64,000 nt of DNA from Nemertoderma westbladi (taxonomy: Eukaryota; Animalia; Xenacoelomorpha). A program made the position numbers and the translations under genes. Below the pieces are notes generated by a model. The model saw only the letters and a list, made by a program, of their open reading frames with translations, had not been told where the DNA came from and did no database searches. Every line of letters starts with the position of its first letter. Positions within the stretch are counted from its first letter, which is position 1. The stretch is from the NCBI GenBank assembly GCA_032718475.1, contig JAUCBJ010005087.1, forward strand, positions 740 through 64,739, in the 5' to 3' direction. This document shows, piece after piece, positions 1 through 64,000 of this stretch.

Positions 1-197
1 TGTAGGCCTAATAACTTTTGAGTGTGTGAATGGATTTTACTCAAATTACGCGCAAACCTTTTCTACTTTCTACCGATGCTCTTTCAACACATGTGATAAA
101 ATTTAAGAAATTTAAAAATATATATTTACATTTTATTATACTTTTTTCGTCGAAAAAAATAAATCGAATGCAATCATTTGGGTTACTTTTTTCTTAA

Positions 198-913
198 GGG
201 GGGGGGGGGGTACACCATTTTGGTCAAAAATATGTCGAAATTTTTTTTATGATATATTATAATGCACCATTGAATGGTGTTTCCAAATCTGAAAACCGCT
301 ATTTAATAGCTCTTTTAGTTTTTAAGTTATAACAATTTCCATTTAGGGATTCCTATTGAAATTACTATTACTATATATAATGAAAGGTCGATTATCTCAA
401 AATATTTTTTTTATGAAATTGTCAACTTCAAAACCCTACTACTTCTACAATTTTTGAGCAATTAGTCTGAAACTTTCTGTGGGTGTCTACATAGCCACCC
501 TGCATAAAAGTATCAGACAACTTTTCGAAATTATTTGTTAATAAAATTTAATACTATTTATAACAAACCTAAAAATTAGGCATAAATTTGCAGCGCCACC
601 TAGCGGTGCAGAATTATTTTCACAAAATTTCGCCTGATAGTTATGTTGCCCCATCTTTGATCTATCATATAAAAAAACTTTCATGTGATTAGATTCAAAA
701 CTGAAAAAGCCTTAGGGTTTTAAGCGCAACCAAGTTTTTTTGTTGTTAACTAGTATTAACTAATATTAAATAGCGAAAAATAAAAATTTTCTAACCTGTC
801 ATGTAGAATAGCATCTTAGGCACTTATATTCCAAATTCTAGCCAAAACCAAACAATTTTGAAACGCTGAGAGTGATAAATCGAAGAGTTGTCCGAAAATG
901 GTGTACCCCCCCC
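198..913. mobile_element. Non-autonomous DNA transposon (Kolobok-like MITE)
   Basis: TTAA on both sides (194-197, 914-917). Terminal inverted repeats G(n)TACACCATTTT ... AAAATGGTGTAC(n). Purine-first termini with a TTAA TSD fit Kolobok better than piggyBac. Confidence 0.65.
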
Positions 914-1161
914 TTAAGGTAAAAAGTAGGTGTTTTTTAGGCGTACTCCCGATATTGAGTATATTCAAGCGAAAAAGTAGGCCTAACAATTTAAGAATTA
1001 GTGAAAAATATAATTAATGGGCACAATCAGCTATCACTTTGTGATGATAAGTGAACGATAAACGATGAGTGAGGCGGTGTTATAATGAAATATATAGATC
1101 AAGTTGGAAATGTACAGTATATTAATATTTAACCTTATGGACGGGTGCGTTTGGCGTCATC

Positions 1162-1712
1162 TGTTAGCTTATTCAATCCCGCCAACACCCCATAAAGTTA
1201 TTAGCCGATAAGCAATATTGGGAGCCACGAGATTGGGCAATTAACCAACTCGTGCCATCCCAATAAGAGTGGGAAGGAGGCACACAATAGAAGGTCAGGG
1301 GCCAAACCCCTAACCCAAGGAGAACAGGTGGAGTGAACGGGAATACTCCACGGGGCGCCAACAAGGGTATTAACCAATCAGAGGGGGGAATGGCATCGAT
1401 TGAGTAGCAATAAGGCCACCGTGCAATATAACCAGTAACCTGTAATCATATCATTCAGTTTACTCAGTCAGCTATCCCAGTACAGTAAGGCAGTACGGTG
1501 ACTGTTAAGACCGTCGTCGCCACCGTCACCATATTACCGGTATATTAGCTTTATCTACTGTGCTATCTGTATCACTCATCATTTATTATCTCAACGTTAT
1601 CAGAGTTCGACAACGACACTAGAACAATTATTACCTTTTCCATTCACACGGCGGGGCGGGGACGCGTACGAAACACACCGGATAAACCGGGATCCTCTCG
1701 GATCCCGTCACA
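1162..1712 (+). repeat. 5' LTR of element A (551 bp)
   Basis: TGTTAG...GTCACA. Matches 8426-8976 except T1543/C8807. Contains CCAAT (~1375), ATATAA (~1426), an Inr-like TCAGT (~1455) and a U5 hairpin CGGGATCC-tctc-GGATCCCG (1688-1707). Confidence 0.95.
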
Positions 1713-1721
1713 GTCTTAACA
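1713..1721 (+). promoter_or_regulatory. Non-tRNA primer-binding-site position of element A (GTCTTAACA)
   Basis: Abuts the 5' LTR end and has no TGG. Exact reverse complement of TGTTAAGAC at 1503-1511 in the LTR. Confidence 0.6.
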
Positions 1722-1807
1722 TCTGAGAATTGCCTGAACTGTAACTGCCCGTCACAGTCTTAACACTAGGCCTGCCGAGCTGTGACTGACGGCTACCAAA
1801 GACGAAG

Positions 1808-3388
1808 ATGAGTCGAGAGAGAGGAACGACACCGCCGCGGACCCCGGACGACGATCTAACGATCCGCGAGGCCACGGCGAGACGATACGGACCCACGACG
1901 CCGGTCGATGCTACGTCGACCACGTCGATAACGAGCAACCCGGCGAACCAAGATGTGGGGGGTCGTCTACAGCGAGAGAGCGAGTCGAGTAGAGGAGAGA
2001 GCGAGACGGGGGAGGAGAGAGACGAGTCGACACAGGGCGGCGGTCGATATGCCGATGTCGCCGGTCAGCCACAGACCGAGGGCGACGAACGGCCCACCGG
2101 AACGGCAACGGTGGAGCCGACGGTACGACGCCGAACCCGGAGGGAGAGAGGAGAGGTCGGCGACGAGGATGTCGGGGTTTCTGATCGACTTCGACGAGCC
2201 TACGCCGCGACCCGGGAACAACTGAAGGAAGCTAGAGGAGGGGCTGAGATAGACCAGGTGAAGTTGAGGAGACGACTAGGTGAGTCGAACAGATACTTTG
2301 ATTACCTAGTGCGTTCTGGGCAGGGAGAACTGGCCGAGGAGAGAGCGAGAGGGGTTGCCTTCGAACTGTTTGGGCTATGGGAACGTAGGGGTATGGGGCC
2401 TGGTGTAGTGTACATAGGGCCATACTTAGTCGATGCCAGGGAAGTTAAGTTAGTGGGTTGGGCGGGACCGCACGAGGGCGAATCCGAGGTTAGCTCCGAG
2501 GATTCGGTCTCGTCGGTCAGCGAGGACCCCGGAAAGCGGGGGAAAGTTAGTAGGACGGAGGGGCGGCGGGAGTCCGTCGCAACCGATAAGTCTGCTACAT
2601 CCTCCGCAAAAGAAAGAAGGGTGCAGGAGATAAATCTGGCTGCATATAAATTAAAAATTGAAGAATTAGAGTGGCGACTGAGGGGAAGGAAGGAGCGAGA
2701 GAGTGAACGCGAAGAGCGTGAGGCAAGAGAACAGAGCGTGCGGTACACGTACAGTACGTACAGCAACCGTACGGGTGAGGGGGGTAGTAGTAGTGCGTTA
2801 GGAAATATTGGTATTAATAGTACCGTAGTAAATAACCCTAATCCCTTTATTACAGGAAATATTTTACCCGGTAGTAGTAATTTAAGTTTAAATTCAAATA
2901 ATAATATTAATTCAAATATTCAGAATAATCAAAATAATTCAAATAATTCGAATAGCAATTTAAATTTTGAAAATAATAACAACTCTAATTTAAATAATTT
3001 AAATAATTCCGTTTCAAATTCTAATAATTCGATTGATTTAACAAATAATATTGGGAATGGTGCTATTAATATGAACGTGCCAGACGTGTATAGCCCGGCA
3101 GACGGCGGCCTGGTAGGCCACGTAGTTAGTAGACAGGAAGTGGCGGGGTTGCGCCAACCCGACGGCGGCCTGGTAGGCCACGTAGTTGGTAGGCAGGAGG
3201 TAGCGGGGTTGAGCCAACCCGAGGTGGGCCTGGTAGGCCTCGCAGTAGTAGAGAGAGAGGCGGGGGTGAATAGACCCAGCCGTAGTAGAGACAGTGTGTC
3301 GACTAGAGAGGGGTGTAGAGACGAAGTAAGAGATATTGAAGTTAGATGTGGCGGGTGGGGGGGGGGCTACGGGCGCCCCACCACATGA
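1808..3388 (+). CDS. Element A ORF1: N-terminal Gag extension (R/E-rich, coiled-coil-like, Asn-rich low complexity)
   Basis: 526-aa ORF starting ~95 nt after the LTR and ending just after a G-run. Probably once continuous with the downstream ORFs. Confidence 0.65.
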   Translation: MSRERGTTPPRTPDDDLTIREATARRYGPTTPVDATSTTSITSNPANQDVGGRLQRESESSRGESETGEERDESTQGGGRYADVAGQPQTEGDERPTGTATVEPTVRRRTRRERGEVGDEDVGVSDRLRRAYAATREQLKEARGGAEIDQVKLRRRLGESNRYFDYLVRSGQGELAEERARGVAFELFGLWERRGMGPGVVYIGPYLVDAREVKLVGWAGPHEGESEVSSEDSVSSVSEDPGKRGKVSRTEGRRESVATDKSATSSAKERRVQEINLAAYKLKIEELEWRLRGRKERESEREEREAREQSVRYTYSTYSNRTGEGGSSSALGNIGINSTVVNNPNPFITGNILPGSSNLSLNSNNNINSNIQNNQNNSNNSNSNLNFENNNNSNLNNLNNSVSNSNNSIDLTNNIGNGAINMNVPDVYSPADGGLVGHVVSRQEVAGLRQPDGGLVGHVVGRQEVAGLSQPEVGLVGLAVVEREAGVNRPSRSRDSVSTREGCRDEVRDIEVRCGGWGGGYGRPTT

Positions 3389-3457
3389 AGATTAGTGGCG
3401 AGAGAGGGGGGGCAGAGAATGCCCCACAAGAGGGGTGTAGAAGTGTAGTAAGAGGTA

Positions 3458-4405
3458 GTGAAGTTAGAAGTAGCGGGTGGGGGGGGGGCTACGGGCACCC
3501 CACCGCGAGAGATTAGTAGCGAGAGAGGGGGGGCAGGGAGTGTCCCACAGGCGTCGGCGGATAATGCGCGGGCCGAGTTAGGTAAACCGCAACACCCGGC
3601 GATGGAGAGTAATAGGGGGATTGCGAGTATCCCCAGCGGCGTGCGATCGAGCAGAGAGAGACAGGTTGACGTCGCGAGAGGGCGGGCGACGGAACGTCGA
3701 GCCCAGTCAGAAGAGAGAAGATTAGTAGAGTTTAATAGAGAGGTCGAAGATAGAAGAAGATTAGTAGAGTTTAATAGAGGGGTCGAAGAGAGAAGAAAGG
3801 AAGATAATAGAAGAGTCGTTGCTAGGAGCAACCGGAGAGCGAGGACGGATAGCGAGCCGTCGATAGTAGAGATGGAGGTAGGGAGTCAGTGGGGTCGAAC
3901 TTCGGGAGATTGCCGTCGCCCCGGAGAAACGCACCGCACACCAAGAGAGGGGTACAGGATGTACCGATACGAAGAAGAGAACAGGAGTGGGGATCGAAGA
4001 GAAACTTCCCGACGTGATATAGCTGCCGATCGAGAGTACGGTAGTCGCGGGGAGATTCGAGATTCGAGAAGAATAAACTTCGATTCGGAAGGGCACATGC
4101 AGACTGCAGGACATACTGTAGGCCTTACTGCACATACTATTATAGGCCATGCTGGGAGAGATAGAGTAGGCGATAGGGTAGCGCGAACGACGGGATTAAA
4201 CCCGGAAGTCGCGGAGTACATACCGGTAGGTAGGCAAGAAGTGAATAGGCCTATATCGGTACCGGTACAGCAGCATGACTATAATTTCCAGGGACACAAC
4301 ATATATCCAGGGGAGGGGGGAATTATTGCAGATAGATGTATGGGCCCCAATATATTAACATCAACCCCAGTACCAAACATACCGGTGGGGGGGGGGACAG
4401 GGTGA
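3458..4405 (+). CDS. Element A ORF2: continuation of the disordered Gag N-terminal region
   Basis: 315-aa R/E/G-rich ORF with an internal repeat (RRLVEFNR x2). Bounded by G-homopolymer runs. Confidence 0.55.
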   Translation: MKLEVAGGGGATGTPPREISSERGGAGSVPQASADNARAELGKPQHPAMESNRGIASIPSGVRSSRERQVDVARGRATERRAQSEERRLVEFNREVEDRRRLVEFNRGVEERRKEDNRRVVARSNRRARTDSEPSIVEMEVGSQWGRTSGDCRRPGETHRTPREGYRMYRYEEENRSGDRRETSRRDIAADREYGSRGEIRDSRRINFDSEGHMQTAGHTVGLTAHTIIGHAGRDRVGDRVARTTGLNPEVAEYIPVGRQEVNRPISVPVQQHDYNFQGHNIYPGEGGIIADRCMGPNILTSTPVPNIPVGGGTG

Positions 4406-4463
4406 CATTCCCCCATCACAATATCAACAATATACCCCAATAGGAGCGAGAACATCGAACCCC

Positions 4464-6812
4464 TTGGACGAGAGCAGATCGTGCGACACGGAAATATGGA
4501 GGGGGCCGTTACCCCCAATGATATATCCGACGCAACAAATAAAGTCAACAACAAATAGGACGGACGGACCGTACCCAGCAGGAGAAACTATACAACATCC
4601 ATCGAACCCATTAGAAGCGCAAGCGATGGGAATGGCCACATTGATCGATGCGTTAAAAACTAGGATCGAGTTACCACCTGTGGAACCATTTAAATTCGAT
4701 GGGAGTAGGCCGGAAGAATATCTACAGTTTCGGCGCATGTATAGTAACGAAATATTAAGTAAGAACTTGACGCAGGCGGAGTGCCTAAAATATCTGCAAG
4801 TATATACAGGAGGCCCAGCATACGACATCGTGAGGCAATACCAGGGCATCGAGGGCGGCTTCACGACAGCATGGCGGGCGCTAGATAGGGAATACGGGCA
4901 CCCGGCCAAGATCATCCGGCAAACCCTGAGAGGCATAACATCGGATGGCCTACAGGACAATCCCGTTAGCATAAGGACCTTTGCAAACAAGGTCGAGAAG
5001 GCGTTAATCGTGTTAAAGACGCTAGACGCGCCATACGAACTCAACGCATCTAACAACATCACCACGATAGCGCAGGCACTGCCGGTCTGGTTACGAAGAA
5101 AGTGGAGGAAAATCGCTTTCTCCACACGGGAAAAGAAGGGTGCGGAACCGGGCCTGGAAGAAATGTCGAGCTTCCTCAACTATGAAGCCGAATTAATAAC
5201 AGACCCAGTCTATAGCGAGGATAGTTTGGGGACAAGCCATAAACCCGAACACGATCCTGCAGATCCACTCCCGAGAGTAGGACAATCACTACCACATGCA
5301 GCCACACAGGGGACTACCAGTCCACAGTTAGCTGGTAGTAGGGCCACACCGTGGTGGGGACAGAAAGAAAATAACACCATAAACAAACATAATCCCAATA
5401 TACCCAGTAGGCCGAGCACAGACAACCAAAACACTAAATCGGTACATATAAACCTACGCGCGATACGTGAAGGACTATACAGGGAACGCTATAATCCAGG
5501 ATTCGAATGTCAATTACACCGGGACGGAACCCATAAGACCAGGAGTTGTAAGCACTGGCAAGCGTTGCCCAAACAAGATCGTATAGCCTACACAGACGCA
5601 AACGGACTATGTCATCGATGTGTGGTAGAAGGACACAGATCCGGAGAGTGTAGAGAAACAGCAGTTAGAGAGTCCGAGACTGGAGGCCAGGCAATGGCCA
5701 CAAGCACTATAGAAGAGGAGAAGAAGAGAAAAGTACTACTCGGGGTAGTACCAGTAAAGATATCAGGAGAGGGCGGTCGATCAGTAACGACATTAATGCT
5801 GGTCGACAGCGGAGCAGCCTTCACGCTGGTGGAGAACTGGGTGGCCGAAGAGATAGGGCTAAAGACAAGGCCGAATAGAATGGCGGTGACTACCGTCTCG
5901 AGTAAAGATGAGGTCCTGGAGACGAGGGCGGGGCGGTGCAGGATAGCAGCGATTGCACCGGGATACGACTATGGGGCGACGATCGACCCCATCCACGTCA
6001 TAGAATCGATAAACATCAACGCCAGGCGACCAACCAACATTGAGGTCGAACAATATAGATTCCTGGACGGTATCGATTTCTCAATACCAAAGGTGGACGT
6101 CAGGAAGGTGTCCATTATAGTAGGGATGGACTGCCCGACGGCCCACGAGAGAACGAAGACGGTCTTCGGCGAAGACAGGCAGCGGGACCCGACGGCGATC
6201 CTCACGCCGTTCGGATGGATGCTTAGCGGCCCAGTTAAAACTAAGATCCCATGCAGTGTGACAGAGACATCAGGGTGCATGTTACCAGGCACCGCAGGCG
6301 CAGAGGACGAAGAGGAGAAACAGGAGATAGTAGATCCAGATAGGGAGGTGACAGTAAGAAAGTGGGCAGAGGAGAGTAGGTTTCCCAGCAAGCATCGGTA
6401 TGGAGATGGAGCGGAGCGGATGGCGAGGTGTCCGGAGGACAACACTCCGGGGGAGTGTCCAGAGGAGTGTCCGGAAGAGACGCAGGTCCGGTTTGGAGGC
6501 ATACCGACAAGGGGGAAGTCGAGAAGGAAGGCAGGATGGAAAGGGATAGGACTATTATTCTACCTTCTGTTTTTCCTGTTCTTTCACTTTCTATTCATTC
6601 TGCCGGCGGGAGACAACAAGGAGGGAGGTGGCATTTTGACGCCAGAGGGCGAGATAGTTAAGAAGGGGGCGGAGAGACCCGATTTCAGGGTGGCAGAAGA
6701 GGGAGAACCAATTCCTGGTGAGATGGAATTGGCGAAGAGAGTGCGGCGAATTCTACAGGACCTACAAGATCAGCAGTGGGAGAGTGCCTGTTGGAAGAAT
6801 CGCCCTAGTTAA
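4464..6812 (+). CDS. gag-pro: BEL/Pao Gag (capsid-like region + Cys/His knuckles) and aspartic protease, with a C-terminal hydrophobic segment
   Basis: Motifs PFKFDGSRPEEYLQF, CQLH..H..C and CHRCVVEGHRSGEC, protease LVDSGAAFTLV, and TPFGWMLSGP typical of the end of the BEL protease region. Then GIGLLFYLLFFLFFHFLFILPAG. Confidence 0.88.
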   Translation: MDESRSCDTEIWRGPLPPMIYPTQQIKSTTNRTDGPYPAGETIQHPSNPLEAQAMGMATLIDALKTRIELPPVEPFKFDGSRPEEYLQFRRMYSNEILSKNLTQAECLKYLQVYTGGPAYDIVRQYQGIEGGFTTAWRALDREYGHPAKIIRQTLRGITSDGLQDNPVSIRTFANKVEKALIVLKTLDAPYELNASNNITTIAQALPVWLRRKWRKIAFSTREKKGAEPGLEEMSSFLNYEAELITDPVYSEDSLGTSHKPEHDPADPLPRVGQSLPHAATQGTTSPQLAGSRATPWWGQKENNTINKHNPNIPSRPSTDNQNTKSVHINLRAIREGLYRERYNPGFECQLHRDGTHKTRSCKHWQALPKQDRIAYTDANGLCHRCVVEGHRSGECRETAVRESETGGQAMATSTIEEEKKRKVLLGVVPVKISGEGGRSVTTLMLVDSGAAFTLVENWVAEEIGLKTRPNRMAVTTVSSKDEVLETRAGRCRIAAIAPGYDYGATIDPIHVIESININARRPTNIEVEQYRFLDGIDFSIPKVDVRKVSIIVGMDCPTAHERTKTVFGEDRQRDPTAILTPFGWMLSGPVKTKIPCSVTETSGCMLPGTAGAEDEEEKQEIVDPDREVTVRKWAEESRFPSKHRYGDGAERMARCPEDNTPGECPEECPEETQVRFGGIPTRGKSRRKAGWKGIGLLFYLLFFLFFHFLFILPAGDNKEGGGILTPEGEIVKKGAERPDFRVAEEGEPIPGEMELAKRVRRILQDLQDQQWESACWKNRPS

Positions 6813-6944
6813 GAGGTTTAGTCGTCCAATATTTTGGACTGAGGGGGGTGGGAATGAGGGCGAGACGCCCTTCCCACAAGAAAATAATTATTTAATTAAA
6901 AAACAAATAATAAAAATAATTAAATAATAATTAGTAGAGGATAG

Positions 6945-7830
6945 TAAGAAGTAGCAGTTAGAAGTTAGGTAGAAGGAGAGTAGGTTAGAAGGCGGCGGGG
7001 TAAGGGAGTGTGGCATATTGTCATGCCACGAGTAGTAGTAGGGGGGTTGTGGGCACCGTAAGCGCCACGTAGAAGGTGAGTAAGTTAGAAGTCGGCGGGT
7101 AAGGGAGTGTGGCATATTGTCATGCCACGAGTAATAGTAGGGGGGTTGTGGGCACCGGAAGCGCCATGTAGAAAGTAGTAGTAGGGGGGTCGTGGGCACC
7201 GGAAGCGCCACGTAGAAAGTAGTAGTAGTGGAGTGGTTGTGGGCACCGTTAGCGCCACGTAGAAAGTAGTAGTAGTGGAGTGGTTGTGGGCACCGTTAGC
7301 GCCACGTAGAAAGTAGTAGTAGTGGAGTGGTTGTGGGCACCGTTAGCGCCACGTAGAAAGTAGTAAGAGAGGGGTTGTGGGCACCGGAAGCGCCACGTAG
7401 AAAGTAGTAGCAGGGAGTGGTTGTGGGCACCGCAAGCGCCACGTAGATAGAGGTATTAGTGGAGGTGGAGATGTAGATAGAGTAGAGTGGTAGAGACGGG
7501 CACATAGGGTGCCAGCTAGTAGAGTTAGAGATAGTAGAGAGTTAGTAGAGTTAGAAAGATAGTAGCAGAGTAGAAGCAGTAGTAGAGTGGTTGTGGGCAC
7601 CGTTAGCGCCACGTAGATGGAGGTAGAGTTAGTAAGAGGGTACGTAGTACCGGTTGTGGTTGTGGGCACCGTTAGCGCCACGTAGATGGAGGTAGAGTTA
7701 GTAAGAGGGTACGTAGTACCGGTTGTGGTTGTGGGCACCGTTAGCGCCACGTAGATGGAGATAGAGTTAGTAAGAGGGTACGTAGTACCGGTTGTGGTTG
7801 TGGGCACCGTTAGCGCCACGTAGATAGAGA
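6945..7830 (+). repeat. Tandem array in the 3' internal region of element A
   Basis: Core GGTTGTGGGCACCGTTAGCGCCACGTAGA recurs about a dozen times in ~45-bp and ~70-bp units. Strong purine skew continues to ~8200. Confidence 0.9.
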
Positions 7831-8416
7831 TAGAGTTAGTTGGAGGATTTTAGTCAGAGTTAGAAAAGAGTTAGTAGAGTTAGTAGTAGAGTTAGAGAGT
7901 TCTAGTTAGAGTTAGTAGAAAGTTAGATGCTTTTAGTTAGAGCTAAAAGTAGTAAGAGTTAGCAGAGAGCAGAGTTAGTAGTTAGTAGAGTTAGATAGTT
8001 AGTGTTAGTAAGTTAGATAAGGTAGATAGTATGATAGCACAGGGGTAGCATTGGAGATTAGGGCCTTAGGGAGTGGCAGAGAGTAGAGAGGAGATAGTGA
8101 GAAGAGCTGTTGGCGAGAAGTTAGAGTGCGATTCAGGTGTGGGGAGAGTGTAAGAGTGGGGAGAGAGCGAGTTGAGTTAGAGAGCGAGGGTTGGAGTGGC
8201 GAGAGTGTTGGGGAAACAAAAATTGTGTGAGAGAAGCGCACGATCGGCCCGACACGAGACGCCAGAGGGTAGTGACATCATACCCATAGGGAGCGGCCCG
8301 GAAAGCCGGCTCCGAAAAGAAAATAACTCCACCCCACACCCGATACTAGATCGGGATCCAGCGGGATTGTAACGCACTTTTTGGTTGATGCTATCTTCTT
8401 ACCGGGAAGATAGCAT

Positions 8417-8425
8417 GGGGGGGAG
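8417..8425 (+). promoter_or_regulatory. Polypurine tract of element A
   Basis: GGGGGGGAG directly before the TG of the 3' LTR, preceded by an 11-bp stem hairpin (8388-8416). Confidence 0.85.
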
Positions 8426-8976
8426 TGTTAGCTTATTCAATCCCGCCAACACCCCATAAAGTTATTAGCCGATAAGCAATATTGGGAGCCACGAGATTGG
8501 GCAATTAACCAACTCGTGCCATCCCAATAAGAGTGGGAAGGAGGCACACAATAGAAGGTCAGGGGCCAAACCCCTAACCCAAGGAGAACAGGTGGAGTGA
8601 ACGGGAATACTCCACGGGGCGCCAACAAGGGTATTAACCAATCAGAGGGGGGAATGGCATCGATTGAGTAGCAATAAGGCCACCGTGCAATATAACCAGT
8701 AACCTGTAATCATATCATTCAGTTTACTCAGTCAGCTATCCCAGTACAGTAAGGCAGTACGGTGACTGTTAAGACCGTCGTCGCCACCGTCACCATATTA
8801 CCGGTACATTAGCTTTATCTACTGTGCTATCTGTATCACTCATCATTTATTATCTCAACGTTATCAGAGTTCGACAACGACACTAGAACAATTATTACCT
8901 TTTCCATTCACACGGCGGGGCGGGGACGCGTACGAAACACACCGGATAAACCGGGATCCTCTCGGATCCCGTCACA
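8426..8976 (+). repeat. 3' LTR of element A
   Basis: Copy of 1162-1712 followed by TSD TCATC. Confidence 0.95.
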
Positions 8977-9469
8977 TCATCATTCTAATCATGTTTTATT
9001 ATTATTAATCTCGTCAATAAAATTATATATATATATATTAAATTCCAGCTTTGGTATTAATTACTGTGAACGTAGGCTAGTAAACTGTACCACACTTAAA
9101 AACATCAAATTAAATCAGTCCAATTATCTAATTCTAGAACATTCATTAAATATCTATTGACTATAAGAGTTAGCAAAAGCAAAAAAAAGTAATAAAAAAC
9201 GCTTAGAAACCGCACCAAAAAAGTAGAGATGGGCCTTTATGTGCGAATGAGTGGTTTCAAAAACATTAGTCATGCTTAGAAGAGTCAAAGTTTAGAAAAG
9301 TCAGATTTAAGATTTAAAGTTTGGCAGTAGTGTTTGGCATAGTGGCTACAACTGGTGTGCGCACTGTAGGCCTACATATGTACGTACACGAAGTGGGGCC
9401 TTCGCGCAGCACGTGAAATGAGTTAATGCTAAGTATCAACTCGAAAGGATTATAAAAACATAGGAGAAG

Positions 9470-10653
9470 ATTTTCCCGGAAAACGTTAACCCTCTAGCGG
9501 GAGACTGGGTAACTGAAGAAGGAAGGATTAGTTTCCCTACAAAGCCACAGCCTATGGTCTATTACATATCTACCAAGTTTCCGATTGACGGATCATAAAT
9601 AACGAAATGTTGGAAGGTTTTCACTTTCATACATTTAGCCCTCTAGCGGCATATTAAAGAACTACGGATCGATCACCTTCCTCACAAAGACGAGGCATGT
9701 GGTCTAGTACATACCGGTACTGTATATTCCAAAATTCAGCTTAAATAGATTAAGATCAAGGAATTCGCGAAGGTTATCACTTTCCTACATTTCGCCCTCT
9801 AGCGGCAGACTCGAAAACTCCGGACCGATTACTGTCCACACAAAGACTTAGGATGTCTTCTAGTACATATATGACAAGTTTCAGCTTGATCAGATCATAA
9901 ATAACTAAATGGAAGAATAATTTCACATTCGGGACATTTCGCCCTCTAGCGGCAGACTGGAGAACTGCAGACAGATTAGCCTCCTTTGAAATTTACAGCT
10001 AATGGTCTAGTACATACTTCCCAAGTTTCAGCTTAAACGGATTAAAAGCAAAGAAATGGGTGGCCATTTAATGTTTAGACATGTGGCCCTCTAGCGGGAG
10101 ACCATTGCACTGATGGTGTCTGAAAGTCTCTCAAAAATCTCACCTTTTGCTCATATTGATACCTACAAATTTTCAACTTGGCAGCTTTAAATCCGACAAA
10201 GTTATTAGCATGTCAAAATCGTAACGACGACAACGATTTCACTTTCAGACCTTTGGCCCTCTAGCGGCAGACTGGAGAACTGCAGATGGATTCGCCTCCT
10301 TTGAAAGTCACAGTTAATGGTCTAATACATATCTGCCAAGTTTCAGCTTAAACGGATTAAAAGCAAAGAAATGGGAGGGCATTTAATGTTTAGACATGTG
10401 GCCCTCTAGCGGGAGACCATTGCACTGATGGTGGCTGAAAGTCTCTCAAAAATCTCAACTTTTGCTCATATTAATACCTACAAATTTTCAACTTGGCAGC
10501 TTTAAATCCGACAAAGTTATTAGCATGTCAAAATCGTAACGACGACGACGACGACGACAACGACGACGACGACGACAACTATTTGCATAAATTGACCCAC
10601 CCCCTAACAGTGTCAATTCGCTAAGGCTCCGCCAACTTCGTGGCTCGCCCCAC
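9470..10653 (+). mobile_element. DINE-1/Helentron-associated-like repeat with internal ~150-165 bp tandem units
   Basis: Repeated CCCTCTAGCGG...CAAGTTTCAGCTT units, a (GAC)n microsatellite at ~10540-10578, and a conserved end AAGGCTCCGCCAACTTCGTGGCTCGCCCCACA shared with ~16500, ~17030 and ~54000(-). Confidence 0.6.
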
Positions 10654-12799
10654 AGTACGTACTGATGTTTGTTTTTTGTATTCGCAACTTACTGGAGTCT
10701 CGCATTAACTTCCCAAGTAAATGAGAACACGCTTTTCGCGCAACTCTTTCTTCTGTAAGATGCCATCTGTTAATTATGTTGGCTCTCTTGACTTTGTTGG
10801 GGTAAATAATGTAGGGGCCTACTACTGTAAGTCAACCTACAGGGCCCAACCATCGTGGTTTGGAATATTCTCTTCTTTCTGTCTACGTTAGCATTTTTAT
10901 TTATACAATGACAAAAATGTAGGAATTCAATTGAATGTTAATTCTACGAATAAAATACAGTTTATACAATTCAGTAGAAACGGTTATGAGTTTATATAAT
11001 TATATTTGATAATATTTCATTAGTATTTAAAAGTTAAAAATATATATAAAACATGAATTCATTTGTATTCCATTGAATCCAATATATTGAAACTCAAGTG
11101 TGTGAAACCAACTTTATAAGGGACTGACAACGTAGGTATTTAAATACCTAAAGCCTTGAAGCCACTGTCGCTGGTGACAATTGGGTTGAAGGGATTATTA
11201 TATGCGCAGTTTCCCATAGAACAATGAAGAATTGATCGATATCTCTTTCTTGATAGAATTCATCAATATTATTACGTTGGGGTGGTTTACGTGCCCAACT
11301 AGTTTATATTTCTCAGCTTGATTGATTAATATTATCAAAGCAACAGGGGTAACTTAAAATTAATGGTATAACTTTTGTTGGGCAGAGCTTTACAAAGTTT
11401 CTCAAAACAGCATTCTTGTATTCTTGTATATATATTTAGCGATTTAAAATTCACACAGCAATAATAAATTATAAAATTAATTTATTTCGTGTATGCCAAA
11501 TCTAAATTACCGCTTGACTAATGGACCTGTGGTAAATTTATATAGAAATAATTTTCCGCCGCAAAATATTATTACTTTATTATCGCTGGGTAATATTACG
11601 ACCGATTAACATCTCAGGTCCCATTTGCATTTATGTCCAATGAATGTTGGTCCCCAACTGCCTGCGATCTTAGGTCCTGAAATTATTCTGCAATATTATT
11701 TTGGTTAAGAAACCTTGATTACTCTACACTATGCCCCGCCATATAGTGTCGTAATTCAGTGGCAAGGACCCCCCAAATATTTCTAAAATTTTTTATAGAT
11801 TGGACACATACTTTGGTTTTCCGTCAATGTATTAGACGTGAAATGATGTTTTGTGTAGACCTACAGCCCCATAATTATGCCGAGACTACAGAGTTTGCTT
11901 ATTCGATAATTCAATGTGCTTCTACGTTATTTAGATCTCCATTCATCTAAAAGTGAAAGAAAAGTTAATTTCCATGGAGATTTGCACGCCTATATTAATC
12001 TGTCTGTGTCAATCACAATTGGATACAGTAGTACATTAGGGTACCCAAAAAAACCCGAGTCAATTTATTTTCGGGTGTTATACTGTACATCTACTGTATT
12101 ATGAGTAAACTATTCAAATGTACTTCTGAAACTGAAAAACGAACCGTAATGTTGGAGCTATAAAATGACATACTGTAAGTAAGCCTACAGTACCGGTAAG
12201 CCTATAGAAAATATTTAAAATAGCAATACACCCAATTATTTTATCTTCTTTAATTTTAGAAATAATTATTTAAAATGATATATTATGTGCGTCGAAATAA
12301 CTATACAGTATAAGAATAACTAAATAACTGCTGTATAATTAAATTAGGTCATCATTCATACAGTATGCGCACCTCTGGCAAGTTACATTACATACATACA
12401 GCGGTATTTGCTGTAACTTAAAAATACAGCATGTTATGTCTTTTTATGCTCCAAGACTGCCTTAACTTCGCATGCATTTAGATACCTTATAGCATACTGT
12501 ATAAATATGTAGTGTATAGTTAATTAAATAATACCTTAGATGTTCTTCTTTGATATCATCTTTAGCGCATCTAGCTGTGTCATCCGGTACTGAATCTTCT
12601 GTTATCTCCCCAGTGACATTCCCTTCATCCAATGAAACATCCTTAGCGATCTGCACTTTAACCACAACTGCCGGCGATGGCGATTGGGTGTTTAAAGAAG
12701 CTGTTGCCATAGTAGTTATAAAATCATTATTCATTTATTGGTAATAATATACGTTGTTAAAATATTTTATTTTATCAAAAACAGTCATTTCTCGCAAGG

Positions 12800-13325
12800 A
12801 GAAAATATTTAAATCCTAAGAGCTTATGGAATACCAGAGGTAATTGTGGCTGGCATTGGATTGTTATATTGTGACACAGAAGACTCAGGTACTCTCACCA
12901 GATGGTGAAACTGAGTTCTTCTCAATCCTGGCTTGCGTACTGCAAGGTGGCACATTGGCGCCATTACTATTCGTAATTGTACTGGATTACGCAATGATGA
13001 CGGCCACAAAGGGTGAAGATCTGGGATTCACACTACAAGAACGCAGAAGTAGTAGATATCCGGCAACTACACAGTCACAGACACCGACTTTGCGGATGAT
13101 ATCGCCCTGCTCTCTAATACGCTAGCAGATGCACATCATTCAGGAGAAATTCTACTTCTCTGGCAACCAACTCATGGAAAGCGTAGTAGTGGACGACCGG
13201 CCATAACATATATAGATCAACTTGAAAGGGATACTGAACTTGGGAGAAACGAAATTGCGACAACTATGGAGAATCGGGAAGCCTGGAAGGATCTCATTTC
13301 CACTGTCCGAGCTCGCTCGACCTAT
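12800..13325 (+). pseudogene. Decayed RTE-type LINE fragment (RT to 3' end, internally deleted)
   Basis: ILRAYGIP, VLQGGTLAPLLFVIVLDY, DFADDIALL, then LLWQPTHGKR...RPAITYIDQLERDT. Confidence 0.8.
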
Positions 13326-14299
13326 TACTGTAGAAGTACTGTACTATCAACTTTTGTGGTTGCAGTGCAAGACGTTATAATAGAGTCGAAAATCTTTTAG
13401 AATTTACATTTTTCAATTTAAAAATTTCCAATTCCAAAAGTTATATTTATATTATATACAGTACAGTACAGTAGGCCTAGGCTTATTGATTTATAAGTAC
13501 AGTCAATATCAATCAAATAAATATCAAAAAAATTCATCAAATATCAATGTTATAATTATGTAACTGTATATAAAAATAAACAAATAGAAAGTTGTGCAAT
13601 TACATAAGTTTTTAAACTCTTATTGTTGAATTAGAAACGCAATAACTTTATTATTATAATATAATTATAAACAGCACGAAGCCACAGAACAGTTCCAATA
13701 AAGCCATATGAACATGAAGAAGAGACTGGCCTCTCATCTAATCCACTTGTAGGATTAAGTACACCAGCTTCTTTATCTTATTATTTATAATATAATGTAA
13801 CCTGGCAACCAGATTACAAAGTTATCAATTATGCTGTATACAATACATTGAACTGCTTTGCACTTTAAATTCAATGGCGGAATATAATCAATAATGTACA
13901 GCCAACGAATAGATTTAGTTTCACTCACCTCCTCTGTGGGTGAGCCAGGATTTTTATTTTTTGCTCTCATTTTTTTGCTACCAGCGTTTAAAAAATGTGT
14001 CTCAGTCGATATTTCACCAGTCGTACAGCAGTTATTCCTAAACCTTATAGCGATTCGTTACCAGTACCACCCACCTCCTCACTCACCATCCGACCGACTG
14101 ATCAACAGACCAAGACCACCCCCCCCATAAGGACTTCGTGCAGCACGTGAATACCAAAAATACCCTCATGTGAACTTTCCCAGACTGTTTGGGAAGATGG
14201 TCGAAAATACGAAAGTTCGCCAATGATAGAGAATGGGCCAAATTCCTTTCTGATGTGTTTCTGATGTGTGCCGGGAATCTTCACATGCTGATTTGGGCA

Positions 14300-14472
14300 G
14301 AAATCCAGGTATTCATTTAGCTACCATTTAAGGATACAATGCAAAGATGTCTGGCTAAACCTTTCAAAGCATTCGTGCCGAAACGAAAACTGACTCGGTT
14401 CCCATGCGGGGGTTGAACCCACAACATCTGAGAGATGTGTATTCAATCTAACCCCTGCACCAAGGTGGGCCC
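14300..14472 (-). mobile_element. tRNA-derived SINE head + core (same family as 25526-25849)
   Basis: Minus strand reads CCACCTTGGTGCAGGGGTT (A box)...GGGTTCAACCCC (B box)...CAGTTTTCGTTTCGGCA...ATCCTTAAATGGTAGCTAAATGAATACC, matching the 25.5-kb copy. Confidence 0.7.
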
Positions 14473-14859
14473 CGGACAAAGTCGGAACAGGTGTCAGATA
14501 CCGTCAGATCTGATCAGATCAAATAAGGACAGACGTTTTAGCCATCCTAGAAAGATACTGTCTGACAGTTGGTATCAGACTATATGACAGTTGCGGCCCA
14601 GAGGTAAATCCTTACCTCATGGTGAGTGAGCTTGGGGAAGATCTTCTCTGTGCTGGGGGTAAGAGCGCGTAAGAAAAGGGGGAAGAGGGGGAAAGAATAG
14701 GGGTATGGATCTATAAATAGCAATAACCAATAGGACCTTTAGTGGACGATTCTCGATAGTTGTTATAAATATACCCACAACCTATCATTAAAGAATAACA
14801 GTTAAATACCCACCTATCATTACACACTTTACTTTACATTAGGCCTACATTACTTAACC

Positions 14860-15520
14860 ATACATACCCACCCATCCCTACATACCTACTTAGACGTACC
14901 CTCCCACCCAGCTAAGCACACCTACTTACCCGTACCCACACACACCTAAGCACACCTACTTAACCGCTCCCACCCACCCATCCCATCACGTCTACATAGC
15001 CGCACCCAACCAACCTCCCACCTACAGTAAGCACTTCTATTTAACCGCACCCACACACATACCTAAGCACGTCTACTTAACCGCACCCACCCTCCCACTT
15101 AAGCACATACTTAACCGACCCACCCACCTAAGAACGTCTAATTAACCGCACCCACACACCAACCTAAGCACGTCTACTTAACTGCACCCACTCTCCCACC
15201 TAAGCATGTCTACTTAACTGACCCACCCACCCACCCACCCACCTAAGCACGTCTTCTTAACCGCAGCCACCCTCCCACTTAAGCACACCTACTTAACCGA
15301 CCCACCCCTCCCGCCCACCTACCAAAGCACAAATACATAACCGCACCCACACACCAACGTAAGTACGTCTACGTAACCGCACCCACCCACCCACATAAGC
15401 ACGTCTACTTAACCGCACCCACACACCAAACTAAACACGTCTACTTAACCGCACTCAACCTCCCGTACCCCTACACATCTAATTACCCGCACTCACCTAC
15501 CCCTACTCATCCCTCCCTCC
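14860..15520. repeat. C/A-rich degenerate minisatellite (~35-40 bp)
   Basis: Repeated CACCTAAGCACGTCTACTTAACCGCACCCAC units. Confidence 0.85.
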
Positions 15521-16084
15521 CACACCCTAGTTACGAGGCTCAGCACGAGGCTCAGTTATGAGATATAAATTAAAATTGAGCAATTCTAACACAAAATCTG
15601 TATTTAAGAAAGTAACCAAACCGCAAATAAATCATAAGAGGGGAAAGTTGCTCGCTTTCAACCCCCCCCCCCCCCCCCCTTAATCTGCACCCCAACCCAA
15701 AGGCACACAGAGGATTGTTGACAGGCAGGTATTGACAGAAAATTGGTGTTTTAAAAGTAATATATTTTAGGCGTGGAGGCGAAACAATTTATAAGAAATA
15801 TTATAACTTACCTTATGACGTTTTAGTATTGATACTGAAATATTAATTTACCATGTTGATGTCACAACAAAATTATTTAGCTATATTTATTCTAAAGAAT
15901 CTCCATTAAATACTCAGCCAATCATTTTGCGAGATAAACCATAAGCAAGCTGTCTTATTACTCTAGGGCCTAAACACTATTGCATGTCCTATATAATTAC
16001 ACCTAGCTGGAATAGTGGTGAGTTAGAACTGGTCGGACTGATTCCTAGCCCGGCAAACACACCGGACTTGTTCTAGCACAGATC

Positions 16085-17045
16085 TGATGTTTCAGCTAAA
16101 TCAGTGATTGCACTTTAGGACATTTTGCCCTCTAGCGGCAGACTAGAGAACTGCAGACAGATGAGCCTCCTTTGAATGACACAGTTAATGGTCTAGTACA
16201 ATGGGCCATACAGTACATGGACTAGAACGGGTTTAAAGCAAAGAAAATGTGAGGATATATAATAGACATGTAGCCCTCTAGCGAGAGACTGAGGATTTGA
16301 TGGTGTCTGGAAGTCCCTAAAAAACAAAACTTATGGTCTTATTGATGCCTACTAATTTTAGACTCGAAAGCTTTAAATCCGACGAAGTTATAAGTAAGTC
16401 AAAATCGTAGGGACGATGATGACATACAGTACAATTATTGAATGAACTATTTGCCATAATAGATCTACCCCCCTAAGAGATAGCGCCAGTTCGCAAAGGC
16501 TCCGCCAACTTCGTGGCTTGGACCCTATACCCCATGCTATAAAATGTATTCGATCGATATACAATTATATATTAATCCGCTAGGTGGTGTCAAATTATTA
16601 TTCTGCAATTTCGTACTTGTACAGTACAGCAGTACCGTACCGGTAGGCCTATGTCATTACATCGGAGTCTCTAGCCGATCCCCAATTAAATGTCTTAACT
16701 TTTCAATTTCGTAGAAGATAGACTTTATGATTCTCTACAAGCAACCAAAATTTCAGCTCTGGAAAATGAGGCGTTCCCGAGAAATTTAACATTTTCTAAA
16801 AACCACATAATCTGTCGTAGCTGACGTCAGACTGCATGATTTATCACCAAACTTTACAAATTTTCTAAACTTTCCTCTACTACTTACCTACTAAGTTTGG
16901 TTCAATTTCAAGTCAGCGATGCCGAGAAATTCGCGTTCAAAGATTTACCAGACAGACAGACGGACGGACGGACAGACGGACATGCCCCATTTGCCCTATA
17001 TGAACCGTATGCCAAGGCTCGCCGACTACGTGTCTCGCCCCACAC
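16085..17045 (+). mobile_element. Two adjacent DINE/Helentron-like repeat copies
   Basis: 16085-16525 resembles the 9.9-10.6 kb units and end motif. ~16670-17045 has a (GACA/GACG)n microsatellite and the end AAGGCTCGCCGACTACGTGTCTCGCCCCAC. Confidence 0.55.
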
Positions 17046-17391
17046 TATTATTTCTGTATCAATCAATAATTGTGCTTAATTTGTGTTGTAATACGTTTTA
17101 AAGCTATACTACTGTCAGACTGTTTGAAATAATTATGTGCTCGAGCGGTAACAGTCCGCATCGATAATGTTGGGCTAAAGGAGTACGCGGGCGCACTACA
17201 TAGCAACTGCTAGGTAGCAACGGCCCTAAATGCCTGGCAAGGCTAGTAAGCGAGCGAAAGACTAGGCGGCTCGGTGGTTTGAAATGAGCGGAGAGCTAGG
17301 CCTGTTAGCCCAAGGTAGTAAAGGGGAGGCAATCTAGTCCTGCGCTTTCTTCAGCTATTTTGTGGGGTAAGATCCTAGGAGGCTTAGATCA

Positions 17392-18575
17392 TCTATGCTA
17401 GTGCTATGCTATGCTAGTGCTATGCTATGCTAGTGCTATGCTAGTGCTATGCTAGTGCTATGCTAGTGCTATGCTAGTGCTATGCTAGTGCTATGCTAGT
17501 GCTATGCTAGTGCTATGCTAGTGCTATGCTAGTGCTATGCTAGTGCTATGCTAGTGCTATGCTAGTGCTATGCTAGTGCTATGCTAGTGCTATGCTAGTG
17601 CTATGCTAGTGCTATGCTAGTGCTATGCTAGTGCTATGCTAGTGCTATGCTAGTGCTATGCTAGTGCTATGCTAGTGCTATGCTAGTGCTATGCTAGTGC
17701 TATGCTAGTGCTATGCTAGTGCTATGCTAGTGCTATGCTAGTGCTATGCTAGTGCTATGCTAGTGCTATGCTAGTGCTATGCTAGTGCTATGCTAGTGCT
17801 ATGCTAGTGCTATGCTAGTGCTATGCTAGTGCTATGCTAGTGCTATGCTAGTGCTATGCTAGTGCTATGCTAGTGCTATGCTAGTGCTATGCTAGTGCTA
17901 TGCTAGTGCTATGCTAGTGCTAGTGCTATGCTAGTGCAATGCTAGTGTTACGCTAGTGCATGCTAGTGCTATGTTAGTGCTATGCTAGTGCTATGCTAGT
18001 GCTATGCTAGTGCTATGCTAGTGCTATGCTAGTGCTATGCTAGTGCTATGCTAGTGCTATGCTAGTGCTATGCTAGTGCTATGCTAGTGCTATGCTAGTG
18101 CTATGCTAGTGCTATGCTAGTGCTATGCTAGTGCTATGCTAGTGCTATGCTAGTGCTATGCTAGTGCTATGCTAGTGCTATGCTAGTGCTATGCTAGTGC
18201 TATGCTAGTGCTATGCTAGTGCTATGCTAGTGCTATGCTAGTGCTATGCTAGTGCTATGCTAGTGCTATGCTAGTGCTATGCTAGTGCTATGCTAGTGCT
18301 ATGCTAGTGCTATGCTAGTGCTATGCTAGTGCTATGCTAGTGCTATGCTAGTGCTATGCTAGTGCTATGCTAGTGTTATGCTAGTGCTATGCTAGTGCTA
18401 TGCTAGTGCTATGCTAGTGCTATGCTAGTCCTATGCCAGTGCTATGCTAGTGCTATGTTAGTGATATGCTAGTGCTATGCTAGTGCTATGCTAGTGCTAT
18501 GCAAGTGCTATGCTAGAGCTATGCTAGCGCTATGCTAGTGCTATGCTAGTGCTATGCTACAGTAGTGCTAATGAT
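17392..18575. repeat. 11-bp tandem satellite (GCTAGTGCTAT)n, about 105 units
   Basis: Near-perfect tandem array with degenerate ends. Confidence 0.97.
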
Positions 18576-18642
18576 ATGCTACACTAATGCTAAGCTAGTG
18601 CTAATGCTAAGCTAACGGTAAGTGTTAACGTTGTATTGTTGG

Positions 18643-18936
18643 CAGAGGCGTAGCTAGCCCTTCTGGCGCCCAGGGGAATGAAGCTGAGATAGCCCCCCCC
18701 CCCTTCAATAATTTTAACTTTTCATTTATGGCGGTTTTTTTTAATATTATATAACAGAATATAATATTAAAAAAAATTATGACACATGTCCTGTATACTG
18801 TATCACAATCCCTGAATTTTCTCTGATTTGTCCTATTTTTACAAGAATACCCTGACATTTTGCTTGGCATTTCAGCGCCCCCGGGTGAGTGCGCCCGGGG
18901 TAACATTCCCCCCTACTCCCCCTCACTACGCCTCTG
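18643..18936. mobile_element. hAT-type MITE
   Basis: TIR CAGAGGCGTAG...CTACGCCTCTG. 8-bp TSD ATTGTTGG at 18635-18642 and 18937-18944. Confidence 0.85.
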
Positions 18937-18987
18937 ATTGTTGGGCGGGGGGGGGGGGGGGGGGGGGGAAACTCGACGCAAAACCCG

Positions 18988-19190
18988 CCTTGGCGAATTA
19001 ATATCCCGCCTCAATGTTAAATTCTCAATTTAGGGAAAGGAGCAGGTTACAGTGGCACGTTATTTTAACCAAAACAATAAACTAAACACAATATTACAGG
19101 TAAAAGTTTTATTTTGGAGAGTAATCAACTGTTATTTGCGTCGAATTTCCCCTGGAGAGGGATTAATTTTTATTGCGTCCAGTTTCTCTC
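18988..19190 (+). repeat. Unclassified dispersed repeat (other copies 58090-58320 and partial 57088-57148)
   Basis: TTGGCGAATTAATATCCCGC...GGAGCAGGTTACAGTGGCACG...GTCGAATTTCCCCTGGAGAGG is shared between the copies. Confidence 0.75.
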
Positions 19191-19459
19191 ACTATTTGAC
19201 TAGGTCATGATGATTCTCTCCTAGGGATTATCTTCAGCGGATAAATAAGTAACTGGTGGCTCTTTTCTCTTGACTGTTACCTATACGATATGGTGTACAA
19301 CTCGTAACTCCCAATTTGAACACACAAAAATCAATGACAATATAAATATACAAAATATAAAAACAAAAAAAAACAAAATATACAAACAAAATAAATTCAA
19401 GACAATCGATTTCAGTGGGAGAAGTCATTAGGTTTAATGGAGACGAAATGTGAAGTGGT

Positions 19460-21330
19460 TGCCATTCAGCAAATATTAGAAAGCTAATAACATTGTTTAG
19501 TGAGGAAGTTGCTAATGAACTTGAAACCATCGAGCAAACCTCAGTAGAAGAAGGATAATTCTCCTCTGATAATGACAATGTCCAGGTATTGTATGATGAA
19601 GAAAATGTGATAGTGATACTTGGTTTGTCCAATCCTGGACTAACCAAGTAAAATTATGTCACTTAATTCATCGGAACAACGAACTAGCGGCTTATGAGGA
19701 CGATGAATCAAAAGCCACAGTGGAGAGGTACAATGCAAAGTTGAGAGATGAACATGCAGTCAAATTCTTCACTCAAGAAGCTGTTGAACCTAACACTTAT
19801 GACAAGACGCTGTCCATGGGAGAAGAATTAGCAAGACAAATTCAAGAGACAACTACCCGATTCATTAAGGAAGAGGGACGTTATAAGATAGGTATTCTAC
19901 TCAGGAAGGGAGAACCCAGCTTCATTAACAACTTACCCCTTGCAGTCAAAAGATTAGAACAATTACATCGTCGACTATCAAGCAACGAAAGAGCGAAGGA
20001 GATGTATAAGAGGCAATTAAAGAAGTTCATCGAAAAGGGATACACTGAGCGAGTGCCTGTAGGAGCCAAAGTAACGGAGCAGATGTATTTTCTCACCCAT
20101 CATTACCTCCCCAAACATGGTAAACCAAATGAAGTCAGAGTAGTCTTTGATGGCTCAGCCCTCTACAAGAAGGGTCAATCCCCGAAATCAGAACTATTGC
20201 CAGGACCCAACTTATTGCAATCTCTGTTGGGCATTTTATCTGTCGGCAATATTCTATTACGTTTGCCTCCTATATCGAAGGTATGCTTCTGCAGGTAAAG
20301 GCATTGCCTAAAGCTTGGGATAGTTTACATTTTTTATGGTGGTCAGAAGGAGACTTCAACCAAGATCCTGTTGAGTATTGGATGACCATCCAAGCTTTCG
20401 GCATTATCTCAAGTCCATCTAACGCCTGCTCCACGCGAACAAACACGGACCAGAACAGAGACGCCTTCCCCAAAGCTGTCATTGACAACATCAAGAATGA
20501 CATATACATGGATGGCAATTTGAAATCCCTGCTCACAGTAGCGAAAGCAATAGAGGTAGCACAGGGTACAGTCGATTGTCACAAGAAAGGAGGATTTGGA
20601 TTAACTAAATTTACCAGCAACTCTAGAGAGTTTCTAGAGGCAATTCCTGAGAGTGAACAAGAAAACAAAGATCTGGACCTCATTAAGGACGACCTACCTG
20701 AGACCAAAATGTGATGATGGTCCAAAACGTGCAAAATGGTCTTTCAGTTCAAAAATAGCGCGACAATCCTGTTAGAAATAAAAGGAATTGCCTGAGTATT
20801 CTGTAAACCTATTTCGATCCCTTGGGATTCATCAGTCCCGTAACCCTTGTTGCTCGGAACCTTGTACAACAAATGTGGTTGGAGAATCACTCTTGGGATG
20901 ACACGCTACAAGGAGAACTGTTGACGTAATGGATGAAGTGGGAAGATTCTCTTCGAGCTATGGAGGAGTTTAAGATCCCTTGATCATATTTTGGACACTT
21001 TCTCCCTTCGTATTCCTATCAACTCCACGTGTTTGGAGATGTCAGCGATATTGGAATCGGCGTTGTTGCTTACTTCAGAGTGGAAACCCCAGAGGGAATC
21101 AAGGTATCACCCGCAGCTTCAAAATCCCTCATTAATAACAAGTTGCGGAACTAAAGACGGCCTTATACACTACTGCAATCAGAAAGAACTTTACAGAACA
21201 GGTAAACTATAAACTAGATAAAACCTTCTATTGGACGGATGCCACATTGGTGTTAGAAATCTCACTAACCAACACTATCAATTTAGTGTCTTCGTTACCG
21301 AGTTACGAGTTGCTATTATACTCACCTGAA
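19460..21330 (+). pseudogene. Decayed BEL/Pao pol fragment (RT + RNase H), relative of element B
   Basis: VRVVFDGSA, LLPGPNLLQSL, AFGIISSP, DIYMDGNL, YFDPLGFISP and LHVFGDVS motifs with stops and frameshifts. Collinear with ~40400-42300(-). Confidence 0.88.
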
Positions 21331-22179
21331 CAGAAAAAATTGCCCCCCCCCCCTGCTCTTCCCGTATCCCATTCAAAATTAATTAATTTGGCAATTACTA
21401 AATGATTCCCTTTATAAAAAAAGGCTTTATAAAATATAACCAATTATGAATGTGTTCATTAATACAATAGAAAAGGGAATTAATATTCCACACACTAAAG
21501 TGATCTGTGGTGAATAAAAAACTTTTCGGTCAGAAAGTCCAGACTTTTCGGCATTATCATCACTGCGGTGAACTTTGATACTCCGAAGAGAGGTTAGAGA
21601 GTGAGGCATTTTACTATCTGATTCAGCTCCATCTCAACAAAGTAGCATACTACTGGTACCTTTGTTACATCGTTGAAGGTTGGATGACCAAAGTGCCAGT
21701 TGACAATTCCATTCTCCATCATATCCATCTTGTGTAGAAGAACAGATGGCTCTTCAATGGTCAGAAACCACTCTTCAGAATCACCAATAATCAGGATGCT
21801 AAAATACTGTCATGCCCATAACTTAGGGTGACTGTTGCATCCGCGTGTGAGGACCAAAGCCAATAGATGACACTCAGACGTGTAGCCACATTCTTACTTC
21901 TTAGTTCCCAATTGGGACAACAGTATGGCCCACTGCCAAATGATGAGTTGAGGCACTGGAGAACACATGTTCTGATGTTCTGGACAAAATAAAAAATCGA
22001 GGTTGCAGCAGATGCCTTGTGGCAGCAACATATGCCACAAGGTTCAATGAATGTGCAAAACATGGACTGACATACGAGACAAAAGTTTTAGGCAGTGTAA
22101 CAAAATTTTAACGGGATTTAACGGGTGTAACGGGTATGAGTGTAACGGTGTAAGGTGTAACGGGATTTTAATGTTGAAC

Positions 22180-22715
22180 TCGCCCCATGGTGGGGTGGTT
22201 TCTGGGAACGTCTGGTGGGTTTATCCAAACGTTGTTTAAAGAAAACACTCGGTGAAATGAGGACTGCCGTTCTAGATGTTGAACACGTAATAAACAACCG
22301 ACCGCTTACCTTCGTCTACCACGATGATATTGATGACATTGAGCCCTTGGGGGAGTTACACTGTCCCGTTAAAGACGAAATCAACTCTATTGTAATGCGA
22401 AAACGTGGAAAACTAGTTAATGCCTATTGGAAACGATGATCGAAAGAATACCTCAGCGAATTACGAGAACACTATAAACCACTCGTCCCCAATCAAAACA
22501 ACAGAGTCGAACCCAGTGTTGGTGATTTAGTTCTCGTACACGAGGAAAAGATGCCACGATCTCGATGGAGACTCACTAAAATTAAACAAACTCATACAGG
22601 TCGTGACGGAAGGATTAGAAGTGCCACTGTAAAGGTCTACGCCGCTCACAAGAAAAAAACAGTGGAACTCAATAGACCAGTGACATGTCTTTATCCTTTG
22701 GAAACAAATGACTGA
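22180..22715 (+). pseudogene. BEL/Pao integrase C-terminal fragment (different family)
   Basis: [63 protein letters not shown] and LNRPVTCLYPLE motifs. Confidence 0.85.
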
Positions 22716-22965
22716 AATTTATTATCTATTGGTTGTAGGGTTGTAATCTACGAAATGTGTTGTTTATATTATTATTTGAAGCTTGGTTAATTCACATAAC
22801 AGCATAAATCGACTATTATTTTGTTTCTTGTTATAAAAGTAGGATATTTAGAGTATAGACTTTATACTAATTTGGTTTTTTTGACATTGTGAATAATTTT
22901 TTTTGAACTTTGTTCAAAACTTTGCTCAGAACTTTGTTCAACTTTGTAAATTAACTTGGGGGAAA

Positions 22966-23350
22966 TGACGTGGATACTACTAATTAATTTATTGTGATAT
23001 TAGCAAAGTTCTTGTTTTGATTTATTGCTTATTTTGACGTTGACTGCAATCTGATAATCACTGCAGGTTTAACACTTTATTGTAATTAATTACGTAATTA
23101 ATTGTGTCATCATTTAATAAACCATTGCCATGTGTAACCTGTTTGACCTATGTATTGTACGTAATCAATGTACTGATAAAAACTCTATGTATTAGACTCA
23201 ATATTAATTCTTTTGTAATTAGTTTGTGTGTTTGTGTGGTTTGGATTAAATTATATTACAACTGTAGGTTTGTCGGAATATAAAGATTTTAGTTAGTTTA
23301 CAATAACTTGTTTTTTTGACTACTAACTTCCCCGAACCGACTCCTCAACA
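22966..23350 (+). repeat. Probable 3' LTR of the truncated BEL element at 22.2 kb
   Basis: PPT-like GGGGGAAA followed by TG at 22966; ends ...CTCAACA. No partner LTR in the window. Confidence 0.5.
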
Positions 23351-23960
23351 CAGCGTTAATTTTCACATAGGGGGTGGAGGTTAGAGGAATATTGATGAGT
23401 ATGATCTGTTAATTTGTTTTCTGTTGCATTTTTATTTTTAGAAATTTTTATTAAAATTATTTCACAAATCCTAATAGAAATTTCCGCAGGGTCCCCACTT
23501 TTCGCCGGGCCCTAGGCTCAAGCCTCGTAGGCCTCTTGGGTAATATGGCACTGGGCCTGACTTGCATTCCGTTACTAGATTACCAGAAGTCAGTACAGCA
23601 GTAGGCTATTGCGTTCCCTAACCTGCTACTGTATCATGAGACCGGCTACCATCGGACAGGCAGCGCATTACAGCATTGAGGATGACCTTAACATTAGGCC
23701 TACAGTACAAACTCTTATAATATTTTTAACGCGATATTCGATTCTGGTACTGATAATGGCGATAGCAAAACTTGTAGGCCTCACAACTGTACCATCACTT
23801 GATTACCACTACTCAGTTTGTAATATAGGCCATTCCTTTAGTCCTTAATGCATTATGCATAATGCAATGTAATGCAATAACTATTTGTCTAATGCGCCGC
23901 CCCGCGGTCAGATGGTAGCCGGTCTGAATGTGATGGTAGCAGGAGCAGCAAGCAGCAGGG

Positions 23961-25063
23961 GGTCTTGTCGCATTTCGGCAACTCATAGTTTCATTTCGGC
24001 AACTCATAGTTTCATTTCGGCAACTTATAGTTGCATATCGGCAACTGTTAACCGGATGCGCTTAGGCAAACTAGATGCGTTTCGTAAACTAGTAAACAAA
24101 GGCCAACTGGATACTGTATAGAGCCTACAGTATAGAGATAGGTGGAATCTCAACGTCACCATCGCATTGTATCAACCAACATAGTCAGAGCAAATCGGTA
24201 TTATTTATTACCTTTGCCTCATTACGTTTCCCAGTATTCATTTTCAATCTACATTAGTTTACCCACGCCTACTCCACCACTACTAACTAATAACTATTAC
24301 CGAAGGCCTACACAAAACCAACAATAAACGAATAATATTATTATGTCTGATTCAATCAGAGTTAGGGCTACTACACCTGTCGTGGAAGTCAATATCCCCT
24401 TGTAAGCGTAATCATTGTACTGGTAAGCCTGAGTAAGCATCATTAGGCCCCTTGAACAAGCAACGAAATTGATGTTAGGTTTTGTTTCAGTTTCATTTCT
24501 GCCTACATAGTATGCCTACATTCAACAAAATATTCAAAAAAAAATTCATTCAAAAAAATTACCAATTCAACAAATTAGTAACTGAAATTAATTATTGCTG
24601 AAGTTGTAGCTGGAAACCCCGCCCAGCAAGGTGCGCTTCGCATTGTGTTAGAAAAACTCCCATTGGAAATTGTAAACGGGATTTGTGGTTCAGACAGACA
24701 GACTCCAGTTCCAAACGTACACATCCACAACTTCAGCTGCGGTATATTTAAAATTAACTACTGTAACTAACTCAAACATTTAACAACTCTGCCGTCAATA
24801 ACTATAACTAACTTAAACTTTTCATAATTTATAATTTACTTACATAATGAGTGCAGTCCCAGAGTTACATTATACATACGAGGGCATGTGACCTAGTTGC
24901 CGAAACGCGACTTCGGTTCGCCGAAATGCAACTACGAGTTGCCGAAATGCAACTACGAGTTGCCGAAACACAACTATAGCAGTTGGTGAAACGTAATTGT
25001 TCAGTTGCCGAAACGCGAATTTGAGTTGCCTAAACGTGACAGTTGCCTAAACGTGACAGAACC
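23961..25063. mobile_element. Foldback-type MITE with tandem-repeat TIRs (MULE/Foldback- or Merlin-like)
   Basis: GG...CC termini. 8-bp TSD CAGCAGGG (23953-23960, 25064-25071). Arms are built of ~21-bp ATTTCGGCAAT/C-type units in inverted orientation. Confidence 0.7.
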
Positions 25064-25459
25064 CAGCAGGGTAGGGAGGGAGCCCAGTACGCACTGCTTC
25101 TGCATTCTGCATATTAGCCTAGCACTGTAGTGCACAACAACAACAACCCATACTTCTGTACTGTCAGTGGATGTACTGTATATTTTGCGAAGGTTTATTT
25201 GAAATTAAACGGCAATTATTGGAATTATAGCCCATTATCTTATTTGGTTATGAATCATATCGGACGCTGAAAGTGTGAAATGTGCCCCCTATCAGTAAAT
25301 GGATAGCTTTCGCCCCTGCTTTAACATTAGCGATAACTTTCGCATAACTTTCGGTAGCTTTCGTTAGCTTTCGGTAATTGTCCTCTTTCAGAACTATACG
25401 ACTTGCCAACAACAACAAGATTTGCTTTTGCTTTGATTTGGAGGTAAATCTATGTTCGA

Positions 25460-26340
25460 TGCTAGAAATCTTACGAGCTTATGGAATACCAGAAGTAATT
25501 GTCGCTGACATTGGATTGTTATATACACCAAGGTTCAAGCTACACCAAGGTTCCACCTTGGTGTAGTGGTTACATTGAATTTACTTTAATTTATTTACAT
25601 CTCCCGTAGGTCGTGGGTTCGATCCTCACATGGGACAGGGCAGTTTTCGTTTCGGCAAGGATGCTTTAAAGGGACCAGCCAGGGCTCATGTCTGCCTTGC
25701 ATCCTTAAGTGGTAGCTAAATGAGTACTTGAGTTTCCTCTGGGGAGTAAAGTTCTGGGGGGACCGCACTGGAAATAAGTCGTCAGACTTTGTGCGTAATC
25801 CCTGGCCTAGTGGCCGAAGAAAATTAACTTTTACTTTTATACTTTACTTTTGTTATATAATGACATACTGTAGGAGCTCAGGTACTCTCACCAGATGGTG
25901 AAACTGAGTTGTTCTCAATCCTGGCTGGCGTACTGCAAGGTGACACAGGCTCCATTACCATTCATAATTGTATGAGATTTCGCAATGAGGGAGGATGACC
26001 ACTCTGGGAGAAATGGATTTACACTACTGTACAAGAACGCAGAAGTAGTAGATATCCGGCAACTCAGTCACAGATACGGATTTGTGGATCACACTGCCCT
26101 GCTCTACTAGCAGATGCACAGCTTCTACTTAATAAAGTGGAGAGGGCTGCTAAGGAGGTTGGATTGTATATAAATGCTACAAAGACCGAATTTATAACTT
26201 TTAATGTTGATGGAAACTTGACAACCATTGATAATAATCTACTAAGGAAGGTCGACGACTTCCAGTACCTTGAGTCATGGCACTGGATCATGACATAGAA
26301 GCTACACAGGAAAGCAAAAGCATGGTTAGCTCTATAATAA
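25460..26340 (+). pseudogene. Decayed RTE LINE fragment interrupted by a SINE
   Basis: MLEILRAYGIPE...GVLQGDT...VGLYINATKTEF...VDDFQYL. Same family as 12800-13325. Confidence 0.8.
25526..25849 (+). mobile_element. tRNA-derived SINE with central core and (TTTTAC)n-like tail
   Basis: A box TGGTGTAGTGG and B box GGTTCGATCC. 10-bp TSD TTGTTATATA (25516-25525, 25850-25859). The empty site is visible in the paralogue at ~12861. Confidence 0.85.
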
Positions 26341-28183
26341 TCAGACCTAAATTTATAGTGTTTTGCCACAGGTGTAGCAGGGATATTAATTATCTAACAG
26401 TCCAGAAAGCGACAGTTTTTTAAGAAAAACGGGCATAAAAAGTCATTAATCGGATATTCTTTGATATTCAGATCTCAATTATTCCCATTAATTTTTATCC
26501 TGGATTTCATATTACACCATACATTAACTTCTGCATAATGCGTGGTAATCAAGGTGTGTTGCCCATGCCTGCCCAAAATTGTTTCAAACGTTTTCATTGG
26601 CTGCTGAACTCTGTATATAATATGGAATAAACATTATTTACCAATCACAAATTCCTCTCTTGTTTTCTTTGTTATGGAAAAGTGTGTTATCCAATCATTC
26701 CTTGATGGAGAAAACAGCTACAAATTGAAATACTAATAAAATTATAGAAACTCAAAGTTGTTATTCTCTACTTTGTTTTCACTTCACGGTTTATCTATCA
26801 CTGCACTTTTGAGTTGGTTGTATCAACGAACTTTTATATTACAGGTTGGCTTTTAAATTATAATATACAATACCATATAGTAAGCTACATGAAGTAGTTC
26901 AGACATAAAAACAACTGGAGAAGGAGAGAAAAAAATTGTATTTACTTTAATTTGGTCAAGTAATATATAATAACTTTATTGTCTTTATCAGCCAGGCTCT
27001 TGTCAACACTGGGCGCTAACCACGAATTACAAGGAGACAATTTAGAGAACACTTGTGTTACGAAAGTACATCCAAATAATATATTATTATACAATGTACA
27101 ATAATAAGTTGATCTGCTTGTATATGCTGGTATTCATAGCATGTTGCCTTCAAGAAATGACTACAGCTAGGAAGTATTACAACAGCCAAATATTATTTGG
27201 TAAGTCTAAATATATATTTTTATAATAACATGACCTAGTAGGTAATGATTAATGTAAATAAGTGCCACCTTGGAGTGTGTAGTCTAACCCATTGCCTGGT
27301 GTTCCATCCCCGCAGGGGGGTCAGGGTTATTCTCAATTCGCCAAAAAAGTTTCAAAGTGATAACTAGGGCATAAGTTGGTAATATCAAATTTCCAAAGCA
27401 TCTCCCTACCCTCTTGAAATTCATGGAAACCTATAGCAAAAACGTCAATTATTTATGCACTAATTTTCAGATGGTTTGATATAGCTAATGTACATTATTT
27501 CCTTACAAATTTGATTGCCGTTAATGACCAACTCAAATTTAGATTAACTGATTGGGGCTTTGAATGTATAATTAAACAGGAAAAAAAAGAGCAGTTTATG
27601 TAGCTACATTATTAAGCGTGGGCGTTGATTACAGTAAGAAGTGAGTGAAAGAACAGGCTCCCATAACGTCAGTCCGTGACTGTTGAATATCTTTTGTCGC
27701 CATGTTAGCAATGCTGCGTGCCCGGACATTGCTCTCACGTTCCGGAAATTGGGATCCTATGTACAGGTGTTTGATGTTGTCAAATAAATATATAATCAAT
27801 TTGTAAAGTTGTTATTTGGCGTCCACTTTTCTATTATTATGCTATATATGTCTATATGCCTCTGCCCATTCATGGAATGGGTATGGAGCTCCCAGTGGGG
27901 CCCCCCATTCCTGTATTTTGCAGTACAAGTTGAATTGTACAATAGTTAAGCGCTGGCAAAAATTCATACAATAAATTAAAATCATTTTAATTATTAATAC
28001 ATTTTTTTATTTTTAACTTTTCATATTATCTTTTTATGATGCCCCGACTGCCAGCTCTCTTACTTTTATAAAACAAATTCAACGCTAAATTATTAATAAA
28101 GCCAATTAGTGAAATAATTAATTAAATTTTTTACTACTGCAATTCCCTGTTAAAGGTTATGTATGAGCTCAATGCGCATATTC

Positions 28184-28265
28184 GGTATGTTATATACAGC
28201 CAGATACTATGGTATGTTACATACAGCCAGATACTATGGTATGTTACATACAGCCAGATACTATG
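28184..28265. repeat. 27-bp tandem triplication
   Basis: GGTATGTTACATACAGCCAGATACTAT x3. Confidence 0.85.
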
Positions 28266-31200
28266 CCATTAAGTTTATTTCTGTCAAATTTTGTCAGGAT
28301 ATTCTTTGTATAACCATAGCTAGTAGAAATAATAAAATTGAATTCACAAAATTGAATTTTCGATGACAAAAATTCTTCCCCACCTGAATGTATCTGTTGT
28401 GAATTCTAATAACAAAAAATAGATGACTTATTCAGTTTCGTTGACTAAACAGATCGTCAACGATAAACGATTGAATATTCTTGGATTCCTATTTTTTTGG
28501 TTTAATTAATTCAGGACAGGACGGAAACCACACAAATCCACATCCTAGTGAAGTGGCAACGTCCCATTAAGGAACTTGTAAATTCTTTAACTCATCGTTT
28601 GTGTTCGACCGTATTTCTTGGAGTGAAGCCACATGAATTCTTTATCTAATCATTAGTGTCACCGATGTATGTTTTTAAGTAGATGTTAAGTAGTCTTTTT
28701 ATGTGAGAACAACAATTTATATTCAATTTCCTCCATATTCTATCAATAAGTTATTGTTAATACTGGTGTTAAGATTACACTAATTTTTACTTATATACTG
28801 TAATATTGTCGTAAAAATAAGATTTCATTTAAAAATATAACTAAATCATTAATTTACAATGCAAATTATATGCACTAAAATTTGCTTATTTGCACAAAAT
28901 AATAAAAATATAAGTATAATTATGATTTAAAAATAGTTAAAATAAATTTTAAAGTTGGTTTGGTAACATTTATCAATGCTGAACAGTTGGAAGGGCAGCA
29001 CCATCTTCCACTTCAATAAAAATCAACCAAATATTAAATAAGTGTTAAATAAAAATTTAAAAATATAACTACTTATTGCCGTAATGTTCCGTTAAATAAA
29101 GTAACGGAATATTTTTACTGGACAATATTAAGTATTTCAAGCATTAATGTTCTTCTTATTTAAATTTACCATGCAAATAGTAATTATTATAATAGGTAAC
29201 TTGACACCATAATTTGTCTTCTTCAATAAATATATTTAGTGTAATTTTTCCTTGGTTCTCAGTTGCTGATGGCTATCTATTAACTGGTTTACGTTACAGG
29301 GCATTCCGGAAAGAGGGGATCTAATGCCGGCGGTGACGGAGAAAAGTTGACTGACGTTGTGCGAAACTCCAAAGATCGACTGGATAGAGACGGGAAACTG
29401 ACAAGGGATCAAGTGTTGGATGTTAGTCAGAAACTTTGAAATAAACCCACTTCTCGTATTTTATAATATATTATATCAAAAATTTAATCTAGAGTCATTC
29501 CTTGTCTATCCATGCTATCGTTTCAAGGGTGTTCAGTTACCGTGCGACATACTTATTGTAGTCGCTTTTGTCATGAGAAGGCCTTTGAGGTACATGTTTG
29601 GTTTAGCGTGATGCAGCTTTGAAGTGAGTGATAATAATAATGTAATAGTAATACAAATAAAAGGATATTAATTACCACCTTGGGCAAAAAACATTTTGTG
29701 GGAAAAATTTCCCCGAGTCTCGCACCTCATGACGTAAACACATGAACTGGATATCTATCGGTAATAGAAAATAGAAGGCAGTTTTATCAGGTGCAGTACG
29801 AGCCCATTATTCCGAATAGATCGCATGGTACCGGTACTTATATGAATGTTGATCCATTATTACTGTAGAATAGATGGACATTGAAGAGGCTTATTAATTT
29901 GTTAGTTGATTCAATAATTGCTGTAATACACGGTGTCATTCGATCCACAACCATTACGGTTTTACATCATTTCATTTCCTCCCCGCGCATCATACAGGAT
30001 ACGCCTTAGAGCGAATAATTGGCGTCTCAATAAATTCTACATGCAACGCATTTATTCATAGCATTATTTACAGGTGTTGCGATGCTGGTTCAAAGATTTG
30101 CGCCTATCTCCCATCTAATTTGGGGCGAGCCATGCAGTGAGTGATTCATCGGATTAATTAGATCAAATATCATTACAGGAGTAGATTTAATACATATTCA
30201 TCCCGGTTTAGGAAGTTGTAGCCCCAGGTTTGACCCAGCTTAATGTCTTGCCTACACGGTAGGGTATCCTCTTTCCGTATGTGAATCAGAACGGATAAAG
30301 ATTGATTGACCTTGTAACATGACTTTTCTCGTTTCTCGTAGAGTACGGAATTGTTAGAAACCAACTCAATCTGTAATCACATATGTCTTCTCCCAAGGCT
30401 TATTATACCTCTTATTTATTTTTATTTAAATGTGATGGTAGTTACCCAGTTCAAATTCACTCAACCCTGGTTATCAAATACTGTTGTACATTTTATCACG
30501 GTAATAAAATTATTTAGTAAAAGGTAGGGAGACAAGGCCCCAAATTGGCAATTATTTTCTCTGTTTATTCGAAATTTAAACTGAAATATTTCGACGATTG
30601 TGGTGTCGATGTAGATCAGATTGTGGTGGAATAAGTATAATTAATATAGGTTTACCATACCAAACTAAGTGTCCCAGTATGTTTGTCGAGTATCCATCAC
30701 TCCAACTTACCTTCAAAATGTGACCTTCCTTTGTCGAAATGGTTCATCTGACCGGACGTGTACTGCACACCAGCTGACAGGTGCTCCTTGCTATAGTATC
30801 CTTGCCGTACTATACACTACCCTACAACACATACACCACATATATGTACTGTACTACTGTATGTCGACACACCTTTGCGTTGATTTGCACTCCATAGCAT
30901 TTTAGTACTCACTTCGCTCTCATGCACACAGGCAGAATAATCTGCTGTTTCAATAAATAACATAATATATATTTACTTACCTGATAACATATCAGGTAAC
31001 TGTCCTCAACCTTTTGTTTGAGGGAGTCTGCCTTTCTGTATATCTTTCTACCTACACCCTTCCCCCGCATTACCCACGATATATTACATATATTACAGTA
31101 TATACACAATATATTACTAACAAAAAGTTATAATTTTTGTTACTTTTTCCTATAACATTTATTTATTCACCAGAATGTAATTTGTTTGACGTATTTGAGT

Positions 31201-31663
31201 ACTACAACTGTATATGCCAGTCATTCTAATCGGCATAAGAATAATATGTTACGACACTTTCATAATTACTTTTAGAAATCAGTAATTATTACAGCAGGAT
31301 AATATCCCTCGCCTTCCCTATTGCGGGATTTATTATTATATCTACACGTCCCCCCCCCCCCCCCCCCGCCCCCACCACAACAATTATAGACAGTTACATA
31401 ATTAGAGAAGTCGGATTTTGAATTAAACCTATTCTAATTAGCTTTGCAATTATTGCTCCCGAAGGTTTATGGGAGTTTGAGTTAATTTTTTCGATTATGA
31501 GCTACACTGTATGTATATACTATGACGGGATGGATTCTGTGTAACTAGGATTTACAGTTAAACAGTAGTTTATAATTAGCCGTGGATAAAAATCTGTCGA
31601 TAATTCAACGTTAATTATTTCCTAATTCTAGGAAAAGAATTGATCACGATCGCAGATTACTAT

Positions 31664-32990
31664 TAATAATACACCATATTTGTATTAGGTCACTAAATAA
31701 TACACCATATTTGTATCAGGTCACTAAATAATACACCATATTTGTATCAGGTCACTAAATAATACACCATATTTGTATCAGGTCACTAAATAATACACCA
31801 TATTTGTATTAGGTCACTAAATAATACACCATATTTGTATTAGGTCACTAAATAAATACACCATATTTGTATCAGATCACTAAATAATACACCATATTTG
31901 TATCAGGTCACTAAATAATACACCATATTTGTATTAGGTCACTAAATAAATACACCATATTTGTATCAGATCACTAAATAATACACCATATTTGTATTCA
32001 GGTCACTAAATAATACACCATATTTGTATCAGGTCACTAAATAATACACCATATTTGTATCAGGTCACTAAATAATACACCATATTTGTATTAGGTCACT
32101 AAATAAATACACCATATTTGTATCAGATCACTAAATAATACACCATATTTGAATTCAGGTCACTAAATAATACACCATATTTGTATCAGGTCACTAAATA
32201 ATACACCATATTTGTATCAGGTCACTAAATAATACACCATATTTGTATCAGGTCACTAAATAATACACCATATTTGTATGAGGTCACTAAATACTGTAAT
32301 ACACCATATTTGTATCAGGTCACTAAATAAATACACCATATTTGTATCAGATCACTAAATAATACACCATATTTGTATTCAGGTCACTAAATAATACACC
32401 ATATTTGTATCAGGTCACTAAATAATACACCATATTTGTATCAGGTCACTAAATAATACACCATATTTGTATCAGGTCACTAAATAATACACCATATTTG
32501 TATGAGGTCACTAAATACTGTAATACACGATATTTGTATCAGGTCACTAAATAATACACCATATTAGTATCAGGTCACTAAATACTGTAATACCCCATAT
32601 TTGTATCAGGTCACTAAATAATACACCATATTTGTATCAGGTCACTAAATATTACACCAGATTTGAATCAGGTCACTAAATAATACACCATATTTGTATC
32701 AGGTCACTAAATAATACACCATATTTGGATCAGGTCACTAAATAATACACCATATTTGTATCAGGTCACTAAATACTGTAATACCCCATATTTGTATCAG
32801 GTCACTAAATAATACACCATATTTGTATCAGGTCACTATATATTACACCAGATTTTTATCAGGTCACTAAATAATACACCATATTTGTATCAGGTCACTA
32901 AATAATACACCATATTTGTATCAGGTCACTAAATAATACACCATATTTGTATCAGGTCACTAAATACTGTAATACACCATATTTGTATCA
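31664..32990. repeat. 31-bp minisatellite (TAAATAATACACCATATTTGTATCAGGTCAC)n, about 42 units; last degenerate unit at ~51375-51415
   Basis: Direct tandem array that resumes after the LINE/LTR insertion. Confidence 0.96.
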
Positions 32991-33654
32991 CTACTACTAC
33001 TAGGATCGGCATGCTGCATTGCAGCTGCATTTTTAAGAATGCTGTGCCGGCTTATCGACAAAATTGCACCGCCATAACTCCCTATCACCCATGACATTTA
33101 CTAGATCATCCGCATCTTCAAGGCCAGTGTCCTTTAAGATGCGTCTCAAAAAAGTCATGGGCTGTCCACCATGCTTATTCACTCCATGAGGCTGCCAAAG
33201 TACAAGATTATGCACTGGTTGGTCCTCACGGCGAAAGCAATGTCCTGCAAAGCGGAGGCGATTTTGTTCTAGTGTCAAGCTTGGGGGAACCAGTGAGACA
33301 CCTCCAATGTTATATAGTGTCTGGTTGGAGATGTGTGCATTGTACTTGACACAATGAACCCGGCGTAGCATTCTAGTGAATGTGCCATCCAGAGATTTGG
33401 TGTCCTCAGCAGTTAGAGCCCAGCATGGACTCCCATAGAGGAGTACTGGAACTACTGTTGCTCTAAATAATCGGACCTTAATTTTCCGATTAATTCTCGG
33501 TGACTTCCAAATCCTGGAAAGCCTATTCAAGGCTGCCCATGCCTTTCCCTTACGTATTCGAAGGTCTTCACCTGACTTCCGGATCCATGATCCCAGGTAA
33601 CAGAAGTCATCCACATGCTCAAGCATTCCATCTTTTGAGCTTATGCTTATCCGT
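32991..33654 (-). mobile_element. 3' part of RTE-clade LINE (C-terminal ORF, short 3' UTR, (TAG)n tail)
   Basis: VDDFCYLGS, KVRLFRATVVPVLLYG and RLRFAGHC motifs. Tail TAGTAGTAG. 12-bp TSD ATATTTGTATCA at 32979-32990 and 51375-51386. Confidence 0.9.
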
Positions 33655-34853
33655 TGTTCGCGCTTTTAGACCTTTAGCAGTTTAACCTGCCAAATTTAGG
33701 TATCTTCTAGGTTATAAATCGACTTTAGCCTATGACAAGTATTTGATACACTACATTAGACGAAGCCAGCCTATGCGCGACCATTCGCCCGCTGGATTTA
33801 CCCGGGAGACTGGATTCGGAAGCTCTGACCTTATTGCGGTGTAGGCCTACTGTATTATTCGATTGATTGTTAATATATAATCTCTGACAAATATTATTCA
33901 CTTTCGGGAAATATCAACAGTTCCTTTAGGACGTGGCGCTCTAAGTATATAAACAGAGTTATGACTTACACTAAACACAACAGGATGGCTATTGATTCAC
34001 GTATAAAGCGCATTCTTTAGGAGATGCTTTGTTATCTATCAAACTCATGAAAACTACCGCACAATGCTGCACACCAATCTCCCGACCTTCACTAATTTTA
34101 GTCACATATAAAGAGAACAGCAACCGACACATGTAGGGCCTATGAAATCGCATTAGATTCACTCCAAAACCACTATAATGTAAGTCGCAATTGCTATATG
34201 TAACCGGTCTCTCACCTTCAGTATATCAAGAAGATTGGGGTTTTATGATTATTTATCGATATTCTCCAAATATAACAATATTCCATCAAATAAACCATAA
34301 TAACCGACAGTAAATAGCAGTAAAATAATGCGGTGAAAGGTACATTCTGGCATTTGAGTCTGACCAGTTCGGTTTGTGATGTGCTATGCGTTATGATATG
34401 GTTTGATAACAGTTATACGTTTCTATGATCAAAGCCGTTCTAATGTTTGGCTAAAGTCTGAAACACAGAATAATTCCACAGCCGATGTTCTGGTATCAGG
34501 AAAAAAGGTAAACAAAGACCATAATGCATTGCGCGATTTCCCGGAGGCTTCTGTACAAATAAAATGAAAATCGCTCTGATTGGTCGACAGAACAAAGAAC
34601 AAAGAAAAAGTTACACGTGGACATATCAGCTGACAGATGTCGTCATCTGAACTTACACTGTATCAAGAGTATTTTGGCGTATTGCGACATAAAATCGCTA
34701 GTTATGTCCGCTAAAGTACACATACCGAAGAAATGGCTTTTTATGTCCACTAAAACACCGGTACAGTAAGGAAACGGCTTTTTATGTCCGCTAAAACACC
34801 TACAGAGTACTTTGCGGGGAAAATGACTAGCTAATTCCGCAAAAGCCTTTACA
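33655..34853 (-). repeat. 3' LTR of element B
   Basis: TG...CA ends. PPT adjacent at 34854-34861. Confidence 0.95.
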
Positions 34854-34930
34854 CCGCTCCCAGAAAATGGGATTTAATTCTATAAAATATAAAAAATCAC
34901 AGTTTCTAAAATATAAAATAGTCTAAACAG

Positions 34931-36643
34931 TTAGTCTTTCTTGCGCGGACGGCGTTTACGCAGTTTTTTGAGGCTAGCAAGAGTCCTTTTCTCTTTGGGG
35001 CGAGCCACTTTACTAGGAGGGCTATAACTCCTGGGTGAAGGGTGCAATACAATTGCATCAGAAGGTTTAGGGTTACAGTCAGTGTGTCCGCCGGTCGAGG
35101 TACCCGGTTGATCGGTATCAACCTCAGTGGAACGAGGTCGAACAACCTTGAGAGCGCATTTTAAGACAGCAGCTCTTACTGGTCCCTGACGGGTCGTTTG
35201 CACGAAAGCGGTAAGTGGACCGTGTGTAGTGAGAATTTCCTCGATTTGATGATTCTTTTCAACTCGCGTTCTCTAGCTCTATAGGAATCGATATGCTTCT
35301 CCTCGAGCTGATTTTCCTCCGCTTGTTGTTGGAAGCATTCGTCTAAAACGCTTTTAGAGTAGAGTCGTCCAAGTTCGATATCTTCTTAGAGATTCTGGAT
35401 TTCCTGATCGAACTGAGATAAAGCTAATTCGTTTACCGCTTGGACTTGCTGCTGCAATTTACGTTTCTCTAAACAATTGTAGGTTCCTTTTCCGATCTTT
35501 TGACGAGTAGTGTCCAACGCGTTTCGTACAACTCTCTCCTCCTCCTCGGTGACAGGTTGTATCGGGTTAAACCGGGACGATGATACGATTGAATGACGAT
35601 ATTAGGTGTCCGCGTCCCAATCTGGCTAGGGAAGATGGGCGAATATCTAGGGAGTCCACAACCGGAGTGCCACTGACTAACTTTTCGGGTGACACTAGAT
35701 CTTTGAACAGTGAGTACAGTTCGGGAGGATCCGTGATTCTATTAGGATCAAGAGTCTGAGGTCTCACTAGGAAGTGAGGAGGTCTGACCGAGTATTCCGG
35801 AACTCTGATCATAGGTTTATTTAAGGATCGTTTGAATCGAATGAGCGTAGGTGATACATCGAACAAATTTCGCTCGAAACTCCCGTAAATATAGCGAGTA
35901 AAACCGTGTTTAAAGCAACGTCTCCGCGGATGTTTATGTCTTTCCGTTTGCTGATTGGGTCTAGGGCATTCGTCGCAGTAATACCAAAGACGCACGTCCT
36001 GCAGGGGAAACGCGGGTGATCGTTCTCCAGTTTTACAATATTCCTCCATCTGTTCGAAGCTATCTGGGATGACAGGTAGTGGTCGATCGGCGGTAAGATA
36101 CATCATAGTGAAATAGAGCCGTTTGAGTTCTATCATAGGGTCATGATGTATACCTTGAGGATATCGAGTTTCTAGATTTTGTTGACTGGCAATATTGAGA
36201 TATGTTTCTCTCAGGAATTCCAGATAATCGTTGAAGTTACCGCGTTTATCCGGTTCTTTAACGTCTTCTCTTTCGAGTCGATTTCGAATAGAATTTTCGC
36301 ATTCGATTTTAAGTTTATCGTTCCGACTCCGCTGGGTAGGATATTTAAATAGTACCATTTCCCTTTCGGTGTCGACATAGTCCGTATCGTGTAAATCGAT
36401 AGGATGGCCAGTAGTTAAGAAGTCCATATACGTACCATTACGATGCGTATAGCGAGCGGTGAATTTTCTATAGTCCAATTCACGCGTAAGTTGCTACTGG
36501 GACATCGGCGGTTCGATATAATGACCATCGTCCTCCGTAGTAGTTGGACTAGCGTCGCCGCGTATCAAGCTATCAACAAACGCTTGTAAAGGTAGAGTAT
36601 ATCGCTCCCTGATACCAAGATCATCTTCTATCAACTCAGTCAT
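34931..36643 (-). pseudogene. Extra ORF of element B (unknown protein; Cys/His motif, coiled-coil-like region, basic tail), disrupted
   Basis: ATG at 36643 is in frame with the 303-aa ORF 35567-36478 across a single TAG (36494-36496). The frameshifted continuation is E/Q-rich and a final frame ends KKLRKRRPRKKD. Confidence 0.6.
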
Positions 36644-38341
36644 AGCTGCTATATGAGTTTATCAATATTATAATAAGTTTATAATTAGGCTAGCGGGCGT
36701 CGCTGCCTACCCCTCTCGGCCCCCGGACAGTGCAAGATCCTCAGCGCCGATGTACCGTCGTCGCTGTGTTTTTCGCCAACGTAGTAGCTACACAACGACA
36801 ACGATAACCGGCACAAGTCACTCCACTGTCCGTCCCAAAGGCTTAGATTTACTTCAGGTTCTTGCTGCAGAGTTAGGGTTACTTTCACAATTGCGACTCG
36901 CTACTGTAAACACACTTTAGAAGTAACATTCACCTATAAACGCACAAATTCCACACAACTGTCACAAATTGTACACATGCAGGCCATTTGTCCGTTAGTC
37001 AGTGCCTTCCAGAATGCCACGTTATTATTATGTATCCTTGGATACTAGCAGTGTGCTATTTATTCCCTATGGTATTCAATGGGGCAAGCTTTCTATTGTT
37101 CTTTTAACTTGCTTCTAATTCTAGCGTGGTTGTTGCTATGGTGACATTATGGAAAGCTAGCAGTAGAATTAGGGTAATTCTCATGCACACAGATCTGGGA
37201 TGCTATTTAATAGTAATTCTTTAATTGTCAATATCCCCTTTATACATGATTTTATGAATTCGGCTATTGACTATATATTGGAGATTCTCGCACACTAATA
37301 CACTTAATAGGGTGAATCTCCGCTCCCATGATCTATTAATTAATGGAATTTTGGGAATGTTACAAATTGTATAAAAATGACAATTTATCAAATTCATTAA
37401 AAGATATGAATTTAAATTTATTCCCGTAAATTTTATTATTTAATATTAAATAGACACAATTTTATTCCAGAGCATGTCTGGGGACTAGGATCCTGAATTC
37501 TAGGACATTTGTCCTTTTAAGAGTATCGGTAAGTGCTACGATATCTTAATAGACTAGAATTTTAAAGGATCTAAAATTTTACAGATTTTGATTTATAGAT
37601 TTTCTAGAGTTAACTTGTAAATAGTTACTCTATTGTATTTATTTGACAGATTTTACAAATATTAATAGTTAATATTTAAGATGGGCACCGGTTTATTCCA
37701 GAACATGTCTGGGGACGTTAACCACTGATTCTAGAATTTTGTCTTTCAAGTATATCGGTGGGTGCCGCGATATCTTAATCGACTAGAATTACAGATGGTC
37801 AAAGGGTTTAACAGATTTATTTTGCCTTTTACGCTACTGTTAAAGGGACATCACGCTACTATATGTATTATTTAATATACGGTATGAGAGCAATATCGCA
37901 AGAAGCAATGTCAGTGAGAAGAGGCAAGTCGTTTCCAAGGTCTATCTAGAGCTTGGTTAAGCCTGGTTTAGGATCTGAATTTTGCATTCCTAATACTCTA
38001 CTTACCAATAATACTTGAATATAGTAGGAGCTTTATTGTACTTTAATAAGTACGGACATTTCATCTTACTGTAGTCACGTATTTATAATGTACTACGGAC
38101 AGTAAGGAAAGAGAAAAATAATTATTTCTCGCCGTCGCACTAAATATATAATATAATAGTAATTAAGTAATAAATGCGAATATATATGGCACTAATCTAG
38201 TAAATAATCGCTAAAATAACATTCTACTAAATAAAATTAAAGAAAACGATTATTATAAAATTAAGTAATAATACATACATAAGTATAAAATAATAAGAAC
38301 AAATATAAAATAATATAGTCACACACCCACTCCAGACGCTG

Positions 38342-40468
38342 TTACGTTGGGGAGTCCCTAGATGTTTGTTGGATTAGGGAGGTGGTCGTGGGAAGAGTAT
38401 CTTGCCTTCCATAGTTTCCGGAGAGTTCTCTGTCTCTTTCCAGTAAACATAAACGACCAACTGGGCGATTGAGCTGCTGTGTCTCGAAGACAATTCCCGG
38501 TTTCTTAAAGTTACGTCGCATGACGACGAGTTCTACCGATCGCACCAAACCATCATCCGAGATATGAGTCTCGATGATACGACCTGTCTGCCACCGCTTA
38601 CGTGGAAGATCTGAATCCACAATAAGGATCATGTCTCCAGCGCTGACGTTTTCTTGCTGCGCAAACCACTTAGTTCGAAGTTGTAGCGTGGGCAGATAAT
38701 GTTTTTCGAAATGGTCAGCGAAACGACGGGATAACAACTGCATAAGTTGCCAAGTTTGCCGGCAGTATTCGTCTCCGTCCGTGATTTCCGATCGTGGGAG
38801 CATGGCTACAGGTTTCTTCAGTAGGAAGTGCGCGGGTGTTAGCGCTTCCATGGAATCGGGACTCGATGAGACTGGCATAAGCGGTCTCTTGTTGAGATAG
38901 GCGGCGATTTCCTCCATTAACGTCCGCAAAAGTTCGTCGGTGAGATACGCGCGGCACGGCACTATAAAGTGAAATGCGGTCTTCACGCTCCTGATTAATC
39001 TCTCCCAACTTCCTCCCCACCAAGGGGCGTCGGCGGCATTGAAGGTCCAGCTAGACGCTGTTACCCTTAGCTGATCGTCCACCTGTCTTTGGTTCCAATC
39101 TTTGACGTAAGCTTTGATTTCATTGTTGGCACCAATGAAGTTCGTTCCCTTATCAGATCTCATCGTGTTACTAGTTCCAAAGCGAGCGATCTGTCGGCGT
39201 AAGCTCAATAGGAAGCTGTTGGTAGATAAATCGTTCACCACATCGAGATGGATAGCTCTACAAGTCATACAAACAAAGATGACGCACCATCTCTTGACTA
39301 TAGTCCTAGCACGATATACTTCAATAGGGCCAAATAAATCTACACCGGTATTAGTAAAGGGTGGTTCATAGAGGCTTACTCGTTCCCTAGGTAATTCTGC
39401 CTCTCGCTGTGTTAAAGGCCTACTGAATGCTTTCCTACAGGGTATGCAGTTCCTAAGAACTTGGTTCAGAGCTCTACGGGGTTTATAAAAATAATAGCGA
39501 GTTCGAATTTCGCTAAGAACTCGTTCTCTACCAGCATGATAAAGCTTACTGTGAACATCTACAATCATCTTGATTTGTATTTCAAGATTTCTAATGAGTA
39601 TGGGAAACTTAGTGTCAAAGGATAATGGAGCATTAGTTAGTCTTCCTCCAACACGTATTAACCCATCTATCATTGTGCTAGAGAAACGATCCCTTAAGCG
39701 CATCTGTGGATTTCTTAACAATAGGAAATACTTATCGGAATCCTCATAGCATTGCAGGAGTCTCAACATCTGCTTATTGGTTTCTTCATGCTCCTGGTAA
39801 CTGATCTTCTCCTTCAGAAACCTGTGGGATATCTGGTATTTGGGAAGATCTTTAACAACATGGACCTGCGCAGATGTCAGTGGAGCGGTATCACTAGTGG
39901 TCTTCGTCCTGGAGTAGTGATGATGAAAACATCGCTTTAAATATGTAACGGCCTTACAGAGCCGATTCCAGGAACTATAGTGATGTATCACTCTCTGCAG
40001 GAGAGGTGAGAGTCCTTGCGAGACGTCTGGTATTCCAGATTTCCAATCCCTCTCTCTGATTTCCACAACAGACTTATTTGTGGCTGTGGGTTTCGGATCC
40101 AAAGCGTCGTCTCCGGAAGTGTGTAGTACAGACAGATCTACCACGGGTTTAAATAACTTCGATTTACTCGCCCGAGTTTTAGGTTTGACTTTCTCCGCTC
40201 CCTTGGCCTGTCTAATCTCCGCCGTAGTAAGATGAGGAGGCCATTCATCCTCTTCTTTGCTTAGGAAGTCGGGTCCACCTAACCAGTCTGGAGTATCTAT
40301 CAGTTCTTGTGGAGTTGCTCCCCTTGAGGCGATGTCGGCTGGATTAATCGTTCCAGGGCAATGTCTCCATTGATCTATCTTCGTGCGACTAAGTATAATG
40401 GCTACTCTGTTGGTAACGAAGACGCTGAACTGACAGACTTCATTGGTTATATACTCCAACACGAGCAA
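38342..40468 (-). CDS. pol: Element B pol: RNase H C-terminus + integrase
   Basis: WRHCPGTINPADIASRG; HHCC zinc motif (H..LYH...CIPC); DDE motifs GVDLFGP / SDKGTNF / GGSWERLI; C-terminal DGLVRSV and RPVGRLCLLE. Confidence 0.93.
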   Translation of the reverse strand: MLVLEYITNEVCQFSVFVTNRVAIILSRTKIDQWRHCPGTINPADIASRGATPQELIDTPDWLGGPDFLSKEEDEWPPHLTTAEIRQAKGAEKVKPKTRASKSKLFKPVVDLSVLHTSGDDALDPKPTATNKSVVEIRERDWKSGIPDVSQGLSPLLQRVIHHYSSWNRLCKAVTYLKRCFHHHYSRTKTTSDTAPLTSAQVHVVKDLPKYQISHRFLKEKISYQEHEETNKQMLRLLQCYEDSDKYFLLLRNPQMRLRDRFSSTMIDGLIRVGGRLTNAPLSFDTKFPILIRNLEIQIKMIVDVHSKLYHAGRERVLSEIRTRYYFYKPRRALNQVLRNCIPCRKAFSRPLTQREAELPRERVSLYEPPFTNTGVDLFGPIEVYRARTIVKRWCVIFVCMTCRAIHLDVVNDLSTNSFLLSLRRQIARFGTSNTMRSDKGTNFIGANNEIKAYVKDWNQRQVDDQLRVTASSWTFNAADAPWWGGSWERLIRSVKTAFHFIVPCRAYLTDELLRTLMEEIAAYLNKRPLMPVSSSPDSMEALTPAHFLLKKPVAMLPRSEITDGDEYCRQTWQLMQLLSRRFADHFEKHYLPTLQLRTKWFAQQENVSAGDMILIVDSDLPRKRWQTGRIIETHISDDGLVRSVELVVMRRNFKKPGIVFETQQLNRPVGRLCLLERDRELSGNYGRQDTLPTTTSLIQQTSRDSPT

Positions 40469-40477
40469 AGCATCGGT

Positions 40478-42300
40478 TCAATAGACAGTTTTCTCCAGTG
40501 GATAGTCGATATGTTCTGTTACATTCCGGCCAATGGCTGTAGCGTATAGAGCAGCTTTTAACTCCGCTCGAGGAACTTTCAACTTGTTGTTTATCAATGC
40601 CTTAGAGGTAACCAAGGCGACTTTGATTCCATCCGGAGTTTCAACTCTCAGGTAGGCTACTATACCTATTCCCATATTGCTGGCGTCTCCAAACACATGG
40701 AGTTGATAGGAATACGTAAGGAGAACATGACCAAAATATGAACGGGAAATTATAAAGTTCTCGATGGCTGGTAGAGAATCTTCCCATTTCATCCACTTCT
40801 TTAATAGTTCTCCCTTAAGTGGATCGTCCCATGAGTGGTTTTCAAGCCACATTTGTTGTACTAAACTCCGAGCAATCAATATAACTGGGCTAATAAATCC
40901 CAATGGATCGAAATAAGTGCTCAGGATACTTAGACAAATCCGTTTAGTCCGAACTGGATTATCTCGCTGTTTTAGCTGGAAAAACAGGATATCTCTCTCT
41001 GTGTCCCATTTCAAACCCGTTTAGTCCGAACTGGATTATCTCGCTGTTTTAGCTGGAAAAACAGGATATCTCTCTCTGTGTCCCATTTCAAACCAAGTGT
41101 CTTGGTTTCTGGAAGATCGTCCTTGATTAGGTCTAGATCTTTAACTCCTCGATCTTCTACCGGGATCGATTCCAGAAACTCACGTGAGTTGCTGGTGAAT
41201 TTAGTTAATCGAAATCCACCTCTTTTCAAGCACTCTACCGTTCCTTTGGCGACATCAATGGCTTCTTCCACCAATGGGAGGGACTTTAAATTGTCGTCCA
41301 TGTATATATCCCGTGTGATGTTGTCTATAACCTCTTTAGAGAAGGCGTCCCGGTTGTCATCAGCAGTGGTGCGCACCACTGAGCAGGCGTTTGAAGGGCT
41401 TGAGATGATCCCAAAAGCCTGGATGGTCATCCAATACTCCACCGGTTTCTGGTTGAGGTCTCCTTCAGGCCACCACAGAAATCGTAGGCTGTCTCGATCC
41501 CTATCCAGCGCCTTGACTTGTAAGAACATGCCTTCTATATCGGAGGCGAAAGCGATTGAATATTGTCGTAATCTTAAGAGTATTCCCAACAAGGATTGGA
41601 GTAAGTTGGGTCCTGGTAACAACTCGGAATTAAGGGATTGGCCCATGTAGAGGGCGGAGCCTTCAAATACTACCCGGACTTCATGGGGTTTACCGGGTTT
41701 GGGAACGTAACGTAATGATGTGTTAGATAGTACGTTCTCTCAGTTATGGGTGTTTCTTCCGGTACTCGCTCCGCATATCCCTTGTCAATAAATTTCTTCA
41801 ACTGAGTCTTGTACATTTCTTTAGCTGAAGCATTTGCCGTAAGGCGTCGATATAGTTGTGCAATTCTTTTCTCCGCCAAGGGTCAGTTGTTTATAAATTT
41901 AGGTTTTCGCTTTCGAAATGGTAGACCGATTTCATATCTACCTTGATCTTTAAGAAAACGTGTAGTTGTCTCCTGAATCTGCTTGGCTCTTTCATCTTCT
42001 ACCAATAGGGCCTTATCGTAGGAATTGGGCTCTACAGCCTCTTGAGTAAAGAATCATACGGCGTGTTCATCGCGAGTCTTCGCGTTGTAGTGATCTATCA
42101 CTTCATTCAGTTCGTCGTTGTACGCTGATTGTTCTGCTGGATGAATGAGGTGACATAGGTTCACTTGGTTTTGCCAAGTATCGTTTTCTGTAAGGAGGTC
42201 GATGGTCTTCTCCTCGTTGAAGAGTTGGTGGATGTCGTCATTATCTGAGGATTATGGAGTTCCCTCAATTATGTCATCTACCTCACTGAACTCCTCTTCC
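40478..42300 (-). pseudogene. pol: Element B pol: reverse transcriptase + RNase H N-terminus (frameshifted)
   Basis: PGPNLLQSL, SDIEGMFLQV, FGIISSP, DIYMDD, FDPLGFISP and LHVFGDAS motifs. Broken by stops and a 77-bp tandem duplication (40940-41016 / 41017-41093). Confidence 0.92.
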
Positions 42301-42384
42301 CATTCTCTTACCTGGTATACCCATTATTTGGGTAACCTTTCCATGAGAGTTCTACGGGAAGGGCCAGTAAAGTACCAACCTACT

Positions 42385-42849
42385 CTAGTTCTTCCCGCAT
42401 AGGCTTGTAGTGGTTGCGGTTGAGCAGGCCGATTTCTCCAATGTCTCAAGCGCCTCATGCGCATTTTGGCCGATGAGTATTTGCACTCCAGGGTAGTCTG
42501 TGTTGAATCTAGGTATCTTAAGCTGCTGGGTGAAATCGTCCTCATCCCAGTTATAAGGTTCCACTTGGCTGGTAGCGAAGTTCTTTATCGCCACCATTTT
42601 TACTGACCTTATACTGTGTTCTCCTAGTTCATCCTGGGGGGTGGACAACGCGCCTACGTAGTAGTCTGTAGCTACTGTAGATTTCCAATCCTGCATAATT
42701 CCTGAAAGGTTCAACTTAGTTCGGAACTTGGGTTGTCCAACAAAGATGTCTTCGGCTAGTTCTTTGTCGATGAATGTTCCGGTGCTGCCGGAGTCAAGGA
42801 GGGCGTTCACTATATAGCTCCCTTTTAACCCGTGGACTCTCAACTGCAC
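42385..42849 (-). CDS. Element B aspartic protease
   Basis: NALLDSGSTGTFI and VQILIG motifs, with RTRVGWYFTGP in the adjacent frame. Confidence 0.85.
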   Translation of the reverse strand: MQLRVHGLKGSYIVNALLDSGSTGTFIDKELAEDIFVGQPKFRTKLNLSGIMQDWKSTVATDYYVGALSTPQDELGEHSIRSVKMVAIKNFATSQVEPYNWDEDDFTQQLKIPRFNTDYPGVQILIGQNAHEALETLEKSACSTATTTSLCGKN

Positions 42850-42917
42850 TACGGGAAATTCTCGGATCCCTACATTGGAAGTTGATGCTTTCCAAGATGG
42901 TTGTCAGTCAGGAGTAG

Positions 42918-45900
42918 TTAGAGGGGCTTACTGTCGGTGTCCTTTTCATACGTAAGTGCTCGATACACTGCGGTATTTATTAGGTAACAGGATTCGTTTT
43001 CGTCGGAGAATTCATCCGTATAGAATCCTTCCATCTCAGAACTTTGATCAGTGTCGTTCACATCACTGAATTGGACATGTAGTTCGGACTCACTTACCTG
43101 ACTCGGGCTGTTTCTTTCGAATTCAGTGTGCAACAAGAAATGATGTTTTGCGCCGCACTTAGCACACCTTGCGTCGGAGTAACAGGTTCGTCGTTGGTGT
43201 CCTCGTCTGAGGCAATTATAACACAACCGCTTATCCCACATGACTTCACATCTATCTTTTAATGATTTCCTCAGGAATTCATCACACGCACTTAAACGGT
43301 GGGGCCCGTCGCACAACACACATTTTGGTTTGATGTTACTTACCTTACTTTGGATAACGTTGTGCACACTCGTTCTTTCCTCGGGCTTTCTTCCATGAAT
43401 TCTCTTAGGAGACGTAGGAGGAGTTTTTCTTACCTGTTCTCTCCTGTCATTGGTTCGAGACTTGAATTTACTTACGTCCTTAGGCGCTTTGTTGTCATAG
43501 TAAGATCTTTCAGTGTCTTTCCCGCTGTCTTCCTCTTGAGAAGCCTGGCTTTCGCCGTCGTCTGTATAACACACTGGTATTACCTTTCTCCTAGAAACGG
43601 GTTTCTCACTTACCTTATTTTCCGGTGTCTTCTCTCTGGACTGCTTTAGGAGCGGTAATTTTACCTCTCCATCTAAGAATGACATGAAATCAGCCATGGT
43701 AGGATCTCTTCGTTGTTGTTCCATCATATATAACACTTTCTTGTCCCAGCGTGTACCTACTCCGCCCTTGGGCAAATTAGATGCTAAGGCTCCTACAACC
43801 ATAGAATTCTGGTATTCATGAGACTTACCTAACCAATCTAGTTGTCTACAGATCTCCTGAATCTCGTCGGAAAACTCTATAATCCTGCTGCTAAGAAACT
43901 TTCGGGGCGCCATTAATTTCGCATATAAATACCTAGCTATGTTAGTCCTATTACCATACCTGATGTTCAGTGTATCCCAAACTTGTCTTAATCCATCTGG
44001 ATGTCCAATAAACTTTAACGCCATTAACTTGGGAGATCCTTCCAAGCACTCGATGAGGAATCTAAGTCTCTCCGAATCTCTCTGTTAGATAGCACAGAGT
44101 TCTGTATGTTATCTTTATAATATTCATTAAAAGGTAACCATTTCATCTCATCTCCATTGAACTTGACGATCTCTCCCACCTTTACCGCTTGACGGGCTTC
44201 AGTTCTAGCCATTTGACGCATAAAACTTTCTTGGGCCATCGTATTATTTAATATCGAGTTATCGGTATATAAATTTCTCGGATTATTATCAGGTCTATAT
44301 GGAATATCATTGTCAACAGGTTTATAATTACCCTTAATAGGGTTTACTATAGGAGTTTCTACTTCACTAGCAGTATAGATGCGTGTAGGCTCCACACCTT
44401 GCGCATGAAATACTTCAGACCTAACAGGTTGACACATTGTTACCGGGGTTGGTGGTATACCCCTTTGGGTATTTACTAATTTATCGCGTTCCAACGCGAT
44501 ACTCTGCTGCACCTCTTGCAACTCTAACCTACTTTCCCTTACCGTGCCCTTGAACTGCTGAACAGTTCCTTCCATCTCCCGGACCTGCTGAGAGGAGCAC
44601 TTACGGTGTTCCCTCAGCTGCCCGAGCAGGAGACCCATCTCCCGTCGTCCCTCAGCTACCCACTCGACCGCCGAAGCGGGAGTCGCCAACATAGTAGCGG
44701 GCGAGCGAGAGACGACGGGCGATAAATTCTTGATATCTTGCTCGGCGTCCAGGACGGGTTCGGACTCGGGAACAGTCCTACTGGGCACAGTTAGTTTAGT
44801 ACTGTGCAAAGGGAATTTAGAGGTAGGTTCTGGGAGTACAGGTGTCTCTATCACCGAAGGGGTGGCTTCGAGAACAGGCCTAATTATTTCAGGCTCATCT
44901 ACTATAGTAGGGAGTCTTTCTATTTTAATAATTTGGTCTGTGGGTTCTGTACTACCTAAGTCTGTGCTAGCTAGTTGCCTTCTAACAGCTGGGGGCAAAT
45001 CAGGCAATTTCTGATGGTGAGGCATTCTTCTACGTCTGCTTAGACGAGATCTATTTCCTCCGTCTTCAGGATCGGTGGTATTGCCTTCATCAGATGATGT
45101 AAATCCCTGCCTTTTGGGAGTAGATCGACTCATCATCTGCATTTGACTGGCTGTTAACTGTTTATTTATGCAGTCTTGCTTCTCTTGAATATTTTCCAAC
45201 TCTAGTTGGGTGGTCTCCTCAGACGCTCTCCGTTCTGCTTCTGCCACTGCCATCTTTCTTTCCGCCTCTGCCGCTGCCGCTTTTCTTTCCGCTTCTGCCG
45301 CTGCCGCTTTTATTTCCGCTTCTGCCGCTGCCGCTTTTCTTTCCGCTTCTGCCGCTGCCGCTTTTCTTTCCGCTTCTGCCGCTGCTACTGCCGCTGCTGC
45401 TGTCTTTCTGTCTTCTATACGTCTTTTCTTTACTTGTTCTTCTTGGACCCTAGCGATGCGGAGGCGTTCATCGAATTTAGCTTGGTTCGCAGCTAACATT
45501 TCCGCATCTATCGCGTCCAACACAAACTTGGCTCCTTCACTATTACGACGAAGTCCAGCCAGCCTTCTCCTCAACTCTTCATCACCTAGAAATCGTTGAT
45601 AGTCTGACAGATAGATGTCAATATCGTCCCTCTCATGCGGTTTCTCTGCTGTCGCTTCACTTTCCACTTGGGAAAAGGTAGCGTCTGTTGATTTTCCATG
45701 GGTTGAGCGCTCAGCCAGCTGAGATTTCCACTGGGCCGTTCCTTGGACTTTAAGACTCACCCGTTGGAACCAAGTCTTTATGGCAACTTGCAACGACGTG
45801 TCTTGGCTTCTCTTCGAGGCTTCCTCAAAGACCGAAAGGATTAGTCTGATCCTTAAGATTCGTTCTCGAACTTGATAAAGCAGCTCTCCCTGCTCTTGAG

Positions 45901-46582
45901 GTCCTTGACGTTGTTGAAACAGGTGTTCCTCTAATCGCTCAAAAGAACTGAAGAATCCCTGTACATATCCTGCTGCCGACCTCTTCCACACAGCTGGATC
46001 TCGAGTATCCTTTACTACTCCCATCCTGTATAAATCCTCCCAGGCAGCTTCCGATAAGTTAAATGGGAGTCCGGGTCCGGGGAAGTTCCATTGCGACTCG
46101 ACAATAGACTTCAGTTCCTCTCTTGTGTATCCCGCATAACTATCCTTGGTCGATCGCTTACTTCTCGCCCAATCAATTTGGTGTTCCTCCACCGCAATCA
46201 ATACCCTAGTGAGTACGGCTGCAGGAAGGATGAGAAGGGGATCCGAATAAACCTCATCTGCCATCTTTGCTCCGCGCTCGGGTGTCAGCTCTACAGTATC
46301 CGAACTACTGGAGCTGTCGGGCCGCTGAGAAATAAGTTCTCGGCTCGAGGGTTGCTGCTGTTTAGCAGCTGCTTCTTGATCCTGCTTGACTTGAGCCCGA
46401 GTGCCTATGATAGACCTACGGTGTTGGACTAGCCTAGGGTCTGATACTACTACTGGAGGGATGATCTTTCTTACAGTAGGAGGTGAGTTGAACTTTGGTC
46501 TCACATGTTCCACACTCCTGTCTGGTTCACAGATGGTTGTATCTAGGAGACTGTCTGACAGGTTTTGCTTTGTGTCAGACAT
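42918..46582 (-). pseudogene. gag: Element B Gag (two frames: 44024-46582 and 42918-44045)
   Basis: Long N-terminus with (AAAEAERK)n helix repeats, then KFNGDEMKWLPF and three BEL-type knuckles CVLCDGPHRLSAC, CYNCLRRGHQRRTC, CAKCGAKHHFLLH. Confidence 0.9.
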
Positions 46583-46716
46583 GTTTGTTTGTGCAGTTGA
46601 ATGCCTACTGCTGTATTACAGTTAAAGCAAGTCTAATAATTCAGTATCAACTGTTAGCCTAGTAATTAATTACCGATATCGTTACTCAGTGTAACGTGAT
46701 ATATTTACAATATATT

Positions 46717-47095
46717 AGAATACCGATATGCACTTATAGTATATATATAAGTATTATTACAGACTAGGTTTGTCACAGAATACCGGTATATAATTTCAGC
46801 GCAAATATATAGAATATATAATAAGCCTATCGTGAATACCGGTATACAGCTTACACTTATAGTATATATAAGTATAATTATAGACTAGAATTAATTACAG
46901 AATACCGGTATATAATTTCAGCACAAATATATAGAAATATATAATAAGCCTATCGTGAATACCGGTATACAGCTTACACTTATAGTATATATAAGTATAA
47001 TTATAGACTAGAATTAATTATAGAATACCGGTATATAATTTCAGCACAAATATATAGAAATATATAATAAGCCTATCGTGAATACCGGTATATCA
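46717..47095. repeat. ~124-bp tandem repeat (about 3 units) in the leader of element B
   Basis: GAATACCGGTATATAATTTCAGC...AAGCCTATCGTGAATACCGGTATA repeated. Confidence 0.85.
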
Positions 47096-48601
47096 ATTAT
47101 TTTAGAATAATTGAATTTCTGAATTTTCAGGGTTACTTGGTTACTTTACTTTACTTTATTACCGTTATTTAAGCAGTAGTCCAACTGACATTAAGACCTA
47201 ATTGTTATATGACAGGCCTACTATTTTATAAATCGGTTTGAGTTGATTTATAATATATATACCCGTTTAATGGGTTTTGTTACAATATTTGAAATAAATG
47301 TTATTATTTCTGGGAAGGAGTCACTACACAGAAGCTGTACGCTCTCAGTGAAGTGCTACTTGTTGGACACTAAAACAAATAATTCTACTTTACTAAGTTA
47401 CTTATTACTACAAATTATGTACAATTGCGGGGTGAGATTACAATCTCTAAATAAACACAAAAATTACACTTACGAATTTTTTAGGGTAATTTTACAAGAA
47501 GTCTACAAACCAGCCTAACAAAGGGTTAGAATATCTGGTTATTACAAACGGACAGGATACTACGGTATTTGAAAATAATAAAGCAGTAGTAAATATACTG
47601 CGTTGTCCAGATAGGAAAAATACCACCGTCTGACGACTTATAGCCGTAACGCTATAAGTACTACGTTATGTATCACGGAGTGTTCCTACCTAGAAGTTAA
47701 TTACCGCGGCCTACCAGAGCCAACGTGCCTATTAACCACTTTACAACACAAATATACTGCCTACACACTAATTACCTTCGGAAAGCACTGTACACTAAAC
47801 CCTAAATTAGGTACAAGTACTTATACAACAAATAACCAGCAGTTAAAAATACTTGTACAGCTAAAAGAACCACGGTATCTGCCGGAGTGACTAGAGCATA
47901 AAATCACCAGTCTTTACCTACGCCAAACAGCCCTGATGTAGTACCGGGGTTAATTTAACTATAACGGTATGTATAACAAGCACAATTACTGTAGGAATAA
48001 ACTTGGGGGTATGTATGTTGCGAATAATCGCAAAAACTCTGAATAATAAATATTACGCTACCCGTACAGACTACACAAACAAAATACAGACCAAATGCTA
48101 GCAGACTACTATCAAGCCTAAATAAACTACAGTATATGCAGACTCCGAAATGGTTAGTTAGTATGCGTTCTAACCGAGTAGTACGACTTATTCTTTCGGG
48201 GGGATTTACCTTACAGCACTGGATGCACACCACGTTCCTAACTAGTACTTTATCGGACATACACTCTACACACACTGCAATCTCTTCAGACTTAACAACA
48301 GTCAGACAACAGTCCAGCCTACAAATTTCCTGTACAATCTGAGCAGGCTTACACGTCTTCTGTTCAATATTAACCTACAAATAAATAAAACTGAAAGAAA
48401 TAAGTAAACCATACAAAGGAATAAGGGGTGATCAATCCCTAATCCCCTAACAGCCTACAATATACAATATATCACAATCGAAATAATACTGGTGTACCTG
48501 TACTGCTGTAAGTACCGGTTCGGGTGGTTAGGTAGTTAGGCCTACTGGTTACCGGTTGACCGGTACTTTAGTCTTTATTGCCTACGTCACAATAAAGATC
48601 C

Positions 48602-48613
48602 TATAACTGTTAT
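48602..48613 (-). promoter_or_regulatory. Non-tRNA primer-binding-site position of element B (ATAACAGTTATA on minus strand)
   Basis: Abuts the 5' LTR end and has no TGG. Exact reverse complement of minus-strand TATAACTGTTAT at 49376-49365 in the LTR. Confidence 0.6.
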
Positions 48614-49812
48614 TGTTCGCGCTTTTAGACCTTTAGCAGTTTAACCTGCCAAATTTAGGTGTCTTCTAGGTTATAAATCGACTTTAGCCTATGACAAGAA
48701 TTTGATACACTACATTAGCCGAAGCCAGCCTATGCGCGACCATTCACCCACTGGATTTACCCGGGAGACTGGATTCGGAAGCTCTGACCTTATTGCGGTG
48801 TAGGCCTACTGTATTATTCGATTGATCGTTAATATATAATCTCTGACAAATATTATTCACTTTCGGGAAATATCAACAGTTCCTTTAGGACGTGGCGCTC
48901 TAAGTATATAAACAGAGTTATGACTTACACTAAACACAACAGGATGGCTATTGATTCACGTATAAAGCGCATTCTTTAGGAGATGCTTTGTTATCTATCA
49001 AACTCATGCACATTACCGCACAATGCTGCACACCGATCTGCCGACCTTCACTAATTTTAGTCACATATAAAGAGAACAGCAACCGACACATGTAGGGCCT
49101 ATGAAATAGCATTAGATTCACTCCAAAACCACTATAATGTAAGTCGCAATTGCTATATGTAACCGGTCTCTCACCTTCAGTATATCAAGAAGATTGGGGT
49201 TTTATGATTATTTATCGATATTCTCCAAATATAACAATATTCCATCAAATAAACCATAATAACCGACAGTAAATAGCAGTAAAATAATGCGGTGAAAGGT
49301 ACGTTCTGGCATTTGAGTCTGACCAGTTCGGTTTGTGATGTGCTATGCATTATGATATGGTTTGATAACAGTTATACGTTTCTATGATCAAAGCCGTTCT
49401 AATGTTTGGCTAAAGTCTGAAACACAGAATAATTCCACAGCCGATGTTCTGGCATCATGAAAAAAGGTAAACAAAGACCATAATGCATTGCGCGATTTCC
49501 CGGAGGCTTCTGTACAAATAAAATGAAAATCGCTCTGATTGGTCGACAGAACAAAGAACAAAGAAAAAGTTACACGTGGACATATCAGCTGATAGATGTC
49601 GTCATCTGAACTTACACTGTATCAAGAGTATTTTGGCGTATTGCGACATAAAATCGCTAGTTATGTCCGTTAAAGTACACATACAGAAGAAATGGCTTTT
49701 TATGTCCACTAAAACACCGGTACAGTAAGGAAACGGCTTTTTATGTACGCTAAAACACCTACAGAGTACTTTGCGGGGAAAATGACTAGCTAATTCCGCA
49801 AAAGCCTTTACA
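48614..49812 (-). repeat. 5' LTR of element B
   Basis: Copy of 33655-34853. Confidence 0.95.
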
Positions 49813-51374
49813 TCCGTTCAGAGACTTCCTGAGGACTTTCAAAGTTAATTGTCAAAATTTAGGTCTTTCTGGAGTTAATAAAACGACCAACACTAGAAGC
49901 AGCATGTTCTAATGAGCTGAGGAGCCGTTGGGCTCCCTCTAGTGATTCTGAGAGTACTCCTAAGCCATCAGCAAAGTCTAGATCAGTTAGGTACTTGGCA
50001 GGATTTCCTCGACTTCTGGAGCCAGTAGGTGGAGTTATCATCACCCCATCATCATTATGATGATCTAAGGACATGCGTAGAACATAGTCAACAACAATTA
50101 TGAACAAGAATGGTGCAAGTGTGTCTCCCTGGAGGACGCCCCATAACACTTCAAATGGTTCTGTGTCACCGTCAACAGTAGACACAAATGTTGTCGAACC
50201 ATCGTATACTGATCTGATTGCTGCAATAATTTCATCAGGAATCCCATATAATGAAAGTATGCTGAACGTGAACATACGTGAGTGAGAGACTGAATCAAAG
50301 GCCTTGAAGAAGTCAAAAAGATAACAGCCAGATGCCTGTCTTTATTTTTGATAACTCTTCAATTATCCTTCTAAGTGCCAAAATGGGCTCCATGGTCCCA
50401 CGACCTTTACGGAACCCATTCTGATTTCCACGGAGCAGTCTCTCAATGGGATCCCTGATGCGATTTAATAGAATTCTATTGTATAGCTTTGCAGCAATCG
50501 AGATCAATGAGATTCCCCGAAAAGAACCATAGAGTGTTAGGTTGCCCTTCTTGGGAACTGGCACCAACTTATTTGTTTTCATTTCTTGTGGGACTCTTGT
50601 TGTTCGGTACATGTCTACTACAGTATGATGGGATAGATGAGCTTTAAACACTCAGGTATTTTAAAGACCTCAGGGTGAACACCATCTAATCCACTGGCAC
50701 GATTGGTCTTAAAGCTCTTTGCAGCAGCCTTCACTTCTGCAAAGGAGATATCACCAATGGGAATATCTGGGAGTACAGACTCAGACACTTTTACTTCTAT
50801 AAAGTTATCAGCCCAATACCCTGTCATTATTGAGGAGCTTTTCAAAGTGGGCCTTCCAACCATTGAGGCGATCGGCTGGTGATTGGTGATTCAGCCTTAA
50901 CCTTGGTGGTTGGTTGGCTTTTTCGACCAGCAAGCAAGTTGATCGATCTCCATGCCTGGGGTGATTGCCTGCTGTTGTCAGCATCATTGATGGCATCAAC
51001 CTGTTGGTTTATTAGCTCCTGTAAATTAACAGAGTACTGCCTGTTCAGGGACCTAGATGCAGCCTTAACGGCATTCTTGGCCTCTGTAGTCTGTTTGAGT
51101 CGGGACTCTTTCTGCGCCTTGTAGAGGTCATTTCGGCACTTTTGAATTTTGTTGTCAGTCAAGGGGGCCCGTTTTCTGTTTCGAGGGTATACAGGAACTG
51201 TTTCTGCAGCTGCTAACTTAACTGCCTCTGTGAAGGCAGTATAGCCCTCACAGTGATCTGCCGCCCCAGAGGCAAGAACCTCATACCTGTTGCTCAGCTG
51301 TAGTGTGAAGCTGCATCTCACACTTGGCTGTTGCAACAGAGAGGACCAGTCATGCCGCGGCAAAGCAGATTTCG
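49813..51374 (-). mobile_element. 5' part of the 5'-truncated RTE LINE (RT domain)
   Basis: PVPKKGNL, RGISL, NQNGFRKGR, GVLQGDTLAPFLFIIVVD and DLDFADG motifs. Joins 33654 once element B is removed. Confidence 0.9.
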
Positions 51375-52517
51375 ATATTTGTATCAGGTTGCTAAATAAT
51401 AATCCGTATTTGTATTTCCACTTTTATTAAAGGATATACTGTATATAGAGAGTTTGATTTTAGTGGTTGTCCAGTCCACTGCATTTATTTTTTTCAAATG
51501 GAAATTGTTCATAATTCCTCTCCAATGTACCTACAGTACCTTAGAAAGTAACTAGAAATCATAACATCGACTTATAAATGAGGAATGCTAGGCCTATGAT
51601 GAATGCAGATTAAGATCCAAGTATACCATCGGAGGTCAGAGATAGGGGGTCAGTAGGCTACGGGATTACCCAACATGCACAGGGGCCCCACCAGTTTATC
51701 ACACACACCTGATCTATCATACACAAGATAGTGCGGGGGGGGGGGGGGGGGGTGCACAACGCCTTCCAGTCTTCAGCCTGTTCTGAGGGGGGTTGTAATA
51801 ATAAATACCACCCCTTTTCTTTGCTTAGGGCTGGCATCTTTAATCCAATCTTACTCTTGTTCTATACATGTGGTATTTCTATTTGTTCTAACGCTGTGTG
51901 TACAGTAGGAGCCCGAAGTACTACCTGTAATATTGGTAAAACTACTAGAGCTGGTAATATTGTAAGCATCTATTCAAAAAAAATATCGATTTTAACAATA
52001 TATTATTCTACTTTGTATCTTTCTATGTGCTGGAAAAAAGGTTGTCAGTTTTGGTTTAGTATTTCTGTGGATGGTTCTTGTTCGGCAGGTGTCCAAGACA
52101 GGTTACGCATATTGGAGGTACCGGTGTACCGGTAGGCCTACCGAATATAGTGCATAGGGTTACCGCTTCATCATACAATAGATAGGCTCTCGCTGGGATT
52201 CCAATATTTATTCTTGACCATATCTTATTGCTATTGTATGTATACGGATAGGCTTCTTAAGTGCTTCACCAACCTTTTCTACGGCTTAGAGTTAGCATGG
52301 TGTGCTATTAAGTACAGCTTGTATTATAACAGTTTAGTTATTGTGACGTATGTACGGATGTAGTTTCAAATCTTATCAAAATGTTTTTATAAAATGAAGC
52401 GAAGCAAAATTACTAGAAGCTGAAAAAGTATTATTCTTCTATTTCTATCGATTACTTATATTTAATCAGCTGTGGGTTACATTTTATGAAGATCTCTGTT
52501 GCAGTTTATTTCATGGC

Positions 52518-52778
52518 CGCTTTGCAGGACATTGCTTTCGCCGTGAGGACCAGCCAGTGCATAATCTTGTACTTTGGCAGCCTCATGGAGTGAATAAGTA
52601 TGGTGGACAGCCCATGACATTCTTGAGACGCATCTTAAAGGACACTGGCCTTGAAGATGCGGATGATCTAGCAAATGTCATGGGTGATAGGGAGTTGTGG
52701 CGGTGCAATTTTGTCGATAAGCCGGCACAGCATTCTTAAAAATACAGCTGCAATGCAGCATGCCGATCCTAGTAGTAG
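52518..52778 (+). mobile_element. Short 3'-end insertion of the same RTE family
   Basis: Near-identical to 32991-33255 (reverse complement). (TAG)n tail. 12-bp TSD TTATTTCATGGC (52506-52517, 52779-52790). Confidence 0.9.
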
Positions 52779-53396
52779 TTATTTCATGGCTGAGTTAATT
52801 TATTAGTCTTTGAAACGATCTTTCCTTCTCTTGGGGTTTCTTTTTTTCTCTTCGAATTCATCGAGTCGATGGTATGGACCGACCAGCTCCAATACAATTC
52901 ACACTTCACACTAGAACGTGCGAGAATTCGAAACGCGAAGAAACCTTGGCTCACAGACAGGCTCCACAACACAGCAATGAGGAAACGTGATATATAATTT
53001 TGTACATAAACAAACAAGAATCCCGCCCACTTCAAAACATCTCATTGCATTTAAAATTTACAGGAACATATTAGATGCCTTATTGGGTTCGGCGAAAAAG
53101 AATCACACATTGAAATTGTACATATGGTTGTGTCTTAGTTACAGTAGTTCTTATAATGAATCGTTTCCCGCCAATTTCGTTAAAACTTTTATGATTTTCA
53201 TGTACAGTATGTATGCCAATATGAATTAATTTATTATTGGTGTTATGGGTGTATGTATCCCCAACCCTACCGTGAATACGGTAGTGTTGAGCAAAGTGGC
53301 AACATATTATGGTATTCACAGTTGGGAGGCCATGAGGAGGTAAATTACGGACATACAAGGTATCAGATAGTATTTCCAGGTCTATCTTTTACCTGT

Positions 53397-53530
53397 GCCG
53401 CTAGCTGAATGGTTAGAGCGTCAGACTTCCAACTCGGAGGTCTCCAGTTCGATCCCACCTGGACGTCTTTGCCGACTTTGCAAAAGCTGTACCCAACTAA
53501 AAGTCCATAATAATATGAATTAATGAATGA
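53397..53530 (+). mobile_element. tRNA-derived short SINE or tRNA-like relic
   Basis: TAGCTGAATGGTTAGAGCG (A box) and AGTTCGATCC (B box). No proper acceptor stem. (AATG)-like tail. Confidence 0.55.
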
Positions 53531-53986
53531 GGCAGTAGTAATTTATGACTTTACTGTAGGTATAAGTGGTGGTATAAGTGAAAATCTTTCAGATCATTCA
53601 CCAGTACAGCTACAAACCATTGTACATGTACATAACTACTGTACCACACAATCCTACGATAAGCCGAAACCAACATGCAGCCATACACTTAACAGTCACT
53701 TAGCAGCCATATATTAAACAGTTTTATTGGGCAAGGGCATCAAAGGATTCTATAGCCCTGTACGTACAGGGACGATTGGATAACTAGCATCTAACAACTC
53801 TTAGGGATAACATGCATAAAGACTGTTCAAATTTGTCCCCATCTGACTTAGATTTATTTCGTGAAACAAACAAACAATATTCTAGAAAACTCTGCACCAT
53901 ACCAGACACATTAAGTTGCTAAAACGCATAGGAAACTGTCAAAGAATACAAGTAATGACAAATAAAAAAGACAAAAAAGACAAATA

Positions 53987-54240
53987 ATGTGGGGCGAGCC
54001 ACGAAGTGAGTGAGCCTTAGCGTAGTGGTACCATTAATCAACCTGTCGTTCTGTCGTTCTGTCGTTCTGTCGCGTCCAATTTTAAACGTTAATAACTCAG
54101 CCAATCTTTCATGAAATCTATCCAAACTTGGTACACATGTTGTTTGGCAAAAGTTTAGAAATTTTCCAAGTAGAATTTCCGTGTGGCCTTCGAGAAGCTA
54201 AGATAATAGCAGTTAATTAGTTAATTAAGTTGATTACGGT
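53987..54240 (-). mobile_element. DINE/Helentron-like repeat end, minus strand
   Basis: TGTGGGGCGAGCCACGAAGT is the reverse complement of the end motif at ~10635-10653. Has a (CTGTCGTT)n microsatellite and a CCAAACTTGG core. Confidence 0.55.
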
Positions 54241-55829
54241 AAAAACACCATTTTCAACCTGCCTGTTAAAGGAAATTAATTGTTTTACAGTATAAGATTT
54301 AAATAATTATACTTAAAAATTATACAGATGTAATCCACATACGCCATTCTATTATAGTTTTTAATTAGTTCAAGTGATTTGCTTTATTAATTGTGTCTTT
54401 AATTGATCTAAAGTAATTAAAACGTCATAAAAAATTTATTCTCATTAAATACTGCTCATTTATTGGCTAACATGCTGGTACGATGGAAGGATGTGTGTGT
54501 AAGGCAGCTAGTGCTGGGAATGATTATTGGTCAAGTCTCTGCTGGTGTGGAGCTAGCTGGGAGTTGTGGCTGTAGACTAACCAGAGAGAAATTGTAATAG
54601 GCAACCAGTATTGCTATTCCAGCCCAGGCAGCATTCCAACATCCCAACATCCTTCCTGTATTGACTCTACTATAAGTGTTGTATTGCTATCTCAGGTAAA
54701 TGACAGATATAATAACATAAATACCATCCATGGCATGGCTGTTGTGTAGGCTTATCTGAAATAGTTTATTCCACAATGTATATGTCTGGTTATTTTTTAA
54801 TTGAATTTTTGCAAAGTAGTAAAATTAATGTTCTTAAAAATAATATTATTATTTTATATGTAACCTAGGAAATTAGCTACATTTTTTCGCTGCAGCTTTA
54901 AGAGTGTACATTGATTTAATATTATTTCAATACCCATATTACTACATCGGCATAAGATGCGTTGGCGTTGTATCACACATCTCCACATATCACACATCTC
55001 CACATATCACACATCTCCACATAGATGTATCGCACAGTTTCGAAACTTCGCATAGTTATAACTGTATAAAGATCGTCAGTCTGCGTTTAGGAAAAATATT
55101 TTATGACAAAACAGGACAAGCGACGAGCGCAACGAGGCATATAATGAAGACGAGTACCTCGTTGACTAAATTATTATATAAACCACCTGGCTTCACATAT
55201 TGATCGCATCCCTAATTATTATTATTATAAATATCGTCAGCCTGCGTTTAAGAAATATATTTAAATACAAAACAGGACGAACGCAAAGAGGCTTATAATG
55301 AAAACGAGTACTGCGTTTATTATATTCCTATAAACCACCTGGCTTTGCATATTTAACGTGCGATTGGAAATAAGTTCGTGCTACCCTTCCGTGGGTGGTA
55401 GATGTCCCGGTTATGTATTGGTGGTTGGGAAGGTTGGGGGGGGGGGGGGGGGGATTAAAAGGGGTGAACACGTACTGTCCCCCTTTCTTTGATTGATTGG
55501 TGGTGTGGGTAAATTTCTCAAAACCTGATTTTGTGATACAGTCGCTCAATTTTAATTTGTATCTAATAACTGGGCCTCGTGCTGCGCGAAGGCCCCACGA
55601 ACGTGTACTAAAGGATTATAGTAACACTAATAAGTTTGGAAATGCTGTGGAAAGAAAAGTGATGACCCATCGAAATCAATGAGGCACGCAAGGCAACGCG
55701 CCGCTTAAGGAACCATGTACAGAAAGGTTTTATCAATGAAATTTTAAGCTAATAAATTAATAAAATTAATAAATTAATAAATTTAGCATAAACTCGCGTT
55801 ATAGAAACCCAAGGTAATTCTGGCAAAGA

Positions 55830-56260
55830 GTTTCGCCATTTATATGTGTCAGGTTGACATCGACAGTGCTTTTGATGGAGTAGATGACAACACTTTATTC
55901 TCCCGCCTAAAAATCAACATAAATCACCACATATGACGATTGCTACTGAAATACTGTGAAATAATGTTTCCTACAATTTGGCTGTCTAGTAGATTACAGT
56001 GGATTCAGGATAAAAGTAGGATTGAGACAGGGATTCTTAATCTCGCCAGTTTTGTTCAATTACTACAGTACATGTTTATGTTGCCTTAAACGATTCTGGA
56101 CTCGGTTGCGTGGTACTAAATGAATGGATTAGTATTATTGGTTACGCCGATGATCTTCTGCTTTTTAGCCCAATACAAGCAAACATGGTAGAGTTGGTTA
56201 ACCTTGCCTCAAAGGAGCTGGATAAACTCAGCTTATCTATAAATAAAAAAGAAACAGGTA
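55830..56260 (+). pseudogene. Highly decayed LINE RT fragment (non-RTE)
   Basis: SAFDGV, VGLRQGFLISPVLFNY and IGYADDLLL motifs. Confidence 0.65.
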
Positions 56261-57150
56261 AAACCTCGAGTCTTACACCCCACAAACTAACAAAAAACAT
56301 AGAATCAGGACATTAACGACCAAAATAGTACTCAGCCACTAGAGCCATCAAAAACCACAAACAATACAAACAAACAACAACATAAACAAAACAACAAACA
56401 AAATACACAAATATTTTAATTCAGCTCAACATAGGCCTACAGGTATGTATCGCACCCTAACCCTAAGCCCAACCGCCATACACTAAATGATACCGATATT
56501 ATACTGCACAAATAGTATTAGACTTTCTAGGACATATTACTACATAAGGCTGTAAGGTGGATAGCAAGTACTTTATCACAATTTTTAAGAGAACCAAATA
56601 GAGGGTATATCGCTTACCGACTTGGAGATAACGGAGACCGACTTGCTCTCTTCTATATATAGGTAACTATGTCAACAACAACAATACCATATCCTTGTTA
56701 TTTCACACCAACAGATTCTCAACCATAGGATTCTTGCGGAGTACTGTAGTGTGCAGTTAGTACCGTAGAACGTGTTAAGATTTGTCCAAATCATCTAAAT
56801 TAAGAGATTTGTTTGTTTCTTTGTCTCCATTAATATGAACACTAAATACACTGGTTTAAGCAGCGCATACCGTGTACCGCTAAAAAGAGATTTAACCTCC
56901 CAGAACTCTCATCCTTCATTGATTGCAATTATTATGACCCTGCCAATACAGTATAAGAGAGCGTTGCGTTAGCGTCAATGCGATTCAAAGCAAGTGGATT
57001 GCTAATTATAGTTTTTTTTAGTGCGATTTCATTCACTAAGGCAACAGATACAGTATATCCGAATTGTACACTGACACATTTGAATTTTACGTCGAATTTC
57101 CCCTGGAGAGGAATGAATTTTTATTGCGTCCAGTTTCCCCCATCTGAATA

Positions 57151-58041
57151 CACCATGTCCTGGAATATAGTGTCGTTATTCAAGTACCTGAACACCCCAG
57201 CCCAATTTTTTCGACAAATCTTAATAAGATTGCATGAAATTTGAAACAGTGATAGTTTTACCCCCCTCCTTGCTGGGTGAGCCAGAATTATTATTTTTGC
57301 TTTCATTCTTTAGATACAAGCGTTTGAAAAAGGTGTCTCCGGTGATATTTTACCAGTTACACTGCAGTTATTCATGAACCTTATCGTTGGTAGAAATAGA
57401 AAGCTAACCATGCAAGGATTCCAAAAATGTAAAAATATTTGAATTTGGTTGGGAAATAGCTGAGATATGAGCGTTCAAAAGTTGCATGGTTTTACACCTG
57501 CGCGAGGCTGTTTTATTCTATTAACTAAAAACACAATATTCTAGAACATTTTGTTTATGTATAAATAGCTACACAATAGTATGTTTAAAGAAACATTACA
57601 TTGTTACCCAGCTACGTTTGGGATAAACAAAATGTTCCAGAATATGATGTATTTATTAAATAGAATAAATGGCGTGCAGGGGAAGGAAATCCATGCAATT
57701 TTCGAATGCCCATATCTCGGCTATTTCTCAACCAAATTGAAACGTTTTCACATTGCTGGAATCCTTGCACGGTCCGCTTTTATTGGTACCAACATAACGT
57801 GATAAGGTTCAAGAATAACTGCAGTATAACTGGTGAAAAATCACAGGAGACACCTTTTTCAAACGCGTGTAGCTAAAGATTAAAACCAAAAATATAAATT
57901 CTGGTTCACCCAGCAAGGAGGAGGGAGGTGAAACTACAGTATCTCTGTTTCAAATTTCATGCAATCTCATTAAGATTTATAGAAAAATTTGGGGGAGGGT
58001 CCAGGTACTTGAATAACGACACTATATTCCAGGACATGGTG
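57151..58041. mobile_element. Tc1/mariner-type foldback MITE (almost wholly palindromic)
   Basis: TA|CACCATGTCCTGGAATATAGTGTCGTTATTCAAGTACCTG ... reverse complement|TA. Arms are ~400 bp. Confidence 0.88.
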
Positions 58042-59344
58042 TATATAACGTGTAATATATAGACGGCGATAGATATCGATTGGATATAGACGGATAGACG
58101 GATATAGATTGGCGAATTAATATCCCGCTTCAATGTTAAATTCTCAATTTAGGGAAAGGAGCAGGTTACAGTGGCACGTTATTTTAACCAAAACAATAAA
58201 CTAAACACAATAGAACAGGTTAAAGTTTTATTTTTGAGAGTATTCATCTGTTATTTGCGTCGAATTTCCCCTTGAGAGGGATGAATTTTTATTGCGTCCA
58301 GTTTCCCCCCCTATCTGAATATAAGGTACTGTATAATATATAACGCCATTTTTTTACGATTACTAGAACAGTTTAATAAGCTTCATATTTTGTACCGTCG
58401 TATATTGTGGAACTGTAGAGAGCGCAGTCTCTCAACGTTTAATATTTTCATAAGTCAGTACAGCAGTAAGTAAAACATAATAAGACATGCAGAAAGAATA
58501 CAGTAGTGATAGGTACATACTGCAGTACTGGTGCGGTGGTACTCGCATAGGTCAGCTTGAGTTCAATTCCGGTTCGGTGACCCCTAATATATATATATGG
58601 CCACTACAGAACGTTATTTAACGTAACGTGTGATTTACTGTTGCCCTGTAAATTGGGCGTGGTCCAAGTTGTTAAATAAGTGTGTTCTTAACCGACTAGA
58701 ATGTAATAACAACTACCAGGGGATTTCGTTAATCTCAACACTCGAATAATTTAGATATGTTAATAGCCGGGAGATTATTTTTATAATAGGTAAGGTAGCC
58801 TTCAAATCCAGAGAACAGAAGGTTGTGGAAAGAGGCTTGGAAGACTTATCTAAGTTACTAAATTACCTGTTCAACTTACAGTAATTACCGACCAAGTATA
58901 TGGAGAAGATGAATTCAACTAGCCATCAAAACCAGAAAACCACAGAGACAGAACAGATCGGACTTTGGAGACCAAAGTTTATTTTGTACATTTTTTCTAT
59001 TCGAAAAATTTTCAAAATTTTACTACATTATAGTTGAGTATCTTCAAAATTGATCTCAAAGATTCAGACAGTTTAGTCTCCTACTCTTGTAAGACTTGTA
59101 TGTCCGCAATTTACCACATCATGGCTTCCCATCTGTCATACCATCATATACAGTACTAACCCTTCATGTGATAGGCCGGCATCGGTGATGTTATGGCACT
59201 GTTAATCTATGTGAACCTTTTCTCCATGCCTTTGTTGAAAGCCGTTTTTCAAAAAAAGTAATTCCTGTGCGGTTGTGAGATTTATTCCCTTTAAACAAAT
59301 AAATAGCGGACTGCTAGTTCAATAAAAAAAATATCTGACAAGTC

Positions 59345-60003
59345 TCGGACGCGACGGTGGCGGACCCACAGGCGCCCAGACGCTATCCGCCGGAGGCCGC
59401 ACTGCAGAGGAAGCGGAAACTCTAAAGATCCGCAAGTACCAGGAACTCATGGACCGGGGCTACCTCTTCCACCCGGTAGCCTACGAGACCTTGGGCCGCC
59501 CCGGCCCTGAAACATCCGAGTTCCTGAAGGTGATCGGGGCAAGACTCCACTCTGTTACCCAGGAGCCCCGATCTCACCGCTTCCTCCTGCAAAGACTGGC
59601 AATCGCCATCCTGGTCGGCAATGCGGCCTCCATTATGGGGACCGACCGTGGACCCCTCACTCACTAACAACGAGGGACTCTACGAGGTGGTCCATGGTCC
59701 CTAATACCCCCCCCCACCCGACGGAACAGACTTACACACCCCCCCCCTCCCCAATGAAACAGACTAACTTTCACCCCCCCCCCCCTAGCTTTCTTATTTT
59801 GTCATTCAATTATAGTAACTCATTTTAATTGTACTGTATATTTAGATATTAATATTGTGATTTTTTCAGTCTCTGATTTGTGGTTACAAATGTGAGCCCC
59901 TTGGTGTGCAACCGCTTTGGCAGTTGGCCTCCAAATAAGGTAATGGAATATGGAATACCTATCCCCCTCCCTCAGGCGACCTGGAAATAATAAACAAAAA
60001 AAA
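59345..60003 (+). pseudogene. 3' end of an RLE-type (CRE-like) non-LTR retrotransposon
   Basis: AEEAETLKIRKY...FHPVAYETLG..G...FLLQRLAIAILVGNAASIMG, a C-terminal pattern of restriction-like endonuclease elements. Followed by a 3' UTR and AATAAACAAAAAAAA. Confidence 0.7.
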
Positions 60004-60877
60004 CCCAAGCTAGTCCTGTCAGTTTCAGATGAAATCTATAAGATATGATTGTCTCAAGGGTAATGGTGTGAAAGACACATAAATTACAGTAGCTATCTAT
60101 CAGTTGTGTGTGCTGAGAGAGTATGAAAAAAATGAAGGAAGGCCCACTTTCCCTACCCTACCCTACCGGTATGTAATACAGTAGCTAACTAAATCACTAA
60201 TATTTTAAGTATAACCGCATGTGACTGTTCGATATCTCGGACATGGTGAATGTGTGTAGGCCTGAAGTTTTGTTGCGTTTTACCGTAGTATACAGATTTA
60301 TAACTCAAGATCTATAATCAAATACAGTAGAAGTAGAATCGTGACACAATTTATGTTCATTTGTGAAATATAAGTCCCTCCTACCACACTAATTCAGAAT
60401 AAAACCATAAGGTGTACATTGAGTGAATTAACATACAGTATTAACTGCGTTGAATATTGATTCACACTCACCACCGGTGCGTGAGCGGTTAACTACCCGT
60501 TGACAGGTAGTTCTGACTCAATGGTTAATATTGTGGTATTGAAGCGTTAAGCCAGCGGTACAATACCCTGAGCCCGTTAACACTCAACGGTAAGCCCTAA
60601 CGGTGCGGTAACTGGTCGTTTACAGTATATGTTCAGAGTTAATTCAACAGCCTAGACAATCATGTAATTTACATTTCATAATGTACTGTATTTCAATCGG
60701 TTACGGTAAACCTCGCGGTGTACCGCACAACTACAGTAATTTAGGTCGTTCCCAGTCAACGGTAATCCTAAACCATTTACCGCTCAGATACCGCTCGTAT
60801 ACTACAGGGTCGTTCACACTCAGCAGTGAACCGTGCTGTTGGAGGCGAACGGGCCTTTAGGGAGGGTACAGTGTGGA

Positions 60878-62609
60878 GGATAGTTCTTTTTACAGAACAC
60901 AAGTGAACACACAAGAACACACCCAAAAACACTTAAAAAACTGCCGAACACAATCGAACACTGTCGAAACTAAAAAGAGCACAAAAAAATAACACCGGGT
61001 ACCAACTTTTAGATAAAAATTCGCCTCGCGTTGCTTTTCTATATGTAAATTACCAGAATTATTGAATAAAATTGTCGCGAAATTAAATATTCATTTCTTA
61101 TCAGGAAGGCCTATCATTTGTTCTGTACTGCTGTACTGTATAACAAACTACAGTATGTAGGGAAGCCTACCGGGTACCGTACCTGTCACATATATAGTAA
61201 TAGCGGGTTAGCTAATAGGCCTGTTTGCCTGTGTACTGCAATAGCTTGGGCTGCGATTGATTGCTGAGGATATGAATTAGGAAGTTTTAGTCACGTTACC
61301 CTACGTAGGCCTACTGTACCGGGTGTTCCATAATGATGGACCCCCCCCCCCCCCCCCCCCCCCTGTCCAGCCAATACTGCCAGACATGTACTTTAAGGTA
61401 ATATATCATTCGAAAGATAATTTAATTCTGAGCTTGCATGCAAAAATATAGGGTCCAATACAAAAGTTTATAAATATTTTATAGGCTATTCTTTAAACCA
61501 ATCTCATTTTTCAATATTTTTGATTTAATCACAATTAAAAAAATATAATTTATCCATCGTTAGTCGTCAGCTTTACAACCATGTTTCCCCTTTGCAGCAC
61601 GGGGAGCTCCTCGATAGTGGCAAAGGATGTTGGCCCTTAAAAAGGCCGTTTTGGTTTGAGTTCAGTTTGATTATGCCACAGAATCACAAACCTCTCTAAA
61701 AGTAACATCTCTGATCCTGTCAACCATATGTTTTCTTCAGAGTCATCGAAAATTGCACTGGAACTTGTCATTTTAATTACTTCTGCTAGTCCTAATTCAG
61801 TAAAATCACCAAAGAAACACTAATACCTGTAACTGAATACTGTAATATATTGCAATACAGCAAAAGTCAGCAGTAATAACTGTTATTAACCAAACAGGGC
61901 TGCAACCTGCAAATCTGATGACTAACGCTGGATAAATTATATTTTTTTAAATTGTGATTAAATCACAAATATTTAAAAGTAAAATAGATTTAAAGAATAG
62001 CCTATAAAATTTTTATACTTTTCTATTGGACCCTAAATTTTTGCATGCAAGCTCAGAATTAAATTATCTTTCGAATTATATATTACACTCAAGTACATGT
62101 CTGGCAGTTTTGGCTGGCCAGGGGGGGGGGGGGGGGGGGTGGCAATCAATATGGAATACCCGGTACATGACGTACGGTACAGTACAACACTTCGGTACAA
62201 CATAGGTACCGGTACCTACCTGCCTACTGTACTGCTGCACTGGAATATAAAGAGCTGGGTCCCGGTTTGGCAGAGTGGCAGGTACCGGTAGGAATCTCTA
62301 CCACACTTGCTAACCACACTTAACTTAAGCCTACTACTGTACAATGTTAAATTATTAGTTGTAGACTTAGGCTAGGCCTGAATTGATAAGAAATTAATAT
62401 TTAATTTCGCGACAATTTTATTCAATAATTTCGGGAATTTTCTTATAGAAAAGCAACGCGTGGCTCATTTTATCTAAAAGTTGGTACCCAGTGTTATTTT
62501 TTTGTGCTCTTTCTATTATTCGACTGTGTTCGATTGTGTTCGGCAGTTTTTGGAGTGTGTTCGGGTGTGTTCTACTGTGTTCGCATGTGTTCTGTAAAAA
62601 GATCTATCC
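60878..62609. mobile_element. Mutator-like (MULE) MITE with ~230-bp TIRs
   Basis: GGATAG...CTATCC termini. 9-bp TSD CAGTGTGGA (60869-60877, 62610-62618). Confidence 0.88.
61319..62163. mobile_element. Tc1/mariner-type MITE nested in the MULE
   Basis: TA|CCGGGTGTTCCAT ... ATGGAATACCCGG|TA. ~260-bp inverted arms including poly-C/poly-G runs. Confidence 0.85.
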
Positions 62610-64000
62610 CAGTGTGGATGGTTCTCACCGGACCTGTTAGATACGCGCTGAGGGCACAATATGGATAACTTAGTCGATTGTTGCGAAGCCGGAAACGAAA
62701 ACAGTAGGCCGTCACACGAGGATGTTATATTAAGCTGAAAGCGGGTTTTTTGTCATTTGTGAAGGACTAATTACCTTCTTAAGGAGTGAGGCTTCAATGT
62801 ATTGTCACCGTTTGTTCAAATATTTTTTAAATCTTTTCTAGTTAATTGACAGTTACAGTTTCAAATATCATGAAGATTAATTTGATAAATATATTCCACA
62901 AAACGTGATACTACAGGAACTATGGAAGATACAGGTAGACGTAAACAGTGACGAATTATTTTGATGCAATATTTTTTTCTTACGATTCTTATCAATTACA
63001 AGAGTGGCAGGTTTACAGTAATTTTCCAAAGATACAATATGTTAGTCTTTCAGCTGTGTAAAACTTTATTCAAATTCGTTCAAACAATAATTGATATGAT
63101 AACAACAATTAATTCAATTATTAACTAAATTAGTCATGGTTTAGTGTAATCCCAACCTGGTGGGAATTTAATTAATTAATTATAATTTACTACTTGTAGC
63201 AGCACTGGGAGTATTTAATAAGAGTCATTTGGAGAAGAAAGTCTTTTGTTTCTTAATTTCACCCCCGTTTATCCCTTTCCACATACTCCCACATAGGAGT
63301 ACTGGTTCTACGGCTGCCCTAAATAATCGAACCTTGAGATTCCTTTATATTATTCTATGGGAATTCCAAATTTTGGACAGACTACTCACTGGTGTCCATG
63401 CCTTCCCCTTTCCTTACCAGAAGGATAATCCAATCTATTTGCTTCACTAATTGTTATATTTTGTTTGTATGCAGTTGTTGTATAAATTAATGAAGTCAAC
63501 GAGAGATGAATAAATTCAACCAGAATTCATTTCAATCAACTTATGTATTCAGTAAATTATGGTTACCGGTTATTGTTAGACTTCTGTATTTGATTGAATC
63601 TTTTCAACAATAGAATTGAAAGGGCCAAAGATTATTAAATTAAATAAATGTATTATTCTGTCTCATATTATCAATGATCCATCGTTCCCTCCCTGAAATA
63701 CCTTCTTATTAATTGATTTAACATTTTAATTAATTTATTATGAGACGCTTACTTGATTACTTTATGCATGACTTTATATGATAACGCCGTAGAATACTGC
63801 AAAATTAAAACAGGTTAAACTACAAACGAAATTTAGCGAACATAAATTACCCCTGAGTAAATTATTTAAAAAATAATAATTATTAATTAAATTTAATTAA
63901 ATACAGCGTGACCCCTACTAGTACTAAGGGGACTAAGTTGCAAGTTGCCTGGACTTATGTAAAAAGCCTTGGGACTTTAGAACCCGTGGGACTTTTTAAT

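Follow-up and report, generated by a model that had tools for sequence, protein, structure and literature searches.

BEL/Pao retrotransposons with primer-binding sites complementary to their own LTRs: a putative self-primed lineage

BEL/Pao elements in a Nemertoderma westbladi contig

The stretch of DNA analyzed here (the window) consists of 64,000 nucleotides of the Nemertoderma westbladi contig JAUCBJ010005087.1 (assembly GCA_032718475.1, positions 740 to 64,739 of the forward strand). Element A (1162-8976, forward strand) is bounded by 551-bp LTRs (1162-1712 and 8426-8976) that start with TG, end with CA and differ by 1 mismatch; both LTRs are immediately flanked by a 5-bp TSD, TCATC (1157-1161 and 8977-8981), and a purine-rich tract (PPT; 8412-8425) adjoins the 3' LTR, features shared with BEL/Pao elements in general. 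Two forward-strand ORFs without Pfam matches (ORF1, 1790-3388, 532 aa, and ORF2, 3452-4405, 317 aa, both measured stop to stop) are located 5' of an 817-aa ORF (4359-6812) that encodes a BEL-type combination of Gag (DUF1759, E = 4.6e-11) and aspartic protease (Asp_protease_2, E = 4.8e-6). Beyond the protease, the Pfam scan of these three long ORFs detected no pol domain (RNase H, integrase), and no RT match was found anywhere in 1162-8976; tandem repeats of 47 nt and 69 nt occupy 6984-7846, the place where pol would be. Because Gag and protease are encoded but RT is not, element A is, judging from its gene content, a young non-autonomous BEL/Pao derivative, assigned to this superfamily by Gag-protease alone. 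A search for longer proteins with the element A Gag-protease produced no autonomous partner (0 of 6442 candidates qualified). The same protein matches the non-TGG loci described below at 19-30% identity (best E = 6e-27), with no match to the loci L127-L131 or to element B.

Element B is located on the reverse strand, with a 1199-bp 5' LTR (48614-49812) and a 3' LTR at 33655-34853. As in Belpaoviridae, it has TG...CA LTRs, a 5-bp TSD (ACGGA), a PPT and a gag-pol region (38342-46615, in several broken frames) that encodes DUF1759 (E = 1.4e-6), protease, RT, Peptidase_A17, integrase and DUF5641 in the BEL order (PR-RT-RH-IN). The presence of BEL-specific Pfam domains led us to reject the assignment of elements A and B to the Tf1/sushi chromoviruses. 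The putative non-tRNA primer-binding site (PBS) of element B (48602-48613) is complementary, in 12 of 12 positions, to an arm at 49365-49376 (LTR positions 437-448); this 12-mer, which is AT-rich and nearly palindromic, finds its match in 1 of 4000 shuffles, and the first TGG after the LTR is at +203. Element B had been put forward in the first-pass annotation of this DNA as a second, independent case, and its 12/12 match is confirmed.

Several other features of the window were observed. A 308-aa ORF without Pfam matches (35567-36493, reverse strand) lies between the integrase and the PPT of element B. The ORF pieces on the two sides of element B (33033-33665 and 49859-50341, reverse strand) may be parts of the RT of one non-LTR retrotransposon that was split by the insertion of this element. 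A third BEL pol fragment is present on the forward strand (19747-21105), with an RT piece (20244-20708) that is 76% identical to the element B RT at the protein level, and tandem arrays with periods of 11 nt and 31 nt occur from 17272 onward and at 31572-33000.

The first-pass annotation had claimed that the 9 nt after the 5' LTR of element A pair with the LTR itself, flush with its boundary. Indeed, GTCTTAACA (1713-1721, directly 3' of the LTR) is the exact reverse complement of 1503-1511, with perfect pairing from the first post-LTR base (offset 0). Hereinafter, 1503-1511 is called the arm, that is, the predicted 3' end of a self-primer (a second copy, 8767-8775, lies inside the 3' LTR), and 1713-1721 the putative non-tRNA PBS. 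The other structural claims fared equally well: no TGG occurs ahead of ORF1 (the first TGG past the LTR is at 1956, and the first ATG at 1808); GGTGAC and GTCACC flank the arm at 1497-1502 and 1525-1530, as read straight from the LTR sequence; and the U5 hairpin beside the PBS (1688-1707, with an 8-bp stem, 1688-1695/1700-1707) is present, in a segment common to many subfamilies. Bulging C1502 adds two pairs to the arm-PBS helix, for a total of 11 bp. An exact 18-nt duplicate of the LTR end plus PBS is found at 1748-1765, with a much lower predicted probability of pairing with the arm (0-0.13). Given that the LTRs are 99.8% identical, this 9-nt arrangement appears to have transposed recently. 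The LTR of element A contains a predicted core promoter (1427-1460), with TATAA at 1427-1431 and an initiator-like TCAGTT at 1455-1460; the predicted start near 1457 places the arm at about +47 to +55, so that it is probably internal rather than the 5' end of the RNA. A candidate intron (1485-1603; the GTAAGG at 1485 is the only GTRAG donor) would enclose the arm, and its 1485/1603 junction does not match the PBS. The canonical poly(A) hexamer is absent from the LTRs of both elements.

The first-pass annotation had also raised the possibility that the family LTR really ends elsewhere, the 9 nt being just part of a terminal inverted repeat. Both an LTR that extends to 1721 and a 219-bp terminal-inverted-repeat element were rejected: the LTR ends at 1712, the TSD comes directly after 8976, the 3' LTR holds the left arm only, and the family depth in sequencing contigs drops past 1712-1714. 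The estimated probability of a chance match, ~0.002, is borne out by strict tests, with the complement contained in 6 of 4000 dinucleotide-shuffled element A LTRs and 10 of the 6652 internal 9-mers of element A complementary to the LTR (~0.0015 in each case). When the rule is loosened to allow offsets of 0-5 nt and both contiguous and spliced matches, 8 of 418 cross-family pairs reach 9 nt. Thus, the probability of a chance match in element A is 0.15-2% depending on the rule, which is significant, although, given the 8 cross-family pairs, not overwhelming for this element by itself. Element A is the weakest case considered here, with 9 bp, no RT for phylogenetic placement, a helix that is disfavored from the predicted start and an arm within a candidate intron.

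Own-LTR complementarity among the relatives

The RT of element B was aligned with 55 homologs, which led to 96 loci and 16 further regions from genome bins; no relatives of the elements were found among viral contigs. BEL elements were also found in bacterial genome bins (G001-G005; L081-L096), accompanied in G001 by tandem tRNA arrays; this DNA most likely comes from animal hosts. TGG-type BEL elements of G001 (L127-L130) are ~13-15 kb long and carry extra ORFs after pol, two of which, in L128 (572 and 622 aa), are Pfam-negative.

In the 13 relatives with both LTR ends defined, as in elements A and B, the 10 nt that follow the LTR do not include TGG; three of the 13 have TGG at +10 to +12. 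Contiguous matches to the LTR are weak in most relatives until introns are considered. The LTRs show a GTRAG-type donor and a pyrimidine-rich acceptor right before a partial match, which is completed by joining the exons. Under a strict splice rule, at least 10 perfect pairs were found in 12 of 18 elements compared to 0 of 456 cross-family pairs; under a relaxed acceptor rule, a perfect 10-15-nt own-LTR match was found in 14 of 17 family representatives compared to 0 of 418 cross-family pairs (the splice rules were loosened after an initial round, L070 was given an offset of 9, and the families are related, so that these counts should not be read as independent trials). For L037, L070, L139 and L141, the position of the LTR ends was inferred. 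Among the 14 matches, 11 exist solely across the exon-exon junction of a predicted LTR intron (67-1022 nt long): 15 nt in L006, 12 in L023, L039 and L050, 11 in L037, L046, L087, L138, L139 and L141, and 10 in L068. Contiguous matches were found in element B (12 nt), L070 (12) and L074 (10). Below the threshold of 10 perfect pairs are element A (9), L081 (8) and L044 (6), the latter two fitting only with mismatches. The paired site starts 0-5 nt after the LTR end in all cases (9 in the degenerate L070) and begins with GT in 13 of the 17 representatives, element A among them. By comparison, four TGG-type controls (L128-L131, confirmed as BEL with Pfam) give own-LTR matches of only 6, 4, 7 and 3 nt.

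All nine loci with an undefined LTR end give 10-13 nt across the junction, compared to 1 of 72 cross pairs, four of these loci being close kin of loci already counted and the rule having been tuned after viewing them. In a blind scan of 52 more loci, with mostly incomplete LTRs, at least 11 nt were found in 9 loci (some of which duplicate earlier families and two of which look spurious) compared to 51 of 2652 cross pairs, and 32 of the 52 gave nothing. A mismatch-tolerant score with loose splice rules was dropped in favor of perfect matches because its null was inflated (40 of 456 cross pairs with at least 10).

Co-variation of arm and PBS, which the first-pass annotation had proposed to look for, is seen in the relatives. 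Between L085 and L087, 2 of 11 pairs show compensatory changes, which fall across the junction; 1 of 10 pairs is compensated between the intron-less L070 and L074, and 1 of 10, plus one broken pair, between L001 and L081. In 12 of 13 relatives, a poly(A) hexamer is found 0-93 nt 3' of the arm (immediately next to it in L085 and L087), suggesting that the arm is within the transcribed repeat. The spacer between the PPT G-run and the 3' LTR tends to be longer in elements with a larger LTR-to-PBS offset (Spearman 0.61, p 0.016, n 15, including only rows with a GGGG-type PPT from related families), a hint that the paired site sets the end of the cDNA. In the RT tree (45 rows consisting of unnamed loci, without references from named BEL clades, and midpoint-rooted only), the TGG elements all fall to one side of a branch that is long but supported. 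Element B, itself on a long branch, is placed next to the spliced group rather than within it, with support left open, whereas L074 and L070 are nested among spliced families in a supported group, pointing to intron loss in their lineage.

The sequences of these elements show the loss of TGG, complementarity at the LTR boundary that is specific to each family, splice signals around a split arm, and compensatory changes; from the splice signals together with the junction match, we infer splicing. The sequence comparisons strongly support the existence of a tRNA-independent, self-complementary BEL/Pao lineage. That part of the first-pass claim of a self-priming BEL/Pao lineage is upheld, through the relatives, whereas its analogy with Tf1 has to be modified, the arm being probably internal and, in most relatives, assembled across a predicted intron.

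Copies, predicted folds and alternative primers

Logan contigs from four DNA sequencing runs and one run guessed to be RNA were compared with element A; the latter run covers only 1162-1449 and provides no evidence on expression either way. Contigs of run X1 are identical to the window over 1455-1704 and 1691-1827 (depth 727 and 323, respectively, with flank 29-51; depth does not translate into copy number), and a contig of X2, another sample, is identical over 1693-1777. On the LTR side, the identical X1 and X2 contigs that span the LTR end extend for only 20-22 letters, and the window itself possibly derives from X1. Given identical contigs in two samples, the copy in the window probably did not acquire its 9-mer leader through a lesion, and loss of TGG in this copy only, one of the outcomes that the first-pass annotation had allowed for, is unlikely, with the LTR end plus leader intact in X1 (1691-1827) and X2 (1693-1777). 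The 9-mer leader is multi-copy, and no TGG version was found among the contigs listed for X1, X2 and X5. At least 10 contigs of X1, at least 7 of X2 and at least 2 of X5 track the window to 1714 (the LTR end plus GT) and then diverge. The arm itself varies, with 1503 T to A in 4 X1 contigs and 1507 A to G, and both arm and PBS belong to subfamily-variable segments. Variant contigs with different upstream sequence retain a TATA-like motif ~30 nt before 1455, in support of a start near 1457.

The element A family looks modular (1162-1900; X1, X2, X3 and X5): contig depth, when summed, reaches high values in U3, at the U5 end and in 1825-1880, whereas the segments with the arm and PBS (1450-1650 and 1720-1795) have far lower values. 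One X2 contig joins the LTR end at 1712 back to 1453, with 26 other letters in between, that is, a tandem R-U5 arrangement. A DNA pattern scan for the U5 end of element A yielded 0 matches in metagenome contigs.

Folding predictions depend strongly on the assumed ends of the RNA. The 9-bp helix of element A is missing from the minimum-energy fold of 1455-1810; from starts at 1457 or 1483, its probability is 0.08-0.10, at 1.3 kcal/mol above the minimum, and from 1503 it is 0.70-0.94, dropping to 0.001 when the fold is extended to 1900. The promoter motifs point to a start near 1457 and folding favors 1503, both being predictions. The element B helix has a probability of 0.97-0.98 from LTR positions 400 or 437, and ~0 from 105 or 300. 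Among the relatives, the mean pair probability of the helix exceeds 0.5 in 7 of 13 spliced leaders versus 0 of 12 unspliced ones; in the other 6 spliced leaders the helix is not favored (P 0-0.21), and in L074 the cis fold is.

Several other sources of the primer, or roles of the pairing, have to be weighed. A host tRNA fragment, either a half or an internal piece, might prime these elements, given that half-tRNA priming is known in some Ty1/copia lineages (PMC6317226, in the portion available). The 69 tRNAs (25 isotypes) used for comparison come from another bin, not from the host, and were predicted without introns, which leaves this reading some room. In this set, the best complement was 6 nt for element A, 5 nt for element B and at most 9 nt for the relatives, compared to 17 nt with tRNA-Lys for the positive control L131, and an 18-nt PBS complementary to a tRNA 3' end, as in the ICTV description, was found in neither A nor B; no tRNA genes were detected in the 64-kb window and no Rfam match in 1100-2000. 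The first-pass annotation had accepted that a tRNA match of the 9-mer would count against it, and in this partial set of tRNAs of another organism the best complement of the 9-mer was 6 nt long. Furthermore, the PBS varies by family and tracks each family's own LTR, leaving fragment priming extremely improbable. Another possibility is that the primer is encoded by the elements and acts in trans, with short LTR transcripts (from solo LTRs or poly(A)-ended in the 5' LTR) or a second packaged RNA trimmed to the arm and annealed to the PBS. The poly(A) hexamers 0-93 nt past the arm in 12 of 13 relatives (abutting it in L085 and L087), the great abundance of element A LTR parts and a cis helix that is disfavored in elements A and B as well as in 6 of the 13 spliced leaders are all compatible with such a primer, but a trimming step would still be required, 7 of the 13 spliced leaders, along with L074, favor cis folding, and cis priming has a precedent in Tf1 (PMC7175516, in part). 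We consider a trans primer unlikely, if the most serious of the alternatives.

Slightly less plausible still is that a genuine pairing under selection has a structural role, in packaging, dimerization or a splice-sensing switch, with another molecule as the primer. Short palindromes occur in several PBS-region sequences, including the element B 12-mer, and priming by the arm is itself a prediction. Yet, the distance of the paired site from the LTR end is 0-5 nt throughout (9 in L070), this site takes the place of TGG, its offset is correlated with the PPT spacer, another candidate primer is not apparent, and tRNA-primed BEL controls have no such match. Finally, the lineage-wide pattern could be real while the 9-nt match of element A is a chance or decayed remnant, the arm perhaps being spliced out. 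The 8 of 418 cross-family pairs that reach 9 nt, the candidate intron around the arm, the weak fold and the T to A change at 1503 in 4 X1 contigs are in line with this possibility; nevertheless, it seems improbable in view of the strict probability of 0.0015, the agreement of offset 0, GT start and lack of TGG with the relatives, the 11 bp attained with one bulge, and recent transposition, as indicated by the nearly identical LTRs. In our assessment, elements A and B belong to a BEL/Pao branch in which the PBS matches the element's own LTR, not a tRNA, and likely self-prime in cis with their own RNA.

Proposed priming mechanism and relation to known elements

Under cis self-priming, transcription would start in the 5' LTR upstream of the arm, and, in most relatives, removal of a spliceosomal intron within the LTR would join the arm halves; elements A and B, L074 and L070 have an unsplit arm, for which no splicing would be required. 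The arm would pair with the 9-15 complementary nucleotides located 0-5 nt past the LTR. Cleavage of the RNA immediately 3' of the arm, probably by RNase H in analogy with Tf1, would leave a 5' fragment (~55 nt in element A) that RT would then extend into U5. The template for the DNA that lies upstream of the cut, including the intron, would be the 3' LTR portion of the RNA; the intron would persist only if this copy stays unspliced, and its occasional splicing would yield intron-less families. Element A, having no RT, would be copied in trans. On balance, and with somewhat less confidence than for cis self-priming of elements A and B, we favor a broader scenario in which a wide animal BEL/Pao branch swapped tRNA priming for a spliceosome-built primer, such that only the spliced 5' end can prime and the unspliced 3' copy transmits the intron, with A and B as the intron-free version.

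According to the available parts of the sources, self-priming is a described feature of Tf1 and Tj1 and a predicted one of Tcn1 and TAR (PMC7175516, PMC4600332, PMC6317226); in Tf1, the first 11 bases pair with the PBS and the RNase H cut falls between bases 11 and 12 (PMC7175516, PMC4600332). Like Tf1/Tf2 of S. pombe, Tj1 of S. japonicus and the Tf1/sushi and Tcn1 chromoviruses (Ty3/gypsy), as portrayed in those parts, the elements described here have no tRNA PBS and a PBS complementary to their own LTR transcript. They differ in belonging to BEL/Pao, with no Ty3/gypsy chromovirus Pol; in the arm, which is predicted to be internal, ending a ~55-nt fragment in element A and a longer one in the relatives, with cleavage predicted as well; and in that, in most relatives, the arm exists only across a predicted splice junction and needs the upstream exon. 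The 8-bp hairpin of element A (1688-1707) is a possible counterpart of the U5 inverted-repeat stem-loop by the PBS of Tf1/sushi elements. The TAR lineage of plant Ty1/copia elements (Houba, Osr-1) is similar in that self-priming outside Ty3/gypsy was predicted from sequence, and different in superfamily and host, with no mention of an intron-split primer in the accessible part of the source (PMC6317226).

The ICTV description of Belpaoviridae, as far as available, specifies an 18-nt PBS for tRNA-Arg or tRNA-Gly and priming by host tRNA (PMC8742986), which fits the TGG controls L128-L131 but not A, B or their relatives. A literature search, with most subscription journals, Repbase Reports, GyDB and supplements outside its scope, found no report of a self-primed BEL/Pao element or a splice-built primer. 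In the accessible portions, the terms PBS, tRNA and primer are absent from three BEL/Pao surveys (PMC554778, PMC3118150, PMC6238403), and nothing on BEL self-priming appears in PMC3601003, PMC8220671 and PMC3286476.

If the proposed mechanism is correct, a third superfamily of LTR elements would have gained self-priming, and the tRNA-primed description of Belpaoviridae by the ICTV would fail for a broad branch from marine animals. Such elements would also be expected to evade silencing by tRNA fragments directed at the PBS. The mechanism would also explain the persistence of introns in the LTRs and the failure of PBS finders on such elements. A splice-assembled primer would couple splicing to the start of reverse transcription and could provide a tissue-specific switch for hosts or elements.

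Follow-up and report, generated by a model that had tools for sequence, protein, structure and literature searches.

A BEL/Pao retrotransposon of Nemertoderma westbladi carries a probable signature of self-priming from within its own LTR

What primes reverse transcription of a BEL/Pao retrotransposon whose primer-binding site (PBS) does not begin with TGG and is exactly complementary to a segment of its own LTR? The question is raised by element B, which occupies 16,158 bp (16.2 kb) of the minus strand, from 49812 to 33655, within a 64,000-nt stretch of repeat-rich eukaryotic DNA from Nemertoderma westbladi (the window). Its ends and putative priming signals are as follows.

49813..49817, minus strand: target site duplication (TSD), 5′ copy, ACGGA
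48614..49812, minus strand: 5′ LTR, 1199 bp, TG...CA (end GCGAACA)
49365..49376, minus strand: LTR 12-mer (LTR nt 437-448), exact complement of the PBS, begins TATAA, candidate 3′ end of a self-primer
48602..48613, minus strand: PBS, 12 nt, ATAACAGTTATA, adjoins the 5′ LTR, no TGG start
48572..48598, minus strand: leader hairpin, 9 bp, AATAAA in its 3′ arm
34854..34861, minus strand: polypurine tract (PPT), short and imperfect, GGGAGCGG, adjoins the 3′ LTR
33655..34853, minus strand: 3′ LTR, 1199 bp, 98.3% identical to the 5′ LTR
34406..34417, minus strand: 3′ LTR copy of the 12-mer, unchanged
33650..33654, minus strand: TSD, 3′ copy, ACGGA

A preliminary description of the locus had noted a 1199-bp LTR followed directly by a PBS with 12/12 complementarity to that LTR, no TGG next to the LTR, pairing that ends precisely at the LTR edge, a copy of the 12-mer conserved at 34406-34417, a 9-bp hairpin downstream of the PBS, and a PPT adjoining the LTR without a spacer. 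All of this was borne out: both LTRs measure 1199 bp, ATAACAGTTATA pairs over its whole length with LTR nt 437-448, B is without a tRNA-type PBS, and the hairpin is present at 48598-48572; the PPT is where it was placed, though short and imperfect. The LTR pair differs by 20 substitutions and zero indels over 1199 bp, and AATAAA and ATTAAA are absent from the 1199-bp LTR. Of four folds, three predict the leader hairpin with P 0.6-0.99 and one with P of about 0.02; its stem, which contains AATAAA, may mask a poly(A) signal right after the PBS. Farther downstream, the 2-kb leader carries 123-bp tandem repeats at 46731-47092. The host site of B is a LINE, of which Pfam recognizes an RVT_1 piece (49859-50341) and a DUF6451 piece (33033-33665), and the empty, uninterrupted insertion site is present in public contigs, giving loose ends at 49811. 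The interrupted LINE (33033-33665 and 49859-51423, minus strand) is itself high-copy.

The coding region was divided into the following pieces.

42921..46615, minus strand: gag in two frames, DUF1759 and triple Cys-His box
42388..42903, minus strand: aspartic protease piece, LLDSGS
41014..41739, minus strand: reverse transcriptase (RT) piece, YMDD, 38-53% identity to BEL-type proteins
40481..41020, minus strand: RT end and RNase H region, Pao Peptidase_A17 (E 2.7e-35), stops at an in-frame stop
38345..40477, minus strand: RNase H end and integrase (H2C2, DUF5641), downstream of RT
35570..36493, minus strand: extra 308-aa open frame ahead of the 3′ LTR

Pfam identified DUF1759, aspartic protease (below the curated cut-off), Peptidase_A17, H2C2 and DUF5641, in the order gag-PR-RT-RH-IN. 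The identity range of the RT piece refers to relatives among the 120 matches listed, several of them from corals, a sea anemone and a bivalve, and the RT matches carry PF05380. B is therefore assigned to BEL/Pao by its domain set and order and by the identity of its YMDD RT to BEL-type relatives. Its TG...CA LTRs, TSD and PPT are structural features of Belpaoviridae; the tRNA-type PBS of that family is missing, yet membership holds because the family is defined by RT phylogeny. A Pfam search of B gave no chromodomain match. The third zinc knuckle is unlike that of Suzu and the protease motif resembles that of Sinbad, which is a lead only as to a named clade. Upstream of the capsid region, an 863-aa frame (44027-46615, minus strand) without a Pfam match contains a 9-aa tandem repeat of the AAAAEAERK type at 45217-45405. 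The 3.5 kb between integrase and 3′ LTR (34854-38340, minus strand) hold the 308-aa frame, for which neither Pfam nor Atlas gave a match, and shorter frames without a Pfam match. The element had been called an autonomous-type BEL element, and its gene set and BEL/Pao domains agree with this; the copy itself, however, is defective, with gag-pol spread over several frames, interrupted by an in-frame stop and carrying a tandem duplication of 83 bp. Judged from its reading frames, this copy of B is dead and cannot move by itself.

The complement of the PBS occurs in the window only in the two LTR copies (49376-49365 and 34417-34406). None of 5000 dinucleotide-shuffled LTRs reached a 12-nt match and 3/5000 reached 11 nt; a single one of 13,730 internal positions of B, the PBS itself, has a 12-nt match to the LTR; and when splice junctions and offsets were allowed in the null, 0/1500 pseudo-PBS positions equalled the match of B. 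ARAGORN found nothing over the whole window. The PBS site is a 5-1-5 quasi-palindrome. Direct duplication of this quasi-palindrome was considered as the source of the match and rejected: the inverted reading fits 12/12 and the direct one 10/11, and the central and outer bases of the 12-mer, as read from the sequence, agree with inversion and not with a direct copy.

A second element of the window, element A, was compared with B.

1162..8976, plus strand: element A, with no genes beyond a BEL-type gag and protease; TSD TCATC; LTRs of 551 bp that differ by one substitution
1503..1511, plus strand: LTR 9-mer of element A, complementary to its own PBS (1713-1721)

The match in element A is weaker, being reached by 8/1500 null positions, and its PBS also has no TGG start. 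Both A and B are of a contiguous type: the PBS matches an uninterrupted LTR segment, and no LTR splice junction betters either match. The strong donors in the LTR of B (nt 197, 638 and 884) give no junction match longer than 6 nt. The leader of element A holds a second copy of the LTR end plus PBS about 30 nt downstream. A further BEL fragment (19642-22703, plus strand) is decayed, with about 70% DNA identity to the RT/RNase H of B; no LTRs were found for it, so there is no PBS match to score. The window also contains two long elements built of imperfect inverted repeats, of foldback or MITE-like kind (57077-58321 and 60878-62609), with related ends at 18990-19202, and tandem arrays of 11-bp and 31-bp units at 17272-18700 and 31572-33000.

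Public DNA contigs gave a view of B's own family and delimited two parts of its LTR.

49364..49437, minus strand: block conserved in the family, ending one base past the 12-mer (contig depth and variants)
49283..49363, minus strand: spacer directly 3′ of the 12-mer, varying in length and sequence among family members (depth drop, joints, loose ends)

The family is high-copy and diverse, with 197 and 207 variable places per 1501 nt at ≥5% in two runs. The interval 49300-49440 has two variable places at ≥2%, 49357 and 49398 (three runs, two samples), and the 12-mer has zero variants at ≥2% in four DNA runs, the fourth of which (X5) comprised only 3 contigs. Depth in run X1 is 74,709 at 49365-69 and drops to 1,040 at 49350-54, with an accumulation of loose ends and joints at 49358-49365; hence family conservation stops one base past the 12-mer. 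The contrast between conserved and variable parts is suggestive rather than exact, because a short target favours clean matches and 40 of 355 rows were listed for the wider alignment. A pyrimidine-rich TCAG in the conserved block, about 40 nt upstream of the 12-mer, may be acceptor-like or initiator-like. Run X4, guessed to be RNA, has zero cover over 49318-49470, which has no bearing on expression.

RT alignment led to 96 relative loci, 80 from metagenomes and 16 from genome bins, apparently host DNA. Sixteen contigs filed in bacterial genome bins (L081-L096) have BEL/Pao RT matches and are probably animal host DNA binned as bacterial; scans of viral contigs yielded no relative. The 5′ LTR end was fixed by a direct repeat at 16 loci, which amount to about 11 families and not to 16 independent cases. 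A screen of relatives for LTR-PBS complementarity versus tRNA matches, suggested in the preliminary description, came out in favour of the former: no locus of the 16 is TGG-type (no TGG in the first 6 nt after the LTR), and 12/16 pair with a junction in their own LTR. The longest contiguous own-LTR match among the 16 is 9 nt; at the 12 loci, the PBS pairs over 10-15 nt (Watson-Crick) with the joint of a predicted GT-AG intron inside the LTR, and each of these matches is reached by 0-3 of 1500 pseudo-PBS positions. As for the misses, L047 has 10 pairs plus one G-U, L081 has one mismatch, and L095 has the site deleted in the scored 3′ LTR and intact in the 5′ LTR. The repeat-defined LTR end of L032 proved to be a tandem-duplication artefact with a wrong boundary; this locus, which reaches 11 nt in the blind scan, is still counted among the 16, as a miss.

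The blind scan covered 77/96 loci, 19 being left out for too little upstream DNA or no RT match. Junction matches of ≥11 nt were found at 23/77 loci versus 0/77 reverse-complement controls; one of the 23, at L041, is probably due to chance. The letters of the PBS are element-specific: 24 compared PBSs are all different, and non-cognate PBS/LTR pairs reach ≥11 nt in 6/552 cases, all within three pairs of near relatives (the cognate scores in this comparison were selected and hence are no test). Loss of complementarity in relatives without a compensatory change had been named beforehand as evidence against self-priming. In L085 and L087, which lie outside B's own family and have exon 2 in common, the exon-1 end and the PBS differ together (CAC/GTG versus TAA/TTA). 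Predicted donors of the relatives conform to GTRAG/GTAYGT, the distance from acceptor to LTR end is 52-223 nt in the junction-type elements, and a poly(A) signal lies downstream of the acceptor in 18/21 junction loci; a search upstream of the donors for an initiator or DPE at a constant distance found none. Three junction-type elements (L023:6688-7228, L040 and L045) have LTRs ending in TA instead of CA.

Contiguous own-LTR matches of 11-12 nt, the intron-less form seen in B, were found in L041, L058, L072 and L073, whose LTR ends were inferred from motifs; 2, 4, 0 and 5 of 1500 null positions, respectively, have such matches. A blind contiguous scan at ≥12 nt gave no excess over control (8 versus 9). 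The site lies 138-222 nt from the LTR end in these relatives. In L072 and L073 it is found 50 and 61 nt downstream of a TATA-like box and upstream of AATAAA, and the site is therefore probably within the transcript.

A 35-row RT tree places L041 as sister to the spliced L030 (support 98/92), and the start of exon 2 is common to both. The nearest RT row to B is the junction-type L082 (CAGTTG|TTAAT, 11 nt at offset 5), with support of 89/98, long branches and no outgroup. Contiguous and junction states need 4 changes on the tree, and a single clade of contiguous rows was rejected (AU p 2.4e-5). The tree is unrooted, its bootstrap was not settled, rows of unknown state were left out, the states of L033, L043, L051, L081 and L086 were assigned partly by eye, and the state groups were named only after a quick tree had been inspected. 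Within these bounds, repeated change between the two states is supported by the RT sequences. Loss of the intron, rather than gain, is suggested, as a spliced 3′ LTR, once reverse-transcribed, would directly yield the intron-less form; the tree does not settle the direction, since the position of B is weak (89/98, long branch, no root).

How, then, would B be primed? We consider it likely, from the sequence comparisons, that the family of B uses Tf1-like self-priming from an internal LTR segment. B itself is probably the intron-less form of a splice-built primer, the junction state being the commoner one among the relatives tested. Transcription would start upstream of 49376, and the LTR 12-mer would anneal to the PBS, either in cis, by fold-back, or in trans, as part of a different LTR transcript. 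A nuclease, by analogy with Tf1 probably the element's RNase H, would cut 3′ of the 12-mer, and from the 3′ end so created RT would synthesize DNA into the U5 end. In Tf1, RNase H cleavage of the RNA duplex frees the primer, and an RNase H region is present in B. Intron-less forms such as B would arise via reverse transcription of a spliced 3′ LTR. Fold-back priming like that of element A had been proposed for B at the outset. This idea is strengthened by the BEL/Pao identity of B, the missing tRNA-type PBS and the recurrence in relatives of self-complementary sites with different letters.

The priming scheme would require the 12-mer to be within the RNA. In relatives, the partner of the PBS is internal (a predicted splice junction, or a site 50-61 nt past a TATA-like box). 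Folding of the LTR plus leader RNA gave the PBS-LTR helix a P of about 1 from 49376, 0.4 from 49418 and 0.34 from 49460, and P = 0 when the RNA was assumed to start at 49620 or at the LTR start, 49812; as the result follows the assumed start, folding was not counted as independent evidence. In B, 751 nt separate the site from the LTR end, a loop far longer than those of both contiguous and spliced relatives.

Since the 12-mer begins with TATAA, TATAAC could be a TATA box, with a start about 30 nt downstream; the 5′ 12-mer would then lie outside the RNA, and pairing would involve the U3 copy at the RNA 3′ end, or not occur at all. We regard this as unlikely. Upstream of the 12-mer there is no further TATA-like box, and the conserved block upstream of it is like a proximal promoter; element A, moreover, has TATAACC about 30 nt ahead of a TCAGT initiator-like motif. 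The caveat stays in force, as a comparable TATAAC occupies a TATA-like position in element A. However, a TATA box leaves the conservation of GTTAT and the exact complementarity to the PBS unexplained, the start would sit in the length-variable spacer, TATAAC is a poor TBP site, and in relatives the partner is found at a splice junction or well past a TATA-like box.

It is quite improbable that the pairing is real but structural, serving dimer formation, packaging or end-to-end contact, with something else as the primer. The 5-1-5 quasi-palindrome could form a weak homodimer, with a computed energy of about -6 kcal/mol versus -11.4 kcal/mol for the cognate PBS/12-mer duplex; but most PBSs of the relatives are not palindromic (an arm of 5 is present in 2/24 elements), no other primer site is visible, and the partner is always 0-5 nt from the LTR edge with its 3′ end toward the edge, which is the geometry of a primer.

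Splicing might also build the primer of B itself, with the donor cut following LTR nt 443 and the AG at nt 1167 as acceptor. This junction scores 11 nt at offset 1, makes a smaller loop and would equal the state of most relatives, and family conservation stops at +6 of the would-be donor. The donor, GTTATC, is nevertheless unlike the GTRAG/GTAYGT of relatives, the acceptor is pyrimidine-poor, just 32 nt from the LTR end and not followed by a poly(A) signal, and the unspliced form pairs better, over 12 nt; a spliced primer in B is thus very unlikely. Equally hard to credit is a host RNA (a tRNA fragment or other small RNA) priming at the PBS, with the LTR copy a by-product or chance: belpaovirids are described by ICTV as primed by tRNA-Arg or tRNA-Gly (PMC8742986) and some copia lineages have half-tRNA primers that lack a CCA end (PMC6317226, in the part available), but the PBS of B has no TGG, Rfam gives no match over 47500-49900, the chance level is below 1 in 5000 and 24 different PBSs each match their own LTR.

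Self-priming from the LTR was set against what is described for the family. The ICTV profile of Belpaoviridae, which calls their replication poorly understood, describes a PBS of 18 nt for tRNA-Arg or tRNA-Gly, preceded by a non-coding stretch, and a genome of 4.2-10 kb (PMC8742986). B resembles Belpaoviridae/Semotivirus in its DUF1759 gag, triple Cys-His box, PR-RT-RH-IN order, Peptidase_A17, DUF5641 and short PPT, and its LTR falls within their range of 0.2-1.2 kb; it differs in the 12-nt self-complementary PBS at the LTR edge and in its length of 16.2 kb.

According to the accessible part of PMC4600332, Tf1/Tj1 and the Tf1/sushi group are reported to be self-primed; Tf1, Tf2, Tj1 and Tf1/sushi elements, which are Ty3/gypsy chromoviruses, share with B a PBS beside the 5′ LTR complementary to their own LTR RNA, with no tRNA site. 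Their RT and integrase are of the Ty3/gypsy chromovirus kind, whereas the domains of B are BEL-type; and the primer of Tf1/Tj1 is the 5′ segment of the mRNA, whereas the putative primer in B and its relatives appears to be internal and, in the majority of the relatives tested, spans a predicted splice junction. Self-priming is also predicted for Tcn1 (gypsy) and TAR/Houba/Osr-1 (copia) in the sections available of PMC6317226. These resemble B in that self-priming was inferred from sequence in otherwise tRNA-primed lineages, but they belong to other families, and the same sections do not mention a splice-built primer. The available portions of PMC6934838 and PMC3601003 name self-priming only for the Tf1/sushi, Tcn1 and TAR groups or chromoviruses. 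The term 'PBS' is absent from the main text (supplements aside) of the BEL surveys PMC3118150, PMC554778, PMC6238403 and PMC8556966, and the accessible text of PMC8220671 mentions it generically only. Our literature search found no BEL/Pao self-priming and no splice-built primer in the texts open to it; subscription papers, Repbase, GyDB and supplements may hold one. The self-priming signature, with a mechanism deduced from it, is thus probably new for a family described as tRNA-primed, self-priming itself being known elsewhere.

A broader scenario, which we offer tentatively as a possibility somewhat short of even, is that tRNA priming has been abandoned in a large marine branch of Belpaoviridae, whose primer is built by the host spliceosome through removal of an intron within the LTR, so that only the exon joint of the LTR pairs with the PBS. 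The primer would perhaps be a short, spliced and polyadenylated LTR RNA acting in trans, even from solo LTRs, and B and at least three other lineages would be processed intron-less descendants with the joint fixed in their DNA.

A self-complementary, non-tRNA PBS means that tRNA-based PBS finders would miss such elements. If self-priming is confirmed, it would be the third or fourth independent case among LTR elements. A splice-dependent primer would make retrotransposition depend on host RNA processing, a kind of control for which the literature searched gives no example, and the intron-less joint would free priming from splicing. Spliced and intron-less sister elements thereby offer natural pairs for RNA-sequencing tests.
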